A stretch of DNA of 64,000 bases from a virus (taxonomy: Duplodnaviria > Caudoviricetes), in IMG/VR virus record IMGVR_UViG_3300029288_000151, positions 10,666 through 74,665 of that record, one strand, 5' to 3'. Positions 1-64,000 of this stretch are shown here, one piece after another (position 1 is the first letter of the stretch; each line of letters starts with the position of its first letter). Made by a program: the position numbers and the translations under genes. The notes beneath the pieces were generated by a model, which saw only the letters and a list, made by a program, of their open reading frames with translations, did no database searches and was not told the origin of the DNA.

Positions 1-2395
1 CACCTTCTGTCGTTGTCTGTGGAATATAATACATCCCAACTGGATACTGGTCAGCATCAACACCATTCATCCAGTCTTCACCAAGCTCATGCCAAGAAGT
101 AGCTTTCCCGTCTCCTTGCTGAGAGAAGAAGATTGCATTCGAATAAACGTTAAAGAAGTCAGCACCAGCGATAGCAGGACTAATGAAATACTGATCAAAT
201 TCTTGCGCGGGAACAGTACAAACAGCAGCAGATCCTGTTTCTGATACCATTGAAGGGTTAGTAATCGTTACTAGTATGTGTGTCGCATCAACCCATGCTG
301 GCTCTGCTGAGATTGCGAAAGTTCCATTATTAGCAGAATTAGTTGCGCCAGTTATAGTCACATTCCTGCCATTTTGGAAATAAGGACAATGTGTAGTTAT
401 AAGGATCTTCTGCGTTGCAGAATAAAATGTTGAGACTGCATAAGAAGGAGTTGTTGCTATTGTCCCTGTAATATCTGCCGATAAACTATCTGCTCCATTG
501 ATGGCCGAAGAATTCCTAGAAGCAGCGCGGAATCTAAACTCTCTAATCTGATCTGGACTTAATCTATAGTCAAGCTCAGGAGTAATAATCAATGGGACAT
601 AATAATAATTAGCGTCCTGCCCTACAAAGGCAGGCGAATTTGAATACTCATGATCTGTATCTCTTATTGCTTCACAAAGCTTTATACAGTTAGCTTCCGA
701 ATTCCTGCCAAAATCAAACCCTAATGTTGCTCCAGCATAATCAGAAGAACTGTCCGCACCCCTAAGATAAAAAGACGAGAACTCCCATGGTTCATGAACA
801 AGAGCCCCAAAAGCCAATACAGAGGGACCAGAAGTCGTAAAACAATTAAAAGGATTTACAATCCGATCGGCCGCGCTAGAAGTAGTCCAAGTATCAATCC
901 CATAACCGCCATCAAACCGTAGATTTGAGCCAGAAGTCCAGCCAAAACATAACCCATAAGTAGACGTATAATTTCCTGAAACAGAAGTATGTCCAGAAGC
1001 GAAGGCATAGTCGTCTTCTCTCGAAAACCCAATGTCTCCGCGCATTGCATTACCAGTATTACCTTCGAGGTCATCTCCTAAATATCCAGAACGATGGAGA
1101 TACTGCGGATGACAATTCGTACTATATAAGGATTCTCTAAAAGAGAACAACCCTGATGTATCTGTAGTATCTGTACTAACGAAACGGTCAACAAGCGCAG
1201 AATGCGAGAGCATCGGGGTATACATCAGATTTTTTCTGACAAAAGCGCCATCAGTCAGACCAACATGATGGTTATCTCTTACTACAGAGGAAAGGTAAGC
1301 AACCTGTTCGGCCAAACTAGACCCAGTAATTAGAAGACGATAACCAGAAGTATTCGTCTCATAAGGAACAACTATGTCTACTCCCGTCAATTGAGGGCAA
1401 ACAACGTTGAGAGTATGCTCGTCTACATATTCAAATTCAGTTAGTGCAACAATCGTCCCCGCAACATTGTTCCATAAATAACAGAATCCTTCAGGGATGA
1501 TCTCCCCTGCACTAACTCCAAGCGTACTAGTGATAGAGTATGGAAGATGGTAATAACTTCCTATCCCCGCAATACCAGGATGATAAACATAATAAGTTTC
1601 ATCTCCGCGAAGAACAGTCCCATAACTATCTTCTGCACTTGCATGACCAGGGGCAGAAGCAATTTGTGGCATATCAACACGATAGGTATAAGACCCACCA
1701 GAAGAAGAAACATAAGTTATACTAACCCCAGCCGTTGTCCCCTCTGACCACGAAGGGATAACATTCTGGTACGCCCACTGTGGCCCAGTGCCAAACATAG
1801 ACAAATCTTCAATCTTAATATACGCCGTTGAAGAGAGAACAGAATATAAATAAATTATCCCTCCGGCATAATCTATAGAATAATCTCCGTCCTCGTTCAT
1901 TTCAAAAGCATTTGTTTTGGAAGTACCGAAATCAGGATGGGGGGTATTCCCATCTTCTGCTGTAAAAAAAGTTACAGTACTAATAGAAAGGTTTTGAATA
2001 GCTGCGACTCCACTATCCGGAGCAACAACCGAGAGTCTCTTTATTAACGGAAAGCCAAGATTATAACAATTTCTTCCCGACGCAAGACGGATCCAGTAAG
2101 GATCATCCGTATCTTCGTTTAGTCCGCCGCCAATAGGAGAGACATAATCAGAGGGACCAATGATTCGAGCAAGACTTACTTGTGCTAATTTCTCTGGGCT
2201 AAGAGTGTAAGCCTCATCCTCTGTCGTGGTATGAACTTGATAATCCCAAGGATCTCCAATAGCAAGAGTCACTCGATTAAGAGCAGCATCCTCAAGGTTT
2301 ATCCATTTGGTAAGTTTTGTAGCGCTAGGCTGCTCGCCATTCTTAAAATCGAATACGATAGGGAAAACGTCTTGCATTCTATCTGAAGTGCTCAA
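1..2395 (-). CDS. Large virion structural protein (tail fibre/baseplate-associated), partial, runs off the left edge; missing from the ORF track
   Basis: TTG start 5 nt after GGAGG, directly after the stop of the 757-aa gene. The frame was open wherever I translated it, down to base 1. Contains an HPQYLHR motif and Thr/Ser-rich beta-type sequence. Confidence 0.75.
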   Translation of the reverse strand, partial: MSTSDRMQDVFPIVFDFKNGEQPSATKLTKWINLEDAALNRVTLAIGDPWDYQVHTTTEDEAYTLSPEKLAQVSLARIIGPSDYVSPIGGGLNEDTDDPYWIRLASGRNCYNLGFPLIKRLSVVAPDSGVAAIQNLSISTVTFFTAEDGNTPHPDFGTSKTNAFEMNEDGDYSIDYAGGIIYLYSVLSSTAYIKIEDLSMFGTGPQWAYQNVIPSWSEGTTAGVSITYVSSSGGSYTYRVDMPQIASAPGHASAEDSYGTVLRGDETYYVYHPGIAGIGSYYHLPYSITSTLGVSAGEIIPEGFCYLWNNVAGTIVALTEFEYVDEHTLNVVCPQLTGVDIVVPYETNTSGYRLLITGSSLAEQVAYLSSVVRDNHHVGLTDGAFVRKNLMYTPMLSHSALVDRFVSTDTTDTSGLFSFRESLYSTNCHPQYLHRSGYLGDDLEGNTGNAMRGDIGFSREDDYAFASGHTSVSGNYTSTYGLCFGWTSGSNLRFDGGYGIDTWTTSSAADRIVNPFNCFTTSGPSVLAFGALVHEPWEFSSFYLRGADSSSDYAGATLGFDFGRNSEANCIKLCEAIRDTDHEYSNSPAFVGQDANYYYVPLIITPELDYRLSPDQIREFRFRAASRNSSAINGADSLSADITGTIATTPSYAVSTFYSATQKILITTHCPYFQNGRNVTITGATNSANNGTFAISAEPAWVDATHILVTITNPSMVSETGSAAVCTVPAQEFDQYFISPAIAGADFFNVYSNAIFFSQQGDGKATSWHELGEDWMNGVDADQYPVGMYYIPQTTTEG

Positions 2396-2404
2396 AGCAA
2401 CCTC

Positions 2405-4678
2405 CTAAGAACCAACAGAGAATTTAAAAGAAATACTGGATTCCATTATGCTAGCCCAATATCCAGTCTTCTGATAATCTTCAAAGAAATCGGCAACTCC
2501 ATTATCGTTGGAATCTGTTATAAAGTCTATTATATTATAAGGACCGCTTGTTGGGTTAATGCAAAGGAACGTTGCTCCATTCAATCCAGCAGCATAATTA
2601 TTGTCGTCGCCCTGTGTTAACTTCCAGCCAAAGGGAATCTTGTATAACTGTTCTGTAACATATTCCCCAAGGAGATAACGAGGAAGCATAATCTTTGCTT
2701 TTATAGTATTACTATAAATTATTCTATTATAGTATTCGCTCCAACAAGAAGCCTGGAACTCTATATACTTAGAAGAGACGACCCAATAAGCTCCAATGTC
2801 GTCAAAATACGGAGGATAAGCTGCTGGATAATATGGATTTGATGGCAGTAAAGCACCAGAGGGATACGTCAATTGACCGCCATTAGTATCGATAGATACT
2901 GGCCTAGTAGGGACATAAGCGCCTGAAGTCCCCAATACTGGGTTGATTGCGTCGCTATCCCATTGATATATAACTACTTTTCTCCCATTGGGATGCGGGC
3001 TAATGGCCCATGATTCTAAATCATAAGTTTGAATCATCTCTTCTTTCCAGCGTTCATAGTCTGCATCTGTCCCATAGGTCACCCAAGAAGGAGGCTCTGG
3101 TAAAAAGTCATCAAGATTAGTGGCTCCCAATAAAGGATCGTCTTTCAAAATTTTATATAAGTAAATATCATCGGCGACAGTAAGTCCTGCAGTGGTATTG
3201 TCTAGATATAGGGTGTCTCCATGAACACAAGATGCCGCAGTCGCATAATAACCCATTGAGTCTGCATCAACAGGAGGCTGGTAATAAGTATACGCTATCC
3301 CCTCTCCATTCGTAACAGAGTATGCTATGCCAATAGAGGATCCCCCTAAGAACCCAAGCGTTGATGGCTGGGAAGAGAAGGTTATCTCTACGTTTGGGAC
3401 AACTGTGCCCGTCGCAGAAGTCACTGTAGCTTGTAATGTTGCCCAATCAGCTCCAACATATATTGGCCCATAGACAAGAGGATTAATAAAAGGAATCGCT
3501 TCTTTTGCGATAGAAAGTTCTATCTTCGCAACCTCAATCTCTTCATGAGTTATACAAACAAACCCCTCATTAAGGGACTGGACAGTAGGACTTACATTAG
3601 CGTCCAGGGCATGGATCTGAGTAGACAGAGCTTCCTCTTCATATTCTACTCTTAATGTAACGTCGTAAGTAGCAACGATATAGTATCCATCCGTAGGGAT
3701 CCCCGTTATAAGGCCGCCAAAGATAATTCGCCCAAGATCCTTATCCAGGAAATAATTAAAGGTTCCGCTTGGATCAGAGGTATAAGAGAAAAGCTCCCAG
3801 AATGTTTCTGTGCGAGTACACTCTGTCCATGTTTGGGTGCTCGTATCTACGGCATAAACCTTTATAGAACTTGTGACGACAGGGAATCTCTTTAAGAAGA
3901 ATACTTGCCATTCAGTATAATCAGACACACCAAGAATATCACCAGAACCCAAGTCTCCATAATAGGTTGGCTCAACTCCTATAGTATATGTGTAATCTGC
4001 ATTCGCTCTTAAGGCGATCGTTCCGAAAGTACTAGTATCGACGACAAACTCTTTCTTCGTCGTATCGATATTGTCCCAAAGAATCTGTTTTCCTGCAGAT
4101 GTTGTTGTATTAAGTTGTTCCCCGTCTTCCCATCTTCCCGTAAAGGAACCTACCTGGCTTAGCCTTACGTCATAACTGATAGCCTTGGTCTCAGGATCTC
4201 TTTTATAAGAAGCGGCTGTAATTGGCTTTCCTGGCTCTATGGAAGAATCCAATACCATATAATTGCGCCCATCGACATTAAGAGAAGGGTCTATGGTCTG
4301 AATCCTGCTATTGTCTCCATAATAAAAGTAATCGGTGCCATGTCTAAAATACCAACCATCATTGATTTCAGGGATCCAATGTCTTTCGTGATTAACAAAA
4401 AACTCATCAATATCAACGACTTCTAAGTCTACCTTAGTATCTCCAACTCCACTATCAAAGTATTCGGCCTCTTGTAGCTTCTGCCTAGAAGCATTTGCAA
4501 GCCTAGGCAAAGAAGGAAGAAGAAGATCGAACGGACTAGCCCATCTCTTGATATCGTATTCCCAACCAGAGGGGATGTCTGTTAGGTGCTCAAACCCCAC
4601 ATAAGGGTCCGCTGTGGCGATTACATAAACCGTCTGAGAGGTAGAGAATCGAATGCTTTGTCTGGTTAGATTGCCCAC
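2405..4678 (-). CDS. Baseplate/tail-associated structural protein with an Ig-like (Big_1-type) segment
   Basis: 757 aa in the baseplate cluster; ATLQATVTSATGTVVPNVEITFS resembles Big_1/invasin Ig strands. Confidence 0.6.
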   Translation of the reverse strand: MGNLTRQSIRFSTSQTVYVIATADPYVGFEHLTDIPSGWEYDIKRWASPFDLLLPSLPRLANASRQKLQEAEYFDSGVGDTKVDLEVVDIDEFFVNHERHWIPEINDGWYFRHGTDYFYYGDNSRIQTIDPSLNVDGRNYMVLDSSIEPGKPITAASYKRDPETKAISYDVRLSQVGSFTGRWEDGEQLNTTTSAGKQILWDNIDTTKKEFVVDTSTFGTIALRANADYTYTIGVEPTYYGDLGSGDILGVSDYTEWQVFFLKRFPVVTSSIKVYAVDTSTQTWTECTRTETFWELFSYTSDPSGTFNYFLDKDLGRIIFGGLITGIPTDGYYIVATYDVTLRVEYEEEALSTQIHALDANVSPTVQSLNEGFVCITHEEIEVAKIELSIAKEAIPFINPLVYGPIYVGADWATLQATVTSATGTVVPNVEITFSSQPSTLGFLGGSSIGIAYSVTNGEGIAYTYYQPPVDADSMGYYATAASCVHGDTLYLDNTTAGLTVADDIYLYKILKDDPLLGATNLDDFLPEPPSWVTYGTDADYERWKEEMIQTYDLESWAISPHPNGRKVVIYQWDSDAINPVLGTSGAYVPTRPVSIDTNGGQLTYPSGALLPSNPYYPAAYPPYFDDIGAYWVVSSKYIEFQASCWSEYYNRIIYSNTIKAKIMLPRYLLGEYVTEQLYKIPFGWKLTQGDDNNYAAGLNGATFLCINPTSGPYNIIDFITDSNDNGVADFFEDYQKTGYWASIMESSISFKFSVGS

Positions 4679-5650
4679 TTAAGCCCCCCAGAATACCTTT
4701 GTGTCTTTATAAAGCTGGTGGATAATCTCAGAACCTTCAGCATTAGGAAGAGCATTAACTTCTTCTCCAGACTCAAGAACTTCTTGCGCGAAAAGCTTTT
4801 TGGTAAAGTTTTCGTCTTGAAGACTATAAAGCTGAACAAGAGAAGCATAAACCGTATAAGGAAACTCTCCATAGGTGTACCCAAAACGACCTGTGCCACT
4901 TGGAATATCATAAGAGACTAGATAACCATTATAGTAGTCAATTGAATATTCTCCCGGATTCTCTGGCTCTCCCGCGACCTCTGTTACAAAAACGTTCTTC
5001 TCAGAGAACCAAAAACTTCCTTCATGAGTTCTTGGCCGAGTGCCCCATTCTGTATCCTTAAGCCTTGTTTGCTGATCCGCCCATGCGACTTCTTGATCTT
5101 CTCTTCTGTGTGTATTCCCGCGAACGAGACAAGTGCTTAATAGGTTTGGTCGAACACCAGAAACAAGCGAAGCAGTAAAGTATTCAGAAGTATTGATTTC
5201 GTTAATCAAATCGCTAAGATAGTAACAATCAGTTCCTAAGTCATAGATGTTTATCGTCTTATCAATCTCATAGTCTTCAGACGAATTCCATTCTTTATAA
5301 AGAATGACCTCGCTTGCTAGAATATCAACTCTAGGATTAGTAGCTAGTGGCTCTCCGTCACTACCTAAAACAAGATCAATTGTTATCGCTTTGAACTTGG
5401 AAAGGCCGAGTTCTCTAGCAAGATTATTAATAAATCCTTCGTAAGTAGGAGACCCTCTATTGACAGTAACATCTAGCATGCGCTGACGGAAAGAAGCATT
5501 TCCCTCTTCCGGTAATCGATCTAAAGTGAGAAGATCTCCATGCTCATCAAATCGATTAACAATGTTCTGTCGCTCAGGAACAAGCTCAACTTTGCCTACA
5601 CTAGTTACAGTAAAAGCAAAACTTATTCCTGCAATAGAATATTCACTCAT
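4679..5650 (-). CDS. Putative baseplate wedge protein
   Basis: 323 aa. The N-terminus (NRFDEHGDLLTLDRLPEEGNASFRQRM) resembles wedge/tail-I-like proteins. Position downstream of the baseplate J-like gene. Confidence 0.5.
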   Translation of the reverse strand: MSEYSIAGISFAFTVTSVGKVELVPERQNIVNRFDEHGDLLTLDRLPEEGNASFRQRMLDVTVNRGSPTYEGFINNLARELGLSKFKAITIDLVLGSDGEPLATNPRVDILASEVILYKEWNSSEDYEIDKTINIYDLGTDCYYLSDLINEINTSEYFTASLVSGVRPNLLSTCLVRGNTHRREDQEVAWADQQTRLKDTEWGTRPRTHEGSFWFSEKNVFVTEVAGEPENPGEYSIDYYNGYLVSYDIPSGTGRFGYTYGEFPYTVYASLVQLYSLQDENFTKKLFAQEVLESGEEVNALPNAEGSEIIHQLYKDTKVFWGA

Positions 5651-7281
5651 GGCTCAACCGTTATCCGGGGGTATTCTTCCCTGGTCCAAATTACTTTTTT
5701 GGCATAATCTGCAATAAAATAATCATGATACAAGATAGCCTTCATCACCGAAGTCCCATTATAAAACCAAAGGTCTCCATCAGAATCTATTTTAATATCT
5801 CTACAGCCCTTTAGTTCGTCAGGTAGAACAAACTGTACTTCTGGCAAAACAGAGGGAACAAACAAAATAAGCTTTGCCTTGCGAGTAATATATGTATCGT
5901 CAAGTTCTTTATACTTTGTTTCAATTTCTAACGTATAGGCTCCAAGTTCACTCATCGATATCTCTATACGTTGTTCGTCCCATGAAGTTTCTGGGCTCGT
6001 TATCCAGCCATCAGCCTCTGTTATCGGCCAAAGAGAACCGTCAAGACCAATATAATATTTTGATCCAGAGGGAGTATATAGGAGAAAACGGTAGCAAATC
6101 GGGATATTGCCAACGTCTAAAATTCTGGTCGTAACCGTCGCTGTCTCCCCTCGGGAATAAATCCATTGAGAATCATCTGTCGTCAAGGCCATGCGGACAT
6201 CAGCACTTTGATCTGCCGTATTCTCAAGCTCTGGATAAGGAACATTCCTATCATAAACATATAAGCTATTGGCATCAATAAGATAAATTAGATCCGAATA
6301 TGGCTTACACAGAAACGCCTCGGCTGTAATGTTCAGGCTGTCCTGGTCAAGAAGCTCAATAGCATAGTCTCTTCGGGTGTCGTCTAATCCCATGCGAATT
6401 AGTTCCATGTCCGCGTTAAGGAAGGAGCGGCCGACTAATATGCTCCCGTAATCATTCTCCTCTAGTCCAAGGAACTGAATTCTATCTCCGCCATCTATTG
6501 GCACGGCAGTATTCCATTGGTCCACAATCGGATCTTCTGAAAACGGCAAACAAGAAATAACTACTTTTGCATTCCCGTCCACATGGCTAACGAAGACTTC
6601 CTCTACACTACTCCATTGATTTATAGTCTTGAACGTCCCATTGTAACGCAATGGTAAAGTCTCTGTTATGTACGTTCCCTTCCGCGAATAACCAATGATT
6701 GTGATTTTGGTAAAGTAATAGGTATCCTTAAACCTAGTTTTCCATATCGTATTACTCATCAAAGTCACATAGAGATGACCTTCTAAAACAAGCTCTTCTG
6801 GTTCTACCGAAGAGATCTCTGAAACAGTTGTTTCACTTATGACATCGTCCCATATCTTTTGGACATCGCCATAGACAATTCTCGTTGGCAAACAATCGTA
6901 ATAAAAAGTCTCAATATTATTGTCTTCGGCGATTGCTATCTCTGTAAGGACATCATTGATTTCTACACACACTGTTGGCGGAGCATAAACAATCGCTCCA
7001 TCTACTGTTTCCGTCTCCCCAAACGAGAATCCGGCTGGAAGTTCTGAAGAATAAGCATGATCCATTAATAATGGATTGCAGTCTGACAAGTGCATATTCC
7101 GAGCTTCTTCGGCCAATTGCTGCTCTGTCTTCTGAATCTCTAGCGCCCCTACGTTTATTATCTGTTGGGCGACAGAAACAGGGCAAGATCTCGCATGAGT
7201 CCATGGCGCAAATTGGTTCGCTATTCTTTGCGTAATCCAACTGCGACGGTAACGACGAGATGGCCGATCTTCTAGTGTCAT
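5647..7281 (-). CDS. Putative baseplate structural protein
   Basis: 544 aa, overlaps both neighbours by 4 nt (translational coupling) within the baseplate cluster. Confidence 0.5.
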   Translation of the reverse strand: MTLEDRPSRRYRRSWITQRIANQFAPWTHARSCPVSVAQQIINVGALEIQKTEQQLAEEARNMHLSDCNPLLMDHAYSSELPAGFSFGETETVDGAIVYAPPTVCVEINDVLTEIAIAEDNNIETFYYDCLPTRIVYGDVQKIWDDVISETTVSEISSVEPEELVLEGHLYVTLMSNTIWKTRFKDTYYFTKITIIGYSRKGTYITETLPLRYNGTFKTINQWSSVEEVFVSHVDGNAKVVISCLPFSEDPIVDQWNTAVPIDGGDRIQFLGLEENDYGSILVGRSFLNADMELIRMGLDDTRRDYAIELLDQDSLNITAEAFLCKPYSDLIYLIDANSLYVYDRNVPYPELENTADQSADVRMALTTDDSQWIYSRGETATVTTRILDVGNIPICYRFLLYTPSGSKYYIGLDGSLWPITEADGWITSPETSWDEQRIEISMSELGAYTLEIETKYKELDDTYITRKAKLILFVPSVLPEVQFVLPDELKGCRDIKIDSDGDLWFYNGTSVMKAILYHDYFIADYAKKVIWTREEYPRITVEP

Positions 7282-7502
7282 TCTTTCTCTTTGGGATAAA
7301 CTATTGTTCCATCAGTATCGATATTAACATCTCCATATTTAGTCATTAAACGGCCGAGGAGATCTTTCATATCGCTATCTAAGTTCTTGAACTTAGTCTC
7401 ATTAATCTGGATTTCAAGTTTGGTTGCCTTAAGCCCCCACTGCAAAGCTCGAAGTTCCCACAACTCTGCTTCTGTAACCTTAACCGCTCTAGTTTCTTCC
7501 AT
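7278..7502 (-). CDS. Small hypothetical protein, coiled-coil-like
   Basis: 74 aa; fills the gap between baseplate genes, with GGAG upstream. Confidence 0.6.
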   Translation of the reverse strand: MEETRAVKVTEAELWELRALQWGLKATKLEIQINETKFKNLDSDMKDLLGRLMTKYGDVNIDTDGTIVYPKEKE

Positions 7503-7514
7503 GAGAAATCTCCA

Positions 7515-8777
7515 TTATAGGAATTTAATACCCCTATATCTAGTACTGGTTTCCAGCATAATTCTTTCATTGTATAAAGGTTCTACTACATCTCCAACGA
7601 CAAGCGAGCGTCTAACACCAAAATCATTTGCTGCTGAACGATAAGCGTATACTTCTTCAAAGTATCCGGAGCGAGCGACGCCGATGGTTAGGATCTTTGA
7701 ACTACAACGAGCAACCAATGAGGCTAGATCAGTAAGAGACAATGAAGCTCCAATCTCCATGGCGTTAAGACTGTTCTCGATCACTTGTCTAATAAGAGCA
7801 TACCCTGCTGACTGTTGTGTCGAAGTAGTATCTGACTTCCAATTAACAGCGATCTCAAACTCAAGACCTAATGGCTGAGGCGCAAGGACAAATGGTTTTG
7901 TGCCGAAAGCATTTACCTGCTCTACTACTGCCTGAACTTGAGCGAGCATCCCTGGGCTGGTTGTCGAAGTAAGAGAACGGACGTAGAGCGAAAACGTTCC
8001 TGGTCCCTGCTCATAATTTACTTCTTTGATATTGGCCACGCCTGGTACACTGAGAGCAGCCAACCTAACCGCTAGCTTGTTCCCTCTTTCCCGCGCCTTA
8101 AAAGCATTCATAAGCCTGTAGCGGTAGGCTTCATCTGACTCTCTCTCTCGGCCATTGGAAATAGCATATCGGTTAGTGCACTTAAGAAGACTCTGGCTGG
8201 ACAAGGCATAATTTGAGAAGTTGTGGACGGTAAGAACACTACGAGGAACGTCTGAGACAGATCCTTCTACCCGAGCACGAATATTTCCATAAGCTAGAGA
8301 CTGGTCTGCAGAACAGATAATATCTGTTAACAAATCAAACTCTATCTTTGTTTGCTGATCTTCTGAATATACATAACCATAAGTTGGAGTCTCAAGCTCT
8401 ATATCGGCCGTACTAATCACACTACCAGAAGAGACAATAAAATCAAGACCACTATTGATATCTCCAAACGTTCCGCTGTCGACGTAAAAACAGAAATTAT
8501 TACCATCAGTATCGGCAGTAGCATTGGTGGCATTGTATCGGGGAATATTGAGCATATCCCCAAAGAAATCCAGGAATCTTCCTTCGGCCCAACGGATGTA
8601 TGCGTTTGCTAGATTCTCGTCAAACAAAGAATACTGGTTTGCCTGCTCTTTATAAACCGCATCAAGCAATAGCCGGGCCTTGGCTCCTGGAACCAACTGA
8701 GTAATATTACTATATTGTTTCAGGTGCTGAAGCCCATCAGCCACCATATCGTCATAAGATCTTGAAAAGAATGGCAT
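7515..8777 (-). CDS. Baseplate J-like wedge protein
   Basis: FLDFFGDMLNIPR near the N-terminus, GRERESDEAYRYRL, and ALSVPGVANI are typical baseplate J/gp47 motifs. Confidence 0.85.
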   Translation of the reverse strand: MPFFSRSYDDMVADGLQHLKQYSNITQLVPGAKARLLLDAVYKEQANQYSLFDENLANAYIRWAEGRFLDFFGDMLNIPRYNATNATADTDGNNFCFYVDSGTFGDINSGLDFIVSSGSVISTADIELETPTYGYVYSEDQQTKIEFDLLTDIICSADQSLAYGNIRARVEGSVSDVPRSVLTVHNFSNYALSSQSLLKCTNRYAISNGRERESDEAYRYRLMNAFKARERGNKLAVRLAALSVPGVANIKEVNYEQGPGTFSLYVRSLTSTTSPGMLAQVQAVVEQVNAFGTKPFVLAPQPLGLEFEIAVNWKSDTTSTQQSAGYALIRQVIENSLNAMEIGASLSLTDLASLVARCSSKILTIGVARSGYFEEVYAYRSAANDFGVRRSLVVGDVVEPLYNERIMLETSTRYRGIKFL

Positions 8778-8785
8778 TTGTTTCC

Positions 8786-9241
8786 TTACAGGATATGAAG
8801 ATTGTCGTCTTGATAATTATAAACTATATCAATCTTCAATGAATTGCAGGTTCTATTCTCCGCCGTCGCCATCGTCTTTATCTTTAATCTATATAATATC
8901 GTCTTTTCGTCTAATGGCATATAAGAGATATCAATATCATTCGAAGCAAGAAGTCCATATTGAGCGAGAGCAGCAGTGATCTTAGCCTTCCCAGATTCAG
9001 CAGTAATCTTGTTATTTGGCTCGCCAACCAAGTCTGGTAAGTTTGCTCCAATATCAGGATAAACCTTCCAGTCCCCTTGAGAGCTTTGTATTCTTGTTCG
9101 GACTTCCTGGACTAAAGACCTTAAGGCGTCTGTCGACGTATCAAGGAGATCGCCCTCGTTACCAAGAACAAAGTCTCCGTGGCGACCCCAATACAGATCT
9201 ATCTTGTCGTAGTTTCTAGCCAATTGCCACCAACATCCCAT
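8786..9241 (-). CDS. Baseplate wedge/sheath-initiator protein (gp25/W-like)
   Basis: LVQEVRTRIQSSQGDWKVYPDIGANL matches the gp25-like pattern and the gene lies just upstream of baseplate J. The true start is probably a few codons downstream (TTG, LARNYD). Confidence 0.75.
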   Translation of the reverse strand: MGCWWQLARNYDKIDLYWGRHGDFVLGNEGDLLDTSTDALRSLVQEVRTRIQSSQGDWKVYPDIGANLPDLVGEPNNKITAESGKAKITAALAQYGLLASNDIDISYMPLDEKTILYRLKIKTMATAENRTCNSLKIDIVYNYQDDNLHIL

Positions 9242-9554
9242 ATAGAGCGGCCATTTGAGCTGCTCCCTTCATAATGTTTTCGAGCGTTTTAATTGGTGGG
9301 TCTACGTTTAAAACAGCCTGAGGAGTACCCAAAGTAGACGGAATCATTAGGTTATAAGCATTATTCATCGTCCATAGCCCGGCCATCCTAATGTTCTGAG
9401 TCTGGCTCAAAAAGCTCATTGGCCCACTAAGGTAAGTACCAAGAGCATCACACATCAGATAGTTCTGCTTTGACCCATGGATACGAGCAACCTCATCTCC
9501 TACGACAATCCCAGCAGGAGAATTGATATTCGCTTTAAATGTTTTAGTCGGCAT
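9216..9554 (-). CDS. Putative spike-associated baseplate protein
   Basis: 112 aa between the spike-like and gp25-like genes. Confidence 0.4.
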   Translation of the reverse strand: MPTKTFKANINSPAGIVVGDEVARIHGSKQNYLMCDALGTYLSGPMSFLSQTQNIRMAGLWTMNNAYNLMIPSTLGTPQAVLNVDPPIKTLENIMKGAAQMAALYGMLVAIG

Positions 9555-9570
9555 AAAATCCTCGTATTAA

Positions 9571-9984
9571 TTATACAATTCGGAGACCACTAATCTCTAC
9601 ATCTGGCTCATAATTTAAAGTATCTACCTGTCTATCTGCGACAATAACAGCTAACCCATTTCCAGTGACGCCCGTCTGAGTTTCTATCTTACAACGATAA
9701 TTCCCAATTAGATCATCTAGACTTGAACCATAACACATCGCGATCATCAACGGGTGATCCTGCAAAGGAATCCATTTTGATTCCTGACCAGTATCTTCAT
9801 ATCGAACTTTAACAAATGGCGTATTATCTGCTCCCCCACGCTTGCGAATTGCTGTAATTGTCCCATATCGGTAAGAGTGCTTTCTGTTTGATTGAGACGA
9901 AGCAGCCTGCTGCTCAGAACGTTTTCTGGAAACTCCACCTGGAGTCTGTGGCGAACCTGTTGCCGGAGCTGGATTATAACCCAT
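9571..9984 (-). CDS. Putative baseplate spike OB-fold protein (gpV-like)
   Basis: YGTITAIR...VKVRYEDTGQESKWIPL is the gpV/gp5 OB-fold pattern; follows the hub gene. Confidence 0.6.
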   Translation of the reverse strand: MGYNPAPATGSPQTPGGVSRKRSEQQAASSQSNRKHSYRYGTITAIRKRGGADNTPFVKVRYEDTGQESKWIPLQDHPLMIAMCYGSSLDDLIGNYRCKIETQTGVTGNGLAVIVADRQVDTLNYEPDVEISGLRIV

Positions 9985-12900
9985 TAGAGATTGCCTCCTA
10001 CGTTTGGATCCTGAGAGGCATTAAACCATCCGCCCGCAATGCTATCCAAAATATTCCAATTAATTGTAGCAAGGCTTTCTGAAATGTCTGTTCTGTCGTA
10101 CCCATCTTCAAAATCTTCACTCCATTGCACCCATTGACCCCAAAGATTAGCAAAAGAAGATGAGTATTTACTTGCTGCAGCAATACTTGTAAACGGTTTG
10201 CCCCCAAAATATAGAGGATTCATTGTAACCGGATTCCCTGTCTGGCTATGATGCATCAAGAAGAAAGCACCAATCATCATTCCCGCTTTTCCCATTGCGT
10301 TCATTGTAGAATTTTTACCATATAGAACAGTGTCTTTCATTTTGTCAAACAAGGAGACCTGTGTTGCTTTCTGCCTCGCGGCATCAGAAGAAGAGAGCCA
10401 TAACATTGATATAGTATTAAACATAGAATCAAACCACCCTTTGGTAGCCCAATCGTTAGAGTCAACAACCATGTCTGGAGTTATGATAGAGATAAACCCT
10501 TCTTCTTGATTAAAGATATGAATAACCTGTTCAACTTCTATTGGTCCATACATATCATTTACATTGTCCTGTAAACAGATTATGTCATAGGGCTTTATTG
10601 TCTCTTCGCCAATTAAGACAAGTTCTCCCTTATATGAGTCTTTTAACCCCTCAATCAAAAGACCCTGAGCATACCTTTTCGCCATCATCTCAGTAATACA
10701 AGATGGATATACCGCTTCATATTTTCTAATCATATGATCTGGAATATTATCATTTAGTTTCATCGTATAAGTTCCAGACTCTCCCATCTCCACCATTTCG
10801 GTATATTCCTTCGCCTCTCTTTCATTGCTAGTCTCATCTTTCACATCTTCGTCATTTGAATAACGGACTTCAACAGCATTAAAGGTATTCTGTACCGAAG
10901 TTCTTATCTCATTCTTAAGAATATGGTATTCAGAAGTTGCCATAAAATAATTTCTGAATGGTCGGTATCTACCAAAGATTCTGCCAAGGTAGAAACCTAA
11001 AGACCTATTATCTATGTTGTTCCCACTAGTTATAATAGCTTTATATAAATCTGGATTTATCTTACTAAGAGCTGCCAACTTTTGTTTGGTATTAGGATTG
11101 TTCATTATCTCTTTAAGATTTCCGGAAAGCTTACCATAAGAAGAAATCTGATCTGTCCAAAGAGTAGAAATTATTGATTCTTGTATTGTACAAGCTCGGC
11201 TCCAATAGTTTTGTCCTTTAGGGCCAAAGAACATCGTCATTCTTGGCGAGTGCCCGTATGGAACAGCAAGAGAAACATATCCGGGATGGCGTAACTCATG
11301 CTCTTTAAAAATTTCCCAAGGAGTAATCATTAAAGGGCGATAAGCACAGGCATTATTCCAGACCCGGTCTCCCGCACCAGAATAAACCGTATAAGGAGGA
11401 GGGAAAATATTATCATCCTGAGGCTGGTTTAAAAAGTTATTTTTCTTGAGCATAACATTCATACTCGCTTGCGCCCAAGAATCAAGAGGATTCAGACTAA
11501 GCAAATCAGTGCCATAACCACCAGTTAACTGACTTCTAACTTCTGCTGGATTATATGTTGGATTGAAATCTTGTCTACCAAAGTGCATAACAAATGGCTG
11601 TATGATTGCCGCAGACAAAGCTTGCATAGAAGAATAAAAGGTAACATCCTCTTCAAATGCCCCTACTGTGGACGCTTCAAGCTCTGCCCCGTATCCCTGA
11701 CATAAGATTTCAAGAATCTTCCCATCTTCATTTGGCTCAATCTCAACAATCTGACCAAGAAAAACCGTTTCTAAAACTTCACTATCATTAGCATAGCCGA
11801 GGCGAATTTGTACCTTTACCCCATCCTGCAAGATCATATTGGCAAAAGGATTCTCTCTGCTTGTCTCTGCAAAGAATCCAGTAGCGTCTTCTACTGCTTT
11901 TTCGTTAGCAAGTATCTGATCTTCTGTTTCTCCAAATCTTTTGCGTAATAAAATTCCAGCGACATTCGTCATTCTAATGATAGCAAGATCGGCAGCTACT
12001 TTTCTTGATCTAATAACTCTAATCTCTTGGATAGATGAGTAACTATAGAAGTCATCAAATGCTCTATAATTTTTAGTTCCCTGCTCACTGTCTTCGTCAA
12101 TGAAATAGATTCTAAATGTCGGATAGGCACGGCGCATAGAGATATCTTTCTTGCGCGAGCCGACAGAAAGTTCTGCGATAGAACGGGAAACAAGAGTGGC
12201 CGTATCAATCGTTGTGGCTGGAACAGAAGCAATTTTATTTAATGTTTGCTTTGTCTCTGCTATTTTTGATGTTATTTCTGCCGACGACGAAGACGCAATA
12301 ATTTGGTTGTTATTCTCAGAAGTCCCTTGTAAATCTGACCGATCAGACTCTGCCTCGGGAATATTCCGTTCTCCATTTAATCCACGATCGGTCTCTAAAC
12401 TATCTACATTCGGGCCGACAAGGAACTCTTTTGGAACTTCTACGACTCCGTCCTTTGTAACCGTACCATAGACAGAAGCCTTTATGTTCTCAATAGCCTG
12501 TTTCTTGTCTTGAACACTAAGCTGAGATCGGATTCCTTTATCAAGATAGTTTGTAAGATAAGGACTCATAAGAATTGTAGTATTTAAAAACCCATCAAAA
12601 GCCTGTTCTTCTAGCGTTCCTTGTTTTGCCGACAAGACAGAATACTTACTTAACAAATCAGAAGGAGAAAAAGTAACTGATTTCCCGAACATCCCTGCTG
12701 CAAACTGAACAGTATCGTACATAAAACTATTTACTTGCTGCGCTCGAAGAGCAAACCCTAAATTTATCGTTGCTCCAAGATTATTAAAGACACTGTATTC
12801 TCCACCAGAAAGCCAATTAGAAAAACCATATTCAATTCCAAATTGTTCATTCATATTTATTTTTGTTTCTCTAATTTTTGTCGCATTCACAGAAGCATAA

Positions 12901-15900
12901 GTTCCACCAAATAGAGAGTTATATATATAATTATCTATAGAAGCAGCTTCTTTCATTACGTGGATCTTTACATTGGCTTCTAGATTCTTTGGATCATTAT
13001 ATCCAGCAATCGTTGCGTCTTCCAGAGAATCGTCATAGACATAGAACTCTGGTGTTAATGGAACATCAAGGCCAGGCATATCTGGCAGATATAGATCCAT
13101 ATAACACTCGCTCATCTGACCATGGACAACACTCATCAAATACTTATAAACATCCTCTCCAAAATAGGACTTAAAGGAAGCGGAATCTCTTCCGGCATAA
13201 GCCATTGCCCTATCGGCAAGTTGACCAAGCTTGGTTAAAAGTTTTCTATATCTCTGAGAAGCTTCTCGGCTAGAAGCGTCATAGTTTCTATAGATCTCAA
13301 AACCTCGAACCTTCCCTTTGCCGACAATCTCTACTCCTGTTCCTCCAATCAGATTAATCGCTTCTTGCCCCAGCTCTTTGGCGATCTTTTGTTCCCATGT
13401 AGCAGCCTCGCCTTTAACTTTGACTGGCGTATTCATCAAAGGAAATCCTTTAGAAATTTCCTTTACCTCTCTCGCTAGATCATTAGCAATTGATGACAAC
13501 CAATCGGGGCACTTGGGATCTTTTAACTTAACAGAATGCAGATCACTTGCCGTTCTCAGTTGAGAGTAGAACATCATTGACAACATCTTGTCCTGCATCT
13601 CTTTCGTCGCTTTATCGGCTATAGCAGGATTCAACCAGTCTGTCGCAGTAGAAGCCGTAATCCCAATTAAAGTAGATGCTTTAGAAAGAGCAGTCGAATA
13701 ATGATCTGCTGTTCTTACTAGATTTATATTGCCAGTGAGCACATTAAAGATCTGCTCTCCAGAAGAACCAATAGGATGTGCATCTAGATATTTTCTTATC
13801 GCCTCGTTTTCATCTGCTTTTAATAGAGACAATAACCGTTTCCCGATCGCCATCTTGATCTTCCAGTCAATAGCGCCACGCTGATCAAGCTGTTCTTTCC
13901 GGATATCCTGCGCGACGAACTCAACAACGAAGTCGTATAAGTCTACTGACCCTTCTGTTGATTGTTCAGAAGTTTCGGAAATCACAATATTTTTTATCTT
14001 CGCCAAAGAGAAGATATTATTAATACTTGATGGTTGTTCGTTGTTCTGCCAACCAACCTGGATAGAACCAGAACCAAGGATATTGCTAAACGTTCTTGAG
14101 ATGGCTTGTGTCTCTTCAACCATCCTCTTAAGATTCCGAATAGCAATACGTCCTTCTTCTCCGCCAGCTCTAAAGACAAGAGTTCCTGCTCTATTGCCAG
14201 CACCCAAGAATTGCCAAGCACAGCGGTCTTGACCAATAAGCTTCATCTTGGCAAGACGATGACCAAAAGTAATTGTGGCGGCAGCAAGAGCAATATTGGG
14301 CATTGAATGGCTAGTATCCCCGCCAACGATAAGAGGATCTGGCACTTGCCAGAATACGTTTCTAACAGAAGGGTCTTCGGTATAAAGCTCCCACCCAGCA
14401 GCTCTCTGATTAGTTATCCACTCTGTCCGTTTCTCTACACTCCTTGTGTCCTTCTCCCTTCTTTGCTCTTCCTTTTCTATCTCTTGCTGAGCTTTGAAAT
14501 CGTCAACAGTCTCTTCCTGTAAGTCTACTTGCTCGTCAGCCGTTTCTGTCATTGCAGAATCAGCTAATTCTTCTGAGCGAGAAGGAGCTGGTTTTGGCTG
14601 AACAGATTCTGCATTGATAGTAACGTCACTATCACAGATTGCCCCATCGTTAGAGGAGAGGATCCTCACTCCGGGAGAGAGAACTGTTTTTGCTCCATGC
14701 GCGGATAAGTATAAGTTACCATAATAAATAACAGGAGGAACTCGTTTAGAGTATTCCTTGTCTATATCCTTATTCGCCAAAGTTAGTCCCGGTTCCGCAA
14801 AATCAGTATAACCTATGACGCTTGTAGTATATTCAGAACCTTTGTACCCTTTTGCAGTCTTATTTAATAACCTTACTTTCGCCGTTGGCATTGGGATTAA
14901 ACCAGCAGCAAACCGATTGACAACGTTTCGAACAGACGGGGGAAAATCGTTCCAGGTAGATTCTTGTGTCTTTTTCTTGTTCTTATCTCCATCAGACCAC
15001 GCAGAAGGATCTTTCTTCTTCCAGGCAGTACGGTTGAGAGGTTCTGAATAAGCCACCAAGAAGCGTCCAAACCTTGAGCCTCCAACACACATAAACCTTT
15101 GGAACATCGCCCAAAGCATCCAAGCATATTCGCTTGTTCTTCTACTCGCTTTACTTTCTGTCCATGACCGTGTTTCTCCAGCACAAAGACGTGCCATCAT
15201 AAATCGATCATAATCGGTTATCCAATAAGAAGGATGAGTCCCTCCTGTAAAACGACCTTGTTTTAAAGTTCCACCGGCACTAGCAGTAGTCGAAAAATCC
15301 TGTGAAGCATATTTTTCTGCAGCAGTAGGAGCTTCTGCCCCAGGAGTCTGACCAGAACCAGAAGTCTTATTTCTCGCATCGAAGAACGGAGGAATGGCCT
15401 TAAAACTTGTATCCGAACGGAAGAAGTCTTTCGCACTTCCAGCTCCAGCATAAGCCTCTGGAGATGTTGGGTTTATATACTTGAATCTGACCCAAGAGAA
15501 AGAGAGGAAGTCATCATTGTGTTCCCCACAGAGAGGCATCAGGCTTTCTAGATGGTCGGCGTAGTACATCCAAGTTTGAGAATACATTGGATATACTACC
15601 GGCGTATTTATGCCATTAATTACTGAATCTAGTTGCGCTGCACTGGCCGCCTTAGCGAAAATACTTGCCGAGTAATCCTGAGTCTCATAAGTATTAAAAC
15701 CTGTTGCTTTTACCGTGGACTCGTCATTGTCTTTAACATCTTCTTCCCCAGCCGTTGGCTCTTCTACTGGCACTGGTAATTTGGCGTTATACCAAAAATG
15801 CTTTGAGAATGGGGCATAGTTAAAAGACGCTAACTGTAGATCAAGATATACCGTACCGGGCTGATCTGCGCTTACGCGCATAGCTCCAGTATAGAGGACA

Positions 15901-16328
15901 AAGATCATATTAGCATCAGATGACGGACAAAGAGATTCTCTGACTTTATTGTTTTCTATAAATACAAAAGGGTGATGGATAAGCTCTGCTATAAGTCTAC
16001 GAAGGACAACGGTCTGTTCTGATCCTTCCTTGAACGCCAAAGTAAAATTAACGAATCCTACCTCTTGCCCTTTCGCTTCTACAACAGGAGAAGATGTTCT
16101 GAGCGTCTCTGCAACGAACACATCTGAAACATTATTGATTTTAATTGATGTGGCCGGGACACTATCAAAAACTATGTCGTTGATTACAAGGAAATCTGAC
16201 GGCAGCTTCCTAACGGATTCACGCGCCGAATATTCGACTTCTTCTCCTGAGTTCTTAAACGCAATGATCTTCTCAATCTCTGCGTTTTGAACTGCTCTTT
16301 GCTGGTAATCGTTTGTAGTCTTGGCCAT
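9984..16328 (-). CDS. Large baseplate hub protein with an internal cell-wall-hydrolase-like segment
   Basis: 2114 aa upstream of the spike. The C-terminal part has hub-like patterns (QDGVKVQIRLGY, VFLGQIVEI, LIGEETIKPYD). Internal DRFMMARLCAGET resembles SleB/Hydrolase_2. Confidence 0.65.
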   Translation of the reverse strand: MAKTTNDYQQRAVQNAEIEKIIAFKNSGEEVEYSARESVRKLPSDFLVINDIVFDSVPATSIKINNVSDVFVAETLRTSSPVVEAKGQEVGFVNFTLAFKEGSEQTVVLRRLIAELIHHPFVFIENNKVRESLCPSSDANMIFVLYTGAMRVSADQPGTVYLDLQLASFNYAPFSKHFWYNAKLPVPVEEPTAGEEDVKDNDESTVKATGFNTYETQDYSASIFAKAASAAQLDSVINGINTPVVYPMYSQTWMYYADHLESLMPLCGEHNDDFLSFSWVRFKYINPTSPEAYAGAGSAKDFFRSDTSFKAIPPFFDARNKTSGSGQTPGAEAPTAAEKYASQDFSTTASAGGTLKQGRFTGGTHPSYWITDYDRFMMARLCAGETRSWTESKASRRTSEYAWMLWAMFQRFMCVGGSRFGRFLVAYSEPLNRTAWKKKDPSAWSDGDKNKKKTQESTWNDFPPSVRNVVNRFAAGLIPMPTAKVRLLNKTAKGYKGSEYTTSVIGYTDFAEPGLTLANKDIDKEYSKRVPPVIYYGNLYLSAHGAKTVLSPGVRILSSNDGAICDSDVTINAESVQPKPAPSRSEELADSAMTETADEQVDLQEETVDDFKAQQEIEKEEQRREKDTRSVEKRTEWITNQRAAGWELYTEDPSVRNVFWQVPDPLIVGGDTSHSMPNIALAAATITFGHRLAKMKLIGQDRCAWQFLGAGNRAGTLVFRAGGEEGRIAIRNLKRMVEETQAISRTFSNILGSGSIQVGWQNNEQPSSINNIFSLAKIKNIVISETSEQSTEGSVDLYDFVVEFVAQDIRKEQLDQRGAIDWKIKMAIGKRLLSLLKADENEAIRKYLDAHPIGSSGEQIFNVLTGNINLVRTADHYSTALSKASTLIGITASTATDWLNPAIADKATKEMQDKMLSMMFYSQLRTASDLHSVKLKDPKCPDWLSSIANDLAREVKEISKGFPLMNTPVKVKGEAATWEQKIAKELGQEAINLIGGTGVEIVGKGKVRGFEIYRNYDASSREASQRYRKLLTKLGQLADRAMAYAGRDSASFKSYFGEDVYKYLMSVVHGQMSECYMDLYLPDMPGLDVPLTPEFYVYDDSLEDATIAGYNDPKNLEANVKIHVMKEAASIDNYIYNSLFGGTYASVNATKIRETKINMNEQFGIEYGFSNWLSGGEYSVFNNLGATINLGFALRAQQVNSFMYDTVQFAAGMFGKSVTFSPSDLLSKYSVLSAKQGTLEEQAFDGFLNTTILMSPYLTNYLDKGIRSQLSVQDKKQAIENIKASVYGTVTKDGVVEVPKEFLVGPNVDSLETDRGLNGERNIPEAESDRSDLQGTSENNNQIIASSSSAEITSKIAETKQTLNKIASVPATTIDTATLVSRSIAELSVGSRKKDISMRRAYPTFRIYFIDEDSEQGTKNYRAFDDFYSYSSIQEIRVIRSRKVAADLAIIRMTNVAGILLRKRFGETEDQILANEKAVEDATGFFAETSRENPFANMILQDGVKVQIRLGYANDSEVLETVFLGQIVEIEPNEDGKILEILCQGYGAELEASTVGAFEEDVTFYSSMQALSAAIIQPFVMHFGRQDFNPTYNPAEVRSQLTGGYGTDLLSLNPLDSWAQASMNVMLKKNNFLNQPQDDNIFPPPYTVYSGAGDRVWNNACAYRPLMITPWEIFKEHELRHPGYVSLAVPYGHSPRMTMFFGPKGQNYWSRACTIQESIISTLWTDQISSYGKLSGNLKEIMNNPNTKQKLAALSKINPDLYKAIITSGNNIDNRSLGFYLGRIFGRYRPFRNYFMATSEYHILKNEIRTSVQNTFNAVEVRYSNDEDVKDETSNEREAKEYTEMVEMGESGTYTMKLNDNIPDHMIRKYEAVYPSCITEMMAKRYAQGLLIEGLKDSYKGELVLIGEETIKPYDIICLQDNVNDMYGPIEVEQVIHIFNQEEGFISIITPDMVVDSNDWATKGWFDSMFNTISMLWLSSSDAARQKATQVSLFDKMKDTVLYGKNSTMNAMGKAGMMIGAFFLMHHSQTGNPVTMNPLYFGGKPFTSIAAASKYSSSFANLWGQWVQWSEDFEDGYDRTDISESLATINWNILDSIAGGWFNASQDPNVGGNL

Positions 16329-16330
16329 AA

Positions 16331-19300
16331 TTACATCTGTTCGTGAATTTTGTTAGCGAGCATACGAGGATCCATAGCCGAACGATTATCGTTAACATGC
16401 ATCCGAGCATTAACACTAGAAGAATTCATAGAAGAAGCATACCTCATTGCCCCATTATAATCCTTATCCAAATCACGAGAGTCATAACTGCCAGTCATTC
16501 TTGAAGAAGGGAGAGAATAGGTTCTAGGACTTCGTTGTATCCTGGCCTTTGGAATCGACATTCCCGGTCCAGAGGGAGGCATGGAATTCATCATGTCCAC
16601 ATTATGGCCACCAGCAGGGCCTTCCTTGTTTGGATTTTTAAGAGAACCAGAGACAGCTGGCGCAGACATCATTATAGCAGCCCCAGCTAAAGCCCCCAAA
16701 ACCAAAGGCTTTTTAGCTCGGGACATAACCGAAGCTACTTGTGAGGCTTTATTGGTTAATCCTTTTATCCTTCTAGAAGCCATAGATAAGATGTTTCCTT
16801 CTCCTTCCTCAATACCACGAACCATTCTTTGTCCTACGTCAAGACTCAGTCCTTCCCTAGAGAAAGCAAGATGTTCAGCCATCCTTTCCCTGGTCAGCTG
16901 GCGGCTTCCTTTGCTAGCGGCGGCAAGCTCATGTGACAACTCAACTTCTCTCTGAGACGCACGCAATGCCTCAACAGAAGTTCTGGCTGCTTTAGTAGGA
17001 CTGTAATCTAAAGAATAGGACTTCCCCTTTAGCTCAGTAGATAGCTCTCTGCCTTCTCCAAAGACATCTCTAAAAACACCAGCAAGGGCATCTTCGTCTG
17101 CCGTCTCAACCGCCGCGCCAAGACGCTTATAAAGGTCTGCCCCAGCAACCATACCGTGCTTGGCATTGATACTGGCCCTTTCTTCTATGTGCCAGAACAT
17201 AGCAGCAAGCTCGTTATAGTGCTCTGGTTTATTAGCGGAAACTGCTAACTTCATCTTTTGTAATGCAATATTCGTTTCTCCAGCAGCCATCTTCCCATAG
17301 GCAGCAGTCCGAGCTTCTGCCTGTTCAGCAGCCAATCCTCGGAGAGTAGCGCCTGGAACTTCTTTCTCTTTGATTGCCCGATCAAGCATATAATGGTTAG
17401 CTAAATACTTATTATAGTTCTCCTGTATCTCATTAGTAGTAAGCCGACTTACCCTACTCTCTAAATCTTTATTCTTAATGAAGGAGGCAGTAAGCATATC
17501 TTTGTCATAGTCAGCCTTCATCCCCACGTCTTGAGAAAGGTCAGTCAATACATCGCCAACCATTCCCATCTCTCGCGGAGTATAGATCATATAATCCTTG
17601 GCTTCTCTCATCATTCGGAAACGAGAAGCCTGAATGCTTTCTGGCGATACATGAGGATGTCTACCAAGCATTCCTCCAATATCTTCTCCAGCGACAAACC
17701 TTTCTCTCATGGCTCGAAGGCCTTCTTGGTCTGCGGCAGAAGATCTCTCAATAAGCTCGTCAAACATTTCTTCGCCAGTTCTACGAGAGATTCCAGCTGC
17801 TCCTCCCATCCTCTCTGTCATCTCTTGGGACATCCTCTCCGCCGTAAGCTGTCGGGTCCCATAAACACGAGAGGATGCACTACTAAGATTGGCGTATTCA
17901 CGGAAACCAACATCTCTTAGATTCTTTGCTGCCGCCTCTATACTTTCTGTCTCTCCTCCTGCAGCCGCCTGTAACTCTCCGAAAGCCTTGGACAATTCAG
18001 ACTGGAATACTTCTCCCTTGGCAGAGACAGGAAGCATAGCCGACATTTCAGACATACCAGGTCGATATATTCTAGAGGCTCCTCCGAAGGCCTCGACTCC
18101 TTTCCCTAAATCAAGCCACTGGCCAGCCTCTCCTACTGGCCCGGCCTTATTAATAGCAACAGCTTCTGGACCCAAGAGTGCTTCCAGTTTACCTGGCCCC
18201 ATGCCAACAAGAGACTCCTGCATCCTTTGGGCTGCCAGAAGACCCTTTGGTTTCTCAAACCTGGTAACGATATCGGCGGCTAAATCTGAACCAAGTGTTG
18301 CGTCTCCTGCATAACTTTTCTGTGCCAACAAACGGATGCCTGCTGGGTCCATCTTCATACGTCCACCGGCACCTCCTTCCATCGGGAGGTCACCAAGGAA
18401 CATACTTTCAAGGCCATAGACACCTTTTGATCCAGAGATCATTTTTGTCTCAGCCTCAGATAACAATCCTTCTTCTGCCATCCTGGCTAATTGTGCCTGG
18501 GGGATCATGCCAAAGATAGAAGGAGCATGCTCTTCTCCCATAAGACCAAGTATCCTTGCCCCGCCAACAATCCTCTTCTGCAAAATGTATTGAAGTTCTT
18601 CTGTAGAAACCTGGCCAGCAGAAGCAGCTGCCTCGTTAAGACCAAGATAGTTGACTTGGTTCGATAAGAATCCTCTTGCCGCCGGAGAAGCTTTTCTCCA
18701 AACATCTGCTTTATTAATATCAAAATTATCTAGTCCCTCTGCCGCGAACAAAGACATTGCTGACATCTGCTGTGCAAACAAAGCATACGGTGTTTTTGCT
18801 AGCCGCTCGGCGCTCATAAAAGCATTAACTGTGTTCCCGCCAATTGCTGTCTTGGCCCCCGCCGCCACTGCACCAATCATCTCATTGATTACTCTTTGAT
18901 CTTGTGCCTTCATCATGTTCTTGGTGGCATCGCCAAACATCTTACCAATCATGCCTTCTTGCATGCGGTATTTCTCTCGCAGGTAAACGGCGACAACATC
19001 TTTCTTTACCGGACGAGCACCAATTATTTCCTGCGTTATCCCCTCTACCCCTCCACCACGAACGGCTCTACCTTCTGCACCAATACCAATCATCTGACCT
19101 TGATTAAGAGGGACAGGAGAAGATAATTTTATTGATTGTCCAATTTGAAGACCATTGCGATTTGCTTCGATTACTTCTTGGACAGCCTGGTTTATATCAA
19201 GTCCCGGCGCATAACGGATCTGCTTTGACACAACACGCTCAAACTCCATTGTTCCAGAAACTTTTGTAGAAATTAGTCCCATCTCTTTGGCAAGCGCTTC

Positions 19301-20800
19301 TCTTGCTGCCGCAGACTCGAAACCTCCGGCTCCTGGTTTCGCATAGAAGGTTAGTAATTGAGGAGCGACATGGGCTTCGCGACCAGAAAAAGATAAAGCT
19401 TTCTGTGTTTCGTTTGATGCCCAATCACCAAGTTCTGTCTCTATCCCCATTAGCCGATTGTATTCTGGCCCAACGAAAGGTCTTTCTAACCGATGCATGT
19501 ATTTCCCTAAAGAGCCAGAAAACCTAAATCGATCGCCAGAAGCAAGAGCTTTCGCTTCTGCAGAAAGGCCCCACTCTTCTCTAAGGAATCTCAATGGCAT
19601 TTGGCTGGTTGGGAACATCTCTCCAAGAGCATTTCCATAAAGCATCCGACGAACATCTTGTCGGTACAGAGTTCCAGAACCAATCGCTCCTTGGCTTGTC
19701 CCACCAAACAACCCAGAAGCCAACGCCTCGTCTAAGACATCAGGAGTCATATTCTTTCCAGAATACACAGACTGAAGAGGGATTAGCTTCCTCTTGGCAA
19801 GTCCACCAGAAGTCAGGAACTCTTCTGGGTGTTGCCAAATTGCTAATCTTTTCCCAGCTTCATTCGCATTCAGATTATCTATTAGTCGTGCATTGGTATT
19901 GATAACAGCATGTTTCGCCGAACGGGCTTTGTCTTTCTCGGCACGGAGAGCAGACAAGTAAGACTCAGCATATCCTATCGCCTCTAACCCTTTCGTGCTC
20001 CCTCTGGAGAGGTCATAGCCTTTGCGCAAAACATATCGCTGTTCAAAGTTTTTACCTAGTGGCAAGATATCTGTTTCGCCCAATGGCAAGTCTATCCTTG
20101 CAGAAGAACCCTTAACGTTAGTCCTCATCATTCTAACGCCACCAACAGAGACAAGAGACGACTTGCCGATACTCTTCTCTCCAAGGATCTCTTTTAAAGA
20201 GGCCTGAATCTTTTCGTAAGCTGCTCTCTCTCCGCTACTTAAACTTCTAAGATCCACTCTGTCTGGCCGGGACGGGAGGATTGCCTGAGAAATTATTGTG
20301 GCTCCAAACTCCTTATTGTAAACATTGCCTCTTGTTATCTTCTCTATCTCTTTCTCAAACAGATTCGCGTTCCCACCATAAGCTCCAATTGTTTTAGCTG
20401 CTTGTCCATATGCTTCTAATGGAGTACTAGAGTTAGCCAAAATTCCCTGAAAGGCAGCATAGGCTTGTTTGTGGGCCGTCGGTTTATTCCCGGCCATTAT
20501 GGATTCGTATGCCGCACGAGCGATGTCGTGCTTCATCTCTCCATGATTAGCAGAACCAGTAATCATATTCCCAAAGTATTCTAACGGGCGGATCTCCGAA
20601 GTAACTGCTGGCTCTACAAGGGAACCTAACTCTCTTACTCTTTTCGCCGCTGAAGTATAATCATAGAGTGGTCTTTTAACCGCAGTTGCAAGATCCTGCC
20701 AGTGGTTGCGCATGCCAATACCGAACCCTATTATTGGCGCGGCAGCAGCACTAGCACCCCATAGACTTGATCTTTCTTCTATATCTTGGTAGGTCGCCAA
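16331..20800 (-). CDS. Candidate single-chain two-barrel (DPBB) RNA polymerase-like virion protein
   Basis: Ordered motifs: VAVYLREKYRMQEGMIGKMFGDATK (beta-like; K620, K627), DLPMEGGAGGRMKM (beta switch-like), MLGRHPHVSPESIQA (R1047), ADYDKD (aa 1096-1101, DxDxD), GETN, INAKHG. C-terminal hydrophobic helix; TTG start. Confidence 0.7.
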   Translation of the reverse strand: MATYQDIEERSSLWGASAAAAPIIGFGIGMRNHWQDLATAVKRPLYDYTSAAKRVRELGSLVEPAVTSEIRPLEYFGNMITGSANHGEMKHDIARAAYESIMAGNKPTAHKQAYAAFQGILANSSTPLEAYGQAAKTIGAYGGNANLFEKEIEKITRGNVYNKEFGATIISQAILPSRPDRVDLRSLSSGERAAYEKIQASLKEILGEKSIGKSSLVSVGGVRMMRTNVKGSSARIDLPLGETDILPLGKNFEQRYVLRKGYDLSRGSTKGLEAIGYAESYLSALRAEKDKARSAKHAVINTNARLIDNLNANEAGKRLAIWQHPEEFLTSGGLAKRKLIPLQSVYSGKNMTPDVLDEALASGLFGGTSQGAIGSGTLYRQDVRRMLYGNALGEMFPTSQMPLRFLREEWGLSAEAKALASGDRFRFSGSLGKYMHRLERPFVGPEYNRLMGIETELGDWASNETQKALSFSGREAHVAPQLLTFYAKPGAGGFESAAAREALAKEMGLISTKVSGTMEFERVVSKQIRYAPGLDINQAVQEVIEANRNGLQIGQSIKLSSPVPLNQGQMIGIGAEGRAVRGGGVEGITQEIIGARPVKKDVVAVYLREKYRMQEGMIGKMFGDATKNMMKAQDQRVINEMIGAVAAGAKTAIGGNTVNAFMSAERLAKTPYALFAQQMSAMSLFAAEGLDNFDINKADVWRKASPAARGFLSNQVNYLGLNEAAASAGQVSTEELQYILQKRIVGGARILGLMGEEHAPSIFGMIPQAQLARMAEEGLLSEAETKMISGSKGVYGLESMFLGDLPMEGGAGGRMKMDPAGIRLLAQKSYAGDATLGSDLAADIVTRFEKPKGLLAAQRMQESLVGMGPGKLEALLGPEAVAINKAGPVGEAGQWLDLGKGVEAFGGASRIYRPGMSEMSAMLPVSAKGEVFQSELSKAFGELQAAAGGETESIEAAAKNLRDVGFREYANLSSASSRVYGTRQLTAERMSQEMTERMGGAAGISRRTGEEMFDELIERSSAADQEGLRAMRERFVAGEDIGGMLGRHPHVSPESIQASRFRMMREAKDYMIYTPREMGMVGDVLTDLSQDVGMKADYDKDMLTASFIKNKDLESRVSRLTTNEIQENYNKYLANHYMLDRAIKEKEVPGATLRGLAAEQAEARTAAYGKMAAGETNIALQKMKLAVSANKPEHYNELAAMFWHIEERASINAKHGMVAGADLYKRLGAAVETADEDALAGVFRDVFGEGRELSTELKGKSYSLDYSPTKAARTSVEALRASQREVELSHELAAASKGSRQLTRERMAEHLAFSREGLSLDVGQRMVRGIEEGEGNILSMASRRIKGLTNKASQVASVMSRAKKPLVLGALAGAAIMMSAPAVSGSLKNPNKEGPAGGHNVDMMNSMPPSGPGMSIPKARIQRSPRTYSLPSSRMTGSYDSRDLDKDYNGAMRYASSMNSSSVNARMHVNDNRSAMDPRMLANKIHEQM

Positions 20801-20801
20801 A

Positions 20802-23800
20802 TTAATTTCCTAATACCTGATATGATTGATCAACAAGACCTTGTCTTCTATCGTTTATAACAATATCCAATCTGCTTCCAATATTAGCATTTATCTTACT
20901 ATTCCGGATAGTTCCTCGATCGCTAGATCGAATAAATCTACCGAAAGCATACAGATTGTTAAGAGACTGTCCTTCGTCAACCATAGATTGTTTTAGATTG
21001 TCTGCACTTTCAAGCCGCGAAACAACGTCAGAATTTATATACGGCTTCCTGGACAGCGACTGCATCCTATCTTGCCAGAGATCGAAATCATGATTGTCCG
21101 AATTATGGACAACACCACAAATTGTTGTATAGAAATGAGGCTCCCCCATGTCAAAATCATACAGAATAGGATCATTAATAATAATTTTCTTTTTGTTAAC
21201 ACCGAACCAAAAATACTTTTCAAGTTCATCAGAGATAGCACAAGTTTCTAAATAATCTTGTTGTCTTACTTCTTTGCATAACAAGAAAGCAATCTTTGCA
21301 ATATGATCCCCAATATTAATTCTAAATGCAGGACTTGTGCTCTTATAAGAAGAGGATGGCCTCACTTTTATAAATTGGAGCCGAGATCGTATCCCTAAAC
21401 TGTTTAGCAGATTCCACCCCTGTCTACCAAGTGTCTCTGAACTAGTTTGGATAGATATGTTTTTAGGCAGAGATAAACATTTCCTCTTATCAACAAAACC
21501 ATCACCAAAGAACCAAGATCTTAAAAAATATAAGATTGTCTCTTTGGGTAGTTTAAAAAAGTCTTCTGTTAATGTCTTGGTTGTCGCTTTGTCTCCTGTA
21601 CAAAATAATTTAACAACAGAAGCTGCAATAGCACTATGCACCCTCACAAGAAGCGCATCGGCTCCATTTGGATCGGGAGAAATTGTTGTGTTCGCATTAA
21701 ACATTCTTTTTGCATATCTAGAAATTTCTTCAGCCTCTTCTGTTTCTTTTGAGGACAAACTAAAAATAACTGTTTTAAGACGTCCTCCTTTTGTTTTTGC
21801 ACAATACCCTTCTGCAACATACCATCCTAGAAAACTTCCGAAAGAGGCATCTAGTTTAAGCATCCTCTGATGTTTTTTGCCTTTAATCCCATAGGAGAAG
21901 ATCTCCTCGTCATATTTTACTGCATTACTTTTTACTAATGGCAATAAATCAATTTCTTCTTTTGACTCTTCGAAAAACAGTTTAGGATAAATCATTTTGT
22001 CTCTTGGTCTAATCTTGTCTACTGGTATTTTAATTAATCTATATTCTTTTAAATACTGTCGAACGATAGGAACGATATGATTTCCTGTGATGACAATGGA
22101 AGCATCAAACATCCCTGAATTTTTCAACTTGTATGTATTGTTGTCGTTCTTGTGCATAAAAATTTCTTTAACTCCGGTGAGATACCCGTCCGAATTTATT
22201 AACTTTTCCCCAGCACGAATATCTTTCGCAAATCTAACAACGCCCACTCCAGATAATATTTTAGAGTCTCCAGAAATACAACCTTCCATCTGTAAATACT
22301 TAGCTTCTATGTCTTTCAAATCGACTGATGGTGACCAGGCTACCCACGAAGGATCGGGAAGCGAACGAGTAGCGAAATACTCTTTAAGCTTCTTCTGTCT
22401 TAGCCAATCGGCAAAAGACATCTTGCCGCCAGTTTCGCTAAGCCATTGTTCTTCCTGCTCTTTGTCGTAACTTAGTCCTTCAGACTTTCTGCCTCTTATG
22501 ATCTCTGAGATCATCTGGACGTCTTCGTTCGTAGCTCTCTGAGCATCTATCTTAGCTCTAATCGCAGCAGCCTTTTCTGTTATCCATCGGGAGGCGTAGA
22601 TCCTTTGCTCGTCGCGCGGGACAAGAGAAAGAATTTGAGCCCGCTCTTCCTCTGTCTTTGCATCAGAGAAAGCCGAATAGAAATCTCTTTCGTTCCGGGG
22701 GAGAGCCCTCATTGCATTTGTTGGATTAGCAAACGGATCTACCCCGAACAGAGTTTGATCCATTTGGCGCTCATAGGCGCCTGCCTCTTTATATCTTCCC
22801 TCTTCCATAGCCTCATCGCGAAGCTTTTGGGATTTCACATATTGAAGTATGTCAAAATATTCTTGGACAGATCTCTTCTTCTGTATATATTCAGGGATCT
22901 CCTCGTCACCAAGACCAGCCTCTGTCATCTCCTTTGCTGGCAGCAAGAAGTTCTCAATCGGTCGATCCCAGAAAGCGGAACCTGTTCCAATGGCTTCTTC
23001 TGCGACGTAGGTCTCAATAGCAGAACGTTTTCTAATAAGTTTTGCCGCAGGACTAATAGGAGTTAAATACTCAAGCGGCGTTTCCACTGCTCTAGACGCC
23101 CATTCCCATGCCGCACCAGCAGCGCGCTCTCTCGACTCGTAGCGCAACTGTTCAAATTCATCTTTAAGTTCCGTACTTTCGGCGATCCCTTCTTCTGCGA
23201 AAAGACTTCCTAAGTCCCGATCTCCTATCATGGGAACGCCACGAATAGTGCCGCCTACTCCCATGTTCCACATCCGAGATTCCATGGTCGGAACAGCCAA
23301 ATCTATTTTCCTACCTTGGAGAATCTCTCTTGCTTGTTCTTCAGACTTAGAAGAAAGCATAGCCCCTATGCCTTCTGCGTTTATTACCGCCCGCCCGAAC
23401 TCTTCTGTCGTAAATTTACTTGGAGAGATTACGTCCTTAACGGTGACAGGGATTGTCTCTAATAGGTCTTCGTCAAAGCGGTACTCATCAAACTCACGTC
23501 GCGTCTTCCTCTGCCGAACCTGTTCCCTGATTGTCTGGATCATCATCTGTTGATTTTCAGGCAAGGAATCACGGCTCGCCATGGCCCTCTTTAAAGTAGA
23601 GTCGTATTCGGGACTCCAGGGAGCAATATCAGCGAGGATCTTTAAGCGATAAGCAAGAGGATAATCTTCTGGATCTAAACCTTCGACTTCAGGATTTAAC
23701 GCCGCGAACCCCGAGCCCGGCATCCGGATCTCTGCTTCTGAAATATCAGCGAAAGGATTACCTTTTCTTACGTCAATAAAATAATCTCTTGGCAGCCAGG

Positions 23801-26800
23801 AAGCCATCTCTGCTTCAAGAGGATTATATTCGTCAAGATATGATCTGGTATGAGGAATAAATCTTCTCACGGGCTCCGACATCGTAGCAGCCCCGCCGAG
23901 ATTAAGATGCTTCCAAAGCCAATATTCTCCTCCAGTTTCCTTCCCCATCGTACCAACGGTCTGAAGGTTCTGGAACAATTCCTCTCTGCCGGTAATACCT
24001 TTCTGTAATACGCTCGAAGCATAACCCATCAAACCAACCGCTTCTCTGCGTCTATACAGAAGCTCGTTGAATAATTGAGTTCCTTCTTCGGGCAATACAG
24101 GAGCGCCGGGACCTAGCCCTCCTAAGGAGTAATCTGGCTCTGTCTCTGCTGGTCTTGGGCCAGGATGATGGACATACTCTCCATTACCCAACATCCACTC
24201 ATCCGGACGTACGAACTTTCTTGGTTTGAGAAGTCTCCCCGCTGTGGCTGCGATAAGCGGCCCAACAAAGGGAACGTCCTCTCCCCAAGTCCCTGTGAGC
24301 GGCGAGGGACGATCATATTGATGAGTCATTTCGTAGTGATACTTCCAGTCATCACTGCCGAACAAAGCTTTTAACGGATGTAAAAGCGGATCGTATTCCC
24401 AGCGTTCGCTTTCCTCTCCATAGATACCTTTCTGATAGGCTCTGGTCCTTAGTCTCTCAAGCGAGTGCTTCCTGTAGTACTCAATAGATGAATTATGGAG
24501 GGTTATCCCTGTAGAAAGGAAACTATTGCCTTCCTCGACTTGTATGTCCCAAACTTCTCCTTCGTAATGTATTATTTCTATCTTATCAATCTTTAACAAC
24601 CATCCGTTCGATATCTTTATTTTCCTAACACTCGAATAGTTAGCCTCGTGCTTCCCTGGTTTTGGATCTTTCATTAGGGAATACAATCGTTCTGCATCAA
24701 ATCCAGAAATTGTAAGCTCATATGCCCTGTGTATCTTTTCCCCATTTGGAACAGCAGCAACAAGCCTACTGTTAGAACTAGATCCTATTCCTTTAGAGGC
24801 CATCAACATTTGAATCTGTTTAAGCAACACCGGAGTAGAAAGACCGATATTGCAACTACAGGCATATGGCTTTGGAGAACCGTCTCCATTAACAAAAGCC
24901 TCTAAAAAACCATTAATAAATTCTTCTGACGCATTGAGAAGGATAGGATTTAATTGTTTGTCCCCTTTCCTTGCTGTTCCAGGACATAAGGAAGACAAGA
25001 TGTGTTTTAATACTGTACTATAACTATCAATAATAATTCCGTTAGAATCTCCTTGAGGATCAATCCTATATGTGCAATTAAATTTATTTAATAACCTAAA
25101 AATATCATTGTGATATTTTGTCTCATTTTTGTGAAAAGAAAATGAGACTGTGCCATTATCTTTGTCAATATTTCCTTCTGCCGCGTAATACCCAATAAGG
25201 CTTCCAAAATCATAATCTAACTCTATCTCTTCTGGCCAAGTATCAATCAATCTATACCCTGCAAATACCGCAGTTCTTGTCTTCTTCCTTAGGTCGCTCA
25301 ATCTATTTCTAATATACTTTACAGAAACACTGAATTGGCGAATAATTTCGTTCTGTCTCTCTCTTCTGACAACACTTCTCCGCGGCAACATTCCCCATTC
25401 GACAATTTGGTCATCAAGTATTTGTTGGTCATCTTTGGCCAAGGCGCAATTATTTGCTTTCACATAAACATTTCCTCTATAAATTTTATATCCATCTTTC
25501 GGCAAACAATCTATAACCTTTATTGTTACAATGGATTTACTAAAAGCCAACTCTGGGATAAAAAGACAATGATTCGTTGTTAGTTCACTAGCAGGAATCC
25601 AATTTAGCCGAATAGACTTCTCTTCTCCCTGATTATATTCTGACAAGTCATAAGCTAAAACCTCATGATTCGCAGTGACTTTTGTTGTGTCTGTTCTGTC
25701 CCAAGGAGAATAAATCTTAAAAACTTCTTCGCTTACCCTCCTGCTAGCAATATTCAAAACAGTAGTCCGTTTCCCTTTATAATTAATTACTTGATCTCCA
25801 ATTTGAATTTTACAAATTGGTTTGATTGTCCCATCTGCCATTAATATGGTTGAATCACTCGTCAAGCAACCTTCATACTTGCTTGATCTTCCCGCTTCCC
25901 ACCAGCGTCCTTTCCTGATAGCAACATCTTTCTCGCCAGAATAAACAGCTTCTAGCTCTTCCGGGTTTTCTTTGGAACCTAATAGATTAAGTCCCGGAAT
26001 TGCTGCCATAAAATTACCAGACAGGAGAGACAGGCCACTAGATAATGCTGTCCAGGCAGCAAGTCCGCCAATCGCACCGGCAAGAGTTGGGCTCTTTACC
26101 CCGGCCAAAGCTTTCCCAATAAATGGGATATCTTTTACGCGACGTCCAACTTTGCTGGCCCAAGAGGAAGCAAAAGACTCTTCTCTACTAACACGGAGAG
26201 AGTTAAAGATCTCATTGAATGCCTTACCTTTGTTGGTATATTTTTCTTTAGCCGCCGCATATAGCAAACCACCATATCTTCCAGTGCCAGCCATCAGTCC
26301 GCCAACGCCAGCAAAACCTAAAGCAGATTGCCACGAAACAAGACCAGGAGTTACCTGATCCTGCCGCCGGAGAGATTCGCCCAGACCTATCTTCTCAGAG
26401 ATAGAAGCCCTAGTGACGTCAACGTCCGCTAGCGTCCTTCCTATCCCATAGAAGAAACCCTGATCGAACTTAGGAGCAAGCGAAGAATAAAGACCAAGAG
26501 CAGCACCAGCCACAAGCCCTTTCCTTGAGAAAGGTACAGACTTGGTCGCTCTAAAAGCAACTCCTCCAATAGCAGCCCCAAGTCCAGTCCCTACGAGAGG
26601 AGCTAACGGAGAACCTGAAGATCTTAAATAATCATAATATTCAAGCCCTTTCCATGCGCCGCCAAGGAGAAGACCCTTCTTGATATACCGGCCGATCATC
26701 TGGCTCGAAGTGCCAGGCTCGATACCAATCTTGTTGAGGATAGGAATCCTGGAGAGAGCATTCCCAAGAACAGGGATTTCGAAAGGCTTGCTTAAAAGAT

Positions 26801-27572
26801 TGTTTAACCGACCAACAGTACTTGCCGCCCTTGCCCTGAAGAAATTGGCAACAAGTTCCATCTGGGCAAATAACTTCTGGGTGCTTTCTTTAAGACTTAC
26901 CCTTGCACCAAGAATATTTAACTCAGGACGTAATTTCGTTATAAGTGGAATCCTTGGTTCTTTCTGAGCCAAAGGATCCCAATTCCTATAAGGAAGCCCT
27001 TTCTTGAATTCTTCAAATGGGATATCAGGTGCTATACGGGCCCAGGATGCCCTCAGAGCCCCTTCTTTAAGAGAGACATTGCTCCCTAGCTCCATCCCTT
27101 GAACTCGGGCGTAGTAGTCCGCTATGGCCGCTCCACGCTGTGTTCCAGAAGCAACTTGCATAGAGTAGCCGACAAGATTACCAGATTGGTCTCTTACCTG
27201 GCCAAGAATAGACCCCGTTCTGTAGATATTCGCTCTAGTTACTTCGGGACCAAGAGCATTCCGCAGATATTCACTGAAGACATTGTTGCCCTTGAGGAGA
27301 TCACTTGTAAGCTCTACCCGTCTCCAGGACTCTAATGGGGATAGGGTTTCAGACAGGCGGAAGGTCTTGAAGATTGCTCCGGGAGTCGCTTCTTCAAACG
27401 AACGGATCCCCTGGATATAATGATCCCAAAGCCTCTTCTGGCCGATTGGGACAAAACCACTCGCTGCGAATGCCGCTGTGGCGGCGCCAACACCAAGAAG
27501 ATTAGACGGGTCCTCTCCTGGGATTACAGGCTGTGTGCCGGTTGCCGTAATTGGGGGTTGCTGTATTGGCAA
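20802..27572 (-). CDS. Tape-measure-like/ejection protein precursor with two inteins (about 1404 aa after splicing)
   Basis: Follows the tail chaperones; Gly/Ala-rich hydrophobic helices in the N-terminal third; two Hint insertions; TTG start. Confidence 0.75.
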   Translation of the reverse strand: MPIQQPPITATGTQPVIPGEDPSNLLGVGAATAAFAASGFVPIGQKRLWDHYIQGIRSFEEATPGAIFKTFRLSETLSPLESWRRVELTSDLLKGNNVFSEYLRNALGPEVTRANIYRTGSILGQVRDQSGNLVGYSMQVASGTQRGAAIADYYARVQGMELGSNVSLKEGALRASWARIAPDIPFEEFKKGLPYRNWDPLAQKEPRIPLITKLRPELNILGARVSLKESTQKLFAQMELVANFFRARAASTVGRLNNLLSKPFEIPVLGNALSRIPILNKIGIEPGTSSQMIGRYIKKGLLLGGAWKGLEYYDYLRSSGSPLAPLVGTGLGAAIGGVAFRATKSVPFSRKGLVAGAALGLYSSLAPKFDQGFFYGIGRTLADVDVTRASISEKIGLGESLRRQDQVTPGLVSWQSALGFAGVGGLMAGTGRYGGLLYAAAKEKYTNKGKAFNEIFNSLRVSREESFASSWASKVGRRVKDIPFIGKALAGVKSPTLAGAIGGLAAWTALSSGLSLLSGNFMAAIPGLNLLGSKENPEELEAVYSGEKDVAIRKGRWWEAGRSSKYEGCLTSDSTILMADGTIKPICKIQIGDQVINYKGKRTTVLNIASRRVSEEVFKIYSPWDRTDTTKVTANHEVLAYDLSEYNQGEEKSIRLNWIPASELTTNHCLFIPELAFSKSIVTIKVIDCLPKDGYKIYRGNVYVKANNCALAKDDQQILDDQIVEWGMLPRRSVVRRERQNEIIRQFSVSVKYIRNRLSDLRKKTRTAVFAGYRLIDTWPEEIELDYDFGSLIGYYAAEGNIDKDNGTVSFSFHKNETKYHNDIFRLLNKFNCTYRIDPQGDSNGIIIDSYSTVLKHILSSLCPGTARKGDKQLNPILLNASEEFINGFLEAFVNGDGSPKPYACSCNIGLSTPVLLKQIQMLMASKGIGSSSNSRLVAAVPNGEKIHRAYELTISGFDAERLYSLMKDPKPGKHEANYSSVRKIKISNGWLLKIDKIEIIHYEGEVWDIQVEEGNSFLSTGITLHNSSIEYYRKHSLERLRTRAYQKGIYGEESERWEYDPLLHPLKALFGSDDWKYHYEMTHQYDRPSPLTGTWGEDVPFVGPLIAATAGRLLKPRKFVRPDEWMLGNGEYVHHPGPRPAETEPDYSLGGLGPGAPVLPEEGTQLFNELLYRRREAVGLMGYASSVLQKGITGREELFQNLQTVGTMGKETGGEYWLWKHLNLGGAATMSEPVRRFIPHTRSYLDEYNPLEAEMASWLPRDYFIDVRKGNPFADISEAEIRMPGSGFAALNPEVEGLDPEDYPLAYRLKILADIAPWSPEYDSTLKRAMASRDSLPENQQMMIQTIREQVRQRKTRREFDEYRFDEDLLETIPVTVKDVISPSKFTTEEFGRAVINAEGIGAMLSSKSEEQAREILQGRKIDLAVPTMESRMWNMGVGGTIRGVPMIGDRDLGSLFAEEGIAESTELKDEFEQLRYESRERAAGAAWEWASRAVETPLEYLTPISPAAKLIRKRSAIETYVAEEAIGTGSAFWDRPIENFLLPAKEMTEAGLGDEEIPEYIQKKRSVQEYFDILQYVKSQKLRDEAMEEGRYKEAGAYERQMDQTLFGVDPFANPTNAMRALPRNERDFYSAFSDAKTEEERAQILSLVPRDEQRIYASRWITEKAAAIRAKIDAQRATNEDVQMISEIIRGRKSEGLSYDKEQEEQWLSETGGKMSFADWLRQKKLKEYFATRSLPDPSWVAWSPSVDLKDIEAKYLQMEGCISGDSKILSGVGVVRFAKDIRAGEKLINSDGYLTGVKEIFMHKNDNNTYKLKNSGMFDASIVITGNHIVPIVRQYLKEYRLIKIPVDKIRPRDKMIYPKLFFEESKEEIDLLPLVKSNAVKYDEEIFSYGIKGKKHQRMLKLDASFGSFLGWYVAEGYCAKTKGGRLKTVIFSLSSKETEEAEEISRYAKRMFNANTTISPDPNGADALLVRVHSAIAASVVKLFCTGDKATTKTLTEDFFKLPKETILYFLRSWFFGDGFVDKRKCLSLPKNISIQTSSETLGRQGWNLLNSLGIRSRLQFIKVRPSSSYKSTSPAFRINIGDHIAKIAFLLCKEVRQQDYLETCAISDELEKYFWFGVNKKKIIINDPILYDFDMGEPHFYTTICGVVHNSDNHDFDLWQDRMQSLSRKPYINSDVVSRLESADNLKQSMVDEGQSLNNLYAFGRFIRSSDRGTIRNSKINANIGSRLDIVINDRRQGLVDQSYQVLGN
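21102..22280 (-). mobile_element. Intein (393 aa) with LAGLIDADG homing endonuclease, in the tape-measure-like gene
   Basis: MEG|CISGDSKIL ... ITGNH ... FLGWYVAEG ... SWFFGDG ... GVVHN|SDN; AT-rich relative to flanks. Confidence 0.95.
24492..25868 (-). mobile_element. Intein (459 aa) with LAGLIDADG homing endonuclease, in the tape-measure-like gene
   Basis: YEG|CLTSDSTILMADG ... VTANH ... LIGYYAAEG ... EAFVNGDG ... ITLHN|SSI. Confidence 0.95.
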
Positions 27573-27585
27573 CTAGGATCACGTC

Positions 27586-28254
27586 CTATTTTCTGACAGC
27601 CATCTTTCTCTTCAAGTCCATCAACTTTTGCATTCGGTCTGGATCATTCTTGAGATTGCCCTTCATCTCATTGAGATCCCTCATGTCTCTTTTCGCCATA
27701 TTTACTAGATCATCTGCGCTCTCTGTTTTCTTTGTGCTCGCTGTATTCGTAAATTCATATGGATTCGGAATCATTCCAGTCTCTAACATCATGGCTTCGG
27801 CCTGGGCAAAAACATTAATGAGTTCTTGATAACTTAAATCATTAATAGTTTCAAACGTATAGCCACTGAAGACAGAACAGATAATCCTCTTCATCATTGT
27901 CGTTGGAGAATTGACTGTCCCGCGACAGATATCCAGGAACTCTAATGTATATTTTACCTTATCGGAGCCAATACCCGACAAGTAAAGGATCAGCTCTGCC
28001 ACGGAATGAATGATCCCGGCAGGAATCTCTATGTCTTCAAATGCCCGAATCTCACTGACAACGCACTCTCTAAAGATTTCTTCGCGGATAAGGGCCTTGA
28101 CTCCAAGGCCGGAAGAGAGCATCAGGGCAGCGGCATAATCTTCGGCTCTTTTGTTACCCGGCAATTTGAACGGGACTTCGCCCCATTCACCAAATTGGAC
28201 AATGAAGAGCTTGCCTTTGCCCTTCTGCGACGAAAGCTGAAGGACACTTTCCAT
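27586..28254 (-). CDS. Putative tail assembly chaperone, paralog 2
   Basis: Between the tube genes and the tape measure; IPAGIIHSVAELILYLS matches LPAGAIPTLAAQIRTCS in the neighbour. Confidence 0.6.
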   Translation of the reverse strand: MESVLQLSSQKGKGKLFIVQFGEWGEVPFKLPGNKRAEDYAAALMLSSGLGVKALIREEIFRECVVSEIRAFEDIEIPAGIIHSVAELILYLSGIGSDKVKYTLEFLDICRGTVNSPTTMMKRIICSVFSGYTFETINDLSYQELINVFAQAEAMMLETGMIPNPYEFTNTASTKKTESADDLVNMAKRDMRDLNEMKGNLKNDPDRMQKLMDLKRKMAVRK

Positions 28255-28260
28255 AATTGA

Positions 28261-28836
28261 TTACAGCTTGATTGTGCGCGCGGCCAACACCTGAGGTTCG
28301 ATGAACAGACTGCAAGTGCGGATCTGAGCAGCCAGAGTTGGAATTGCTCCTGCTGGCAAAGAAGCTTTCTGAACCGGACTATAATTCGGGTACAGAAGAC
28401 ACCTCTCAACGATCATGTCCTCTACCTGGTCTTCTCTGACATCTTCTGCTAAAGAAGTAAGCAACTTGATCCACTCTTGCCTGCGAATGTAACGATAACA
28501 ATAAATCACATCATAGATTTCAACAACGAATACACTGCCGAAATTCTGCTTCCACACGGCTAGTTGCTGGAGGTTGGGTGCGTTCGCATCATATTTCTTT
28601 ATCAGGGCGGCGACCTCTTCGAGCCTCTTCTGTGGATCGCTCGACAAAGCCGGAATCTCTTCCTGGCCTTCCTGTCCTGGCCCAGCTTCTTGCTCAGGTT
28701 CTCCAGGGACAAACCCCGCTTCCTCCATAGCAGCCATCTCCGCCTCGACATCGATCTTGTCAGGGGCACCAAATCCTGCGGCAGCTAATGCGGCTGGCGA
28801 ATTAAACTTCTTGGGCGTTACCTTTGGGTTAACCAT
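28261..28836 (-). CDS. Putative tail assembly chaperone, paralog 1
   Basis: Position after the tube genes; YCYRYIRRQEW...IVERCLLYP...PAG chaperone-like pattern; GGAGG RBS. Confidence 0.65.
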   Translation of the reverse strand: MVNPKVTPKKFNSPAALAAAGFGAPDKIDVEAEMAAMEEAGFVPGEPEQEAGPGQEGQEEIPALSSDPQKRLEEVAALIKKYDANAPNLQQLAVWKQNFGSVFVVEIYDVIYCYRYIRRQEWIKLLTSLAEDVREDQVEDMIVERCLLYPNYSPVQKASLPAGAIPTLAAQIRTCSLFIEPQVLAARTIKL

Positions 28837-28858
28837 AACTTATTACCTCCGATTTAGG

Positions 28859-29683
28859 TTACGAACGATTTCGTGCAATGAAATCATAGTTCTCGATGAT
28901 TACATCTTCAGACACTGTTATCTGCTTTGACTCTCCTACAAAATGGACGTCAAGCAATTTCTGTATAGAGTGGTTGACTCCATTAGGAGCCCCCATATCT
29001 CCATATGTAATCCATATATCAATGGCGGGGTACTGGTCAAGTCTGCGATGTCGCAAAGACATCTCTTCTGTTATTTCATATTCCGATTCTGATAGGTTTC
29101 TAGAAAACAAAGACGATCTTGTTACCGCATTATTCCTTTCGGAACCGTACCAGATTGCGTCTTCAAACTTTTCGGCATAATTCTCAAAATCTCTATCAGT
29201 GAGGGCATTTATCTGCCGAGCCACCTGAGAGGCCGTCAAAAGACCACTCTTCATATCGCCCATCGCCTGCTCGACATTCCTCGTCGCAATTCGATTCTTT
29301 TCAGCTTTCTTGGAGGCAGACATCAAATCAGTCACAGAAGCTTCGTTCGCGCCGGGCATATCCTGATTATAAGAAGGAGACACCGCGCCACCCTTACAGG
29401 CTCTATTGTAGTAATCCTTGATTGCAGAGATCAGGTAACCGGATTCCTTAAAATTTATTCCAAGGCTGCCAGAGATGAAGATGTTCCCGGCCGCAACAAA
29501 TTTCCAATAAGGAGAACCATAACCAAATACAGGAACCTTTTGCTGATTCAGGTTATAAGAGATCCATACGGCGGTATCAATTATGATGTCCCCGACCATA
29601 ACCTGTACCTGTGCGCCGTTATAGTAATCATTCTCATAAACGACTAGTCCAGCGCCAGGAGAGATTTGTTCTAAGTTATCCAT
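28859..29683 (-). CDS. Tail tube-like protein (minor paralog)
   Basis: YYNGAQVQV...ISYNLNQQKVPVFGYGS...AGNIFISGSL aligns by eye with the major tube motif. Confidence 0.7.
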   Translation of the reverse strand: MDNLEQISPGAGLVVYENDYYNGAQVQVMVGDIIIDTAVWISYNLNQQKVPVFGYGSPYWKFVAAGNIFISGSLGINFKESGYLISAIKDYYNRACKGGAVSPSYNQDMPGANEASVTDLMSASKKAEKNRIATRNVEQAMGDMKSGLLTASQVARQINALTDRDFENYAEKFEDAIWYGSERNNAVTRSSLFSRNLSESEYEITEEMSLRHRRLDQYPAIDIWITYGDMGAPNGVNHSIQKLLDVHFVGESKQITVSEDVIIENYDFIARNRS

Positions 29684-30565
29684 TTAAATATATGGGTTCC
29701 TACGTTTGGCCGTAGCATCTTTCTGTAGTTCTTCCCAACGAAGCTGAGAAGCAGTCCTTGGTTTGAATTTATCAGTTAGGACTCCATTATTAACGTCCGT
29801 CGCCCTAGACAGACTATCTCTGATTGGATCTATATCTCTAGCAACGAACTGCATTGTAGACTCAGAAAAGAGATCTTCGATTGAGAAGGTCGTTCCCTCA
29901 CTCACAAACTCAAGTCCCCAAACAGTAAGGTATGAAGTATTCCCATACTCATTGGCAAATACCATCGTCACATCAAGTGGTGGCAACTGGTCTGGAAGCA
30001 TAGTGGTGTCGTGGTAAAAATCATAATCTCTGCCAACTTGACCTGTGCTATAGGGATTCAGTCCAGCAGTAAGTAACTCTTGGAGAACGTGCTTGTGAAA
30101 GACGGTGAAGATAAGCGTCCCTGCAATTGTTCTAGAACAGCGGACGAAAGATCTTGGGTAAACAGCCCCAAGGCACCTTACTGGAGTCTTGGGGCGGAAG
30201 ACAGACAAAGACATAGTCTGGGCTTCAATCAAAACTTTCGTCATTACCGCGCCGGAAGAAGAAGCAATGGCTTCCTGGATATTAGATATCTTGGTTGTTA
30301 TTACTCCTTGCAGCTCTTTTATCTGCTGCGCGCGAGAAGGAGAAACCCTAAAGTCATAATATTCTTGATCAAGTTCTGTTAATCGATTCTTTAAGTTCTG
30401 TATCTCTAATTGTCCATTCGTGTTATTGATCGGGATGTGGACCACGATCTTGGCATCACAGCCACTATAACTGCCGGATAAGAAAGGAGAACCAACCGGA
30501 CTTCTCGTCCCATTGTCATAGGCACTATTTCCAGTCAGAGGATTTTGAGTGTTTGTGGCTATCAT
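29684..30565 (-). CDS. Tail tube-like protein (minor paralog) with a coiled-coil insertion
   Basis: SYSGCDAK...QTMSLSVFRPKTPVRCLG...SRTIAGTLIF parallels SFSGVDIK...QGISYSVTREKAPIYTMG...KRGIAGSLVF. Confidence 0.75.
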   Translation of the reverse strand: MIATNTQNPLTGNSAYDNGTRSPVGSPFLSGSYSGCDAKIVVHIPINNTNGQLEIQNLKNRLTELDQEYYDFRVSPSRAQQIKELQGVITTKISNIQEAIASSSGAVMTKVLIEAQTMSLSVFRPKTPVRCLGAVYPRSFVRCSRTIAGTLIFTVFHKHVLQELLTAGLNPYSTGQVGRDYDFYHDTTMLPDQLPPLDVTMVFANEYGNTSYLTVWGLEFVSEGTTFSIEDLFSESTMQFVARDIDPIRDSLSRATDVNNGVLTDKFKPRTASQLRWEELQKDATAKRRNPYI

Positions 30566-30566
30566 G

Positions 30567-30583
30567 CTCTTCCTAGCGAAGAG
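30567..30583 (-). promoter_or_regulatory. Hairpin overlapping the ribosome-binding site of the second tube gene
   Basis: mRNA CUCUUC-GCUAG-GAAGAG-C-AUG: a 6-bp stem covers the purine tract just before the start. Confidence 0.45.
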
Positions 30584-30604
30584 GAGGTGTTTATAAACAA
30601 ATGT

Positions 30605-31264
30605 TTATAGAGGCTGCGAAATCATACCGGTCGTAAGATTTATGTTCGCCTCATATCGCCAAGGAACGATTCCATGAGCGAGGAAAGTGTAGCTATGTTC
30701 TGATACGATGTCATCAATGCTGACGCCGTAACCAGAGTTCATAAGCTCGACACCAAGAATCTGCATGGAGGCTACTGCCCCATACTCGTTGGCCGCTGCC
30801 AGAACAACATCAAACGGAGGGATCTGGTCAACATACCAAGGATGAGCAAGTTCTTGATCGCTCCAAACGGTTGTCAGTTCGCTTTCCTGTAACTGGGCAG
30901 GAAGACCAGCTGCGTTTCCGCTTCCGGTACCAGCGACTGCCGCCGTAGGATTTGTCACGTTGGTTGTCAGAGCATAGTCTGGCCTCAGATCGTCGGTGTC
31001 CGACAGGAACCGAAGATTCTTAAGCTCGTCAAGCAGGGGCTCGCTATCGAACTGGATGAATACCAGACTTCCTGCGATCCCTCGTTTGCCTCTAGCAACA
31101 GCTCGCATATCGGCACTGCCCATTGTGTAGATGGGCGCCTTTTCGCGAGTGACGCTGTAGCTAATGCCCTGAAGCGTACCAATCGTTTTCGAACCAAAAA
31201 CAGCCTTAATGTCTACACCCGAAAAGCTGTTGTGGCCTCTAGTGAATTCGCTTTGAATTGCCAT
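30605..31264 (-). CDS. Major tail tube protein
   Basis: Directly after the sheath; AGGAGGT RBS; tube-type motifs. Confidence 0.85.
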   Translation of the reverse strand: MAIQSEFTRGHNSFSGVDIKAVFGSKTIGTLQGISYSVTREKAPIYTMGSADMRAVARGKRGIAGSLVFIQFDSEPLLDELKNLRFLSDTDDLRPDYALTTNVTNPTAAVAGTGSGNAAGLPAQLQESELTTVWSDQELAHPWYVDQIPPFDVVLAAANEYGAVASMQILGVELMNSGYGVSIDDIVSEHSYTFLAHGIVPWRYEANINLTTGMISQPL

Positions 31265-31286
31265 TAAGAAACAACCTCCTCGCTAC

Positions 31287-33209
31287 TTATTCCTTTGCGA
31301 GCGAAATGCTCACATTGATTTCTCGCAGTTCGAAGGCGGGTACCAGAGTAAGCGCCACATCCGCTTTCCCGGCAACACGCATGTCCGGAGTCTGATAGAT
31401 TTCGAACTCGCGATATGCAGTCAAGAACCCTGCTTTCTTCGCACGAAGCAGGACACCATCAACAGCCGAATGCATTGCGCTGCGCTGAGCATCCGAGGTC
31501 CCTTCGCCGATGAACGGGTCAAGAACTTCACGGACTGCATCAATAACGTTCTTCACGATACGGATCGTGCTCAAACGCTTATAGTCTGAACCAGGCAGAG
31601 ATGCCGTTGGGGCATCAGCGATTACAACTCCCTGCGGCTTCTCGCGAAGAGCAACGTACCCGCGCTTCGCAAGGAGGTCCAGTTTCCGAACGCCGATCTT
31701 GTAGTACAGCTGCACACCAACAACCGACTTGTTCGTTGGGGCACTGGAAGGAGACAGCGAGTAATACATACCGGCATAACTCGGGGCATAGGTCCCGATG
31801 TAACCCGCGCCGCCTGCAACATAATCATTGCGGAGAACCGGCCAGTCAACAACAACACTCAGGAACTTCCCGAGGTCGATTGGCTGATCGTTATCATCTG
31901 TTGCCTCTTCGTCTCCATCAAGCCATTCTGTCGTAGTGGCGATAAACCCGCCACCGTAAACACCACTGCGGTAACCATAAGAGCCAGCCATGTAGCGGTT
32001 ACCAAGGAGCCCAGAACCGTTATCCGAAGCGGAGTCAACGGTATAAGCACCAGTGACGTTATTGACAGTATAGGTTGGCTCTTCGCCAAGCCATGCTGCC
32101 ATATCGGCAAGGCTAGGAGAATTGAACGGACGGACACCGATTACGCCAGTAGCATCAACGTTATTGGTGCTGTAGTCGAACATGAAGTATCCGAGCTGAT
32201 GAGCAAAATTGACCTGGTGCCAATCTGCACTTGTAATGGCCGTACCGTCGATCTTGGTTGTTGCCGAAGCAGAACCAATGCCAGCCGGGAAGATGTCTGC
32301 TGTAGCATTCCCTGCGCCAGCAACCGTCTGGAACTTCCACCACCAGTAGTAAACTCCCTGATACTCTTCCATATAAGCGAGACCGAGAGAGTCAACACTT
32401 GTCCCTGGAGTATTGTCGCCGTAATCCGGATAAGAGTTAGCCCCATTATCCGAGTATGGCCGATCAGAACCGTTCCCCTCGTCAGTGAGGTTTAGGTCAT
32501 CCATGTAGACATCCATCGGAATACAGATATCGAATTCGTATTCTGCGAGGAGTTTATAGGCCCGGTAAAGCTTCTCGTACATTTCCATTCTGGAAAGGTT
32601 GAGCCCATCCGTCCCAGCCGTATAAGAATAATCACTCGTCGCCGGAGTAAGATCGATGATGTCTTCCAGAACTACTGGAGTCGATGCTGTTCCGATATCA
32701 TCCCAAGAACCAGTCGCCCGATAACCAGAAACAGTAACATCAAAAGTATTGATCGGAGCCGTCTTGTCGTTGTCGTACACAACTGAATCATCTTCTGTGT
32801 TGTATACAACCAAACGATCCGTTGTGTCGTCGTAGTAAACAGAGTACGCCGCCCCGGCAGTATCGTCCTGATCCGAGGTCTCAATTGTATAACCAGTGCC
32901 AAGAGTGGCCTGGCCGCCAATACCAGAAACGATTGCAGACGTTGCTCCAATTCGGAACAGAATTACGTCTTTAGCTCCAGCCTTTTTAACCTCATAAAGG
33001 CCGCGAACCAGAGTGCCATCTGTGCTGAAAGTAGTCCGAGCGAGATGGGTTGACCGTACGTAATACGGAGTCTCTCCTGGTCCCGAAGAAGCGGTTCCAA
33101 TGATGAGAATACCCTTTGTCGAATCCAAACTTTCCGGCGCGAGATTACCGTCGTTCTTTAGAACCTTTACCCCCGGAAGATATTCAAGCTTTGGAATCCC
33201 TGTGGACAT
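31287..33209 (-). CDS. Tail sheath protein
   Basis: C-terminal sheath motifs (DAPT...YKRLSTIRIV...DPFIGE...LVPAFELREINVSI); N-terminal ILIIGTASSGP. Confidence 0.92.
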   Translation of the reverse strand: MSTGIPKLEYLPGVKVLKNDGNLAPESLDSTKGILIIGTASSGPGETPYYVRSTHLARTTFSTDGTLVRGLYEVKKAGAKDVILFRIGATSAIVSGIGGQATLGTGYTIETSDQDDTAGAAYSVYYDDTTDRLVVYNTEDDSVVYDNDKTAPINTFDVTVSGYRATGSWDDIGTASTPVVLEDIIDLTPATSDYSYTAGTDGLNLSRMEMYEKLYRAYKLLAEYEFDICIPMDVYMDDLNLTDEGNGSDRPYSDNGANSYPDYGDNTPGTSVDSLGLAYMEEYQGVYYWWWKFQTVAGAGNATADIFPAGIGSASATTKIDGTAITSADWHQVNFAHQLGYFMFDYSTNNVDATGVIGVRPFNSPSLADMAAWLGEEPTYTVNNVTGAYTVDSASDNGSGLLGNRYMAGSYGYRSGVYGGGFIATTTEWLDGDEEATDDNDQPIDLGKFLSVVVDWPVLRNDYVAGGAGYIGTYAPSYAGMYYSLSPSSAPTNKSVVGVQLYYKIGVRKLDLLAKRGYVALREKPQGVVIADAPTASLPGSDYKRLSTIRIVKNVIDAVREVLDPFIGEGTSDAQRSAMHSAVDGVLLRAKKAGFLTAYREFEIYQTPDMRVAGKADVALTLVPAFELREINVSISLAKE

Positions 33210-33222
33210 TTATAACCTCCTA

Positions 33223-33927
33223 TTAATCCGTCTCTTCTGAAGTCACATTGACATTAAGAGAGATCTCTTTCAGTTCCTGTGAGGAGAGATGAGCAGTGTC
33301 TTCTGACCGCACATAATAGATCAATGGATAACTTGTTATATCCAACCCATCGATCTTTGTTCTATCTCTATTCCCCATTCCTTCCTCAATCACTAAAAAT
33401 CCTTTCGCCTTAAAATACCAATTATATGAGTCCATTAACTTTGAGAACCAAAGCGCCCTTTTCCTGGCCTGCTTATTGGTTCTCGCATAAACGCGAAACT
33501 TAATATAATTATCGTACATTTTGCCCATAGTTACCAACTTTTCACCAATATGCTCTGGATGGTCTACAATGCTTCTTATATGGGCGCGTACCTCTTTATG
33601 TCCAGGAGCCCCCGTCGATCCTTTACTATACAGCCCAGGAGTTCTTGAATGAATCTCAAAGGTTATAGTCTCTGTGTCTAGTTTCTCCGGGGGATCTTCC
33701 TCTACAAACATAACTACTTTATCGTCCGCAATTCCCTCTGTCTTCTGCTTTGAAAATATCGCAGCATGAACAAGGGGGAAAAACTCATTCAGGTCGCGGG
33801 CGAGAGGTTTTCTCTGATCCTGATTTATCTGTTGCGACATCTGATTGATATAAATCTCAACGATATCATGCGAAGTTTCCGCACTGAGATCAGGAAGAGT
33901 ATTCATATTGTCAGTGTGTGTCACCAC
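33223..33927 (-). CDS. Putative tail terminator/neck protein
   Basis: Immediately upstream of the sheath; YDNYIKFRVYARTNKQARKRALWF pattern. Confidence 0.6.
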   Translation of the reverse strand: MVTHTDNMNTLPDLSAETSHDIVEIYINQMSQQINQDQRKPLARDLNEFFPLVHAAIFSKQKTEGIADDKVVMFVEEDPPEKLDTETITFEIHSRTPGLYSKGSTGAPGHKEVRAHIRSIVDHPEHIGEKLVTMGKMYDNYIKFRVYARTNKQARKRALWFSKLMDSYNWYFKAKGFLVIEEGMGNRDRTKIDGLDITSYPLIYYVRSEDTAHLSSQELKEISLNVNVTSEETD

Positions 33928-33937
33928 TAAATAAATC

Positions 33938-34492
33938 CTATGGTATCATCGGTCTGTTCGTTCTAGAATTCACACCATACCAAACAGACCATTGCCTCTC
34001 TTCTTGCGTCTTGCAACGCCAATATTCGATCCTTCCATTGTCGGATCGAAACGCCTCGGCTTTCAATATCTTATATAGATATTCTCTTTGAACTGGGGCG
34101 GCAGGATTGCCATCTACATCTAATTTGACTTGGACGATATAATCTTCGTCCCTCAGTTCTTCCGAATACTTTATGTAAAAGTTCAATTCTCCCGTGGGAG
34201 TACGCGAACTCTCATCCTTATAATACACTATTCTATATTCGTCCCAAAGAAAGCCCATCCCCTGGCACGGCCTACAAAGGAAGTCTTTCTCAGCTTCATC
34301 AGAAACATTCTTCTTGCACTCGCAAACGACTCTCTTGTCACTATCATCGCGCCGCATTTCGCGGTACAAACCTACTCTACCTTTAGCGATCTCGTCGAAA
34401 GCGCCAAATAAGGTTCCCTGTAACTCCGCTCTCAGATCGATCTCTTTAGGAGTACTCGTTGTAGAAGAATAATAAACAGGAGAACGAGGCAT
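33938..34492 (-). CDS. Putative head closure/neck protein
   Basis: CxC...CxxCxGxG motif (CECK...CRPCQGMG); neck position. Confidence 0.6.
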   Translation of the reverse strand: MPRSPVYYSSTTSTPKEIDLRAELQGTLFGAFDEIAKGRVGLYREMRRDDSDKRVVCECKKNVSDEAEKDFLCRPCQGMGFLWDEYRIVYYKDESSRTPTGELNFYIKYSEELRDEDYIVQVKLDVDGNPAAPVQREYLYKILKAEAFRSDNGRIEYWRCKTQEERQWSVWYGVNSRTNRPMIP

Positions 34493-34494
34493 GG

Positions 34495-35556
34495 TTAATC
34501 ACTGCCTCTACTTCTAAAAGTCCTTAGCCTGCGCCTTGGAGCTTTGTATTTAGAAGTATTGGCGGCTGAAGTTCCACTATTACTGAAGATTCCAGAAGTT
34601 GGCTCCCATTGTCTGCCGACTGATATTACATCGGCTGCCCAAGCTCCTTTAACTGAATAACCAGGTCTTAGACTTGTTTCTGGCGTTACGCCTCCACCAT
34701 TCTGAAGAGCGACTTGCCATCTGGCCACACAGTCCTGGAGCCGATTAAGCTGATCTGAAAGTCTGTTGTAGCCGCCGCCACGGGAAACAGAGAGATCAGC
34801 TAGCGTCTTAGACATCCGATCAGACAGACCAGAGTCTCCCATAAGCCCTTGAACCAACATTGATTCGGCAAGACAAGTTGTGTATTCGCGCCGAGCACTC
34901 TTGAAATAATCCTCGTTTACGTACCCAATTGAAGAGAAGAAGTCGTTTACTTCTGCCTGTAGACTCGCTTCAAGGATGGCTAAATAAATAGTCTCATCTG
35001 GCACATCTGTGACCATGGCTCCAAGATCAAGTCTTATCCGCCGCAAAGAAGAGTAAAGGGGGTCATATGTCGTAGTGAAGTAATAGAAGACTTCATCACC
35101 AAGAGTAGAACCATCTGTGGCCGCGATGTTCTCAGATAGGGTCAAGTATACGATATTATTATCATAAAGCTGCGTCGTCCCTACAGACCCACCGCCGACA
35201 ATAGTAAAAGAGAACGTCGAATCTAGCTCTTCTAAATCTACTGTCCCCTCCCAACGATCAAATCCGGCTCCAAGTTCAGAGTCCTCTGGGATCAGGAAAG
35301 TAAACGTATATTTGCCTGCAGATTCTCTGACCGCCAGACGCAGAGGATCTGCGTATGGACCTTCTCCGCCACTAGTTAGGGAGACATTATAGACCCAAGC
35401 GTCGTCAGTAGTTACATCAGGATCTTCTGGGTCTTTGCCAGGCGGGTAGACCGAAATCAATAGGTCAGAAGGATCTGTATAACTTAGATTCGCATCTAAG
35501 AAATGGGCAGAGAGGACAATATTAGAGCCACGCAAAGCTGAGTGTCTTCCTGACAT
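34495..35556 (-). CDS. Putative head-tail adaptor with N-terminal beta-sandwich
   Basis: C-terminal helical adaptor-like part (YSSLRRIRLDLG...RREYTTCLA...KTLADLSVS); neck position. Confidence 0.6.
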   Translation of the reverse strand: MSGRHSALRGSNIVLSAHFLDANLSYTDPSDLLISVYPPGKDPEDPDVTTDDAWVYNVSLTSGGEGPYADPLRLAVRESAGKYTFTFLIPEDSELGAGFDRWEGTVDLEELDSTFSFTIVGGGSVGTTQLYDNNIVYLTLSENIAATDGSTLGDEVFYYFTTTYDPLYSSLRRIRLDLGAMVTDVPDETIYLAILEASLQAEVNDFFSSIGYVNEDYFKSARREYTTCLAESMLVQGLMGDSGLSDRMSKTLADLSVSRGGGYNRLSDQLNRLQDCVARWQVALQNGGGVTPETSLRPGYSVKGAWAADVISVGRQWEPTSGIFSNSGTSAANTSKYKAPRRRLRTFRSRGSD

Positions 35557-35571
35557 TTTTCCTCTTTAAGC

Positions 35572-36045
35572 CTAGTCGCCCGGTATTATTTTGGGCCGCG
35601 CAAGCGCTATGTCTTCTAATTTATTTACTAACTCTCCCATTGTACCATCTTCTTGATGCTGATTAGAAACCTCGTCCCATACAGCATCGGCGACATCACG
35701 GACAACTAATTCTTCTTGAGCAATGTAGGTATTTGTGGCATCAGAGAGAGAATACTCAACCAAATATTGTCCTGATTCTAATTCTTCCGGTTCCCAAAAA
35801 TATCTCCATGTCGTTCCGCTAATCAAGGACAGCGCCGTTGGCTCTAAGTCAACAACGTCATCCCCTTCCTCGTCTACATGGTAAACTCTTACAGTGGCCC
35901 CAGTAAAACCCGTAGCTCCAGTGTCGCCAGTGTCTCCACGAAGGCCAGTGGGACCTGTGGCCCCTTGGCTTCCAGTAGCACCAGTCGGGCCAATTGGCCC
36001 AGTCGCTCCTGTTGGAGCAGGACCAAATTTAGAGACTATTGCCAT
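35572..36045 (-). CDS. Collagen-repeat structural protein
   Basis: 13 consecutive G-X-Y triplets, then a domain similar to the adjacent 123-aa protein. Confidence 0.75.
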
Positions 36046-36048
36046 CTG

Positions 36049-36420
36049 TTAAAAGTTATTCCTTCTAATTAAAATCCTAAAAATCCTTTCAAAATCAGCA
36101 GCTAAGTCTTCCTCTGTTAAATCGTCTCTTACGATTATGTCTTCAGAAGTCCGACTTTCTTTCGCGTCTTCATCAACAAGGTAGTATTCGGCGACATACT
36201 CCCCAACAGCTAATGAGACTGGCTCCCATAAGTATCTCCAAACGTTTGCTTCCTCTACTTGCGTCAATGCTGTAGCGGCTAAACTCTCAATTTCTACTCC
36301 TGTCATTAAAGAATAAACTCGAACCGTGCCACTAACAATGTTTGTTTTTGGGGTGCCGTCAACATCAGAGACATAAGTCTGCAGAACAACAAAATCTGGA
36401 TCTGGAGATAATATAAGCAT
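36049..36420 (-). CDS. Small beta-sandwich structural protein (paralog of the neighbour's C-terminal domain)
   Basis: TVRVY...WRYLWEP..L..GEY..EY...IVRD is shared with 35572..36045. Confidence 0.65.
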   Translation of the reverse strand: MLILSPDPDFVVLQTYVSDVDGTPKTNIVSGTVRVYSLMTGVEIESLAATALTQVEEANVWRYLWEPVSLAVGEYVAEYYLVDEDAKESRTSEDIIVRDDLTEEDLAADFERIFRILIRRNNF

Positions 36421-36447
36421 ATCCTATTATACCGTAAAGATTATATT

Positions 36448-36757
36448 TTATGCGCGAGTGCGCCCACGCACCAGCAGGATGTAATCATCTGTTGACTTGT
36501 AATTGGAATCCCATTTTGCGCCATCCCAATTAAATCTCTCAATCCTTTGTATTTTGACCAAATCACTAAATCTTAACCGAACCATTTTCTCGTTATATGT
36601 CCTCAAATGAGACGGATCTTTAAAACTTGGCACAGAGAAAACAACATCAGAATTAGGAGGTAGCCGCATCAGCAAAGCTCGATCGTCTAAATGTTCGAGA
36701 GCTTCCAATATTACATAAGTGTCGTAGCCATAAAGATCTTTTGCAAAAACGTCTCGC
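36448..36757 (-). pseudogene. C-terminal fragment of a SAM-dependent methyltransferase-like protein
   Basis: Frame reads RDVFAKDLYGYDTYVILEALEHLDD...VVFSVPSF...HLRTY. No GxGxG motif I and no proper start; joined out of frame to the GT2 fragment. Confidence 0.6.
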
Positions 36758-36986
36758 CTGTACAGTTAGACAACGAGAAATTGCGAGCAGCAGCATAATC
36801 ATCAATCCATGGGAATTTATAAATTTTTGCGCCAAACTCAGCAGCAATTTCCATGCTTCGATCTGGTGGATCTTCTGGCAAACTAGTATCAACAACGATT
36901 AGTTCGTCTGCGCCCACAACAGACTTTAGGGCGGCAGCCAGGCATGACTCTTCTCCGCGAACAATCATACTTATATTTAACTTCAT
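36711..36986 (-). pseudogene. N-terminal fragment of a family 2 glycosyltransferase
   Basis: ISMIVRGEE...LKSV...DELIVVDT...WIDDYAAARNFSLSNCTG, then stops before the expected W-I-L-x-L-D-A-D-E (DxD) segment. Confidence 0.75.
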
Positions 36987-37090
36987 CTATCTGCCTTGGC
37001 CTTAAGTTATCTTAAATAAACGGGACCCACGAGGAAAGTCTAAAACTGCCCTGCGTAAAATGCAAGCAGGAACACATCCATGTCAGCACG

Positions 37091-38248
37091 TCACGTCAAC
37101 TCATACGCATCGACAATCACATACGTGTCCTGCGCTACATGCTCCGCATTACCGCCAATCAATAGATAATTGTACCCGGTCGCTGATAAATAAGCGGTTG
37201 CCTTGTTGATCGTTCGCAACGTAAGCCATGTTTGCCCGTCCATGGACACCTGCTCCGTTAAGGTTCCGACCGATGGCGTTGCGCCGTCCGTGTCCGTAAT
37301 CCGCATCCAAAGCGGTGTTTTGAACCAATTTGTCATCATAGCTGCTTCCGGCCCGCCGGAGGTTTGGTTGGCCATATCGAAATAGCGTAGACCCCAACTG
37401 TCTCGACTGTCATATTGAAAAATGCTCAGCCGTGCGCTTGCCCCTGTGGCCCCCTTCCATCCAATGCAACCAGACTTGTACTGCGCATTTAACGTTAAAA
37501 TTCGCATCCGTACCGTCAGCGTATAGGCGGAGGTCGGAACCGGTAGGATCAGATGCCGCACATTCAACGATGTCGATGCTGGGACGTATAAAGTTACCGA
37601 CGATCCCGTCTGCGTCAGCGTCGATCCTCCCTGGTTGTCCCACGCCCAACCATCTGCCAGGAACGCGGTCAAGTTCACACCCGTTCCTGTGGATGCCAAT
37701 CCCGCCGCTTGGCTGAATGTACACAGTGAACTTCCCAACGTCGCCGCTCCTGCATTGGTGATCTCCATGGCACCCGCATCTGCACTTACCCCCAGAACTG
37801 TACCGAGCCCAGGCGTCGTTGGGATCGCCCCGTCCACGTAGTTCTTCGTCGCGGCGTCCTGCGCCCCACTCGGGTCTACCACATCCGTGATGCGCTTCGT
37901 CCCTGCGCTATTCCCAGCAGTCAGTACTGCCGCCAAAGCCGGAGTCGTAGGCATTGCAGAGTCCACGTAGTTCTTCGTCGCGGCGTCCTGCGCCCCACTC
38001 GGGTCTACCACATCCGTGATGCGCTTCGTCCCTGCGCTATTCCCAGCAGTCAGTACTGCCGCCAAAGCCGGAGTCGTAGGCATTGCAGAGTCCACGTAGT
38101 TCTTGGTCGCTGCGCTCTGCGCTGTTGTTGGGTCTGCGATATTCTCAATCTCAAGCGCGCCGCCATCATTGCCGGTAGTTAATACTTGACTTAGCGTCCC
38201 AACTCCTCCGCTAGGAGTCACTGTCCCAAATTTGGCTTCTGCTGTCAT
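37091..38248 (-). CDS. Fibre/receptor-binding protein: repeated shaft motif plus ConA-like beta-sandwich tip
   Basis: DAATKNYVD fibre repeats; the C-terminal WMRITDTDG...QVSMDGQTW pattern is typical of ConA-like domains; visibly higher GC than flanks. Confidence 0.7.
   Translation of the reverse strand: MTAEAKFGTVTPSGGVGTLSQVLTTGNDGGALEIENIADPTTAQSAATKNYVDSAMPTTPALAAVLTAGNSAGTKRITDVVDPSGAQDAATKNYVDSAMPTTPALAAVLTAGNSAGTKRITDVVDPSGAQDAATKNYVDGAIPTTPGLGTVLGVSADAGAMEITNAGAATLGSSLCTFSQAAGLASTGTGVNLTAFLADGWAWDNQGGSTLTQTGSSVTLYVPASTSLNVRHLILPVPTSAYTLTVRMRILTLNAQYKSGCIGWKGATGASARLSIFQYDSRDSWGLRYFDMANQTSGGPEAAMMTNWFKTPLWMRITDTDGATPSVGTLTEQVSMDGQTWLTLRTINKATAYLSATGYNYLLIGGNAEHVAQDTYVIVDAYELT
37832..38104. 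repeat. Exact 129-bp tandem duplication (two full copies plus 15 bp)
   Basis: GTCCACGTAGTTCTT recurs at 37832, 37961 and 38090 with identical intervening sequence; encodes a 43-aa unit. Confidence 0.95.
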
Positions 38249-38250
38249 AT

Positions 38251-39333
38251 TTAGATTTGTATCGTTAGAGTATCGCCATCAACAGACAATACTTTAGTCA
38301 GCGTCCCGGCCGCAGTAAAAGCATCAGAATCGCCATTTACTGCTTCCGCCCATAACTGTACCGTCTCGTCTGTAATCGTACTGGCGTCCAGTGCCTTGTT
38401 AAATTTAATAACAATCTCCGTGAATTCAGAAGTTGTTATATTCGCCGTCATGTTTTTGGGCGTCACAGAGACAACCTGGAGACCCCCCTCTCCGTCTTCA
38501 ACTAAGGCATCAATCCCTGTCGCCGAGGAAGAAGAAGTCGGGGTAACGATTGCCCCGCTGCCGGTTGTAAAAGACCATTCATAGTTGGCCGCCAGAGTAT
38601 AGTTTGGCATCACTACGACATGGAAAGTATCTCCCGTAGTAAACGCGCCGTCCGGATCACACTCTAGCCAAATACCGTCTTCTATCTCTCTGCGCCCGGT
38701 AGTAGTAACCCCGTAAGATACATTGAGCGGATCATTGTCATCATACCAAAGATACTCGGCTGTCCCTGTGGCCCCGCCACTGGTAATCTCAAGAGTATAA
38801 CCTCTCGTAATTGTTCCGGTATACCCGCCACCAAAAGTCAGTCTCCCGCTACCAGAGACAGACAGAAGCTCTGTATCAAAGACCGTCCTGGTTTTAATTC
38901 CCGGCTTGTAGTCGTCGTCTGTTACTTCGTCTCCGGCCAGAATAACCCTGTATACTACACCAGGAGCCAGTGGCTTAGACGGCGTAAAGATCGCTTTCGT
39001 CTTGAACAGTGTGCCATCGCCAGTATAGTCAGTTATCTCTGTGGTCCCGCCAGAAACATCTAGATGCTCAAAAGAAATTACTCCTTCTACATACCCATCA
39101 AAGTAAGGCGAATTGAATAATTGCTCGTCAATAGCACCTTCTGAATCTTCTGGCTCGAAATCAGGACCAAAGACGAAATTTGTAGAAGGGCCGACAAGAA
39201 CGAAAGTACCCGTATTTATTGTGGTTTCGTCCATCTCTTGGTCGAACATAACCCATACGCGATCTCCTAATGGTATCCCCTGCGCCGATGGCGCTGGGTA
39301 AACATCAAGAATTGACGGTGTCGAATTCGCCAT
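38251..39333 (-). CDS. Virion protein with two bacterial Ig-like (Big_5/SbsA-type) domains
   Basis: PSILDVYPA...VWVMFDQEMDETTIN and LQVVSVTP...IVIKFNKALDASTIT. Confidence 0.75.
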   Translation of the reverse strand: MANSTPSILDVYPAPSAQGIPLGDRVWVMFDQEMDETTINTGTFVLVGPSTNFVFGPDFEPEDSEGAIDEQLFNSPYFDGYVEGVISFEHLDVSGGTTEITDYTGDGTLFKTKAIFTPSKPLAPGVVYRVILAGDEVTDDDYKPGIKTRTVFDTELLSVSGSGRLTFGGGYTGTITRGYTLEITSGGATGTAEYLWYDDNDPLNVSYGVTTTGRREIEDGIWLECDPDGAFTTGDTFHVVVMPNYTLAANYEWSFTTGSGAIVTPTSSSSATGIDALVEDGEGGLQVVSVTPKNMTANITTSEFTEIVIKFNKALDASTITDETVQLWAEAVNGDSDAFTAAGTLTKVLSVDGDTLTIQI

Positions 39334-39335
39334 TA

Positions 39336-39503
39336 TTATTCCTTTATTTCGTTTTGGTCGCCAAATATCGTCTCGAAACTTTCCACGGTAATGTCCTGAA
39401 CTGTTTTCTCTTCGTCTTCCTCAATATCAAGTTCAACTCCATCTATTACAAGCTTTTTCTGCTTAATTGCACGAGCCCTGTCTAAATAAACAAGCTCTCC
39501 CAT
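39336..39503 (-). CDS. 55-aa acidic hypothetical protein (below the ORF-track cutoff)
   Basis: MGELVYLDRARAIKQKK...NEIKE; GGAG RBS; fills the gap with 2-nt spacing on both sides. Confidence 0.7.
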   Translation of the reverse strand: MGELVYLDRARAIKQKKLVIDGVELDIEEDEEKTVQDITVESFETIFGDQNEIKE

Positions 39504-39505
39504 CT

Positions 39506-40054
39506 CTATTCTCCTGACGGCGGGATTGAAATGAATTTGTCTTCTAAAACCCGAAGAATACCATCCCGATTCTTCCCTGCCTTCTCAGCCTCAATGCAGG
39601 CATATACAAACTTTCTAGTCGCGAACGACTGATCCATCGCTTTGATTGTTTTGCGAATCGTATTCCCATTGCGCACCATAAGGGCCCCAGCACGCTCCAG
39701 ATCCTCTTCTGTTGGCGTCAAGTCCTCTACCTTGATAGGAGGAGGCTCGGGCACACAAACAAGCTCTGGAAGGTCTTCTGGCTCCGTAACCGATTCAAAA
39801 TCAGGAATCCCCTGCGCCGGTACAATCTCTGGCGTGTCATTTGGTTCTTCTATCTTGAAATCAGAGCATGGCTCAGTAGTCTCTTTTATAAAAATCACGC
39901 CAAGGGAATGATATTTATCAATACTTCTTTTGGTGACATCAGACAAAGTATCGTAGTCAAAAACCTCTGTCTGCTTATTGTGCGGCCCCAGTTTAATATT
40001 ATTAAAAAACCAAAACGCACCCTTCTTGGCGATGAAAATTCTCACTGGTCTCAT
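39506..40054 (-). CDS. Hypothetical capsid-adjacent protein with small C-terminal helical domain
   Basis: IEAEKAGKNRDGILRVL motif, of a kind often found downstream of major capsid genes; GAGG RBS. Confidence 0.6.
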   Translation of the reverse strand: MRPVRIFIAKKGAFWFFNNIKLGPHNKQTEVFDYDTLSDVTKRSIDKYHSLGVIFIKETTEPCSDFKIEEPNDTPEIVPAQGIPDFESVTEPEDLPELVCVPEPPPIKVEDLTPTEEDLERAGALMVRNGNTIRKTIKAMDQSFATRKFVYACIEAEKAGKNRDGILRVLEDKFISIPPSGE

Positions 40055-40087
40055 TGATTTACCTCGTTCGCCATTAATATGGCAGCC

Positions 40088-40126
40088 AATAAAATAAAAG
40101 GGACTGGACCCTAAGATCCTGTCCCT
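40088..40126 (-). terminator. Intrinsic terminator after the major capsid gene
   Basis: AGGGAC-A-GGATC-TTAG-GGTCC-A-GTCCCT followed by TTTATTTTATT on the minus strand. Confidence 0.85.
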
Positions 40127-40162
40127 CTTATTCTACTTGATTAAGCTGCTATATTACAAGTT

Positions 40163-41431
40163 TTACAGGCCGGAGATTGCGGTGGACTGATCAAGAGCCG
40201 CAAGGCTCGCGATCGTGGGTTGCACCGGCAGAGCAATCTGGTTCGCGGTGATTGCGACGTTCTTCAGAACGCCAACACCGAGACCGTCATTGTAGATGCC
40301 GATTGCATAACGCTCGCGCAGCTTGATCTTGATGATGTCAACCGACTTGTCTTCCCACTGATCCATCATAACGTCTTCCTCGACGATGAGAGCGCCAAGG
40401 TTACGGCTATCAAAGATCATGATGTCGCAAACGTTGCGTTCCGGATCATAAGGAACGAACGGGCTGACGAGAACACGCAGCGGATGCGGGAAGTAACTCG
40501 GAATCGTAGCTGGCGAATTGAGATTCTGGTCGAGTTCCCCAACTGTAGTCGCCGTGTCGCCACCAACGCTGCCACCTGGGGTGTATGACTTACCCGAACT
40601 CATCCCAAGACCACCCTGGCTGGCATTATCCCATGGACGGCCAGTCTTCGGCATGGTGTGCGGCTGGAACCAGGAACCATTACCAGTGTTCTTCACAATG
40701 GTCTGGAGTAGTGGGTCAGCAAGCCACATTGACCACGCGAGCGGGTGAAGCAGGATTGTGTCCGGAATAAATCCCTGCATCATAATGAAAGCGTATGCCT
40801 GAAGCAGATCTTCCATCCGGCAAGAACCATTTGCCGTACCAGCAAGACCGCGACCCGAGCAAGTCCCGTAAACGGAAGTTGTCGGGTTGATATTGTCGAA
40901 CAGACGAACGCCGAGAGAAGCAATGGTATTCATGCCCTTTACTTCCTTGTGGCGGTCGAGAGCCCGACGAGCAGCGCGAAGGTGCAGATTGATTACATCA
41001 AACTGCGAATGCTTCTTCATCTCTTCCGAGATTTTGAAAGCAAGACCCGTCTTCCCGACCGTTACGGTCATCGTTCCGGGAGAGATGTTCAGGGTCTGCT
41101 CTGGATAGGCCATCCCTTCAGCAAGATCCATCGCGTACATGGCGCCAATTGCCGGGAAAGTAATCCGGGCACCGGCTTCATAACCGATACGATCGAGAAT
41201 GTTCGGGATGACGAGCATAGGCTCGACGGGCTCACGGATAACTTCCTCAATTGTCTTGGGAAGCCAAGCGCGAGCGTTTGGAACCGCGAGCATATCATTG
41301 AAGGAGAGCTTCTCCCCAATTACAGAGTTAATGCCATTGTTCATCCAGGTGTCGCGGAAGAGAGCATACGACTTCTTCTCGTCGCCATCCTTCAGCGCAA
41401 AGGCAGTGTCATAATTAATTCTAGTCGGCAT
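40163..41431 (-). CDS. Major capsid protein (HK97 fold)
   Basis: AMDLAEGMAYPE...VGKTGLAFKISEEMKKHSQFDVI...KLRERYAIG; AGGAGGT RBS; followed by a terminator. Confidence 0.92.
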   Translation of the reverse strand: MPTRINYDTAFALKDGDEKKSYALFRDTWMNNGINSVIGEKLSFNDMLAVPNARAWLPKTIEEVIREPVEPMLVIPNILDRIGYEAGARITFPAIGAMYAMDLAEGMAYPEQTLNISPGTMTVTVGKTGLAFKISEEMKKHSQFDVINLHLRAARRALDRHKEVKGMNTIASLGVRLFDNINPTTSVYGTCSGRGLAGTANGSCRMEDLLQAYAFIMMQGFIPDTILLHPLAWSMWLADPLLQTIVKNTGNGSWFQPHTMPKTGRPWDNASQGGLGMSSGKSYTPGGSVGGDTATTVGELDQNLNSPATIPSYFPHPLRVLVSPFVPYDPERNVCDIMIFDSRNLGALIVEEDVMMDQWEDKSVDIIKIKLRERYAIGIYNDGLGVGVLKNVAITANQIALPVQPTIASLAALDQSTAISGL

Positions 41432-41449
41432 ATCTCGAAACCTCCTGTC

Positions 41450-42829
41450 TTATCGGTGAATCAGGTTCACAATAAGTAGCTTGTCAGCCGAGTTTGTATA
41501 TGTTAGCTGATCACTGCGACCGCCAGTCGCTGAACCTGGAGTGCGCATATTTGCAGCAGTCTGTCCCTCGTAAGCCGTACGAACGCGATCGAGATAATCA
41601 CGGGGATTAGTGATGACGTTCAGGACCTGGCCGACGATACCATTCTGGTAATTCATTACGGCCTGCTCAAGCTGCAGAGAAATATCTGCGTCTGTGCCAT
41701 CACCGTAATCCGGATCTGCCGAGTAAGCTGCCCCAGCAGCGGTATAACCTTCCGCAGTTCCGATGTCCAGCGTCGCCTTGATCAGGTTGCTGTCTTCGTT
41801 GTAAGTGAGGAAGTCGCCGAGATTGAGATTGCCAGTAGCACAGAAATAACTGGAAACGCGAGAGTTACCGGTAGCAACTGCATCTTCGTACTGGTAGTAA
41901 GTCATCGTTGCCGCGACTGACCACGGAGAAGGAATTGCATTGCCATCGGCCTCATAAAGGAACAGAACGCCAGCGTCTGCATCGAGGTAGTAATCGCCAG
42001 CAGCGCCAATCGCTTCGATTGAGCCCTTCTGAGCCACAAGACCCCCTGTTACGCTGGGCGTGAACGGAGTCTCTGCTGTAATCGCAGCAACCGGGAACTT
42101 CTCGAACACATAAGCTACAACATCGTCGCCAGCTGCTACAGTCTCGGCATAGCGAGTCGTTGCAGCAAGACTTGTTGAACTGAACCAACCGCCAGTACCA
42201 AACACAATTGCGGTATCAGCGATGGCCCCATCCATAGTCTCTGTGGTCGTTACTGCCGGGAGAAGCGGGACAATACCTACGTAGTCACAAGTTATAGCAA
42301 CGAGTTCCTGTGGCTTGAAGTTGTTGTAGGTGAATGTCGCCGGGTTGCGGACATCCGAGCCTGCCGCCTGGTAATAGTTGTAAGAAGCGAACCCGATCGG
42401 CTTCGAAACGAAGTCCATTGCCCGCTCAGAAGCCGTAATCAGGCCACGGAGACGCAGAGCAGCGGTTACCTCAGCTTCGCTGTAACTGGTCGAACCATCG
42501 GTCGCATAAGCGACACCCGTGGTCAGATCGATAGTGCCAGCATCATAGTCATCGGCAGTGTAAGTAATTGGGGTTGTGGCCCCAACATAAAAACGCTTCC
42601 GATAACCAGCAAGGCAAAGATCGCCATTGCGGTCAACCGAAACTACCTTGCCCGAAGAGACAACGAACCATGCCTCAAGCTCATTCTCGTAACGAGCGAC
42701 GGGTAACCACTGAGCGACTTGTGCCTCGAAGTGCGGACGGACAGACTCCGAGTACTCCCAATTGGGAGTGATTCGCCCCATGTGGTCATAAAACTTATGG
42801 TTTGGGGTATACCCTCTATTAATAGTCAT
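41450..42829 (-). CDS. Capsid decoration/cement protein
   Basis: Between protease and capsid genes; AGGAGGT RBS; same GC-richer codon style as the capsid gene. Confidence 0.65.
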   Translation of the reverse strand: MTINRGYTPNHKFYDHMGRITPNWEYSESVRPHFEAQVAQWLPVARYENELEAWFVVSSGKVVSVDRNGDLCLAGYRKRFYVGATTPITYTADDYDAGTIDLTTGVAYATDGSTSYSEAEVTAALRLRGLITASERAMDFVSKPIGFASYNYYQAAGSDVRNPATFTYNNFKPQELVAITCDYVGIVPLLPAVTTTETMDGAIADTAIVFGTGGWFSSTSLAATTRYAETVAAGDDVVAYVFEKFPVAAITAETPFTPSVTGGLVAQKGSIEAIGAAGDYYLDADAGVLFLYEADGNAIPSPWSVAATMTYYQYEDAVATGNSRVSSYFCATGNLNLGDFLTYNEDSNLIKATLDIGTAEGYTAAGAAYSADPDYGDGTDADISLQLEQAVMNYQNGIVGQVLNVITNPRDYLDRVRTAYEGQTAANMRTPGSATGGRSDQLTYTNSADKLLIVNLIHR

Positions 42830-42854
42830 TTATAACCTCCTGACTTTCCTAATC

Positions 42855-45800
42855 CTACTCGCAGGTAATCTTTGTCTGCGAGACAATCATATCCCAAGTA
42901 ATCTGTTCGCCAAGAACGCCATTTCTCCTCATGCGGTCGAAAAGCAAAGCCGCTCTATTTTCTTCTTTATCCTGAAGGAATTCTCTCATTCTATTAACAA
43001 GTTCAAAATCAGTTTTTGACAAGCTTACCTTCTGGTCGTTATCTTTATCCGTCTTAATCGTGGGATCGTCAACCATTCCTTCGGGCTCTCTTGCAATCCC
43101 ACTAGTCATTTTATCAATAATCTTACCAAAGTCCACACTGTCAACAAAAGTTTTATAAATTATATCGAAATCTTTTGAATCTGTGAACTCGGCCTTTGCC
43201 TTGTCAAGACTGTCCTGTTTCCCAGTGGCCAGAGAGAGAAGAGCCGCATATTCTGTCTTTACACGACGCAGTTCCTGCCCTATCGTCACGCACTCGTCGA
43301 TAAGAATCTTATGCGAAGAGAACTCGTGCCGAAGCTCGTCGCGCAGGACAGAAACAGTGTCCTGAGAGCTAATAAGCTCCTTCTTCGCTTTGTCTTCTGC
43401 CTCTTTCGCTTCCGTTGCAGCCTTGAGACTGGAAACACACTCAGAGCACTCGCGCTTTACAGTAAGCTTGCGCTCAATCATGGTCGTTTCCACATCGGCA
43501 AACAGAGCCCGAAGCTCATCGTCTGTCAGGTCCTTCGGCTGTTTAACGGAATCAGTTGCGGGAGCAATAGGATCGGGCTGTGTATTTGGAGCCGAATCAC
43601 TGGAACCCGAAGAGCAACCAAGAGCCTTCGCCTTGCGTGCTACACAAGCAAGAATGCTCGTCTTGTTCCCCGGCCCCTTATAGCGGCCAATCAGGCGGCG
43701 AGCCGCTGTTACGTGAGAATTATGGACGAAGACCCCATTAGAGAGGGCAAAGTTATTAGTCCCTTCTACTTCAATGTCATAAACATCTTCTTTTGTGTCA
43801 AGTTTCTCGACGCTCATAACCTTATGGTTATAAAAATCTGCCTGCGTTAGGCTCTTGTCGTTAAGACGAGTTTTCAACCAAGCAAGAGAGATCTGCCCTT
43901 CTTGCCATTTATTTAGTATGGATTCTCGTGTTTCTTTAATTGTCGTCAGATTAAGGGTTAACTTATCAGTCTCGAATCCTGCTTTTTGGAACCATTTCTT
44001 TATCGTGAATCTGTCTATCTTATATTTGTCTTGTAGACTTGAGAAATTCGGATTTTCAAGATAATCACAATACATCTTCTCAAGATCTTGCCCAAAAGCT
44101 GCGGCAAAATAATCTTCTACAAGAGTTTTCGCTAATTCAGTTGGATGTTTGAATTCAGACAGATCCGCTTCATTAAGCCATCTTCTTATTGTAGAAGTTT
44201 CGACCTGTAGTCTCTCTGCAAGAAATTTTACTTCTACCCCAAGTTCCTTTGCAAAATAAATATCAACAAGACTAAGCCCAGAATTACCAATCTCCTCTTC
44301 TGGCCTGTTCCAATCGTAAGTCCTTTTCCCTTTCGAAATCGCATCGGAATGAGCAACAGAAAGAGCTTCATCCCCCAGAATGTGAGCCATCCTATTCTTC
44401 ATGAAGTTAGAACGAGCACGAACCTCTTCTATAGTCCGTGTTCTTTTGTCTTTATTCCCTGCGTCATGCAGTTTATGTAGTTTGCTATGATCTGCGCGAG
44501 AAATATATTCGAGGTTTTTTGGATCGTTGTTCTGTTTGTTCTCGTCGATATGATGAATTAGCTCTTCTTTCTTTGGAACCTGTCCAATGTCCTCGCGAGC
44601 GACCATGTGATGGGTGTATTCCCAATATTTGTACCATGGCTGGTATATCTTCTCATAAACAGCAGCTTGCCCAAACATTTCACTATCTTTGATATACAGA
44701 GGCATCAAAGACTGTTGCTCTTTAAGAGCAGAAGCCTCTACATATTCGAAGTCCCTTGTAAGAAATGGATGGTTTGGTGTACAGATAACAGTTTCGCTGT
44801 TGTCGAGAGTCACTTTAACGACATCTGCGGATACCTTCGCCTTCCATGCCGCAGTTACCTGTGCAGGGACAACTGCTTTCTGTCCCAGACTGAAGCTGTA
44901 GACCCAAACCTCTTGGCCTTCGTTCACTCTGCGAACAAGTTCCTGCATTTCTACTTCTTCGCCATTAAGCAATTTTATTTTCTGTTGGCCAGAAATACAA
45001 CAATCCGGGACAGGGAACGATCTACCCGGCCCACAGAAGGTCTTTTCTCCCAACTTGTTGCGCTGCTCAGAAGAAAGTTTGGCATCTTTCAGAGTTTCTT
45101 CTGATAAGATTCCATCCTTCGCCATGGCCGCCAACTCAACCTCCATCTGAGCATAGACCTCTTCTGCATCTATTGTCTGCCCCTGTGTCTCAAAATCTTC
45201 CAGGGCGTAAACAATATACGTTTTCTCGTCAATCTCCGCTTCGTCCTGCCCAAGATATTTCCCATCTTCCTGTTTTAACGCCATAATTTTCTTGGCGAAA
45301 TCAGCAAGGACAGAATCTTCTGCTTCTGGACGAGCTTCTTTAATGACTTCAAAAACTTTGCTTTCGTCGTCGTTTAGCTCAATGGGGGCACCATCTTTGA
45401 TCTCAATAATCATTCCTGTTGCCTCCTCTGAATCCCGAACTTCCCAAATCATCTGTGTCGGGAAAATCTCTTTATGAACCGGATCTTCTTCTTTAACAGA
45501 ATCGTAAGCGAACCCTTCCACTTCTACTGTAGTAAAAGGATCTGCATCAAAATTAACCAGGCTAAGCTCCTTGAAAAACATATTGCCGGGGATCAGATTA
45601 GCCTTTCTCTCAACTTCAGTGTCCTCGTCTTTGTACGTCTTCCCTGGAATATGTGAGCACATGCCGTCTTCTGGATCGAGCCAGTCTGCAAAACAAATGC
45701 TACAGAAAGCATGATCTGACCCAAAACCTACAGATACAGCATCAAACAGGCCAGACTCCATCTGCTCGATCGTAGTCGGATCAATAATATCGGCACCGAC

Positions 45801-46241
45801 TTTGACGTAGCCGAGTCCGCGCCATCCATCCGCCAGAACGGCTTTGCTTCTTAAGAAGGAGGCCATTGCCCGAACTTGCTTTTTGATTGGAGTCGCTTGA
45901 TCTATTAAAGCAAGAACATTTGGGTCCCCAACCAGATCTTGAGGGACCGTGTCTATATATTGGGCGGAAACGACTTTGCCAACCGGATCTGCATCTGGGT
46001 TATGATGCTTGAGGATCGGCGCACGCTTTCCCTTTGTGAAACTATCCGCGCCAATCCGCATCATGCTTGGCAAGTATGCCCGCTCATTCTTATTGGAAAT
46101 CGCAGAATGAGTTGCCTCAAAATACGTACGAAGTCGCCTTTTGCCGTTAAGAGAAGCGGAATCCTTGAATGTCTTCCACTGCTCTTCTGTCGGGTTTACA
46201 ATCTTATAACAATCTCGGAAAGATATAATTTTATTACTCAT
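42855..46241 (-). CDS. Prohead protease-scaffold fusion with intein (about 701 aa spliced)
   Basis: PILKHH, FDAVSVG, CSIC...CSHIPG and ELSLVN protease motifs; C-terminal coiled coil; Hint insertion. Confidence 0.88.
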   Translation of the reverse strand: MSNKIISFRDCYKIVNPTEEQWKTFKDSASLNGKRRLRTYFEATHSAISNKNERAYLPSMMRIGADSFTKGKRAPILKHHNPDADPVGKVVSAQYIDTVPQDLVGDPNVLALIDQATPIKKQVRAMASFLRSKAVLADGWRGLGYVKVGADIIDPTTIEQMESGLFDAVSVGFGSDHAFCSICFADWLDPEDGMCSHIPGKTYKDEDTEVERKANLIPGNMFFKELSLVNFDADPFTTVEVEGFAYDSVKEEDPVHKEIFPTQMIWEVRDSEEATGMIIEIKDGAPIELNDDESKVFEVIKEARPEAEDSVLADFAKKIMALKQEDGKYLGQDEAEIDEKTYIVYALEDFETQGQTIDAEEVYAQMEVELAAMAKDGILSEETLKDAKLSSEQRNKLGEKTFCGPGRSFPVPDCCISGQQKIKLLNGEEVEMQELVRRVNEGQEVWVYSFSLGQKAVVPAQVTAAWKAKVSADVVKVTLDNSETVICTPNHPFLTRDFEYVEASALKEQQSLMPLYIKDSEMFGQAAVYEKIYQPWYKYWEYTHHMVAREDIGQVPKKEELIHHIDENKQNNDPKNLEYISRADHSKLHKLHDAGNKDKRTRTIEEVRARSNFMKNRMAHILGDEALSVAHSDAISKGKRTYDWNRPEEEIGNSGLSLVDIYFAKELGVEVKFLAERLQVETSTIRRWLNEADLSEFKHPTELAKTLVEDYFAAAFGQDLEKMYCDYLENPNFSSLQDKYKIDRFTIKKWFQKAGFETDKLTLNLTTIKETRESILNKWQEGQISLAWLKTRLNDKSLTQADFYNHKVMSVEKLDTKEDVYDIEVEGTNNFALSNGVFVHNSHVTAARRLIGRYKGPGNKTSILACVARKAKALGCSSGSSDSAPNTQPDPIAPATDSVKQPKDLTDDELRALFADVETTMIERKLTVKRECSECVSSLKAATEAKEAEDKAKKELISSQDTVSVLRDELRHEFSSHKILIDECVTIGQELRRVKTEYAALLSLATGKQDSLDKAKAEFTDSKDFDIIYKTFVDSVDFGKIIDKMTSGIAREPEGMVDDPTIKTDKDNDQKVSLSKTDFELVNRMREFLQDKEENRAALLFDRMRRNGVLGEQITWDMIVSQTKITCE
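43719..44999 (-). mobile_element. Intein (427 aa) carrying an HNH endonuclease and HTH-like segments
   Basis: PDC|CISGQQKIKLLNG ... CTPNHPF ... HHMVA...IHHIDENKQNNDPKNL...HSKLH ... GVFVHN|SHV. Confidence 0.95.
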
Positions 46242-46258
46242 CTAACCAAAGTCTCCCA

Positions 46259-49200
46259 TTAATTGCGCGTTAGTCTACAATTGCACTCTGGATGTAGAGG
46301 AGGCAATTCTTCGTAGATTATAGCATCACCAGTTTTCCACCGCAAAGTGGATTTGCTACAGATTTCACAAGGTTGCGAATCTGAGCAAAGGAGAGAGATC
46401 TCTTCTGCCCCTTGTGCCTTATATCCGTCAGCTAATCCTGCGTTATAAGCACGTCTTATTTCGCCTTCGTCAATCATCTTGGCCCGATGAGCCAAAACCT
46501 TGAAGATGATACTGGCGGCTTCCGCATCTACGACAGAGAGTTCCTTGACTCCTACCAGATTGCTCTCTACCTGTTCGAAAACGTAATCACGGAGTTTATT
46601 TGTGAATCTGGTTACGTGCCGCTCTATCTTCGCGTCTGTTGGAGCAAGATTTATCTCATAATATGGTTTACTAGTGTCATTGATTCCAATTCGATAAGCC
46701 CGCTTGGCATGATCAACAAGTTTGTTCCTGCCAGTTTCAAAAGCAATACCAAATACTATTTTCGCTGTTTCTTTGTCCCATCCGCCGTTAGAGACCATGC
46801 CTCTTACGTCTTTCTCAAGGTCGTAAAGAACCGTCGACAGGGGCGGCCTTTGGGCAAAAATAGAATTAAGCTCAGAAGTAGCTCTGGCATCGTAACTGTC
46901 ATAACAGTCTTTGTTTAGCTTAGCTGAAGACCTAGTCCCGTGTTGATTTCGCGGCTTGTTCTTATTAGCCGCCGAACCAGACGCCTTAGCCGGTCTAGCC
47001 ACAGGCTTCGCTGTCTTTGCTACCTTCTTAGCCGCAAGTTCTTCTTTCCTATGTTGTTCTGCTACTTCTGTCTCTTCCTCTATATCTCCCTCTGTAACAG
47101 AGGTCGCATTAGAACGAGCAACAGCTTTGGATTCGGCCGACCATGGCTCGTCCAAGCTTTGCATCAAAACTTTGGGCTCTTCGATCTGCCGCCAATAAGA
47201 GTTAAGCCAGTCCTCTTCTGTGAAAGGCTCTTTTCCAATCGCGTCTCGTGCCTCATCATGAGACAATAGATTCTGCATATACATCTGCGAGCAATGATTC
47301 TCAAGAGCTTGTTTGACTTCGTTATCAATCTCTTTAAAAACCAGATAGACCTGATTCTCTTCGTCATCAAGAGATTCTTCCGGGAAGGTACTCTCTCTAA
47401 GAAGCTCTTTGATTACAAAAGTGTTTATAAAATCCTCAAAGATCCGCTGCTCTGACTTGGTCCTGTCAATAAGATTTCTCGACAATGTTTGCGCGGTCGA
47501 GTTCCCCTGGATACTAATCTTCCCATTCCGTCGCACAACTAATGTATGGTTTTGTGTCTCAAAACACCAGACTTTGTCTCTATAAAAGATCTTCTCAATC
47601 TGAGAAGTTCTAACTTCTACCGCCGCTTTAGGGTGGAAATTAACTCGCCCAACTCCTTGATGAGCAGGACCAAGAGCCGATCTCCATCCTATTCTCAGAG
47701 CTAACTCTTGGACATTATCTAATAATTCTTTACTACTAGAATAGTAACAAAATCCCTTTCTGTTTTCTCTAGAATCAAAGGATCCATCACCTAAAACCAG
47801 CGCGTTTAGTAAAATTTTTAGTTGCCGGGCAGACAGAGACAAAAATTCTCGGGGTATCTTTTTGTTGTCACTATAAGTTCCAACACTATCTGCTAAATAT
47901 ACCCATAACGATTTACAATTAATCCAAAATCTTGAGCATTCATCACCATCAACAGAAATATATTCGTTAAATTTAAAAGGCAGCCTCTCAAGCAAAGACC
48001 GTATTTTAACTACTTTCCCCAGATTTACTCTGTTGCTCTGGGAAATAGAAAGCGCCCATTTCCCTTCGACTTTCGCTAAAGTACCCTCACTGATAAAATA
48101 ACCCAGGAACTCTAACCAGTCATCCATATTAATATTATTAAACGGGCCTAGATTTTCATGGTTTGTAATCCTCTTGTCGTAATCAATCTGAGGAAGGTTA
48201 AAATTTATTCGTTCGATATTTTTAGTCTCAGAAGAAGAGGTTAGCAGACAGAACTTTTTGACCCGAATATCCCCAACTTCCCTAAATTCCCAAACAGGAG
48301 CTTTTTTGTATTTATAATTGCCATAATATAGTTTATGGTTCGGAGTTATACATAAATCAATATGACGATTTTTTACCTTGTGTAATTCCCCTTCATAATC
48401 AAATAGAAGCAGTCCGTCTTTCGGCTCCTGAAACTCAAGCTGCTGACTATCCCTGTTAATAGTCGCGACTAAATCATTTTCAGAGTATTCCCAATAATAT
48501 TTCCAACCATGATCAGTAAGTATTTGCGTATCTTTATCAAAACACCTATTGGCAGATCCGCCTTCTCCCATGTCGACATTGCTTACACCAAGGCCAGAGA
48601 ACACTCTCTGTTTAAAATGCTCAAGAACATCTTTTGGGTCAAGAGCTTTTCCCTCAGAACCCTTAACCTCGATCTCGTGCCTTTCTGGTGTGACCCAAAG
48701 ACCATCCGACGGCATACTAGCCAGTTCTCTTTGAACTAACTCTATCTCTGTAGTCCCATCTGGGAACGTCATTGCCGGATTTTTCTCTGTGCCGACTTTA
48801 TAATGGAAGAGGGGGAATAAATATTGATAGTAAAGTAATTCAATATTTTCTTCTATCCTGCGCAGCGCACGGATATCATCTTTTATTGGAACAGTGATTG
48901 GAGTTCCAACGGAAAACCCGTCTCTCTTGTCAAAGTAGAAATGAATTACATCCTCCGGATTAAACTCTACTTCTTCTTTTCCCCAAACACTTTGTCTGTA
49001 TTTTAATATCCTGCCATATTCATCTCTCTTGAAACGAATCGTTTCTGCCGGAGCAATGAAATACCCAGCCACAGGATCGAATGTTTGTCCATTCAGTTTG
49101 TATGATTTACCACCAGAAGCTTTCTTATCCCGCTTCTTAACCCAAAATGCATTATGCAAAGCGATAAGAGACCCGACCGTACGCTGGAACAAAATCTTTA

Positions 49201-49558
49201 TTGGGATGCCGGTGGCGGCCTCTATCTGTTGGAAACGCCTACGAACATAAGAGACCCTTGTTGGGTTTTGACCAACAAACTCGTATCCTTCTTTCATAAA
49301 GAGCGCTTCTCTCACAGCAAACGCTCTGCGCACGTACGCCTCAACGTCAATTATTCGGCCAACTTCTGCCAAGTCCCATTCGGGCGCTTCCCACATCGCG
49401 CTAACGACACGACTTCTGCCCATGTTGTGAGTGTAAGCTTTAACGGGCGACGGGATAATAACAGGAGTAACCGCTTCCTTCTTTGGCAAGAAACCAGAGG
49501 TCTCATCTTCCTTATATTTTACTCTTGCAAGAGGACGCTCTGTTGTCTCATCCGCCAT
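46259..49558 (-). CDS. Portal protein with intein and C-terminal MuF-like head morphogenesis domain (about 751 aa spliced)
   Basis: Portal motifs (IRFKRDEYG, FNPEDVIHF, GFSVGTP); C-terminal CEIC...PPLHPECNC; position between terminase and protease. Confidence 0.88.
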   Translation of the reverse strand: MADETTERPLARVKYKEDETSGFLPKKEAVTPVIIPSPVKAYTHNMGRSRVVSAMWEAPEWDLAEVGRIIDVEAYVRRAFAVREALFMKEGYEFVGQNPTRVSYVRRRFQQIEAATGIPIKILFQRTVGSLIALHNAFWVKKRDKKASGGKSYKLNGQTFDPVAGYFIAPAETIRFKRDEYGRILKYRQSVWGKEEVEFNPEDVIHFYFDKRDGFSVGTPITVPIKDDIRALRRIEENIELLYYQYLFPLFHYKVGTEKNPAMTFPDGTTEIELVQRELASMPSDGLWVTPERHEIEVKGSEGKALDPKDVLEHFKQRVFSGLGVSNVDMGEGGSANRCFDKDTQILTDHGWKYYWEYSENDLVATINRDSQQLEFQEPKDGLLLFDYEGELHKVKNRHIDLCITPNHKLYYGNYKYKKAPVWEFREVGDIRVKKFCLLTSSSETKNIERINFNLPQIDYDKRITNHENLGPFNNINMDDWLEFLGYFISEGTLAKVEGKWALSISQSNRVNLGKVVKIRSLLERLPFKFNEYISVDGDECSRFWINCKSLWVYLADSVGTYSDNKKIPREFLSLSARQLKILLNALVLGDGSFDSRENRKGFCYYSSSKELLDNVQELALRIGWRSALGPAHQGVGRVNFHPKAAVEVRTSQIEKIFYRDKVWCFETQNHTLVVRRNGKISIQGNSTAQTLSRNLIDRTKSEQRIFEDFINTFVIKELLRESTFPEESLDDEENQVYLVFKEIDNEVKQALENHCSQMYMQNLLSHDEARDAIGKEPFTEEDWLNSYWRQIEEPKVLMQSLDEPWSAESKAVARSNATSVTEGDIEEETEVAEQHRKEELAAKKVAKTAKPVARPAKASGSAANKNKPRNQHGTRSSAKLNKDCYDSYDARATSELNSIFAQRPPLSTVLYDLEKDVRGMVSNGGWDKETAKIVFGIAFETGRNKLVDHAKRAYRIGINDTSKPYYEINLAPTDAKIERHVTRFTNKLRDYVFEQVESNLVGVKELSVVDAEAASIIFKVLAHRAKMIDEGEIRRAYNAGLADGYKAQGAEEISLLCSDSQPCEICSKSTLRWKTGDAIIYEELPPLHPECNCRLTRN
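47501..48544 (-). mobile_element. Intein (348 aa) with LAGLIDADG endonuclease and Gly-Asn C-terminus
   Basis: ANR|CFDKDTQILTDHG ... ITPNH ... FLGYFISEG ... ALVLGDG ... RRNGKISIQGN|STA. Confidence 0.93.
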
Positions 49559-51443
49559 TGGTGCTCCTCTTCTCGAAATCTGCTATCCACTCTCTGACCT
49601 TACTAAGATCTTGCGCGCTGACTTCTTTTAAACAGTCTTTTATAATAATACCTGATTCTGAAGTTTTTTGCGCGCCCGATCCAGTGCCAGTGGAAATTGG
49701 CTGTGCTGTCGCTTCGCTTGTAGAAATAGTATCTCCAGATCCATCCTGACTTTCGTTCGGCGTTGCTGTGGCCGCGACCAATTTGAAAGAACCATCTGGT
49801 AATGCCGTAAAAGTATAACCAGTTTTTCCGCTTAACTGTTTTTCGAGTATATAGCGCAATTGCTCTTCGTCAAAATTTGTGTCAGTCCCACATTTTAGTC
49901 CGTTCTTGACGATCGCCGACAACAAAGCCTCAATCATGAATATCAATTGGATGATATTTGTCTTGAGCATCGTCTGCCCCATCTTATTGCTCATCCAACC
50001 GAAATCAGTTCCAAGGAGATCGTAGATCAGCTGTGTTGCCCAATCGAACCAATCTTGGACATATGCTATTGCAGCCTGAATAATATTCCGTACTTGAATA
50101 ATCGGGTCGATTATCGCACCCGCGTCCATGTAGTATTGATCGGCTGGTTTCGGGATCTTTTGATCCTCGGGCGGGTAATTGACGCTAGAAAAACTTGCAG
50201 CCCCAGTCTTCTCTGATGTCGGGATGTTGTTTGGACTCCATCTTGTCCCGTCTCCGGCAATGGGCCGTGGCCTTGGTGGAATCTGATTCTCAGCTTGCCA
50301 TCTGCGAGCCTTTATCTCGTCCCATACAGCCTGCCTTTCTTGCCGCTCCATGTAAGTATCGCCATAGCCATTCTCTATTTGGTCAAGGGCATAAGCTATC
50401 TCTTCGTCTGGAACATGCGGCGGTTCTGGGTTATAGCGCTCGTAATCAGGAGTATTGAATAGCTCTGCCCCGGCAAAACTTGCTTCAAACGGATTATAAG
50501 GATTGCCTTCGTATCCCGTGCCAGCGGCCACTGATCCCTCTGATCTGGCGTGAGAGAAAAGCCCGCTATCTCCAAGGGCGTTCGGCCCCGCAACACCTAC
50601 ATGATAATTAAGATTCATCTGACTCTCTGAGAATGGCAGCTTGAATTGCTGGGCGATATAGAGAGTCTGATTTATGTGATCAACGACACAGATGATTGGA
50701 GCAATGATCATCTGAATCCACTTATCAAGCCATTCTCCTAAAGCCTCAAGGAACGGGCTTAAGATTGGACCAATAAGTTCTATTATCAAGTCGAGATTAA
50801 GAGAAAAGTCTAAATTGAGCTTTGCTAAGTATTGACTCAAAGTTGCCAACAAGGCAAGGAGGTCCTGTGGGCAGAGATGAGACAACATCTCAAGAAGCTT
50901 ACAGATATTAATGTTATAGCCGGGGTTCTTTAAAAGATCCATCAGCTTATCGAGCAAATCAAAACGAAGCTTTATGTTTAGAAGATGGATCTCAAGCAGA
51001 TTGCCATTGGGTAAAAGCTGTGCGCCATCGAACAACCGACCAAGGCAAGGGATACATTCTACTATTGCAGAAGAAACATTACCAATAGATGGGTTGGTTA
51101 CCAGCTCACCCCAATCAATGTCCCGTTCTCTCCCTTTAAGCCCGGCCATAAAACCCTCAGGACTACTCATTGAGTTCTGCCAATAGTTTATCTTCTGTTG
51201 CCCTTCTTGGGCCGCAACAATAGCAGACGGATCTGTCGGCGCTAAAGTAGATTGGGAGTTCTGTAATCCTGGGTAATAGCTTAGTTGCTCTCGCGTTCTT
51301 TCTGCGAAATTTCTAGTTGAATAAGCGTCCCGATAATGGGAGGCATAAGCGTAATCCTCTTCTCTGTATTGAGCAGACTGGGTCTCAAAATGCCTTACAA
51401 TTAATTGGTGATCCCCAGGGAAAACGCTGAAATCATCACTCAT
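49548..51443 (-). CDS. Hypothetical, largely helical protein with scattered Cys (probably virion-associated)
   Basis: 631 aa in the terminase-portal interval; no family recognised. Confidence 0.75.
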   Translation of the reverse strand: MSDDFSVFPGDHQLIVRHFETQSAQYREEDYAYASHYRDAYSTRNFAERTREQLSYYPGLQNSQSTLAPTDPSAIVAAQEGQQKINYWQNSMSSPEGFMAGLKGRERDIDWGELVTNPSIGNVSSAIVECIPCLGRLFDGAQLLPNGNLLEIHLLNIKLRFDLLDKLMDLLKNPGYNINICKLLEMLSHLCPQDLLALLATLSQYLAKLNLDFSLNLDLIIELIGPILSPFLEALGEWLDKWIQMIIAPIICVVDHINQTLYIAQQFKLPFSESQMNLNYHVGVAGPNALGDSGLFSHARSEGSVAAGTGYEGNPYNPFEASFAGAELFNTPDYERYNPEPPHVPDEEIAYALDQIENGYGDTYMERQERQAVWDEIKARRWQAENQIPPRPRPIAGDGTRWSPNNIPTSEKTGAASFSSVNYPPEDQKIPKPADQYYMDAGAIIDPIIQVRNIIQAAIAYVQDWFDWATQLIYDLLGTDFGWMSNKMGQTMLKTNIIQLIFMIEALLSAIVKNGLKCGTDTNFDEEQLRYILEKQLSGKTGYTFTALPDGSFKLVAATATPNESQDGSGDTISTSEATAQPISTGTGSGAQKTSESGIIIKDCLKEVSAQDLSKVREWIADFEKRSTNGG

Positions 51444-51445
51444 AA

Positions 51446-51739
51446 TTAACCTGTCACCATATCCAGTACGCCACCGGCTTTGCTAGCCGCCTCGTACGCA
51501 GCTTTCTTGGCCTGTGTAATAGAATCACTCCCGCCTTGGACCACAACATGAGTCACTGGGCCGGATTGAGAAGTAGGGCCGCCTGTAGTATTCACAAGCA
51601 TGTTGCCGACCGCATGAACAAGTTTACAATCGGCTTTGCCCATGAAATCCTTCATAATTAGAGGAAATAATTTAGCATAAGCAAGCTTCGCTGCAACTTT
51701 ATCGAATGTCGCTGGATTCAAAGGATTCAAGGGGGCCAT
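51446..51739 (-). CDS. Hypothetical protein
   Basis: 97 aa; GGAGG RBS; tight packing. Confidence 0.7.
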   Translation of the reverse strand: MAPLNPLNPATFDKVAAKLAYAKLFPLIMKDFMGKADCKLVHAVGNMLVNTTGGPTSQSGPVTHVVVQGGSDSITQAKKAAYEAASKAGGVLDMVTG

Positions 51740-51741
51740 TA

Positions 51742-52158
51742 TTATTTACCTCCAAGAGTGGGGACTCCTGAATTATTCTCTGCCGCCATCTTCTTTATAA
51801 CTTCTCTGTACATATCAAAAGTAATCTCTGATATGTCGCGCTTGAACACCCTTCGGGCCGCCTCAAGAACACGGATATCTTTCTCTGGATCAATAGGCAC
51901 TGAAACGTTCTTACACTTAGTCTCAAGCTCTTTACAAAGAGCATCGCATTTCTTTATCACTTCGGCATATCCATCTAATACCTCTTGTGATTTCCTCAAA
52001 CGTTTTTCTAAATCCGTTTCCCCTTCAACAGCGTCCTTCTCAAGGTAAGGCAAGATAAGCTCACTTGGATTTGGCGGAGTCCATGTGGACTTCGAGGTCA
52101 TCTCCAATAAGCGCCTGTCTTTGTCTGAAAAGAACTTCTGTTTGAAGTTGTTGTCCAT
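51742..52158 (-). CDS. Hypothetical protein
   Basis: 138 aa; 1-nt stop/start overlap with the upstream gene. Confidence 0.7.
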   Translation of the reverse strand: MDNNFKQKFFSDKDRRLLEMTSKSTWTPPNPSELILPYLEKDAVEGETDLEKRLRKSQEVLDGYAEVIKKCDALCKELETKCKNVSVPIDPEKDIRVLEAARRVFKRDISEITFDMYREVIKKMAAENNSGVPTLGGK

Positions 52159-52604
52159 TAGACCGCATTCTCCGTAAATTCTACTTTTATCTTAATATTG
52201 GTCTTTGTCTGAGCGTCTGTATTCGGCGGACAAGTTATAAGATACCAAAAAGGATAATACGTTGTAGTATCAGAGGTGCCACTTTCCCCGATGTCGTCCA
52301 TCGAGATTTCGTTGCCCCAATCAAGAGAATCCCAGAAAGAACCAGTTGGTTCCGTGTCCCCCGGATAAAGCTTAACGCCCCATCCTGTTTCGTCATAAAT
52401 AGTATCATCGAGACCGCCAGTCTCTACGCTATCTACTGATTTTACAACAATAGTCGAATACCATAACAACACATCATCGTTTTTCAAAAACAGCTGCACA
52501 GAAGACGTATCTCCTGCCTTGCCTTCGTGTGTCGTCGATACAGGGGCCGTGCTCGTAACTTCAACGAACTCGTCGTCTTCTTTATAATAAAGCTTAATCG
52601 CCAT
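52158..52604 (-). CDS. Hypothetical beta-rich, probably structural protein
   Basis: 148 aa; AGGAG RBS; directly after the terminase. Confidence 0.7.
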   Translation of the reverse strand: MAIKLYYKEDDEFVEVTSTAPVSTTHEGKAGDTSSVQLFLKNDDVLLWYSTIVVKSVDSVETGGLDDTIYDETGWGVKLYPGDTEPTGSFWDSLDWGNEISMDDIGESGTSDTTTYYPFWYLITCPPNTDAQTKTNIKIKVEFTENAV

Positions 52605-52612
52605 TTGGTCTC

Positions 52613-54562
52613 CTAAATGTTACTCCGGATTCCCAGCCTGCCGCGCTTTTTCTTTCTAAGTCGTTGCTGCCTTTTCTCTTCTTCTATCCCTTCCATATCA
52701 TATTCCCAGCCAGGACGAGAAGAACCAACCATCTGATTTGGGCTGACCCTGGCTGGCAGATGAGCACCGAATAATTCCATCGCAGGACTTTCTAATTTGG
52801 TTTGTAGATTTGTCCTATTATCTCCCAAATCTCTAGATCTATTAGACTCTACGTTATTTGAGACTTTCTGTCTAGGGCTCAAAGATGACAAAGCAGCCAC
52901 AATTGGATCACTTTGTTTCATCCATCCAAATTCTATATAAAATCCTACAATCGCCAAATTTAAAGCATCAAGTTTATGATCTTTGACGCGCCCATCAAGC
53001 CCACCATAAACTGGCGTTCCAGTTGGAGAAATCCTTTCTATGATGTAGTTGCGAATCTGTTTTTCCAATTCTTTGTCCGCCGAAGAAATTCTCATCCTGT
53101 CTTGCTCAAAAGCTCTGATGGAGGCATTAACCATAAACGGTTTAGCTGGGACTTTCCTCTCTTCACGAGTAACAGGATCTTTAGACAGGATAGACGCTCC
53201 AGAATCGTATTTCCTGAGGATATCTAACAGTCTAGCAGTATCAGGATCTCCGCCTTTCCTACGTTCCTCGTAACTCATTTTCCTGAGCAGCTCATAATTT
53301 GAACTACCATTACCACTATCTGCATAAATAATAGACGGTCTCCATTTCTTATTAAGATCAACAAGGGCTTGAACGCCGTTCAACTGTGTAAACTCAGAAC
53401 TACCCACAGAGACAGCCTCTACTACCTGAAAATAATTTCCGGATATATTCTGGCCCAAGACTACAAGCTCGGCTCCGTGTTTTTCGTTCCAGTCCGCGCC
53501 AATGGAGTACCGCCACCCATAAGTTGGAGATTGATCTTTATACAGATAAGACCGCAAAGACCTCTCTACATATGCTGGCCGATAAACACCTTCTTCTGAG
53601 AACCCCCATTGTGCCTCTAATTCTTGAAGCCACTGAGACTCTGTATAATTAATCTTATCTTTTTCTACCTCGCGCCAGTGAGGTAATACTCTATAACTAT
53701 AGAAAAATTCCCTGTATCTAGGGTCGTCTTCACAGATCTTATAATAGATGCTCTTAAACCCCGTCGGCGTACCGAAGCCAGTAAAAGTGACTCGACCTGT
53801 CGTTTGCAGAATTGGGAACAGGCCACCAACAACAGCTTGTTCGTCTATATAAGCAAGCTCTTCTGCAAATATATGGTCGGCCGAACTACCACGCACAGAC
53901 ATGCCTTCTGTTTTGCCGCGCGTGCCAAGAGCAAACCCCTTAATGCTTGACCCGTTCTTTAAAACAATCTCATAGATAGGAGAAGAGATGTCTTTCTCCA
54001 CGGAAGTAGCCAATAGTGGGTTTCGATACAAGAAGCTGCGAATTCTCTTGAAAATTTCTTCAGCATGGATCTTCTGTGGAGCGGCGACAACGATTCTCTG
54101 ATTGTCTTTAGTGGTAGCAAGGAATGTAATGGATACCGATACTAATTCCGTTTTTCCGCTTCTACGGGCGATTCTTAAAGCTTTTCGGGCACTTGAACAA
54201 CGCATTACTTCTTCTTGATAATGGCGCGGAATCCAAGGATCCCCATTTGGATGTGTTAACCATTTCTGCGCCCAGAGAACTGGATCCATCAATTCGTTTG
54301 CCTGCTTCCATTCTTCGGCAGAAAATAAAGGTTTAAGTTTCAGGTCAATTGGGTCCTTGGGTACGCCAGCACAATCTACAATGAATCTATTCTTCAGTGA
54401 TTTGCCAAATTCATCAGTAGCGTTTTGAAACTTTTTAATTTGGCGCCGAACACAAGCAACACATTGAGGTCGGACTTCCTCGATCTTAAACGGAAGAGAG
54501 ATCTTCGCTAAGTCAGATAAATCTGAGGTGTCGTATAATTCTTTGTCGTCTTCTTGAGCCAT
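52613..54562 (-). CDS. terL: Terminase large subunit
   Basis: Q motif PRHYQ, Walker A ARRSGKT, Walker B HIFAEE, coupling motif FGTP, nuclease acidic residues IGADW, YADS, DHKLDA. Confidence 0.93.
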   Translation of the reverse strand: MAQEDDKELYDTSDLSDLAKISLPFKIEEVRPQCVACVRRQIKKFQNATDEFGKSLKNRFIVDCAGVPKDPIDLKLKPLFSAEEWKQANELMDPVLWAQKWLTHPNGDPWIPRHYQEEVMRCSSARKALRIARRSGKTELVSVSITFLATTKDNQRIVVAAPQKIHAEEIFKRIRSFLYRNPLLATSVEKDISSPIYEIVLKNGSSIKGFALGTRGKTEGMSVRGSSADHIFAEELAYIDEQAVVGGLFPILQTTGRVTFTGFGTPTGFKSIYYKICEDDPRYREFFYSYRVLPHWREVEKDKINYTESQWLQELEAQWGFSEEGVYRPAYVERSLRSYLYKDQSPTYGWRYSIGADWNEKHGAELVVLGQNISGNYFQVVEAVSVGSSEFTQLNGVQALVDLNKKWRPSIIYADSGNGSSNYELLRKMSYEERRKGGDPDTARLLDILRKYDSGASILSKDPVTREERKVPAKPFMVNASIRAFEQDRMRISSADKELEKQIRNYIIERISPTGTPVYGGLDGRVKDHKLDALNLAIVGFYIEFGWMKQSDPIVAALSSLSPRQKVSNNVESNRSRDLGDNRTNLQTKLESPAMELFGAHLPARVSPNQMVGSSRPGWEYDMEGIEEEKRQQRLRKKKRGRLGIRSNI

Positions 54563-54567
54563 AAGAA

Positions 54568-55305
54568 CTACCTGTGGAGCATCATGCCTTCTTGGCCGAG
54601 CCCGGATCGGGCACTCATCATTCCTTGATTCATCAATTGTAGAGACATCTGTCTCATCGTAGAAGCCTTAGCACCCGTAAAAGCTGTGTTATCGCCAACC
54701 CAATTGAACTTTCTAGATCTCCTAGAGGTTTCAACAACTTTGTCCAGCTGGCCTACTGTACCACGAACAAGAACGTCTCCAAGGGCATAGCCGCCGAAAG
54801 AACCGACTAGCCAACCAACGCCTGCCCCAAGCGCAGTCCCAATTCCAGGCAAGATAGCAGATCCTATTCCAGCGCCTACAGACCTACCTACGTTGCTCCC
54901 AACGCGCCATCCCACGTTACCAGCCATAGCGCCAGCAGCAGCTGTTGCTTTTTCTTTTGGGCCGCCTGACTCAGCAAAAGCAGCGTAAGCCACAAAAGCA
55001 GATCCTAATGCTGCGCCACCAATCCCACCGCCCTTGCCTCCTAATTTACCTTTAGCAGCCAACCCACGCTCTTTTCCTATAAATTCTCCAACTCTTGGGT
55101 TTTTTGCGGCCATCCGTTCAAGCCGTTCAAAGTATTCACTCGATCCTCTATGAGTAGAACCCCATGGTCTTGTCCCCTGTGGAGAAAAAGCATAAGCTGC
55201 CAGCCCTCCTTGGGCGAAATTACCAGCAAAAGCCTGTTGCCCAAAAGAGTAAAGGCCACTCTCTAGCTTACCAACTTTTGATTTTGATTCTTGTAAAAAA
55301 GACAC
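54568..55305 (-). CDS. Glycine-zipper membrane-type protein (candidate ejection protein)
   Basis: Long GxxxG runs (GAGIGSAILPGIGTALGAGVGWLVG); GTG start. Confidence 0.65.
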   Translation of the reverse strand: MSFLQESKSKVGKLESGLYSFGQQAFAGNFAQGGLAAYAFSPQGTRPWGSTHRGSSEYFERLERMAAKNPRVGEFIGKERGLAAKGKLGGKGGGIGGAALGSAFVAYAAFAESGGPKEKATAAAGAMAGNVGWRVGSNVGRSVGAGIGSAILPGIGTALGAGVGWLVGSFGGYALGDVLVRGTVGQLDKVVETSRRSRKFNWVGDNTAFTGAKASTMRQMSLQLMNQGMMSARSGLGQEGMMLHR

Positions 55306-55306
55306 T

Positions 55307-55891
55307 CTATCTTCCGCCTATGCCGAATTTTCTTCTAAATCTATCTTTTAGCTCCGATCCAGACGCCTCCAGTCTAGATAGATTTTTAATCATCGCTGGC
55401 CTTGACCTCATAGATGCGTTCGCGGCTGCAGAAGACAAACCTAGATATCCGGCCAAAGCCACTCCTCTAGTAGAACGAGAAAGGCTGCTCATTCTTGAGT
55501 GGATTCCATTCCTTATCTCGCTCATAAAAGAAGATCTTGCTGCGCCCTGTTGAGCCGAACCTGGAAATCTTTTAGCAAGCTCTCTGCGCCCCCAACTCTT
55601 AGACATCGGCCTTATCCCGCTAGCCTGAAGGCCAGCAAATCTTTGTCTGGTCGCAGAACCAGCAGCACCAAAACGGGCCATACTAGCTCCTTTGCCTACC
55701 GCTCGCATGCCCGCGTATCCGCCTATGCCTCCGATGCCAGCGCCAATTGCTGCACCATAAAGTCGATTGCCAGGATCTGCGTTATAGGCTCCCAGCCCAG
55801 CGCCTACCACAAGGCCAGCCCCACCAGTTCTTAACGCATTCCTTCTGGCAAAACCAGAGATGCCTCTTAATACATTACCAGCACCCGGCAT
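55307..55891 (-). CDS. Glycine-zipper, Arg-rich protein (candidate ejection protein)
   Basis: GAGLVVGAGLG...GAAIGAGIGGIGG; AGGAGG RBS. Confidence 0.65.
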   Translation of the reverse strand: MPGAGNVLRGISGFARRNALRTGGAGLVVGAGLGAYNADPGNRLYGAAIGAGIGGIGGYAGMRAVGKGASMARFGAAGSATRQRFAGLQASGIRPMSKSWGRRELAKRFPGSAQQGAARSSFMSEIRNGIHSRMSSLSRSTRGVALAGYLGLSSAAANASMRSRPAMIKNLSRLEASGSELKDRFRRKFGIGGR

Positions 55892-55926
55892 CGTTCCTCC
55901 TATAAAAAGAACAATAATTCATAACT

Positions 55927-55935
55927 ATTATAGCA
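55927..55935 (-). promoter_or_regulatory. Extended -10 promoter (TGcTATAAT) upstream of the glycine-zipper/terminase genes
   Basis: Perfect TGnTATAAT in the 45-bp intergenic gap; no good -35 box. Confidence 0.6.
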
Positions 55936-55936
55936 C

Positions 55937-58639
55937 TTAGCGCTTTGTGGCATAAGACCTTTTCGCTGCGCTGACACTGTGCATCTTTGATCCTTTGCTG
56001 GCATTGATAAACGGCACAGCATTAACCCCTTGCGATATCTTCCTTAGCGATTCTCCTGGGTTATTCGCGTTCTTAACAACATTAGAAAGACTTACTCCTG
56101 AAGCTCTTGGTGCCGGAAGACTTGGGATAATATCACTAATCATTCCTCCTATCTCTTTCTCAAAACTAGAGAACTCGGGGAACATCAACTTCTTAATCCT
56201 CTCTTCTTCCAAAAGACGAGCTTTTTCTAGCGCAACAAGTTCTTCTCCCGCTTCGGCACCCCAAAGAGATTGTTCTGGCATCATGGCTTTGTGCCTAGCC
56301 ATGGCCTCTTCTAGTTTCTTCGCGTTCTCTCGTCTCGCTAGAATCACATTAGCGAAATGCTCTGCATTCTTATAAGGCATTCTGTCTGGAGTCAGAGGAA
56401 CAAGATCCTCCTCAGCTTTTGCTCCTCTTGCCCTCTTGATGATTCCAATCCCTGTCTCTTGTTGCGCCGAGAACAAAACAGTATCCGCTTTCTCTGCCGC
56501 CCGCCGAGCCGCCTTCTCTTTGGCCGCCGGGAGAACTCGGGCGACAAGTTCCTTCTCGCTCTTAATCGTCCATTTTTGCCAAGGTCCTTTCCCTGAAAGA
56601 TTAACAGCCTGATTGCCCCGACCCGGTCGGAAGAACTGGACGAGCCTATCCGCAAAGCCAGAGCCGAAATCAGAATTATTCTTAACCGCTAACGCGCCGA
56701 GAGTGTTCTCTGCAAGAGGATGAATCCCCTCTAAAGAAGATGGAGTATATTCTGCAAGCCCCGACATATCATCAGAGAGACCCTTGATCTGCCGCTGCAT
56801 TCTTTCTGCTGCTGTGAAAGGGTCTATCTTGTTCTGCGCCGACCCAAAGTCAATCCATGATGTTCTTCCTGATGTTGGGTCGTACATCACATTTCTGCGA
56901 CTTATGTCTTCGTTCAGGAATCCTTTCTTTGACAGGGCAAAAGCTTGCTCTTCTACATCTTTTAGAACAGACTTTGGAAGTTTTATCCCGGCCTCTTTGA
57001 ATTTTTCGAGTGTTTGGCCAGGCATGTACTCCATGAAGAGTTTGCCTTCGTGCATCCCATAAGTGGCTGGCATAATATCGCCATCTAAAGATCGCAACGC
57101 CCCGTATTCATTTTCTAATGTTTTTTGGCCAAAAGAGTAGAGCCGCTCTCCTTGTGGGAGAGCTTTGAGTTCTTCTAATGTCTCTTTCATGACATATTGG
57201 AACTTCTCTCCTCCGACCTCTGCTTCATGCAGGAAAGCCCTTCCGAACCCACCATGACCAATCTCTCTTATCCTGCGACCACTCTTCATCGCATCTATAA
57301 AAGACGTGCTCTCTAGCATAGAAGCGATTGAGCCATTTTTGCTTCCAAAGAATTTTTCGGCAAGCCTTTTTGCCGGATCCCAACGAGAAGCGAAATCCTT
57401 TTTAAACTCAGTTAGTTTATCACGGGTTTCTGCTGCAAAAGTTCCACTATTGGGCATGCCTGAGAACTTTTGACCCACAAAGGCATTCGGGCCAAACCTT
57501 CTCCTGAGCGCGCGGCCAAGACGTCTTGAAGTGGCAACCTCTTCTCCGGTAAGCTCTCTCTCTTCGTCGCCAAATCCTTGTAGATAAGTTCCATATGCGC
57601 CGAGCATAAGGTTTCTGGAAAGCCTTGTAAGCTCGGTAAAAGTATTAAAGGTTATTGGCTGCCCGGTCGCTTCTGAAGCCTCATGGATGGCCTTGTAGCG
57701 CGCCAGACTCCAAATGCCTTCGTCTCTGAAACGAGCCTGCTCTTCTGCTCCGGCTGCAGCCTCACGACTGATTATGTCTCCCGATTTCTTGCCGAAAGGC
57801 AAAGCTGCGACCATGCCTTCTCTTAACAGGCTAAGAGAAAGATTTTCTCCTTCGTCGCCGACTAAAACACCAAGACTTCTGCCGTATGTTTGGTCCGAGC
57901 CAATAAGAAGCCTGAGGTCTCCTTGCTCGTCTATTAACCGACTAAGCCTTTCCGCCGCTTCTTCCCCGCCCGGCTGGCTTTGCCAGATACGGACTTCTTC
58001 CATTGGGTCGGCGGCATGACCGGCTGTTTCGGGGGCATCAATACCTGATAGACGGACAGAGATAGACGGAGAAAGTAAATTGGTTAGTCCCCGGCGCTTA
58101 AGGAGAATAGTATCTGCGTCTTCTGCTGTTATCTTGAAATCAGAGAGGCGGACTTCTTTGAGCCCAGTGGTCTTGGCTAAGCCTTCAACTCCAGCCAAGT
58201 TTGGAGCGAAGAGATCAGTGCCCCTGAACTGGCCCAGCTGAGCTTGCGAAGCAGCTTGCTTTTTATTCAGCCGCGCCTCAAGGGCAGACCATTCATCAGA
58301 ATCATCAATTACATTTTCTCTGAATCTCAGGACTTCAGGATCTATAGGGACACCAAGGAGAGAGGTTGGCAATCCTCTGTAGCCAGAGCCAAAGTCAGAG
58401 CCAGCCCGAACTTCTGCCGCGCCCAAGCCGGTTGAGTCCGGATGGATGCCTTCTATGGTATTGTATTGGTCATCATAACCGCCAGAAACACGGTCCCATT
58501 CCTTCTTCTTCTCTTTCTTCTTGCTTGTTTCTTCGGACAGGAACTGGATAAACTCATCTAGGATAGTGCTCTCACCCGAAACGACCTCAGTTGTCGCCTC
58601 CGGCGCCTTAAGTATGGCGTCTAATAAGGTTTGACCCAA
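55937..58639 (-). CDS. Multidomain protein: thermonuclease (SNase-like) plus protein kinase, with repeated linker motifs
   Basis: SNase: DADT, VRLSGIDAPE, TYGR, ARFRDEGIW. Kinase: IGHGGFG, VMK, ENE, NEDISRRN, DFG. Confidence 0.85.
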   Translation of the reverse strand: MGQTLLDAILKAPEATTEVVSGESTILDEFIQFLSEETSKKKEKKKEWDRVSGGYDDQYNTIEGIHPDSTGLGAAEVRAGSDFGSGYRGLPTSLLGVPIDPEVLRFRENVIDDSDEWSALEARLNKKQAASQAQLGQFRGTDLFAPNLAGVEGLAKTTGLKEVRLSDFKITAEDADTILLKRRGLTNLLSPSISVRLSGIDAPETAGHAADPMEEVRIWQSQPGGEEAAERLSRLIDEQGDLRLLIGSDQTYGRSLGVLVGDEGENLSLSLLREGMVAALPFGKKSGDIISREAAAGAEEQARFRDEGIWSLARYKAIHEASEATGQPITFNTFTELTRLSRNLMLGAYGTYLQGFGDEERELTGEEVATSRRLGRALRRRFGPNAFVGQKFSGMPNSGTFAAETRDKLTEFKKDFASRWDPAKRLAEKFFGSKNGSIASMLESTSFIDAMKSGRRIREIGHGGFGRAFLHEAEVGGEKFQYVMKETLEELKALPQGERLYSFGQKTLENEYGALRSLDGDIMPATYGMHEGKLFMEYMPGQTLEKFKEAGIKLPKSVLKDVEEQAFALSKKGFLNEDISRRNVMYDPTSGRTSWIDFGSAQNKIDPFTAAERMQRQIKGLSDDMSGLAEYTPSSLEGIHPLAENTLGALAVKNNSDFGSGFADRLVQFFRPGRGNQAVNLSGKGPWQKWTIKSEKELVARVLPAAKEKAARRAAEKADTVLFSAQQETGIGIIKRARGAKAEEDLVPLTPDRMPYKNAEHFANVILARRENAKKLEEAMARHKAMMPEQSLWGAEAGEELVALEKARLLEEERIKKLMFPEFSSFEKEIGGMISDIIPSLPAPRASGVSLSNVVKNANNPGESLRKISQGVNAVPFINASKGSKMHSVSAAKRSYATKR

Positions 58640-58652
58640 TAACCATCATTCC

Positions 58653-59450
58653 TTAGGGGATAGCTTCCCAGTCGGCCTCAATAACCTTAGAATCTGTTTT
58701 GGCTTCTTCTACTATTTTACCAAGTTCTTTAGTAGAAGTAGCTTTCTGCATCTTCTCAATTGTCTTGCGCAATTCGGCCAAATGGGTGGAAACGTCTGCA
58801 CTGCTCTTCTGCTTGAGAGCAGCGGCTTTCTTGTACTGTTCTTTCCTTGTGACCGCAAAGGACTCAAGGATCTGCAACCTACGCTTGTTGAGCTTTTCCT
58901 TGATCTCCAGTAAAGGATGAGGGATTGTGCTCTCCATTACCTTCTCTTCGCTTTCTGTCCTTATCGTAGTCAACAATCTTGGTCCGTCTTCTTTGTCGCC
59001 GGATAAAGCCACATTGGCCCGATAGCCAAGGAGGTCTATCTCGACCAATTCATTAACCAGAACCATCTCATAGGTATTTTGCGGATCAACATCGAGGCTC
59101 TGAACATATTCCTTTGTCTGAACCCGGATGTAATTGGACTCCAGAGGGCATGCTCTCCCGACGGGCCACCGTTCTGTTATCGGACACCTAACTCCCATCG
59201 GGCACTTATGCGGCGAAGCACAGAGCATCGGCACGAAGGCAGAGACGCCTGTCTTCATCCGGCGCACATGATTCATGAACCTTTGTGCTTCCTGAGGCGT
59301 CATCTTGATGTCACTGTAATCGTCTAGATCTATATCAAGGAAATCAAACATCTTGGTTCTGGATAAAGAACCATCCTGTTTAATCAAGGTGCCATCAAGC
59401 TTTATAATGGCGACATCATCCATCTTGCCCGAATTAACTCCACCCATCAA
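58653..59450 (-). CDS. Four-Cys (possible zinc-binding) helical protein; possible small terminase
   Basis: C-x5-C-x5-C-x11-C, then a helical Lys/Glu-rich part; nearest plausible TerS-sized gene upstream of terL (inference only). Confidence 0.4.
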   Translation of the reverse strand: MMGGVNSGKMDDVAIIKLDGTLIKQDGSLSRTKMFDFLDIDLDDYSDIKMTPQEAQRFMNHVRRMKTGVSAFVPMLCASPHKCPMGVRCPITERWPVGRACPLESNYIRVQTKEYVQSLDVDPQNTYEMVLVNELVEIDLLGYRANVALSGDKEDGPRLLTTIRTESEEKVMESTIPHPLLEIKEKLNKRRLQILESFAVTRKEQYKKAAALKQKSSADVSTHLAELRKTIEKMQKATSTKELGKIVEEAKTDSKVIEADWEAIP

Positions 59451-59887
59451 AAGGCCTCCAGTGCTATAGTTACCGTGTCTCCGATCTTGTATTCAGTCAT
59501 CTTTCTCTCGTATTTTCCAAATTCTTCCATAAGAGAAGAGTTATCCACCTTCCCATAATCAAAAAGCGAACAAAAGAAAAGCTTTTCCCGGATCTTCTTC
59601 TGCTCCCATGTCAGGCGTGGGCGACAACCTTCTGGAATTTTAGAAAATTTACGATAATATCTTTCCGATTCTGTATACTCTTCTTCTGTTTCATCCGCTC
59701 CGCCAAAATAAGTAGGCGAGATATAAGCAGTGTTAGGCTGACACCAGCTTCTGTCCTCGCATGAGAGGAACAGTTGTCTCGCCTCTTCTCTTCTAGCTTC
59801 TTCGTGCTTTGTAAACTGTTCTTCGTCCAGGATTATCCAATCCCATACGCCCGCTTCTGTTTTATCCCATATCTGATAACGAGTCAT
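59447..59887 (-). CDS. Hypothetical protein
   Basis: 146 aa, coupled to neighbours. Confidence 0.7.
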   Translation of the reverse strand: MTRYQIWDKTEAGVWDWIILDEEQFTKHEEARREEARQLFLSCEDRSWCQPNTAYISPTYFGGADETEEEYTESERYYRKFSKIPEGCRPRLTWEQKKIREKLFFCSLFDYGKVDNSSLMEEFGKYERKMTEYKIGDTVTIALEAF

Positions 59888-59888
59888 G

Positions 59889-60209
59889 CTACTTCACCTG
59901 TTGGCAAAACAAGATTCGGTGCAGAGAGATATCACTAAGCACTCCTGTAAGCGCAGGCTCAATGAAGAAATCATCGTATTGTACGCCGCATAATGCCCAA
60001 TCAAACCAATGATCGGGATCCTTCTCGGGGACCAAGAACAGGCGAAACTCTGGGCCTCCTTTAAAAGGATAAAAATAACCACGGCCTCCGAAACCCTTCC
60101 TGGCTTCCTCAAAGTTTGGATAGATGGCCACAAGATAGTCTAGGAAGGTATTCTCTTCCCGAGCTACGCAAAACCAAGCATAACTTTTCCCCGGTTCAAA
60201 AGAGATCAT
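59889..60209 (-). CDS. Hypothetical protein
   Basis: 106 aa, 1-nt overlap with the upstream gene. Confidence 0.65.
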   Translation of the reverse strand: MISFEPGKSYAWFCVAREENTFLDYLVAIYPNFEEARKGFGGRGYFYPFKGGPEFRLFLVPEKDPDHWFDWALCGVQYDDFFIEPALTGVLSDISLHRILFCQQVK

Positions 60210-60502
60210 TATCGCCTGATCCTTACAAAGGCAGTGGCATCAAAGAATCTAGCAAAGATATAGAGAGGCATCTCACAGACCATATTACCTTTCAGGATGG
60301 AAATCCAACCAGAATGCTCATCTACGTTAGCGACCCTATAAGCCGTGCCAACATCAAAAGCCTCAATGCCTTTTGTTTTACAAACGGCCGGGGAGCCAGG
60401 AACTATCTTTAGCTCACAAGTTGCATCGTTAGGATGAACAACCCACCACTGTTCGCCCTCAACAAGAGGATAATCCATTGGGTCTATTTTTAGATATGCC
60501 AT
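60209..60502 (-). CDS. Hypothetical protein
   Basis: 97 aa; GGAG RBS. Confidence 0.7.
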   Translation of the reverse strand: MAYLKIDPMDYPLVEGEQWWVVHPNDATCELKIVPGSPAVCKTKGIEAFDVGTAYRVANVDEHSGWISILKGNMVCEMPLYIFARFFDATAFVRIRR

Positions 60503-60510
60503 CTTTACTC

Positions 60511-60789
60511 CTACTTACATTTGCTGGCCCAATTATCATTGAGCCAACATATCAGAGTTATTACATTATCTCCATTGTTGCGCAAGAATAAGTCTTTAGC
60601 CAATTTGGCATAATGACAATCTGCGCCTTCGGCCCTGTTGTTGGTAAACCATTCCCAACGAGCCAGCATGCCCTTCTCGTCTCCAAGTTCTTCTTTGAGC
60701 TTTACTAATTGATTCAAGGTCTCGGGCTTGAGCAATTCGTCGAGGATCTTCCTTAGCCGGTTAAGTAAAAATGTCGGGTCTTCGTGCAT
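60511..60789 (-). CDS. Hypothetical protein
   Basis: 92 aa; AAGG RBS. Confidence 0.65.
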   Translation of the reverse strand: MHEDPTFLLNRLRKILDELLKPETLNQLVKLKEELGDEKGMLARWEWFTNNRAEGADCHYAKLAKDLFLRNNGDNVITLICWLNDNWASKCK

Positions 60790-60808
60790 AATAGCACCTT
60801 TTGCGCAA

Positions 60809-61177
60809 TTAGCGTCTTCGTGGGATACGCTCCAATATAGTATCGATCTTCTCTCTTTGTACAGATTGTTCTTTCTTTATTTCCTGCAAAGTAGCTTTTG
60901 TATTATCAATACATTCCTGTATCTTCGTAAACTCTTCTCTCTTCGCAAAAGTCTCTCTGGCAAGTACCATGACGTCTGACTTGCTTACATTAATCTTCTC
61001 TTGAATAGAGACCTGTTGATTATTGGCCCATACCACGGCACTCGCTATCATCCCAACGATAACAAGAATAATTGGAGCTAGCTTAAGCCAAATAGAAGAG
61101 CTTCCGTTTGAATTTCTTTCTGGACCCATTGAGTTCCTCTCTTCTCGGCTTCTCCCATTAACGAGTAGATATTTCAA
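60809..61177 (-). CDS. Single-pass membrane protein with coiled coil (holin-like/hemolysin-like)
   Basis: LAPIILVIVGMIASAVVWA helix followed by a coiled coil; the start may be the ATG at 61129. Confidence 0.55.
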   Translation of the reverse strand: MKYLLVNGRSREERNSMGPERNSNGSSSIWLKLAPIILVIVGMIASAVVWANNQQVSIQEKINVSKSDVMVLARETFAKREEFTKIQECIDNTKATLQEIKKEQSVQREKIDTILERIPRRR

Positions 61178-61214
61178 AGCCGATTCCCCTTTTACATTTT
61201 AGTAACACATCTCC

Positions 61215-61592
61215 TTACTGCCCGCCAAGAAGAAACCGCTTTTCCTTGGCCTTCTCTTCGACCGGAATATGAATCCTCAGGATCCCTTCGTCAAGCGAAA
61301 CTTTCGCTCTCTCAACATCCATTGCTTCTTTGAGCGCGATAGACCTATCGATATTACACTTGAATTTGTCGGTGATGTCCTGGCGTGTGATGTTGGAGCC
61401 CTGAATTCGAAGAGTATGGCCTTCATTCCATATCTTGAGGTCTTCTTTCTTGAACCCTGCCAGGGCAAACTGAAGCTCTACCGCTAAAGGATTGTTTTCT
61501 TTATCAAAAATTGGAAGGAAGGAGCCTGGCGGCTTAGGATCGTTCGGCCAATAATAAAAAAACACATCTATAACATTCTGCTGGATAAACAT
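61215..61592 (-). CDS. Small heat-shock protein (Hsp20/alpha-crystallin)
   Basis: FALAGFKKEDLKI...LRIQG...AKVSLDEGILRIHIP. Confidence 0.9.
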   Translation of the reverse strand: MFIQQNVIDVFFYYWPNDPKPPGSFLPIFDKENNPLAVELQFALAGFKKEDLKIWNEGHTLRIQGSNITRQDITDKFKCNIDRSIALKEAMDVERAKVSLDEGILRIHIPVEEKAKEKRFLLGGQ

Positions 61593-61659
61593 ATTTGTTC
61601 AGCCTCCTCAATCGGTAACACATATGATCTAAATAGACCAGTGCTCACATCTACCAAGA

Positions 61660-61688
61660 TTTATATCATGGTTGATTGATTCGGCCAA
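61660..61688 (-). promoter_or_regulatory. Sigma70-type promoter for the left sHSP gene
   Basis: TTGGCC-17 bp-TATAAA with TG extension. Confidence 0.5.
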
Positions 61689-61705
61689 AACTTGTCTCTG
61701 AGAGA

Positions 61706-62152
61706 TTAGAAGCGGTTTACCGGCTGATTTGATTCGAGGATTGTTGAACCCATAAGAGAAGCTCCGGCGACGCCAGAACCGAGAACTGAGGCCTGCCACA
61801 TACCAGGGAGTCTGTTCCCTTGCGCCATTTTGCCGAAGTACCCTTCCGCCCAACCACTGGCGTATCTTCCTGGAGCACCAAGTCTTCCAGCAAACCTCTT
61901 GCCCCAAAACGCGCCTACTCCGGGATGGCGTCCCAAAGCTCCAAGGGCAGCACCGACGCCAGCGCCTCCGAGTTGACTCTGGTCTCCTTCCATAAAGGCC
62001 CCGCCAAGCATGCTGGCACCGAGGCCGACTGCCGCGCCTCTCCCCGCACCCCCAAGATAATTACGCGCGCCAGCGGGGATCCTATTCCAGACGTTGCTGG
62101 CGGCCATCCCATAGACTCCGCTTCTTCTTCCCAGCATATTAAGCAACCCCAT
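61706..62152 (-). CDS. Glycine-zipper protein
   Basis: GAGRGAAVGLGASMLGG, GAGVGAALGALG; GGAG RBS. Confidence 0.7.
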   Translation of the reverse strand: MGLLNMLGRRSGVYGMAASNVWNRIPAGARNYLGGAGRGAAVGLGASMLGGAFMEGDQSQLGGAGVGAALGALGRHPGVGAFWGKRFAGRLGAPGRYASGWAEGYFGKMAQGNRLPGMWQASVLGSGVAGASLMGSTILESNQPVNRF

Positions 62153-62161
62153 AATTTCTCC

Positions 62162-62260
62162 TTAACAGAACTTCTGGCCCGCGCATCCCGCGCAGTTATT
62201 GGGTCTGTCATTATTTTTGGGTTTAGAAGACTTCAACACTCTCGGTTTATTTTTCTTCAT
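62162..62260 (-). CDS. 32-aa basic peptide, probably leaderless
   Basis: MKKNKPRVLKSSKPKNNDRPNNCAGCAGQKFC; ATG 6 nt after TGcTATCAT; the stop abuts the RBS of the next gene. Confidence 0.5.
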   Translation of the reverse strand: MKKNKPRVLKSSKPKNNDRPNNCAGCAGQKFC

Positions 62261-62266
62261 ACGACA

Positions 62267-62275
62267 ATGATAGCA
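62267..62275 (-). promoter_or_regulatory. Extended -10 promoter (TGcTATCAT)
   Basis: Predicted +1 coincides with the ATG at 62260. Confidence 0.5.
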
Positions 62276-62282
62276 CAAATTA

Positions 62283-62319
62283 AATTGACCGGAAAGCTTT
62301 TTGGGCGATCCGGTCAATT
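62283..62319 (-). terminator. Probable terminator after the right sHSP gene
   Basis: Perfect 11-bp inverted repeat AATTGACCGGA/TCCGGTCAATT, followed by TAATTT on the minus strand. Confidence 0.7.
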
Positions 62320-62354
62320 GGCTGAGGGGCCATGAAACGCAATTCAAATATAGC

Positions 62355-62780
62355 TCATTCTTTGCCGAAGAGCAACTTCTTTTCAGAAGCAATTTCCTTC
62401 ATTGGAATATAGACAGACAGAATACCGTCTTCGAATTTTATATCAATTTTGCTCGTATCCAGATTCTTTTGCAGAACGACTTTCTTTTCAAATCTGCTCT
62501 TGAAGCGTTCAGAGATATCCCTTTCTCTGTTATCCCCGTAGATGTAGAGCTTATCCCCTTCCAGCGAAACACTAAGGTCCTCTTTTCTGTAGCCCGCCAC
62601 GGCAACTTCCACCTGTGCTCCAATCAGGTTCTTTTCTTTATAGATCGGCCGAACGGACATTGGGGGTTTGGTGTCTGACTGCGGCCAATCGTAGAAGAAC
62701 AGTCTGATGAATTCATCAAGGTCTGCAAATGGGGAAATGAACGGGGCTAGATTACACTCTCTCTTTTGGAAATAAACCAT
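62355..62780 (-). CDS. Small heat-shock protein (Hsp20/alpha-crystallin)
   Basis: VAVAGYRKEDLSVSLEGDKLYIYG...IKFEDGILSVYIP; AGGAGG RBS. Confidence 0.92.
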   Translation of the reverse strand: MVYFQKRECNLAPFISPFADLDEFIRLFFYDWPQSDTKPPMSVRPIYKEKNLIGAQVEVAVAGYRKEDLSVSLEGDKLYIYGDNRERDISERFKSRFEKKVVLQKNLDTSKIDIKFEDGILSVYIPMKEIASEKKLLFGKE

Positions 62781-62838
62781 GATTTGCCTCCTAAAGCTTC
62801 ATGCTCTGGGGGTCTACATGACCCCGAGTTCAAGACAA

Positions 62839-62866
62839 ATTATAACCACTGATTTTTTCTTGTCAA
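62839..62866 (-). promoter_or_regulatory. Consensus sigma70 promoter for the right sHSP gene
   Basis: TTGACA-16 bp-TATAAT, both hexamers perfect. Confidence 0.8.
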
Positions 62867-63026
62867 GAAGCCAAAGGCTTTGCCGCCCAAGAATCTGAAG
62901 GGACTGTACCAGGAGTGTATAACATATTCGTCCTTATCCTCTTTTATGCAAAGTTTAGAGAAAACCAGAATACTCTCTGTTAAAAGAATAGCATATTCCA
63001 ACAGAAAGAAACAATCTATTTTCCTA

Positions 63027-63055
63027 TTGACCTTCCTCTGCTGCTGTATTATTAA
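63027..63055 (+). promoter_or_regulatory. Possible promoter for the HNH gene
   Basis: TTGACC-17 bp-TATTAA, 9 nt before an ATG that lacks an SD. Confidence 0.35.
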
Positions 63056-63064
63056 TATAAGACA

Positions 63065-63739
63065 ATGGATTCTAAAACAAAGCAAAGAAGCACCTGGGTG
63101 TCAAAAAACGGTCCTTGTGTCATCTGTGGCTCTGAGGAAGAGCTGAACATCCATCATATGGATCCAGACTTAAAAACAGCAGAAAAGATTTGGGGCCTTC
63201 CCTTTGAGAAGAGGGAGGAAGAATTATCTAGATGTATCGTCGTTTGCCACGAATGTCATGTCGACATCCACTCCTCTCTTAGACGACAGAAAAGAAAGAC
63301 TCGAATTCATCCTGATCGTGCTACTCTTTTATGCAGGCATTGCGGAGAAGAAAAGCCAATTGGCTCTAAGAAAGAAAACCTTTGCGAAACATGCTGGAAA
63401 CAAGAAAAGAGACATAAAAGTTACATTATCTGCAAAGATTGCGGAGAGAAGAAACATCCGTATACCACTTCTTTGTGCAACGCTTGCTACTCAAAAAGAA
63501 GAAGGAAGGATCCACCAAAGAGAAGACAGGTCATTTGTAGAGTATGTGGAGAGAACAAATATCATGAAGCAGATAACATGTGCAAAAGTTGTTATATTAA
63601 AGAATACAGAAAACGCGCACCCCTCATCTCGTGCCTTTCTTGCGGAGAAAGGAGACAGAACCACTCGGGAGGTTTGTGCGCGACTTGTTATATGAGACAG
63701 AAACGATTAAAAGCAAAATCCTCAGAAACCCAAAATTGA
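63065..63739 (+). CDS. Free-standing HNH endonuclease with four C-terminal C4 zinc-finger repeats
   Basis: CVICG...IHH...CIVVCHECHVDIH, then four CxxCGE-x8-12-CxxC repeats. Confidence 0.85.
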   Translation: MDSKTKQRSTWVSKNGPCVICGSEEELNIHHMDPDLKTAEKIWGLPFEKREEELSRCIVVCHECHVDIHSSLRRQKRKTRIHPDRATLLCRHCGEEKPIGSKKENLCETCWKQEKRHKSYIICKDCGEKKHPYTTSLCNACYSKRRRKDPPKRRQVICRVCGENKYHEADNMCKSCYIKEYRKRAPLISCLSCGERRQNHSGGLCATCYMRQKRLKAKSSETQN

Positions 63740-63939
63740 GAAAAATATTTTTTAGAAGAACTCACCCCCTAAAAATCCTTCTATAAACCGAAAACAGAAA
63801 CTCAATTTTTTAGAAAATGTAACCTAGTGAACATTCATTAGGGTCATTGCTTTACATTTACGTTTCGTGGCCACCCGGTCGGAATTCTCAAACAATATCA
63901 GTGTATTACTCGCTGGTATCCAACGAAAGGGAGTGTGTG

Positions 63940-64000
63940 ATGCGTATTTCTAACTGGACAATGCCTACTGACAAACAGATCGACGAGTACCTGAAGATGT
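63940..64000 (+). CDS. Start of an ORF running off the right edge
   Basis: GGGAG RBS, then ATG CGT ATT TCT..., open to base 64000. Confidence 0.5.
   Translation, partial: MRISNWTMPTDKQIDEYLKM

Follow-up and report, generated by a model that had tools for sequence, protein, structure and literature searches.

Phage phi14:2 of the crAss-like group reportedly packages a single-chain two-barrel polymerase in its virion, gp66 (PDB 6VR4), which lies within a giant structural-module protein. In Thermus phage P23-45, gp96 is a virion RNA polymerase fused to the tape measure, and in the published model the first genes are transcribed at the entry pore (PMC10770324). P74-26 gp62 and P23-45 gp64 are non-virion proteins encoded outside the tail module (PMC10770324). 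Here, an unannotated open reading frame of 1489 residues is described, which lies with the tail genes of a large, uncultured phage that has a contractile tail. It lies in the 64,000-nucleotide stretch of viral DNA that was analysed (the window), part of a 74.7-kb contig rated ~39% complete, which gives a genome of ~190 kb by that estimate. On the basis of structure prediction, the protein almost certainly folds as a two-barrel polymerase whose site is intact, and it is probably an active DNA-dependent RNA polymerase.

The open reading frame and the tail operon

The reading frame is open across all 1489 residues and begins with TTG, 1 nt past the stop of the upstream 2256-residue ORF, with AGGA ~8 nt upstream of the start. 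Homologues support the TTG start, because the 12 closest members all keep M1, S11 and W14. Colinearity with Bacillus phage 0305phi8-36 extends over the tail module, which comprises the sheath, tube paralogues, the gp143/gp144 chaperonins, gp145, gp146 and the gp147 hub.

16331..20800, minus strand: single-chain two-barrel RNA polymerase homologue, 1489 aa, TTG start (open frame, family)
20802..27572, minus strand: upstream neighbour, 2256 aa, homologue of the virion protein 0305phi8-36 gp145, with two inteins (blastp 4e-16 to 1e-4)
9984..16328, minus strand: downstream neighbour, 2114 aa, baseplate hub with a cell-wall-degrading domain (phrog_20474 at 8.8e-44)
27586..28254, minus strand: gp144-like tail-chaperonin homologue (blastp against gp144, 4.3e-4)
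28261..28836, minus strand: gp143-like tail-chaperonin homologue (blastp against gp143, 3.6e-9; against ME3_33, 3.8e-19)

The upstream giant has Hint and LAGLIDADG Pfam matches, and its intein-free orthologue is 1401 aa long; tblastn/blastp match the downstream hub to its counterparts in 0305phi8-36 (gp147), ME3 and KLEB27-3. A reading of this DNA from its letters alone (the sequence-only reading) had placed the gene next to the tape measure. Its location between the upstream giant and the hub holds, but adjacency to a tape measure is not established, as the upstream giant is homologous to gp145 and the slot that the ORF itself occupies, by synteny, is that of gp146, which is annotated 'hypothetical tape measure protein' in 0305phi8-36. 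For both gp145 and gp146 of that phage, the annotation records mass-spectrometric detection in virions. The polymerase ORF lies in a co-directional, tightly packed operon with the tail genes, and the same gene order (sheath, chaperonins, gp145-like, polymerase ORF, hub, wedge) was found in 13/13 related loci. The gene is present once per genome in five related virus records.

Fold and conserved residues

Sequence searches with the ORF gave no match in Pfam, PHROG or the PDB; 12 family members had no Pfam match even at an E value of 5, a family HMM found nothing among PDB sequences, and the family had no match among deposited phage genomes. The family comprises ~94 sequence clusters, nearly all of 1430-1570 aa. 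When its profile was aligned with hhalign to E. coli RpoC, three beta' blocks were matched in order, ending at NADFDGD (probability 38%, E 3.4e-4, 189 columns), and nothing was found against RpoB. The links of the family to known polymerases at this level are weak.

The AlphaFold (AF2) model of aa 481-1290 is globular and mixed alpha/beta (pLDDT 91.2, pTM 0.89). A Foldseek comparison with the PDB gave 109 matches at E <= 1e-3 (best, 2.8e-5), and the best 50 of these 109 were all largest RNA polymerase subunits (beta'/Rpb1-type). Furthermore, for model residues 387-810 VIA yielded Z scores of 10.7-11.5 against beta'/Rpb1 over 300-350 aligned residues, and in an unbiased search of 48,161 chains with the whole model the top 12 were all two-barrel polymerases, among them the single-chain QDE-1, P74-26 gp62 and P23-45 gp96, whose alignments span both barrels. 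Free-standing double-psi beta-barrel (DPBB) domains (CDC48-N, VAT-N, and the designed 7dww and 7dvc) aligned to model residues ~500-645 (Z 7-8.6, rmsd 2.0-2.5). The beta-like half was also folded alone (aa 481-870, pLDDT 90). Among the 48,161 chains, the nine best matches, which cover aa 481-811, were all second-largest RNA polymerase subunits; the alignments fell in the same part of every one of them, with Z of 6.6-8.6, a range in which chance matches occur. Scores were 8.6 for vaccinia 6rfl_B (233 aligned), 8.3 for ASFV, 7.7 for AR9 7s00_C, 7.5 for phiKZ 7ogp_C (235 aligned) and 6.6 for Xanthomonas beta (234 aligned). The case for the beta-like half rests on these nine consistent top matches together with a conserved lysine pair. 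The model matches beta/Rpb2, beta'/Rpb1 and the single-chain QDE-1, and the earlier proposal of a divergent fusion of beta and beta' in one chain is supported by the fold, by motif conservation and by module order (beta-like first, beta'-like second). The parts of the protein are listed below.

20711..20761, minus strand: N-terminal Gly/Ala-rich hydrophobic stretch, aa 14-30, seen in the sequence; besides the invariant W14, G25 is nearly invariant (12 closest members)
19361..20800, minus strand: N-terminal region, aa 1-480, conserved in the family (conservation profile), not part of the folded model
18368..19360, minus strand: beta/Rpb2-like module, aa 481-811, with the lysine-bearing barrel (DPBB-B) (predicted model and structural matches)
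18920..18943, minus strand: lysine pair K620...K627, family consensus KxFxxxK (conservation)
16931..18202, minus strand: beta'/Rpb1-like module, aa 867-1290 (Foldseek, VIA, unbiased structure search)
17426..17863, minus strand: double-psi beta-barrel A, aa ~980-1125, bearing the metal-binding loop (DPBB alignments)
17762..17875, minus strand: beta'-like blocks RGKxxGSRxLT (aa 976-986) and GISxxxAxxMF (aa 1003-1013), family consensus (hhalign, conservation)
17630..17662, minus strand: R-H-P-x-x-x-x-x-S-x-Q block, aa 1047-1057, counterpart of beta' NRAPTLHRLGIQA (conservation, spacing)
17498..17512, minus strand: catalytic loop D1097-Y-D1099-K-D1101 (Asp triad conservation; aligned by hhalign to RpoC NADFDGD)
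17156..17185, minus strand: E1206...I1211..K1214-H1215 block in long helices after barrel A (conservation; model helices 675-735)
16649..16705, minus strand: C-terminal hydrophobic TM-like segment, aa 1366-1384 (Kyte-Doolittle 1.84 over 19 residues; G1369 nearly invariant in the family)
16334..16417, minus strand: C-terminal tail motif ..NARMHVNDNR..LANKIHEQM (conserved in 13/13 related loci)

All seven motifs named in the sequence-only reading were located at the residues it gave: KEMGLISTKV (aa 505-514), VAVYLREKYRMQEGMIGKMFGDATKNMM (aa 603-630, including K620 and K627), DLPMEGGAGGRMKMDPAGIRLL (aa 804-825), MLGRHPHVSPESIQA (aa 1044-1058, including R1047), ADYDKDML (aa 1096-1103; ADYDKD at 17498..17515), GETN (aa 1174-1177) and INAKHG (aa 1211-1216). 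The E. coli strings it quoted are present in rpoB (1050, 1257) and rpoC (424, 458), and the C-terminal hydrophobic helix it described is real. Shuffled versions of the protein contain DxDxD in 6% of cases and [RK]xP..DxDxD in 2%, so one sequence by itself is only suggestive, and the weight of the motif case comes from conservation in the family.

Conservation was counted in 70 full-length family members with ~15-36% identity to the query. K620, R1047, P1049, D1097, D1099, D1101 and E1206 are invariant (70/70), and the first six are exactly the residues that define two-barrel polymerases. Position 627 is K in 67/70 and R in 3/70, so that the Asp triad and both basic positions expected by the sequence-only reading are kept throughout. 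S1055 is S in 67/70, Q1057 is found in 55/70, K1214 in 69/70, I1211 in 65/70 and H1215 in 61/70. A beta-hairpin of the model (strands 138-142 and 147-153, model numbering) bears the K620/K627 pair, and hhalign aligned this segment to KFFSVGSK of ME3_36. The two beta'-like blocks were aligned to GRFRQNLLGKRVDYSGRSV and GLPKKMALELF of RpoC, in order with the catalytic loop. By our own count, the spacing of R1, P3, S/G9 and Q11 in the aa 1047-1057 block equals that of RpoC 425-435, whereas hhalign set RHP on a nearby EHP instead. The E1206...H1215 block is a candidate for a bridge-helix or trigger-loop role.

The motif set is kept in 13/13 related loci, where the catalytic loop reads DFDKD (8), DFDRD (3), DFDND (1) or DYDLD (1). 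Across the 70 members, loop positions 2 and 4 vary while the three Asp are fixed; position 4, Lys in DYDKD, is A in 21, G in 17, R in 9, K in 6 and other residues in the rest. For the Lys in place of the usual Gly, the sequence-only reading had allowed either an active variant or an exapted scaffold; it is no sign of inactivity, because the position varies in the family and the non-virion RNA polymerase of Bacillus phage AR9 is listed with DDDKD as its potential catalytic motif (Supplementary Data 4, PMC10770324).

Proposed packaging and alternative explanations

Taken as a whole, the reading of the protein as a single-chain two-barrel RNA polymerase that travels in the virion is likely; for the virion step itself, with service in early transcription, gene context makes us lean somewhat in favour. 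K620 and K627 would be active-site lysines supplied by the beta/Rpb2-like module (aa ~481-811), and the barrel of the beta'/Rpb1-like module (aa ~867-1290) would contribute the Mg-binding triad and the R-x-P...S-x-Q block. Around this core would stand the 480-aa N-terminal region, the C-terminal hydrophobic segment and a tail motif common to the neighbouring tail-lumen-type giants. The aa 14-30 stretch has a putative membrane role, and a comparable hydrophobic stretch is present at aa 25-43 of the upstream giant. In 0305phi8-36 gp146, hhalign placed the tail motif on the final 60 residues (E 1e-3, probability 20%), and an N.N..[DN][DN]R-like ending is found also in the upstream giant, gp145, KLEB27-3 gp033/gp034 and ME3_36. 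The gene would be expressed late with the tail genes, and its product packaged, with the C-terminal motif most likely linking it to the tail/tape-measure assembly. At infection it would exit the virion, stay at the inner membrane through its hydrophobic segments and transcribe the first phage genes off the incoming DNA without host RNA polymerase. The tail tube is a few nm wide, and since a folded enzyme of ~160 kDa (estimated from length) cannot pass it, the polymerase would travel unfolded or sit elsewhere. If packaging is true, the phage particle brings its own polymerase to start its transcription on entry.

A complete 197.7-kb relative is without any other recognisable RNA polymerase or sigma factor: it has no PF00623, PF00940 or PF04542 match and no second [RK]xP..DxDxD ORF. 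A search for a promoter-like repeat found none. As the only recognisable polymerase there, the enzyme might serve all phases, and it could be active yet unpackaged, made in the infected cell for middle or late genes with its tail-operon place incidental; the non-virion P23-45 gp64/P74-26 gp62 is indeed among the best single-chain matches (Z 10.4). We regard this as unlikely. At all 13 loci the gene has a virion-protein homologue on one side and the hub on the other, in one tight co-directional late operon; the protein has hydrophobic segments, and its C-terminal motif is common to 0305phi8-36 virion proteins; and if a polymerase is produced only alongside late structural genes, the transcription programme cannot begin with it.

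The annotation of the gp146 slot, the resemblance of the last 60 residues to the gp146 C-terminus and language-model neighbours auto-named tape measure proteins (scores 0.88-0.90, leads only) would fit a structural tail protein, a tape measure or tail-lumen scaffold with an exapted, no longer catalytic fold. Against this, the core is compact alpha/beta and not an extended helix, only ~200 residues follow it, and all catalytic residues are invariant at such low identity, which is unexpected for a scaffold, making this explanation very improbable. Equally improbable is a two-barrel enzyme with another main job, either a QDE-1-like RNA-dependent polymerase or a primase- or PolD-like enzyme of DNA synthesis. 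Template and product are not fixed by fold alone, and matches to the whole model by QDE-1 and plant RDR2 rank with the best (Z 10.0-10.6); however, the two halves match beta and beta' of DNA-dependent enzymes over ~230 and 300-350 residues compared with 333 in total for QDE-1, a dsDNA phage offers no evident RNA template to copy, and archaeal PolD is absent among the 50 best matches listed, which is weak evidence.

Comparison with described polymerases

Remote relatives of the polymerase ORF occur in the cultured phages ME3 (gene 36) and KLEB27-3 (gp034). Like the polymerase ORF, both 0305phi8-36 gp146 and Acinetobacter phage ME3 gp36 are encoded between a gp145-type gene and the hub gene, and their C-terminal endings are related to its own. 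ME3 gp36 has KxF..K, REPAQGTMSSQ and GGDHDQD, and its predicted structure matches the polymerase model (E 9e-8), although it is too distant for tblastn and annotated as hypothetical only. In contrast, gp146 (2537 aa) has no DxDxD, and its detectable similarity is confined to the last 50 residues.

Multisubunit beta and beta', including the AR9 and phiKZ non-virion enzymes, are alike in that each half matches its own counterpart subunit (7s00_C and 7ogp_C; 7s00_d and cellular beta'/Rpb1), and AR9 carries its Lys at the same loop position. They differ in that the protein here is one polypeptide, undetected by PF00623, whose beta-like half is filled by a helical insert (model residues ~190-310). 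QDE-1, eukaryotic RDR and phage YonO-type enzymes (Pfam PF05183) likewise carry the lysine barrel ahead of the Asp barrel in a single chain, and QDE-1 7y7p_A matches the whole model (Z 10.6, 333 aligned, rmsd 4.4); however, the beta-like half matches QDE-1 as a bare barrel only (Z 5.3, 80 aligned), compared with 212-235 residues for Rpb2/beta.

Among phage enzymes, P74-26 gp62/P23-45 gp64 (PDB 8F5M) is one of the two best single-chain matches spanning both barrels (8f5m_A, 289 aligned, rmsd 4.2) but much smaller, with 592 residues in the chain. The phi14:2 protein 6VR4 is absent among the 50 best PDB matches listed, while crAss-like giant proteins are among the viral fold matches to the model (cr118_1, E 4.8e-4); gp66 differs in its podovirus-type virion and its place inside a chain of >2000 aa. 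P23-45 gp96 (PDB 8H2M/8H2N) is likewise a two-barrel polymerase in one chain; its gene belongs to the tail module, the protein is tied to tape-measure assembly, and 8h2n_A matches across both barrels (Z 8.0, 283 aligned). It has no sequence similarity to the family in the HMM search against PDB sequences, and P23-45 is a siphovirus with a second, non-virion polymerase, a paralogue not found in the relatives here, whereas the tail of the present phage is contractile and its genome is estimated at ~190 kb. In gp96, the polymerase is followed by ~3800 aa of tape measure in one 5002-aa chain; here, it is a separate 1489-aa gene.

The candidate polymerase gene in the tail module

The source record (IMG/VR, 74,665 bases, rated approximately 39% complete) contributes a window that is a single long minus-strand structural module of a phage, and the window DNA occurs in landfill and groundwater metagenome runs. 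No RNA run is among the listed sequencing runs containing this DNA, which has no bearing on expression either way. The sequence-only reading had singled out one open reading frame (ORF), here called the target, as a hidden single-chain two-barrel RNA polymerase. The target (16331..20800, minus strand) has 1489 open codons and starts with a TTG one base past the stop of an upstream 2256-codon ORF, with AGGA ahead of the TTG; the start is supported by the conservation of homologues from residue 1 on. All seven motifs on which the reading was built were located at the residues and coordinates claimed for them, and the E. coli RpoB and RpoC strings quoted alongside were correct. In shuffles of the target protein, DxDxD arose in 6% and DxDxD behind [RK]xP in 2%. 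A lone DxDxD is therefore not rare, and the target sequence alone proves little.

PHROG matches to tail sheath, tube-like and baseplate-wedge proteins flank three giant ORFs, and the module is colinear with the tail module of Bacillus phage 0305phi8-36.

Tail chaperonin homologues and giant ORFs of the window, with their 0305phi8-36 counterparts
28261..28836: homologue of the tail chaperonin gp143 (blastp 3.6e-9)
27586..28254: homologue of the tail chaperonin gp144 (blastp 4.3e-4)
20802..27572, minus strand: upstream giant, homologue of gp145, a virion protein verified by mass spectrometry
16331..20800, minus strand: target, in the slot of gp146, 'hypothetical tape measure protein' (position only; PMC2147016)
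9984..16328: downstream giant, homologue of the baseplate hub gp147

The target is the second gene after the gp143 and gp144 homologues and lies directly before the hub; each neighboring giant is an ORF of its own in a different frame. All of the motifs and the order of the genes were kept in 13 of 13 related loci, which were gathered with an alignment of 12 close members. The name of gp146 was given mainly on tail length, and the authors of the 0305phi8-36 study noted that among tape-measure homologues the last 60 residues alone are conserved (PMC2147016). Between the last ~50 residues of the target's family and the C-terminus of gp146, hhalign gave a weak match (E 1e-3, probability 20%). An N.N[IM]..[DN][DN]R ending is common to both giants that precede the hub (window 16334-16417 and 20805-20900), and the same ending is found in gp145 and gp146 of 0305phi8-36, gp033 and gp034 of Bacillus phage KLEB27-3, and gp36 of Acinetobacter phage ME3 (loci L003, L019, and L017, respectively). 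This shared C-terminal ending may be a common tail or hub docking signal used in assembly. PHROG searches with gp145, ME3_35, ME3_36, KLEB gp034, and an intein-free orthologue of the upstream giant returned nothing.

Compared with that intein-free orthologue (1401 aa, locus L002), the upstream giant (20802-27572, minus strand) contains two inteins at approximately aa 569-1029 and 1766-2158, in agreement with its Pfam Hint and LAGLIDADG matches. The portal (46259-49558, minus strand, 1099 aa) and the next large ORF (42855-46241, minus strand, 1128 aa) have internal matches to HNH endonuclease and to thymidylate synthase/RNR-type PHROGs, families that usually mark inteins or homing endonucleases, so the structural genes seem to be unusually intein-rich. 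A 129-nt unit is repeated three times in tandem at window 37793-38179 (100%, 88%, and 62% identity to the reference copy), inside a 385-aa ORF (37091..38248) that matches tail-fibre and collagen-like PHROGs.

The family and its conserved residues

The family became visible only when 1.84 billion representatives were searched exhaustively with HMMER, a word-index protein search having found a single homologue of the target; the HMMER search yielded 94 cluster representatives, of which nearly all have 1430-1570 residues. The target protein had no Pfam or PHROG match, and Pfam searches with 12 family members at E values up to 5 gave scattered chance matches alone. Searches of PDB chain sequences with phmmer and the family HMM found no polymerase, the HMM being without a match at E <= 10. 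In 50,697 phage genomes on deposit, tblastn queries with the target and with two distant members matched nothing, and a prokaryote scan (genomes of 185,579 species) contained no relative. The ESM Atlas holds no model of the target protein; its nearest feature clusters are automatically named tape measure proteins (0.88-0.90) and are leads only.

Conservation was computed on an alignment of 70 full-length members, with roughly 15-36% identity to the query. Columns without any variation are G572, K620, P914, R1047, P1049, D1097, D1099, D1101, and E1206, while K627, S1055, G1093, and K1214 are at least 90% conserved. Conservation of the Asp triad and of two lysines, on which the sequence-only reading had staked its interpretation, was borne out: D1097, D1099, and D1101 are each present in 70/70 members, as is K620, and position 627 is K in 67 and R in 3. 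In the AlphaFold2 model described below, both lysines sit on a hairpin of the beta-like module. The R1047-H-P1049 block, with R and P both at 70/70, lies 50 residues ahead of D1097. A published filter for such enzymes places an [RK]xP block 20-100 residues before the Asp triad (PMC10770324, Supplementary Data 4), and two-barrel polymerases are recognized by three classes of residues, namely the Asp triad, an R-x-P block that precedes it, and a basic residue pair in the other barrel (PMC7824862). The conserved residues of the family are of these defining classes.

The fourth position of the catalytic loop is free in the family (A in 21, G in 17, R in 9, K in 6, and others), and in the 13 related loci the loop reads DFDKD in 8, DFDRD in 3, DFDND in 1, and DYDLD in 1. 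The AR9 non-virion polymerase has DDDKD in the survey table of PMC10770324. It had been noted from the sequence that lysine replaces the usual glycine in the DYDKD of the target, and this replacement is real; that it might mark an inactive enzyme was rejected, since position 4 varies in the family and AR9 likewise has DDDKD. The worry about the missing glycine thus falls away.

Alignment of the family profile to E. coli RpoC with hhalign was statistically weak (probability 38%, pairwise E 3.4e-4), with 189 columns in order.

Blocks of the hhalign alignment between the family and E. coli RpoC
Block 1: family RGKxxGSRxLT, aligned to GRFRQNLLGKRVDYSGRSV
Block 2: family GISxxxAxxMF, aligned to GLPKKMALELF
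Block 3: family GDxDxD (Asp triad D1097/D1099/D1101), aligned to NADFDGD

Counted by eye, the spacing of R1047-H-P...S1055-I-Q1057-A is the same as that of R425-A-P...G-I-Q-A in RpoC; this mapping of the R1047 block rests on inspection, because hhalign placed RHP on a nearby EHP of RpoC instead. Alignments of the family to E. coli RpoB, 0305phi8-36 gp145, and ORF64 of Microcystis phage Ma-LMM01 by hhalign gave nothing.

Predicted fold and candidate relatives in other phages

Target residues 481-1290 were modeled with AlphaFold2 from 79 aligned sequences (model residue 1 is aa 481), giving a compact alpha/beta structure with a mean pLDDT of 91.2 and a pTM of 0.89. The target gene resembles that of a tape measure in lying between the tail chaperones and the hub, and an extended-helical tape measure was considered as a reading of the protein; it was rejected on the compact fold predicted for this region. 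A Foldseek search of the PDB returned 109 matches at E <= 1e-3, and the 50 listed were all largest RNA polymerase subunits (bacterial beta', archaeal RpoA, Pol I, and the AR9 non-virion enzyme). VIA-align on the Foldseek candidates gave Z values of 10.7-11.5 with 300-350 residues aligned, over model residues 387-810 (aa 867-1290, the beta'-like half). In a Foldseek-independent search of 48,161 representative chains, two-barrel polymerases filled the first 12 places. They include single-chain enzymes that matched over the whole model, namely QDE-1 (Z 10.6, 333 residues aligned, rmsd 4.4), P74-26 gp62 (289 aligned, Z 10.4), maize RDR2 (Z 10.0), and P23-45 gp96 (283 aligned, Z 8.0).

Both barrels could be placed in the model. 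The region around the Asp loop (barrel A, model residues 500-645) is matched by free-standing double-psi beta-barrels (CDC48-N, VAT-N, and designed proteins; Z 7-8.6), and model residues 1-330 (barrel B) align with the barrel region of beta/Rpb2. When the beta-like half was folded alone (aa 481-870, pLDDT 90), its nine best chains were second-largest subunits, each matched over 159-235 residues of the barrel region: vaccinia Rpo132 (Z 8.6), ASFV, AR9, Pol IV, plastid PEP, Pol I, phiKZ, Pol III, and Xanthomonas beta. The Z values of this modeled half alone are middling; the nine consistent matches together with the invariant lysine hairpin make the beta-like assignment firm. The target is thus predicted to carry two double-psi beta-barrels in a single catalytic core. 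QDE-1 and gp62 align over both barrels with an rmsd of 4.2-4.4, which, together with the pTM of 0.89, hints indirectly that the Lys pair and the Asp triad may face one cleft. Collectively, the fold and the family conservation support the reading of the target as a single-chain two-barrel polymerase.

Among models in a viral structure library, the nearest were an unnamed protein (Foldseek E 1.8e-12), a 'Minor tail protein' of an uncultured siphovirus (2.3e-9), ME3 A0A172Q021 (9.2e-8), and a protein of MaMV-DC (3.8e-6).

Candidate relatives and similar proteins in other phages
ME3_36, L017:10806-15617 = KU935715.1 33172-37983: 1603-aa 'hypothetical protein' of a jumbo phage, between the gp145 homologue and the hub
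KLEB27-3 gp034, L019:4055-11359 = OM634661.1 35003-42307: 2434-aa 'structural protein', directly upstream of the hub
Ma-LMM01 ORF64, L030:43811-48832 (AB231700.1): 1673-aa hypothetical protein with QRTPMG..., then EGDADGDQ at aa 1348; not in a tail module

ME3_36 carries KFFSVGSK, REPAQGTMSSQ, and GGDHDQD, matches the target model with its own predicted structure (Foldseek E 9e-8), and is probably a remote member of the target's class. KLEB27-3 gp034, for which hhalign was weak (probability 9%), carries NRYPTINQSTIQA, then KADYDGD at aa 1933, together with the shared C-terminal ending; it may represent a polymerase preceded by a long fused extension at the N-terminus, an order opposite to that in P23-45 gp96. 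Ma-LMM01 ORF64 may be an unrecognized two-barrel polymerase, and the MaMV-DC protein was assumed to be its orthologue on the size suggested by its modeled half-length. With the ME3 and KLEB27-3 relatives, cultured laboratory handles exist.

In a 2021 survey of 224 jumbo phages, polymerases were attributed to the phiKZ-like group and two further phages alone (PMC7824862). ME3, named in the text of that survey, would carry a remote member of the polymerase class annotated as 'hypothetical'. The supplements of PMC10770324 make no mention of ME3, Acinetobacter, Microcystis, or 0305phi8-36, and literature searches found no description of the target's family.

Proposed role and comparison with known systems

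A single copy of a target homologue is present in each of five related virus records, one of which (G001; IMGVR_UViG_3300035137_000026, loci L020-L029) is a complete genome of 197,730 bp that has terminal repeats. Neither RNA_pol_Rpb1_2 (PF00623), which matched in 14/14 control genomes, nor sigma-70 region 2 (PF04542) was detected in G001 and three other related records. T7-type polymerase (PF00940) was likewise not found in four related records, a weak blank given that its control matched nowhere. A scan of all G001 ORFs for [RK]xP..DxDxD returned the target homologue as the sole convincing match. In the promoter search, the window contained no informative repeats, and no 8-mer was common to at least 6 intergenic regions of G001. 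The strongest shared intergenic motif found in G001, itself weak, was CTAGTTA/TAACTAG, which is ~10-fold enriched in intergenic DNA and occurs in 5-6 regions.

The computation shows a two-barrel polymerase core with strictly conserved catalytic residues, encoded at a fixed place in a late tail operon. The target termini, which are hydrophobic at aa 14-30 and transmembrane-like at aa 1366-1384, share features with tail-associated virion proteins. We infer an enzyme that would be active on DNA and would be assembled into the particle with the tail/tape-measure complex. At infection it would be released and then tethered to the membrane by its hydrophobic segments, and it would transcribe the first genes independently of the host polymerase. 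The same model was proposed by Chaban et al. for P23-45 gp96 (PMC10770324). Late expression of a polymerase gene, with the structural genes only, is sensible mainly if its product serves the next infection. The size of the protein, ~160 kDa as estimated from its length, makes passage through the tail tube a problem for this mechanism. A more elaborate joint reading, which we consider unlikely, is that the polymerase took over the tape-measure slot as cargo of the tail lumen, is threaded unfolded through the contractile tail, and refolds at the inner membrane, where its two hydrophobic segments fix it next to the channel through which the DNA enters; as the sole phage polymerase it would start expression and help to pull in the ~190-kb genome by transcription, a device common to a 0305phi8-36-related supergroup of large myoviruses that includes ME3 and KLEB27-3.

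The findings support a new, large, sequence-orphan family of virion-type two-barrel polymerases that stand alone in the tape-measure slot of jumbo-sized phages with contractile tails. If this is true, tail delivery of a cellular-type polymerase would be a recurrent strategy and not a Thermus oddity, and automatic tape measure or minor tail protein labels on such genes would be wrong.

Virion-borne two-barrel RNA polymerases are documented in phiKZ-type jumbo phages, and crAss-like phages are reportedly a third case alongside these and P23-45. The P23-45 virion enzyme is fused to the tape measure (PMC10770324). The target gene occupies the tape-measure position of the tail module and is similar to P23-45 gp96 in this respect; however, gp96 joins the polymerase and a long tape measure in one chain, whereas the target has 1489 aa, with ~200 residues after the core. 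The structural likeness (Z 8.0) is not accompanied by sequence homology in the family HMM search of the PDB, including 8H2M/8H2N, at E <= 10. As a putative virion two-barrel polymerase, the target can be likened to gp96 and, by description, to crAss gp66, and it is a member of neither family; its phage is a large myovirus. The crAss gp66 structure (6VR4) and archaeal PolD were absent among the matches listed (50 per PDB search), which is not evidence of differing folds, and crAss-like giant proteins match the model in the viral structure library at E values of 5e-4 to 1e-3. In the multisubunit phiKZ and AR9 enzymes, beta and beta' lie on separate chains and are detectable with PF00623, whereas the target is a single chain, and PF00623 found nothing in the four related records. 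The target and 12 members gave no profile match to the YonO/QDE-1 RdRP family (PF05183) at E values up to 5. The likeness of the target halves to beta and beta' extends over more residues than the likeness to QDE-1-type enzymes; nevertheless, QDE-1 and gp62 are the best whole-model matches, and this mixed likeness, of the halves to beta and beta' and of the whole to QDE-1 and gp62, is useful for relating single-chain and multisubunit polymerases.

Follow-up and report, generated by a model that had tools for sequence, protein, structure and literature searches.

A shuffled phage enzyme string with a nuclease and a minimal kinase-like module, encoded beside the terminase gene of an uncultured landfill phage and proposed to travel in the virion

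The window, a stretch of 64,000 nucleotides, originates from an uncultured large landfill phage. Just upstream of the gene for its DNA-packaging motor (TerL) lies a modular nuclease-kinase gene, whose product, P0001, consists of 900 aa plus stop encoded in one ORF (55937..58639, minus strand) with a TTG start. The start call is supported because the BLAST alignment with homolog P0002 begins at residue 1. Comparison with strains in two other metagenomes gave 18 listed differences, of which 16 are synonymous and 2 nonsynonymous, so the gene is under purifying selection. The preliminary description had assigned thermonuclease and protein kinase motif sets to one polypeptide, and both are indeed located inside this single ORF.

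The neighbouring genes are encoded on the same strand. The upstream gene (58653..59450, minus strand) encodes a 265-aa protein that is TerS-like by a weak Atlas structural lead to Terminase_4 clusters and has a homolog upstream of the modular gene in 30 of 34 related loci. Between the modular gene and TerL lie two small genes with glycine-rich products (194 and 245 aa; 54568..55891, minus strand), and a homolog of the 245-aa protein directly precedes TerL in 13/34 loci. The large terminase subunit itself (52613..54562, minus strand; phrog_2 at 7e-26, Terminase_6N) is found downstream of the modular gene in 33/34 related loci, with TerL identity falling to ~28%. The modular gene is part of a tight same-strand block that includes two HSP20 genes, TerL, portal and capsid genes and that is headed by a perfect sigma-70 promoter 4.2 kb upstream. 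Read from gene order, the slot of the modular gene within the head-assembly block is fixed, with a ~265-aa TerS-like gene on its upstream side and TerL on its downstream side, which bears out its earlier placement in a packaging/morphogenesis region beside glycine-zipper genes and the terminase. The clade is a large group of uncultured contractile-tailed phages with contigs of up to ~200 kb. A tblastn search of P0001 against 50,697 deposited phage genomes returned no match, and scanning 185,579 species genomes for motif patterns gave four pattern matches, none of which was confirmed. Bacillus phage vB_BceM_WH1, which has the nearest TerL among the cultured phages inspected, lacks a gene of this kind upstream of its TerL.

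P0001 can be divided into enzymatic modules separated by linkers (all on the minus strand). Residues 1-53 (58481..58639) comprise an N-terminal helix (23-51 in the AF2 model) and are common only to the closest homolog, P0002, according to BLAST. They are followed by a first linker copy (residues 54-93, 58361..58480; ..YNTIEGIHP..SDFGSGY..) that scores 54 bits with the linker HMM and is predicted to be disordered (pLDDT 36-55). The nuclease module spans residues 94-385 (57485..58360), with its SNase core at ~160-320 supported by Pfam, a pLDDT >90 and Foldseek. A variant linker (residues 386-422, 57374..57484; FSGMPN..DFASRWD), around which most BLAST HSP borders fall (380-419), leads to the minimal protein-kinase-like module (residues 423-628, 56756..57373). 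The third linker copy (residues 634-665, 56645..56740; ..SLEGIHP..SDFGSGF..) scores 22.6 bits and is again predicted to be disordered (pLDDT 31-50). The C-terminal part is composed of long charged helices (residues 695-885, 55985..56557) in the AF2 model that are poorly conserved upon homolog comparison, being common only to P0003 and P0035, and of a conserved basic tail (residues 866-900, 55940..56044; ..ASKGSKMH..) with the family signature A-x-N-G-G-K/R-x-H.

Judged by profile, fold and residue conservation, the nuclease is a real SNase domain with a complete set of catalytic residues. SNase PF00565 matches residues 195-311 at 46.6 bits (Pfam gathering cut-off 21), which answers the earlier call for per-domain profile searches in the affirmative for this module. 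The motifs DADT (174-177), VRLSGIDAPE (195-204), YGR (252-254) and GIW (308-310) are present, and D174, D176, R196, D201, E204 and R254 are invariant in all 55 family SNase modules. Of these, D176, R196, D201, E204 and R254 are the equivalents of D21, R35, D40, E43 and R87 of Staphylococcus aureus nuclease. Foldseek aligns the OB fold to S. aureus nuclease with a target-normalised TM of 0.77-0.81 (0.81 with an rmsd of 3.1 for 1ey4 and 2eyl). P0001 shares with that enzyme the OB-fold core and the full Ca-binding and catalytic residue set, but its SNase lies within a 290-residue module that adds helices on either side, has a 20-residue insert after the DAPE motif, lacks a signal peptide and forms part of a phage polyprotein. 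As a side observation, phmmer with the SNase part alone found no match among PDB sequences at E 0.01, yet the fold search detected it.

The second module is, according to its AF2 model, a real protein-kinase-like domain with intact catalytic residues and a truncated C-lobe. It displays the bilobal core fold (pLDDT 95; structural Z 13-16 to Rio, PknB, Rad53 and Bud32), arranged as N-lobe, hinge, catalytic loop and DFG; just one further helix (607-625) follows before the disordered linker. Its motifs are GHGGFG (461-466), VMK (483-485), ENE (509-511), NEDISRRN (576-583) and DFG (597-599), which include the Gly-rich loop G461-G466, β3 Lys K485, αC Glu E511, catalytic D578/N583 and DFG D597; the residue numbers D578 and D597 given previously match P0001 numbering exactly. 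G463, G466, K485, E511, D578, N583 and D597 are kept in 123-125 of 125 family kinase domains, on which ground a pseudokinase reading was rejected. The impression that both motif sets are intact thus holds, their catalytic residues being invariant or nearly so across the 55 SNase and 125 kinase modules. The profile search was divided for the kinase: Pkinase PF00069 scores 18.7-21.4 bits on P0001, below the Pfam cut-off of 31.7 that homolog P0019 exceeds (33.5 bits), but the family profile retrieves Hanks-type Ser/Thr kinases from PDB at E 1e-12. The assignment is secure despite the sub-cut-off Pfam score because of this family profile, the pLDDT of 95 and Z scores of 15-16 (VIA-align: Rio2 16.1, PknB 15.4, Rio1 15.1; Bud32 follows at 13.8). 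The N-lobe, hinge, catalytic loop (D..N) and DFG are shared with Rio1/Rio2, Bud32 and the bacterial Hanks-type kinases PknB and StkP, but identity to these is just 14-19%. The module has neither the flexible loop and winged helix of Rio kinases nor the Hanks activation segment; an activation segment with APE and an αF-αI C-lobe are absent from the AF2 models. The suggested parallel with T7 gp0.7, an early, non-virion phage kinase thought to re-programme the host, survives as an analogy of role only; the structure is nearest to Rio and Hanks-type kinases with most of the C-lobe missing.

The substrate of this module could also be other than protein: the module might phosphorylate sugars or other small molecules, or serve as an ATPase switch of the Rio/Bud32 type. 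Searched as a single sequence, P0001 finds its best PDB matches in the WbdD sugar-kinase domain (E 0.005) and in Rio2, family modules match ABC1, Kdo, APH and RIO1 models besides Pkinase, and the module lacks the C-lobe to which protein substrates bind. Nevertheless, the family profile is closest to Hanks-type Ser/Thr kinases, the top structural ranks mix Rio with PknB, Rad53 and PKG, and minimal effector kinases such as OspG phosphorylate proteins even though their C-lobe is incomplete. We consider this reading fairly unlikely; it bears on nothing but the substrate and fits every delivery scenario.

P0001 is one arrangement within a shuffled family of phage ‘enzyme strings’. Family proteins range from 457 to 2411 aa and combine SNase, kinase, DEDD exonuclease, RNase H-like and, rarely, zincin modules in varying content and order. 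Of 35 related loci, 24 encode the kinase, 14 SNase and 10 the two together; some loci are kinase-only, some nuclease-only and some have neither. The SNase/kinase order is reversed in some loci, and elsewhere other nucleases stand in for SNase: kinase-bearing members without SNase carry RNase_T (7/41), RNase_H_2 (two members) or a zincin (one member). Given this variation, the SNase-kinase pairing is one shuffle of independent modules, and the dedicated ‘two-warhead’ design that had been proposed does not stand, with both domains together in 10/35 loci only.

The modules are separated by a conserved ~35-residue peptide (..YNTIEG..TDFGSG[WYF]) that is predicted to be disordered, with 167 copies in 171 family proteins and one to five per protein in the 35 loci. 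BLAST HSP borders cluster at these linkers, which, on this sequence evidence, mark the module borders. The variant linker of P0001 is also kept in L001, there too immediately ahead of the kinase. The basic tail, which comes in three variants, is found in 26/35 loci. Linker and tail are conserved at the protein level between proteins with 25-30% identity, whereas codon choice at the invariant linker residues varies freely; conservation of the joint as DNA for recombination was rejected because of this synonymous variation. HMMs of linker and tail, run on every ORF of the window and of the first related loci, found no second carrier protein, so the notion of a signal shared with the scaffold or further head proteins was dropped. 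Being exclusive to the enzyme string within this ORF set, linker and tail are no general head-protein processing signal. The literature, searched in full text for linker motifs such as DFGSGW and TDFGSG, yielded nothing relevant.

The published concept nearest to these strings is that of the polyvalent proteins of phages and plasmids (Iyer, Burroughs, Anand, de Souza and Aravind 2017; PMC5512222), in which truncated kinases, nucleases and peptidases are combined and which were argued to be packaged and injected. Both groups combine several unrelated catalytic domains in one phage polypeptide, shuffle domains rapidly and carry kinases without the C-terminal subdomain; for both, delivery along with the DNA has been proposed. 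P0001 has at least two unrelated effector-type domains, with shuffled architectures among its relatives. Its head/terminase neighbourhood is conserved, but, in contrast to polyvalent proteins, enzyme strings carry no MuF or other described anchor domain; they have their own 35-residue joint, a basic tail and the fixed TerS-like/TerL slot. SNase goes unmentioned in the same paper (PMC5512222). The polyvalent kinase clade described there is characterised by loss of the C-terminal subdomain, a Gln in the last N-lobe strand and a His-Asp insert in the catalytic loop. The P0001 kinase shares the first feature, but two of the three are missing because enzyme-string kinases have a conserved Met-Glu (M536-E537) instead of Gln and a catalytic loop of the form N-x-D-I-H-x-x-N without the His-Asp insert.

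We infer from sequence that the enzyme string may be packaged and injected. P0001 would accordingly be a kind of polyvalent protein, in which a Ca-type SNase and a minimal Ser/Thr-kinase-like module are combined with joints, a helical region and a basic tail. The string would be made together with the head proteins and taken up into the procapsid via its C-terminal region, after which a phage protease would probably cut it at the joints. Once freed, the nuclease and the kinase would accompany the DNA out of the particle, and their targets, at the outset of infection, would be nucleic acids and proteins of the host. As a whole, this course from co-production to injection of the separate modules is our best explanation, with a probability that we place just short of even. 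It is favoured by the intact domains, the modular family, the protein-level constraint on the linker, the fixed synteny and the polyvalent-protein literature. Several observations count against it. No cultured relative exists among the deposited phage genomes searched, neither the linker nor the tail recurs in any further protein of the window or related loci, and 9/35 loci have no detectable tail. No MuF or other known packaging anchor is recognised in P0001, the only weak Phage_Mu_F match being located at the end of the portal ORF instead. The sigma-70 promoter leaves the timing of expression unfixed, and an active non-specific nuclease beside the genome needs restraint, for which no inhibitor was identified. 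A complex prediction of tail residues 835-900 with the major capsid protein scored 0.00, which speaks neither for nor against. As for a prohead protease, residues 1-423 of the ORF at 42855..46241 gave no match in PDB, NCBIfam or Pfam; weak Atlas leads (score 0.82-0.83) point to the S78/S77/S80 families.

In the strongest alternative, the enzyme string would stay in the cytoplasm and never be part of the virion; it would degrade host nucleic acids and re-programme host or phage proteins, with linkers that are mere flexible joints tolerating module shuffling. Both enzymes are intact by their catalytic residues, the consensus promoter that heads the block permits expression by host RNAP, and the lack of a recognised anchor and the restriction of the linker to the enzyme-string protein fit such a role as well. 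However, it leaves unexplained why a disordered 35-residue joint and a tail are conserved at 25-30% identity and why the TerS-like/TerL slot is kept clade-wide, and we regard it as rather unlikely. A role as head-assembly or packaging accessory, with the C-terminal helices as scaffold or terminase partner and the enzymes serving assembly (e.g. DNA end processing or phosphorylation), is suggested by the gene position and by the resemblance of the long charged helices and basic tail to scaffolding proteins. Such an essential role fits poorly with free module variation and with a poorly conserved helical region, which makes it improbable. Finally, SNase-family enzymes are typically extracellular and require millimolar Ca, as staphylococcal nuclease does, but release at lysis of a nuclease that clears lysate or biofilm DNA and lets progeny virions disperse is highly improbable for a protein without signal peptide, gives the kinase no role and leaves linkers, tail and synteny unexplained.

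Within the delivery explanation, joint and tail might even form a dedicated cargo system, in which the tail loads the procapsid, the protease cuts every joint and the enclosed enzymes become injected effectors; this specific version is doubtful. If true, it would amount to a plug-and-play effector cassette within the capsid, with a logic comparable to MARTX or polymorphic toxins. Carriage of enzymes in the particle likens the proposed route to T4 Alt and internal proteins, P1 DarB and N4 virion RNAP, and release of an effector string by cutting at repeated inter-domain sites likens it to MARTX. There is no homology to any of these, and packaging and cleavage of enzyme strings are proposals. 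If the string is carried in the particle, abundant uncultured large environmental phages would deliver a changeable, ready-made enzyme set with their DNA. This set would include kinases, which are not known as virion cargo, and the joint would be a natural portable signal to load or release foreign proteins in a capsid. Should the string stay outside the virion, the family remains a clear example of enzyme-module exchange at a defined peptide joint and supplies a large set of minimal kinases awaiting substrates.

Both motif sets of the thermonuclease-kinase fusion reported in the preliminary description (56800-58140) lie within one ORF (55937..58639, minus strand) that encodes 900 aa from a TTG start, and each motif was confirmed at the residue to which it had been assigned. 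The SNase domain (residues 195-311) scored 46.6 bits against a Pfam cut-off of 21, and an alignment of 55 SNase modules shows no variation at D174, D176, R196, D201, E204 or R254. The whole-protein AlphaFold2 model, built with 46 family sequences, comprises two confident globular modules (~90-385 and ~420-628, each with a pLDDT of ~95), low-confidence segments between and around them (48-87, 387-418 and 635-695) and, further C-terminal, long helices of moderate or low confidence. In Foldseek searches with this model, the first module resembles S. aureus nuclease (TM 0.77-0.81, normalised by target) and the second resembles Rio1 and many protein kinases.

The kinase module is less evident from single-sequence searches. 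Pkinase matched residues 457-603 with 18.7 bits, or 21.4 bits when this part was scanned alone, both below the Pfam cut-off of 31.7, and phmmer against PDB sequences returned weak matches to the WbdD kinase domain (E 0.005) and Rio2. Homologs do exceed the Pfam thresholds for ABC1 or Pkinase, and a ten-member family profile searched against the PDB retrieved Hanks-type Ser/Thr kinases (E ~1e-12), whose catalytic loop and DFG align with those of the family. The alignment of 125 kinase domains has E511, D578 and N583 in every sequence, G463 and D597 in 124, K485 in 123 and G466 in 119. Folded alone, the module reached a pLDDT of 95.2, and exhaustive structural comparison ranked Rio2 and Rad53 (both Z 16.1), PknB (15.4), Rio1 (15.1), a class III lanthipeptide synthetase kinase (14.6) and Bud32 (13.8). 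Downstream of DFG there is one helix followed by the disordered linker, which means that the module lacks an activation segment and the greater part of the C-lobe. As to its substrate, the profile and structural comparisons favour a kinase of the protein Ser/Thr or Rio type; other substrates are possible, given the missing C-lobe and the weak matches to sugar and small-molecule kinases. Between the window and contigs from two other metagenomes, 16 of the 18 listed positions that differ inside the ORF are synonymous. Based on the conserved catalytic residues, the profile matches and these mostly synonymous strain differences, both enzymes are real, and selection maintains them.

A word-indexed search with the full-length protein yielded 29 relatives of 659-1533 aa, and an exhaustive HMMER search with residues 385-670 yielded 178 cluster representatives (E ≤ 0.001). 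In 35 loci, each phage carries one modular ORF (457-2411 aa) with one to five linkers. Of these ORFs, 24 encode a kinase, 14 an SNase and 10 the two together; 26 have the basic C-terminal tail. The order is SNase-kinase in some loci and kinase-SNase in others, and two loci encode two kinases. Kinase-bearing members that lack an SNase can carry a DEDD exonuclease (7/41), an RNase H-like domain (2/41) or a zinc peptidase (1/41). Joining SNase to kinase is thus one of many combinations and not the specific two-warhead design originally proposed, although pairing of a nuclease with a kinase is frequent in the family.

BLAST revealed a short segment that is repeated within the protein (~54-90 and 634-662) and recurs at the domain borders of homologs. 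Its consensus is F-S-G-x-D-D-x-Y-N-T-I-E-G-L-x-H-x-G-x-A...R-[KR]..T-D-F-G-S-G-[WYF], with 167 copies among 171 family proteins. The window's protein has a good copy (residues 54-93), a variant directly before the kinase (residues 386-422; 57374..57484, minus strand; FSGMPN..DFASRWD) and a partial copy (residues 637-665), and HSP borders against the family cluster exactly at these three sites. The variant (FS[GA]MPN..LTEFK.DFASRWD) is also kept in the related locus L001 (residues ~560-600); since the two modular proteins are ~44% identical, it represents a maintained linker subtype rather than a decayed copy. Codons of the invariant linker residues vary freely between phages; what is constrained is thus the peptide rather than the DNA. 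The results on borders, codons and the census of loci all point to the joint as the putative site of module change. In nearly all members the protein also finishes with a basic tail, of which there are three variants and whose signature, A-x-N-G-G-[KR]-x-H, lies 10-25 residues before the C-terminus. An HMM search of the ORFs of the window and the first related loci found no other carrier of linker or tail, and a full-text literature search on linker words found no mention of the joint.

The source contig (74.7 kb in IMG/VR, estimated 39% complete) belongs to a contractile-tailed phage and encodes sheath, baseplate wedge, HK97-type capsid, intein-bearing portal and tape-measure-like proteins. 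Its TerL is ~31% identical to those of Moorella phage MTATph1 and Bacillus jumbo phages, and its capsid protein has >400 cluster relatives on contigs up to ~198 kb. One strand carries, in order, a block headed by HSP20/alpha-crystallin (62355..62780, minus), small genes, a second HSP20/alpha-crystallin (61215..61592, minus) and further small genes, which are followed by genes for a 265-aa protein, the modular protein, two glycine-rich proteins, TerL, two small proteins, a 631-aa protein and the portal. Just upstream of the first gene of this minus-strand block, which runs through the modular gene to TerL, lies a sigma-70 promoter that matches the consensus at 12 of 12 positions (62839..62866, minus; TTGACA, 16 nt, TATAAT). 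Of 34 related loci, 33 have TerL downstream on the strand of the modular gene and 30 have, directly upstream of that gene and often overlapping it, a homolog of the 265-aa protein; this synteny persists at TerL identities down to ~28%. The 265-aa protein (58653..59450, minus) has a Cys-rich stretch and a charged helical C-terminus; its links to small terminase (Terminase_4) and YonG clusters are weak. In loci L001, L006 and L007, HSP20 and a Cpn10 (GroES) gene occupy the position equivalent to the head of the block. The portal ORF (46259..49558, minus; 1099 aa, LAGLIDADG intein) may be a portal-MuF fusion, as its far C-terminal end (residues 1023-1096) matches Phage_Mu_F weakly, with 19.2 bits and below the cut-off. 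An ORF of 1128 aa (42855..46241, minus) bears an HNH-containing intein (residues ~424-841), and its first 423 residues show weak links to the S78, S77 and S80 families of prohead serine proteases.

Of the concepts in the literature, polyvalent proteins come closest; kinases without a C-lobe are among them (PMC5512222). The modular family likewise consists of multi-domain, shuffled proteins, but its kinase lacks two of the sequence features described for the published clade of kinases, and joint, tail and synteny are particular to the family. Polyvalent proteins are read as packaged and delivered with the DNA (PMC5512222). The intact enzymes, the disordered yet conserved joints, the conserved tail and the fixed slot in the head block tentatively suggest a similar route, in which the modular protein would be incorporated into the procapsid, cleaved at its joints and expelled together with the phage DNA, the freed modules then acting as independent early effectors. 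Against such delivery, the protein has no recognised anchor domain, joint and tail are exclusive to it, and an active non-specific nuclease would have to be stored beside the genome. The sigma-70 promoter at the block head, which allows expression by host RNAP, also weighs against it. The main alternative, a cytoplasmic string of enzymes that is never packaged, is somewhat less likely.

DNA of the window is present in landfill and groundwater metagenomes; no relative of the modular protein was found in deposited phage genomes, nor, with a motif scan whose sensitivity is limited, in species-representative prokaryote genomes. Contigs from two metagenome runs (landfill and groundwater) join 57440 (variant linker, codon 400, third base) to 55939 (stop codon, first base). 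This form has a depth similar to that of the full-length form and 30 letters on its short side, and is weak evidence for a co-existing allele that has lost the kinase and C-terminal half or carries something else in their place. Many IMG/VR contigs of this clade (L013, L015, L016, L018, L020, L024, L026 and L029-L034) stop 1-7 kb upstream of the modular gene, and the window's own contig does so at ~5.4 kb. A genome terminus, or an assembly that repeatedly breaks close to where the head block starts, may account for these ends.

What the first reader, a model, noticed from the sequence alone, without database searches (positions are those of the whole stretch)
56654..58463. Repeated EGIHP...SDFGSG linker brackets each enzymatic domain
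Seen: NTIEGIHPDSTGLGAAEVRAGSDFGSGY (about 58379..58463) precedes the nuclease. A degenerate copy, FSGMPNSGTFAAETRDKLTEFKKDFASRW (about 57375..57467), lies between nuclease and kinase. SSLEGIHPLAENTLGALAVKNNSDFGSGF (about 56654..56735) follows the kinase. Inference: the motif delimits exchangeable cargo cassettes. It could be a prohead-protease cleavage site, a packaging/sorting signal, or a recombination handle for domain shuffling, as in polyvalent or polymorphic effectors.
Basis: partly seen in the sequence, partly recalled or inferred. Interest (0 to 1): 0.7.

Follow-up and report, generated by a model that had tools for sequence, protein, structure and literature searches.

The report
Conserved junction peptide in phage multi-enzyme protein
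A 900-residue protein of an uncultured giant phage strings a nuclease and a protein kinase together with copies of a previously undescribed, strongly conserved ~30-residue disordered peptide; in hundreds of related phage proteins this peptide marks the joints at which enzyme modules have been swapped, added and reordered.

Summary
ORF 55937-58639 (-) carries EGIHP...SDFGSG[YF] at aa 63-87 and 637-662, plus a diverged third copy at aa 392-420. AlphaFold places all three in low-confidence linkers flanking a confident SNase fold and a confident truncated kinase fold.

The motif is one instance of a wider module, FSG(K/R)DDxYNTIEGLxHxGxAxxxRKxxTDFGS(G/P)(W/Y)xG. A profile finds it in 716 representative protein clusters, at 1-7 copies per protein. 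No Pfam, NCBIfam, PDB-sequence or literature match covers it.

In four complete 160-204 kb relatives it occurs in only one ORF. That ORF always lies between a gp112-like gene and the terminase, in a head module homologous to Bacillus phage 0305phi8-36. The segments between copies fall into 147 families, and SNase/kinase order is permuted. Similarity breakpoints coincide with the motif. A near-isogenic contig shows a clean swap starting at the middle copy.

So "delimits exchangeable cassettes" is supported. Conservation is at peptide level, not DNA level, which argues against a DNA recombination handle. The motif is internal and confined to one protein, which argues against a general packaging tag.

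My best guess is a maturation-cleavage or recognition site of a virion-delivered polyvalent protein. This is inferred, not shown.

The scan had already noted the SNase-kinase fusion on this same stretch.

The parts
55937..58639 (-). Multi-module ('polyvalent') protein P0001, 900 aa, TTG start, stop at 55937-55939
   Evidence: ORF list and translation; 31 homologues of 768-1550 aa with variable architecture
58475..58639 (-). N-terminal 55 aa, predicted helix, low confidence
   Evidence: AlphaFold model, H23-52, pLDDT 42-63
58373..58474 (-). Junction peptide copy 1 (aa 56-89; core YNTIEGIHP...SDFGSGY)
   Evidence: Regex and HMM hits (33.5 bits with an independent HMM); pLDDT 35-56 in the full model and 43-63 in the deeper-alignment model
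57485..58372 (-). SNase module (aa 90-385): staphylococcal-nuclease fold plus flanking helices; Pfam core aa 195-311 = nt 57707-58057
   Evidence: Pfam PF00565 E 5e-12; pLDDT above 90; Foldseek to S. aureus nuclease, TM about 0.8; residues R196, D201, E204, R254 and the EDADT stretch are invariant or nearly so in homologues; assigning them to SNase active-site positions is from knowledge of the SNase family
57377..57472 (-). Junction peptide copy 2 (aa 390-421), diverged kinase-leader variant KFSGMPNSGTFAAETR..LTEFKKDFASRWD
   Evidence: Independent HMM 9.9 bits, E 5e-5; positional homology to canonical copies in P0007/P0008; 12 close variants in relatives; pLDDT below 50; recombination breakpoint against P0002/L084 at its 5' edge
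56759..57376 (-). Truncated protein-kinase module (aa 422-627), Bud32/RIO-like minimal kinase
   Evidence: Pfam Pkinase covers profile positions 4-147 of 263 only, E 1e-3; pLDDT above 90; Foldseek to protein kinases and Rio1, about 165 aligned columns; D578, N583, D597, G599 invariant in close homologues
56651..56746 (-). Junction peptide copy 3 (aa 632-663; LEGIHP...SDFGSGF)
   Evidence: 44.5 bits; 11.1 bits with independent HMM; pLDDT below 50
55940..56650 (-). C-terminal region (aa 664-900): low-confidence helices ending in a basic tail shared by about half of the family (last ~30 aa, nt 55940-56029)
   Evidence: AlphaFold; A880 and H887 invariant in alignment A1; tail pattern in relatives (112 of 240 by a loose pattern)
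58653..59450 (-). Conserved upstream neighbour g265 (four invariant Cys), homologue of 0305phi8-36 gp112
   Evidence: Present upstream in 65 of 80 loci; invariant C77/C83/C89/C101; BLASTP to gp112, E 7e-14
54568..55891 (-). Downstream glycine-zipper proteins g194 (55307-55891) and g245 (54568-55305), between the multi-module gene and TerL
   Evidence: Glycine-rich sequence of g194 and variable glycine-rich small ORFs at the same place in relatives; Pfam Gly-zipper weak hit and PHROG tape-measure-like hits for g245; g245 found in 34 of 80 loci
52613..54562 (-). Large terminase, downstream anchor of the conserved gene order
   Evidence: PHROG/Pfam; present downstream in 76 of 80 loci
42855..46241 (-). 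Prohead protease/scaffold homologue (with HNH intein), candidate trans-acting protease
   Evidence: aa 4-239 match 0305phi8-36 gp123 'protease/scaffold', E 2e-17; intein Pfam hits

Best explanation
The repeated EGIHP...SDFGSG stretch is the local form of a conserved junction peptide of about 30 residues. Its consensus is FSG(K/R)DDxYNTIEGLxHxGxAxxxRKxxTDFGS(G/P)(W/Y)xG. It separates the modules of one large multi-enzyme (polyvalent) protein in a lineage of uncultured 160-204 kb phages related to 0305phi8-36.

Shown here:
- The peptide lies in predicted disordered linkers between folded modules.
- It is under peptide-level selection.
- It usually lies between modules rather than at the N-terminus; both termini normally carry motif-less modules, so it behaves as a separator, not a per-module tag.
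- Modules on either side have been exchanged, duplicated, deleted and reordered, with similarity breakpoints at the peptide.

Inferred:
- The protein is packaged in the head and delivered with the DNA. Its gene sits among head and glycine-zipper genes next to the terminase, in the slot held by virion proteins in 0305phi8-36.
- The peptide works by being recognised by a trans-acting partner. The most likely partner is the phage's HK97-gp4-type maturation protease, which would cut the polyprotein into separate enzymes (nuclease, kinase and others) inside the capsid.
- The almost invariant F-G-S triplet is the best candidate for the recognition or scissile core.
- Because every module is bounded by the same peptide, any in-frame recombinant remains processable. 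That would explain the free shuffling.
For: Motif and copies.

Family-wide occurrence: 150 distinct instances in the first set; 716 representative clusters, 1-7 copies each; 615 instances in 240 non-redundant proteins. Logo frequencies: N 0.95, G 0.94, G 0.94, R 0.89, F 0.99, G 0.98, S 0.99.

Disorder: pLDDT below 50-63 at all three sites while adjacent domains exceed 90, in two independent models.

Separator behaviour: median first copy at aa 387, only 8% of proteins have one in the first 100 aa, median 332 aa after the last copy, median spacing 244 aa.

Cassette diversity and permutation.

Breakpoints at the motif. Near-isogenic swap between P0001 and P0002/L084.

Peptide-level rather than DNA-level conservation.

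Head-module context and protease homologue.

A truncated kinase is a hallmark of polyvalent proteins according to PMC5512222, and is matched here.
Against: - There is no direct evidence of cleavage or of virion packaging. No cultured phage carries the family, and no proteomics was available.
- Thirty conserved residues is much longer than typical prohead-protease sites.
- The Glu of IEGL is only 77% conserved, so a T4/phiKZ-type cut after Glu is unlikely.
- If the head protease recognised the whole peptide, one might expect it in other head proteins, but it is confined to one ORF in four complete genomes.
- Pfam found none of the typical polyvalent-protein hallmark domains (MuF, metallopeptidase) in P0001.
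- Disorder rests on AlphaFold only.
Confidence: 0.4

Rival explanations
1. The junction peptide is a docking element rather than a cleavage site. It folds on binding a phage assembly partner (capsid interior, portal, scaffold or the neighbouring Cys4 protein g265). That would tether the string of modules inside the prohead or order them for ejection, and the protein would stay intact.
For: Conserved yet disordered, with a short predicted amphipathic helix (aa 72-80, 401-409, 642-651), which is typical of binding motifs. Its length fits a binding peptide better than a protease site. Multiple copies would add avidity. g265 is a constant neighbour.
Against: g265, g245 and the head genes also exist in 0305phi8-36 and ME3, which lack the motif, so no motif-specific partner was found. 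The commonest architecture has a single internal copy, and termini usually lack one. A conserved C-terminal tail is a better candidate anchor.
Confidence: 0.22
2. The peptide acts in the host after delivery. It would be a short linear motif that binds a conserved host hub or membrane, bringing each enzyme module to its target, or a site cut by a host protease to release the modules.
For: The modules are plausible anti-host enzymes: an apparently intact SNase active site and intact kinase motifs. Polyvalent proteins are proposed to act after injection, and release inside the host cell has been suggested (PMC5512222). The motif is confined to this one effector protein.
Against: Near-invariance across very diverse environmental phages (716 clusters) would require an equally invariant host partner. 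No similarity to any known host-binding motif, and no PDB or Pfam hit.
Confidence: 0.15
3. The peptide is self-processing: autoproteolysis at an Asn or at the G-S bond, or a nascent-chain element that separates modules during translation. No separate protease would be needed.
For: Extreme invariance of N (0.95) and F-G-S (0.98-0.99) resembles self-cleaving sites. The motif is confined to the protein it would process, which a cis-acting element explains better than a general protease site does.
Against: Known autoproteolytic sites need a folded scaffold, and AlphaFold predicts none here. There is no sequence similarity to any known self-cleaving module. No bacterial precedent for a 2A-like skip.
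Confidence: 0.1
4. The conserved stretch is chiefly a DNA-level recombination handle, or merely a passive flexible hinge, with no peptide-specific function.
For: Breakpoints coincide with it. A 17-nt identical island lies in the otherwise diverged middle motif between the window and L084.
Against: Codon identity at identical residues is about the same within genes (0.44) and between genes (0.40). The window's copies differ at most synonymous sites. A passive hinge would not keep seven positions at 0.89-0.99 frequency across 615 instances. The L084 breakpoint lies at the 5' edge of the motif, upstream of the identical island.
Confidence: 0.08

Closest known systems
Polyvalent proteins of phages and conjugative elements (Iyer, Burroughs, Anand, de Souza, Aravind 2017; PMC5512222)
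   Same: One polypeptide with several unrelated enzymatic or effector domains. Domain architecture varies extensively among relatives. The gene is phage-encoded among virion genes. The kinase lacks the C-terminal subdomain, as that paper describes.
   Different: That paper never uses the word 'linker' (0 occurrences), and I saw no conserved inter-domain peptide in the passages read. The hallmark MuF, metallopeptidase and ParB domains are not detected in P0001. Here a single ~30-aa peptide marks nearly every junction.
T4 capsid-targeting sequences and giant-phage propeptides removed by the prohead protease (T4 gp21, phiKZ gp175, SPN3US gp245; PMC5694885)
   Same: Short conserved peptides attached to internal or ejection proteins of large myoviruses, tied to head maturation by an HK97/T4-type protease. 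A protease homologue is present in this window.
   Different: Those peptides are N-terminal, occur on many different head proteins of one phage, and end in a short x-x-E site. This peptide is internal, confined to one protein per genome, and its Glu is only 77% conserved.
Polymorphic toxin systems (Rhs, CdiA, MuF-toxins), where a conserved motif precedes a swappable C-terminal toxin
   Same: A conserved peptide demarcates where variable modules are exchanged. The P0001/P0002 pair shows replacement of everything downstream of a motif copy.
   Different: Several internal junctions rather than one. No immunity gene was seen; the small downstream genes are glycine-zipper proteins. The protein is phage-borne, and the motif sequence is unrelated to the Rhs and CdiA demarcation motifs as I recall them (memory, not tested).
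Viral polyproteins with conserved cleavage junctions (e.g. picornavirus-like polyproteins)
   Same: Functional modules are separated by recurring junction sequences, and a virus-encoded protease is available.
   Different: Processing is unproven here, the junction is far longer than such sites, and no such polyprotein is established for tailed phages.
Bacillus phage 0305phi8-36 head module (gp112-gp125)
   Same: Homologous gp112, gp115 (weak), TerL, portal, protease/scaffold and major capsid genes in the same order. The genes in the corresponding slot (gp113, gp114, gp116) are virion proteins by mass spectrometry, according to the record's annotation.
   Different: 0305phi8-36 and Acinetobacter phage ME3 have no SNase-kinase protein and no junction motif in the ~20-kb terminase-capsid regions examined.

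Membership tests
Polyvalent proteins (PMC5512222) | Two or more unrelated catalytic/effector domains in one phage- or plasmid-encoded polypeptide | tested here: met
   SNase and kinase in P0001; relatives add PolB-type exonuclease, RNase H-like and unknown modules.
Polyvalent proteins (PMC5512222) | Highly variable domain architecture among relatives | tested here: met
   147 segment families in 240 proteins; SNase before kinase in 54 and kinase before SNase in 15.
Polyvalent proteins (PMC5512222) | Kinase domains lacking the C-terminal subdomain | tested here: met
   Pkinase profile positions 4-147 of 263 matched; folded module is about 208 aa; about 165 columns align to kinases of 270-290 aa; description of the feature.
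Polyvalent proteins (PMC5512222) | Packaged in the virion and delivered with the DNA | not testable with these tools
   Only context is available: conserved position between the gp112-like gene and TerL, with glycine-zipper genes alongside; slot equivalents in 0305phi8-36 are virion proteins.
Polyvalent proteins (PMC5512222) | Hallmark accessory domains (metallopeptidase, MuF, ParB-like, etc.) | tested here: not met
   Pfam at E<=1 gives only SNase and Pkinase in P0001. A weak MuF-like hit (E 2e-3, below Pfam's cut-off) sits on the portal gene instead.
T4-type capsid targeting sequence / prohead-protease propeptide | N-terminal position on the cargo protein | tested here: not met
   Median first copy at aa 387; 8% of proteins have a copy in the first 100 aa.
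T4-type capsid targeting sequence / prohead-protease propeptide | Shared by several different head proteins of the same phage | tested here: not met
   In four complete genomes and one 83% complete genome, all matches fall in the single multi-module ORF; none elsewhere in the 74.6-kb record.
T4-type capsid targeting sequence / prohead-protease propeptide | Removed by the prohead protease at a short consensus ending in Glu | not testable with these tools
   No proteomics. The Glu in IEGL is only 0.77 conserved, which argues against a strict x-x-E site.
Viral polyprotein cleavage junction | Recurring sequence located between functional modules | tested here: met
Viral polyprotein cleavage junction | Cleaved by a virus-encoded or cis-acting protease | not testable with these tools
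   A protease homologue exists, but neither its specificity nor any processing is known.
Polymorphic toxin demarcation motif | Conserved motif immediately upstream of a swappable C-terminal module | tested here: met
   P0001 versus P0002/L084: about 99.5% identity up to aa 392, then 15-30%.
Polymorphic toxin demarcation motif | Cognate immunity gene downstream, and orphan cassettes | tested here: not met
   Downstream ORFs are glycine-zipper proteins. g194 keeps 76% identity over its first 134 aa in L084. No orphan modules were seen in the 8-kb flanks.

The most novel reading that the evidence does not exclude
The ~30-residue peptide is a self-contained, portable 'cut-here' element, either autoproteolytic or a dedicated high-specificity protease tag. 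It would turn a single phage gene into a plug-and-play polyprotein whose enzyme modules are released separately in the capsid or in the host. That would be a polyprotein strategy not yet established for tailed phages, and a ready-made modular processing tag.
Probability: 0.12. Interest if true: 0.85.

Novelty: new variant of a known kind. Interest (0 to 1): 0.6.

Why it matters
Multi-enzyme polyvalent proteins of phages are known, but how their modules are joined, exchanged and possibly released is not. This peptide is a concrete, testable handle. It is a single sequence signature found in at least 716 protein clusters, and it predicts module boundaries in proteins that are otherwise largely unannotatable.

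It points to a common recognition or processing step, and it explains how in-frame module shuffling can be tolerated. If it is a cleavage or docking tag, it could be used to load foreign proteins into large phage capsids or to split engineered polyproteins. It would also allow systematic cataloguing of unknown anti-host effector modules: 99 segment families here are singletons.

Tried and rejected
- tblastn of the whole protein and of the motif+SNase module against 50,697 cultured-phage records gave no homologue. megablast of 24 kb also gave none.
- The search for related loci with the single protein found nothing; an alignment query was needed.
- No family covers the motif in Pfam, PHROGs or NCBIfam.
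- The motif profile against PDB sequences gave only one chance-level hit.
- Literature string searches for motif fragments found nothing relevant. Searches on SNase, ejection proteins and jumbo phages found no description. The 0305phi8-36 deletion-mutant paper PMC3357382 does not mention gp113, gp114 or gp116.
- The ESM Atlas look-alike search of aa 50-95 gave no usable hit.
- The profile of the upstream gene g265 against PDB was uninformative.
- Immunity-gene idea for g194: rejected, because it is a glycine-zipper protein and is only partly swapped.
- DNA-level gene conversion between copies: rejected.
The P0002 contig was obtained instead through the single metagenome scan.
- The shuffle control for the HMM did not print usable numbers and is not used.
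Full report
**Observation.** Window 55937-58639 (-) is one 900-aa ORF, P0001.
Copy 1 is aa 60-87 (nt 58379-58462) and copy 3 is aa 634-662 (nt 56654-56740).
- The 'degenerate' copy is aa 392-420 (about nt 57380-57466).
- EGIHP and SDFGSG occur nowhere else in the six frames of the window. The 74.6-kb virus record holds no further match.
- Copy 1 against copy 3 gives a local alignment score of 74, which 0 of 5000 shuffles reach.
- A motif HMM built without P0001 and its near-twin P0002 recovers all three sites: 33.5, 9.9 and 11.1 bits.

**The flanked domains.**
- Pfam finds SNase at aa 195-311 (E 5e-12). It also finds the first 147 of 263 positions of Pkinase at aa 457-603 (E 1e-3).
- AlphaFold2 on a 32-sequence alignment gives two confident bodies, aa 90-385 and aa 420-627, both with pLDDT above 90. 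All three motif sites fall in segments with pLDDT below 50, each holding one short helix.
- A second model covered aa 50-385 on a cleaner 58-sequence alignment. It reached mean pLDDT 91, yet the motif stayed at 43-63 while residues from aa 90 onward exceeded 94.
- Foldseek matches the model to staphylococcal nuclease (TM about 0.8) and to protein kinases, including Rio1, over about 165 columns. The kinase is therefore of the truncated kind.
- Residues R196, D201, E204, R254, the EDADT stretch, and the kinase residues D578, N583, D597 and G599 are conserved in homologues. Assigning them to active-site positions rests on knowledge of the SNase and kinase families, not on a tool result.

**The motif is family-wide.**
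- A database search gave 31 homologues of 768-1550 aa. They carry SNase, ABC1/Pkinase, PolB-type exonuclease and RNase H-like domains in varying combinations.
- The same peptide recurs 1-4 times in many of them.
- Eighty IMG/VR loci were fetched with an alignment query. An iterated HMM then showed the general form to be FSG(K/R)DDxYNTIEGLxHxGxAxxxRKxxTDFGS(G/P)(W/Y)xG. The window's subclade has a 2-residue insertion, giving HPGSxGLGA.
- A 72-sequence motif alignment (A3) was searched as a profile against 1.84 billion representative proteins. It hit 716 clusters at E<=1e-3 and 136 at E<=1e-30, with up to 7 copies per protein.
- In 240 non-redundant proteins there are 615 instances. The most conserved positions are N 0.95, G 0.94, G 0.94, R 0.89, T 0.82, F 0.99, G 0.98 and S 0.99.
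- Nothing in Pfam, PHROGs, NCBIfam, PDB sequences or the searchable literature covers it.

**The middle copy.**
- Relatives carry a variant, KF(S/P)(A/G)MPNxG(T/S)xAAxxRxxLTEFKxDFASRWDxx(K/R)x(I/L)A, directly in front of the kinase module.
- In P0007 and P0008 a canonical copy occupies that position and continues ...DFGSGWDxxRxxAK.
- P0027 has a hybrid.
- I therefore read the window's middle copy as a diverged derivative. It keeps the G-x-A...R...DF(G/A)S(G/R)W half.

**Separator behaviour and cassette exchange.**
- The first copy starts at a median of aa 387, and only 8% of proteins have one within the first 100 aa.
- A median of 332 aa follows the last copy, and the median spacing between copies is 244 aa. 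Ten per cent of spacings are under about 62 aa, which look like empty slots.
- The peptide therefore usually lies between modules and seldom at a terminus, which is the behaviour of a separator rather than of a per-module tag.
- Cutting proteins at the motif gives 58 segment families in 94 proteins and 147 families, 99 of them singletons, in 240 proteins.
- By in-house jackhmmer SNase and kinase profiles, 77 proteins carry SNase only, 62 kinase only and 32 neither. In 54 SNase precedes the kinase, and in 15 the order is reversed. Pfam found no SNase in the six SNase-negative proteins it was run on.
- Internal ends of BLAST similarity lie within 15 aa of a motif in 63% of cases (identity >=50%, n=501) and in 100% of cases (identity >=80%, n=10). 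Random positions give about 15%.
- The clearest case is P0002, whose contig L084 was recovered from the metagenome collection. Its protein is about 99.5% identical to P0001 up to aa 392, then 15-30% identical.
- At DNA level the flanks are 95-96% identical. Similarity collapses at the 5' edge of the middle motif, resumes at 81% at the stop codon, and returns to about 95% in g245.

**What the conservation is not.**
- The two clear copies in the window use different codons at most identical residues.
- Across loci, codon identity at identical residues is 0.44 within genes and 0.40 between genes.
- Selection therefore acts on the peptide, not on DNA homology.

**Context.**
- The gene order g265 - multi-module gene - (small glycine-zipper genes) - g245 - TerL - g148b - g631 - portal holds in nearly all 80 loci.
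- BLASTP links g265 to 0305phi8-36 gp112. It links g245 weakly to gp115, and links TerL, portal and the major capsid protein to their counterparts. The N-terminus of the 1128-aa intein-bearing ORF matches gp123 'protease/scaffold'.
- In 0305phi8-36 the genes between gp112 and TerL (gp113, gp114, gp116) are annotated as virion proteins by mass spectrometry.
- g194 and its counterparts in relatives are glycine-zipper proteins, a type common among membrane-active ejection proteins (my own knowledge).
- In four complete genomes of 160-204 kb and one at 83% completeness, every motif match lies in the one multi-module ORF.
- Cultured phages in the collection lack the family. 0305phi8-36 and ME3 lack the motif in the ~20-kb regions examined.

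**Interpretation.**
- Shown: a conserved, apparently disordered junction peptide separates exchangeable modules of a polyvalent protein.
- Inferred: the protein is a head-packaged, injected effector string. The peptide is a recognition element for a trans-acting partner, most likely the maturation protease, with the invariant F-G-S as core.
- Against this: the length of the motif, its absence from other head proteins, and the complete lack of processing data.
- Rivals are a docking peptide, a host-directed linear motif or host-protease site, a self-processing element, and a mere hinge or DNA handle. The last is the least consistent.
- Compared with the published concept of polyvalent proteins (PMC5512222), the protein fits. 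It has multiple unrelated domains, variable architecture and a truncated kinase. The recurrent junction peptide does not appear in the passages of that paper that I read, and the paper does not use the word 'linker'.
- Compared with T4-type targeting sequences and giant-phage propeptides (PMC5694885), it fails on N-terminal position and on being shared among head proteins.

**Verdict.** The 'exchangeable cassette' reading is supported, and the biochemical role is still open. I rate it a new variant of a known kind, of moderate to good interest. It gives a simple, testable sequence handle on how phage multi-effector proteins are built, and possibly on how they are processed.

**Limits.** Disorder rests on AlphaFold alone. 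No cultured member exists for proteomics.

Noticed in passing
window 55940-56029 (-), last ~30 aa of P0001: A basic C-terminal tail (roughly ...AVGxGxxxAHNxG(R/K)xH...) is shared by many family members whatever their modules. A880 and H887 are invariant among close homologues, and the tail keeps 47% identity even in the swapped P0002. It is a candidate capsid-anchoring or targeting peptide.
   Followed up: partly
window 58653-59450 (-): The upstream gene g265 has four invariant cysteines (C77, C83, C89, C101) followed by a helical tail. It precedes the multi-module gene, often overlapping it, in 65 of 80 loci and is homologous to 0305phi8-36 gp112. Function unknown; no PDB or family hit.
   Followed up: partly
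window 54568-55891 (-); L002 9923-10369, L003 8671-9458, L009 3536-3994: One or two small, highly variable glycine-zipper ORFs sit between the multi-module gene and g245/TerL in the kinase-bearing clade. g194 keeps its first 134 aa (76%) but has a different C-terminus in L084.
   Followed up: partly
window 59449-60209 and 60507/60508, versus L084: The near-isogenic contig L084 lacks the 760 bp holding the 146-aa and 106-aa ORFs. It carries an unrelated ~500-bp insert between window positions 60507 and 60508. These are small-gene indels in otherwise 96% identical DNA.
   Followed up: no
L010 12961-17232, L017 11118-14774, L075 11876-16177, L002 11136-14393: Terminase ORFs in several relatives are 1000-1430 aa, against 649 aa in the window. 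They probably carry inteins, which the window's terminase lacks.
   Followed up: no
L025 1558-2337 and 2937-3839: ORFs that look like a GIY-YIG and a LAGLIDADG homing endonuclease (by eye, not searched) lie between the multi-module gene and g245 in one relative. The multi-module ORF there ends 45 aa after a motif copy.
   Followed up: no
P0012 aa 892-988, L009 aa 307-407, and others: Tandem motif copies are separated by only 14-60 aa (10% of spacings), with no room for a domain. They may be scars of deleted cassettes or deliberate multiples.
   Followed up: no
P0023 (database homologue): One homologue is labelled by NCBI as coming from a Candidatus Bathyarchaeota MAG. This could be a host hint or a binning artefact.
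   Followed up: no
PHROG phrog_8809: The SNase regions of P0018 and L081 match positions about 1103-1264 of a 2317-position PHROG of unknown function. Some reference phages may therefore have giant SNase-bearing proteins worth checking for the motif.
   Followed up: no
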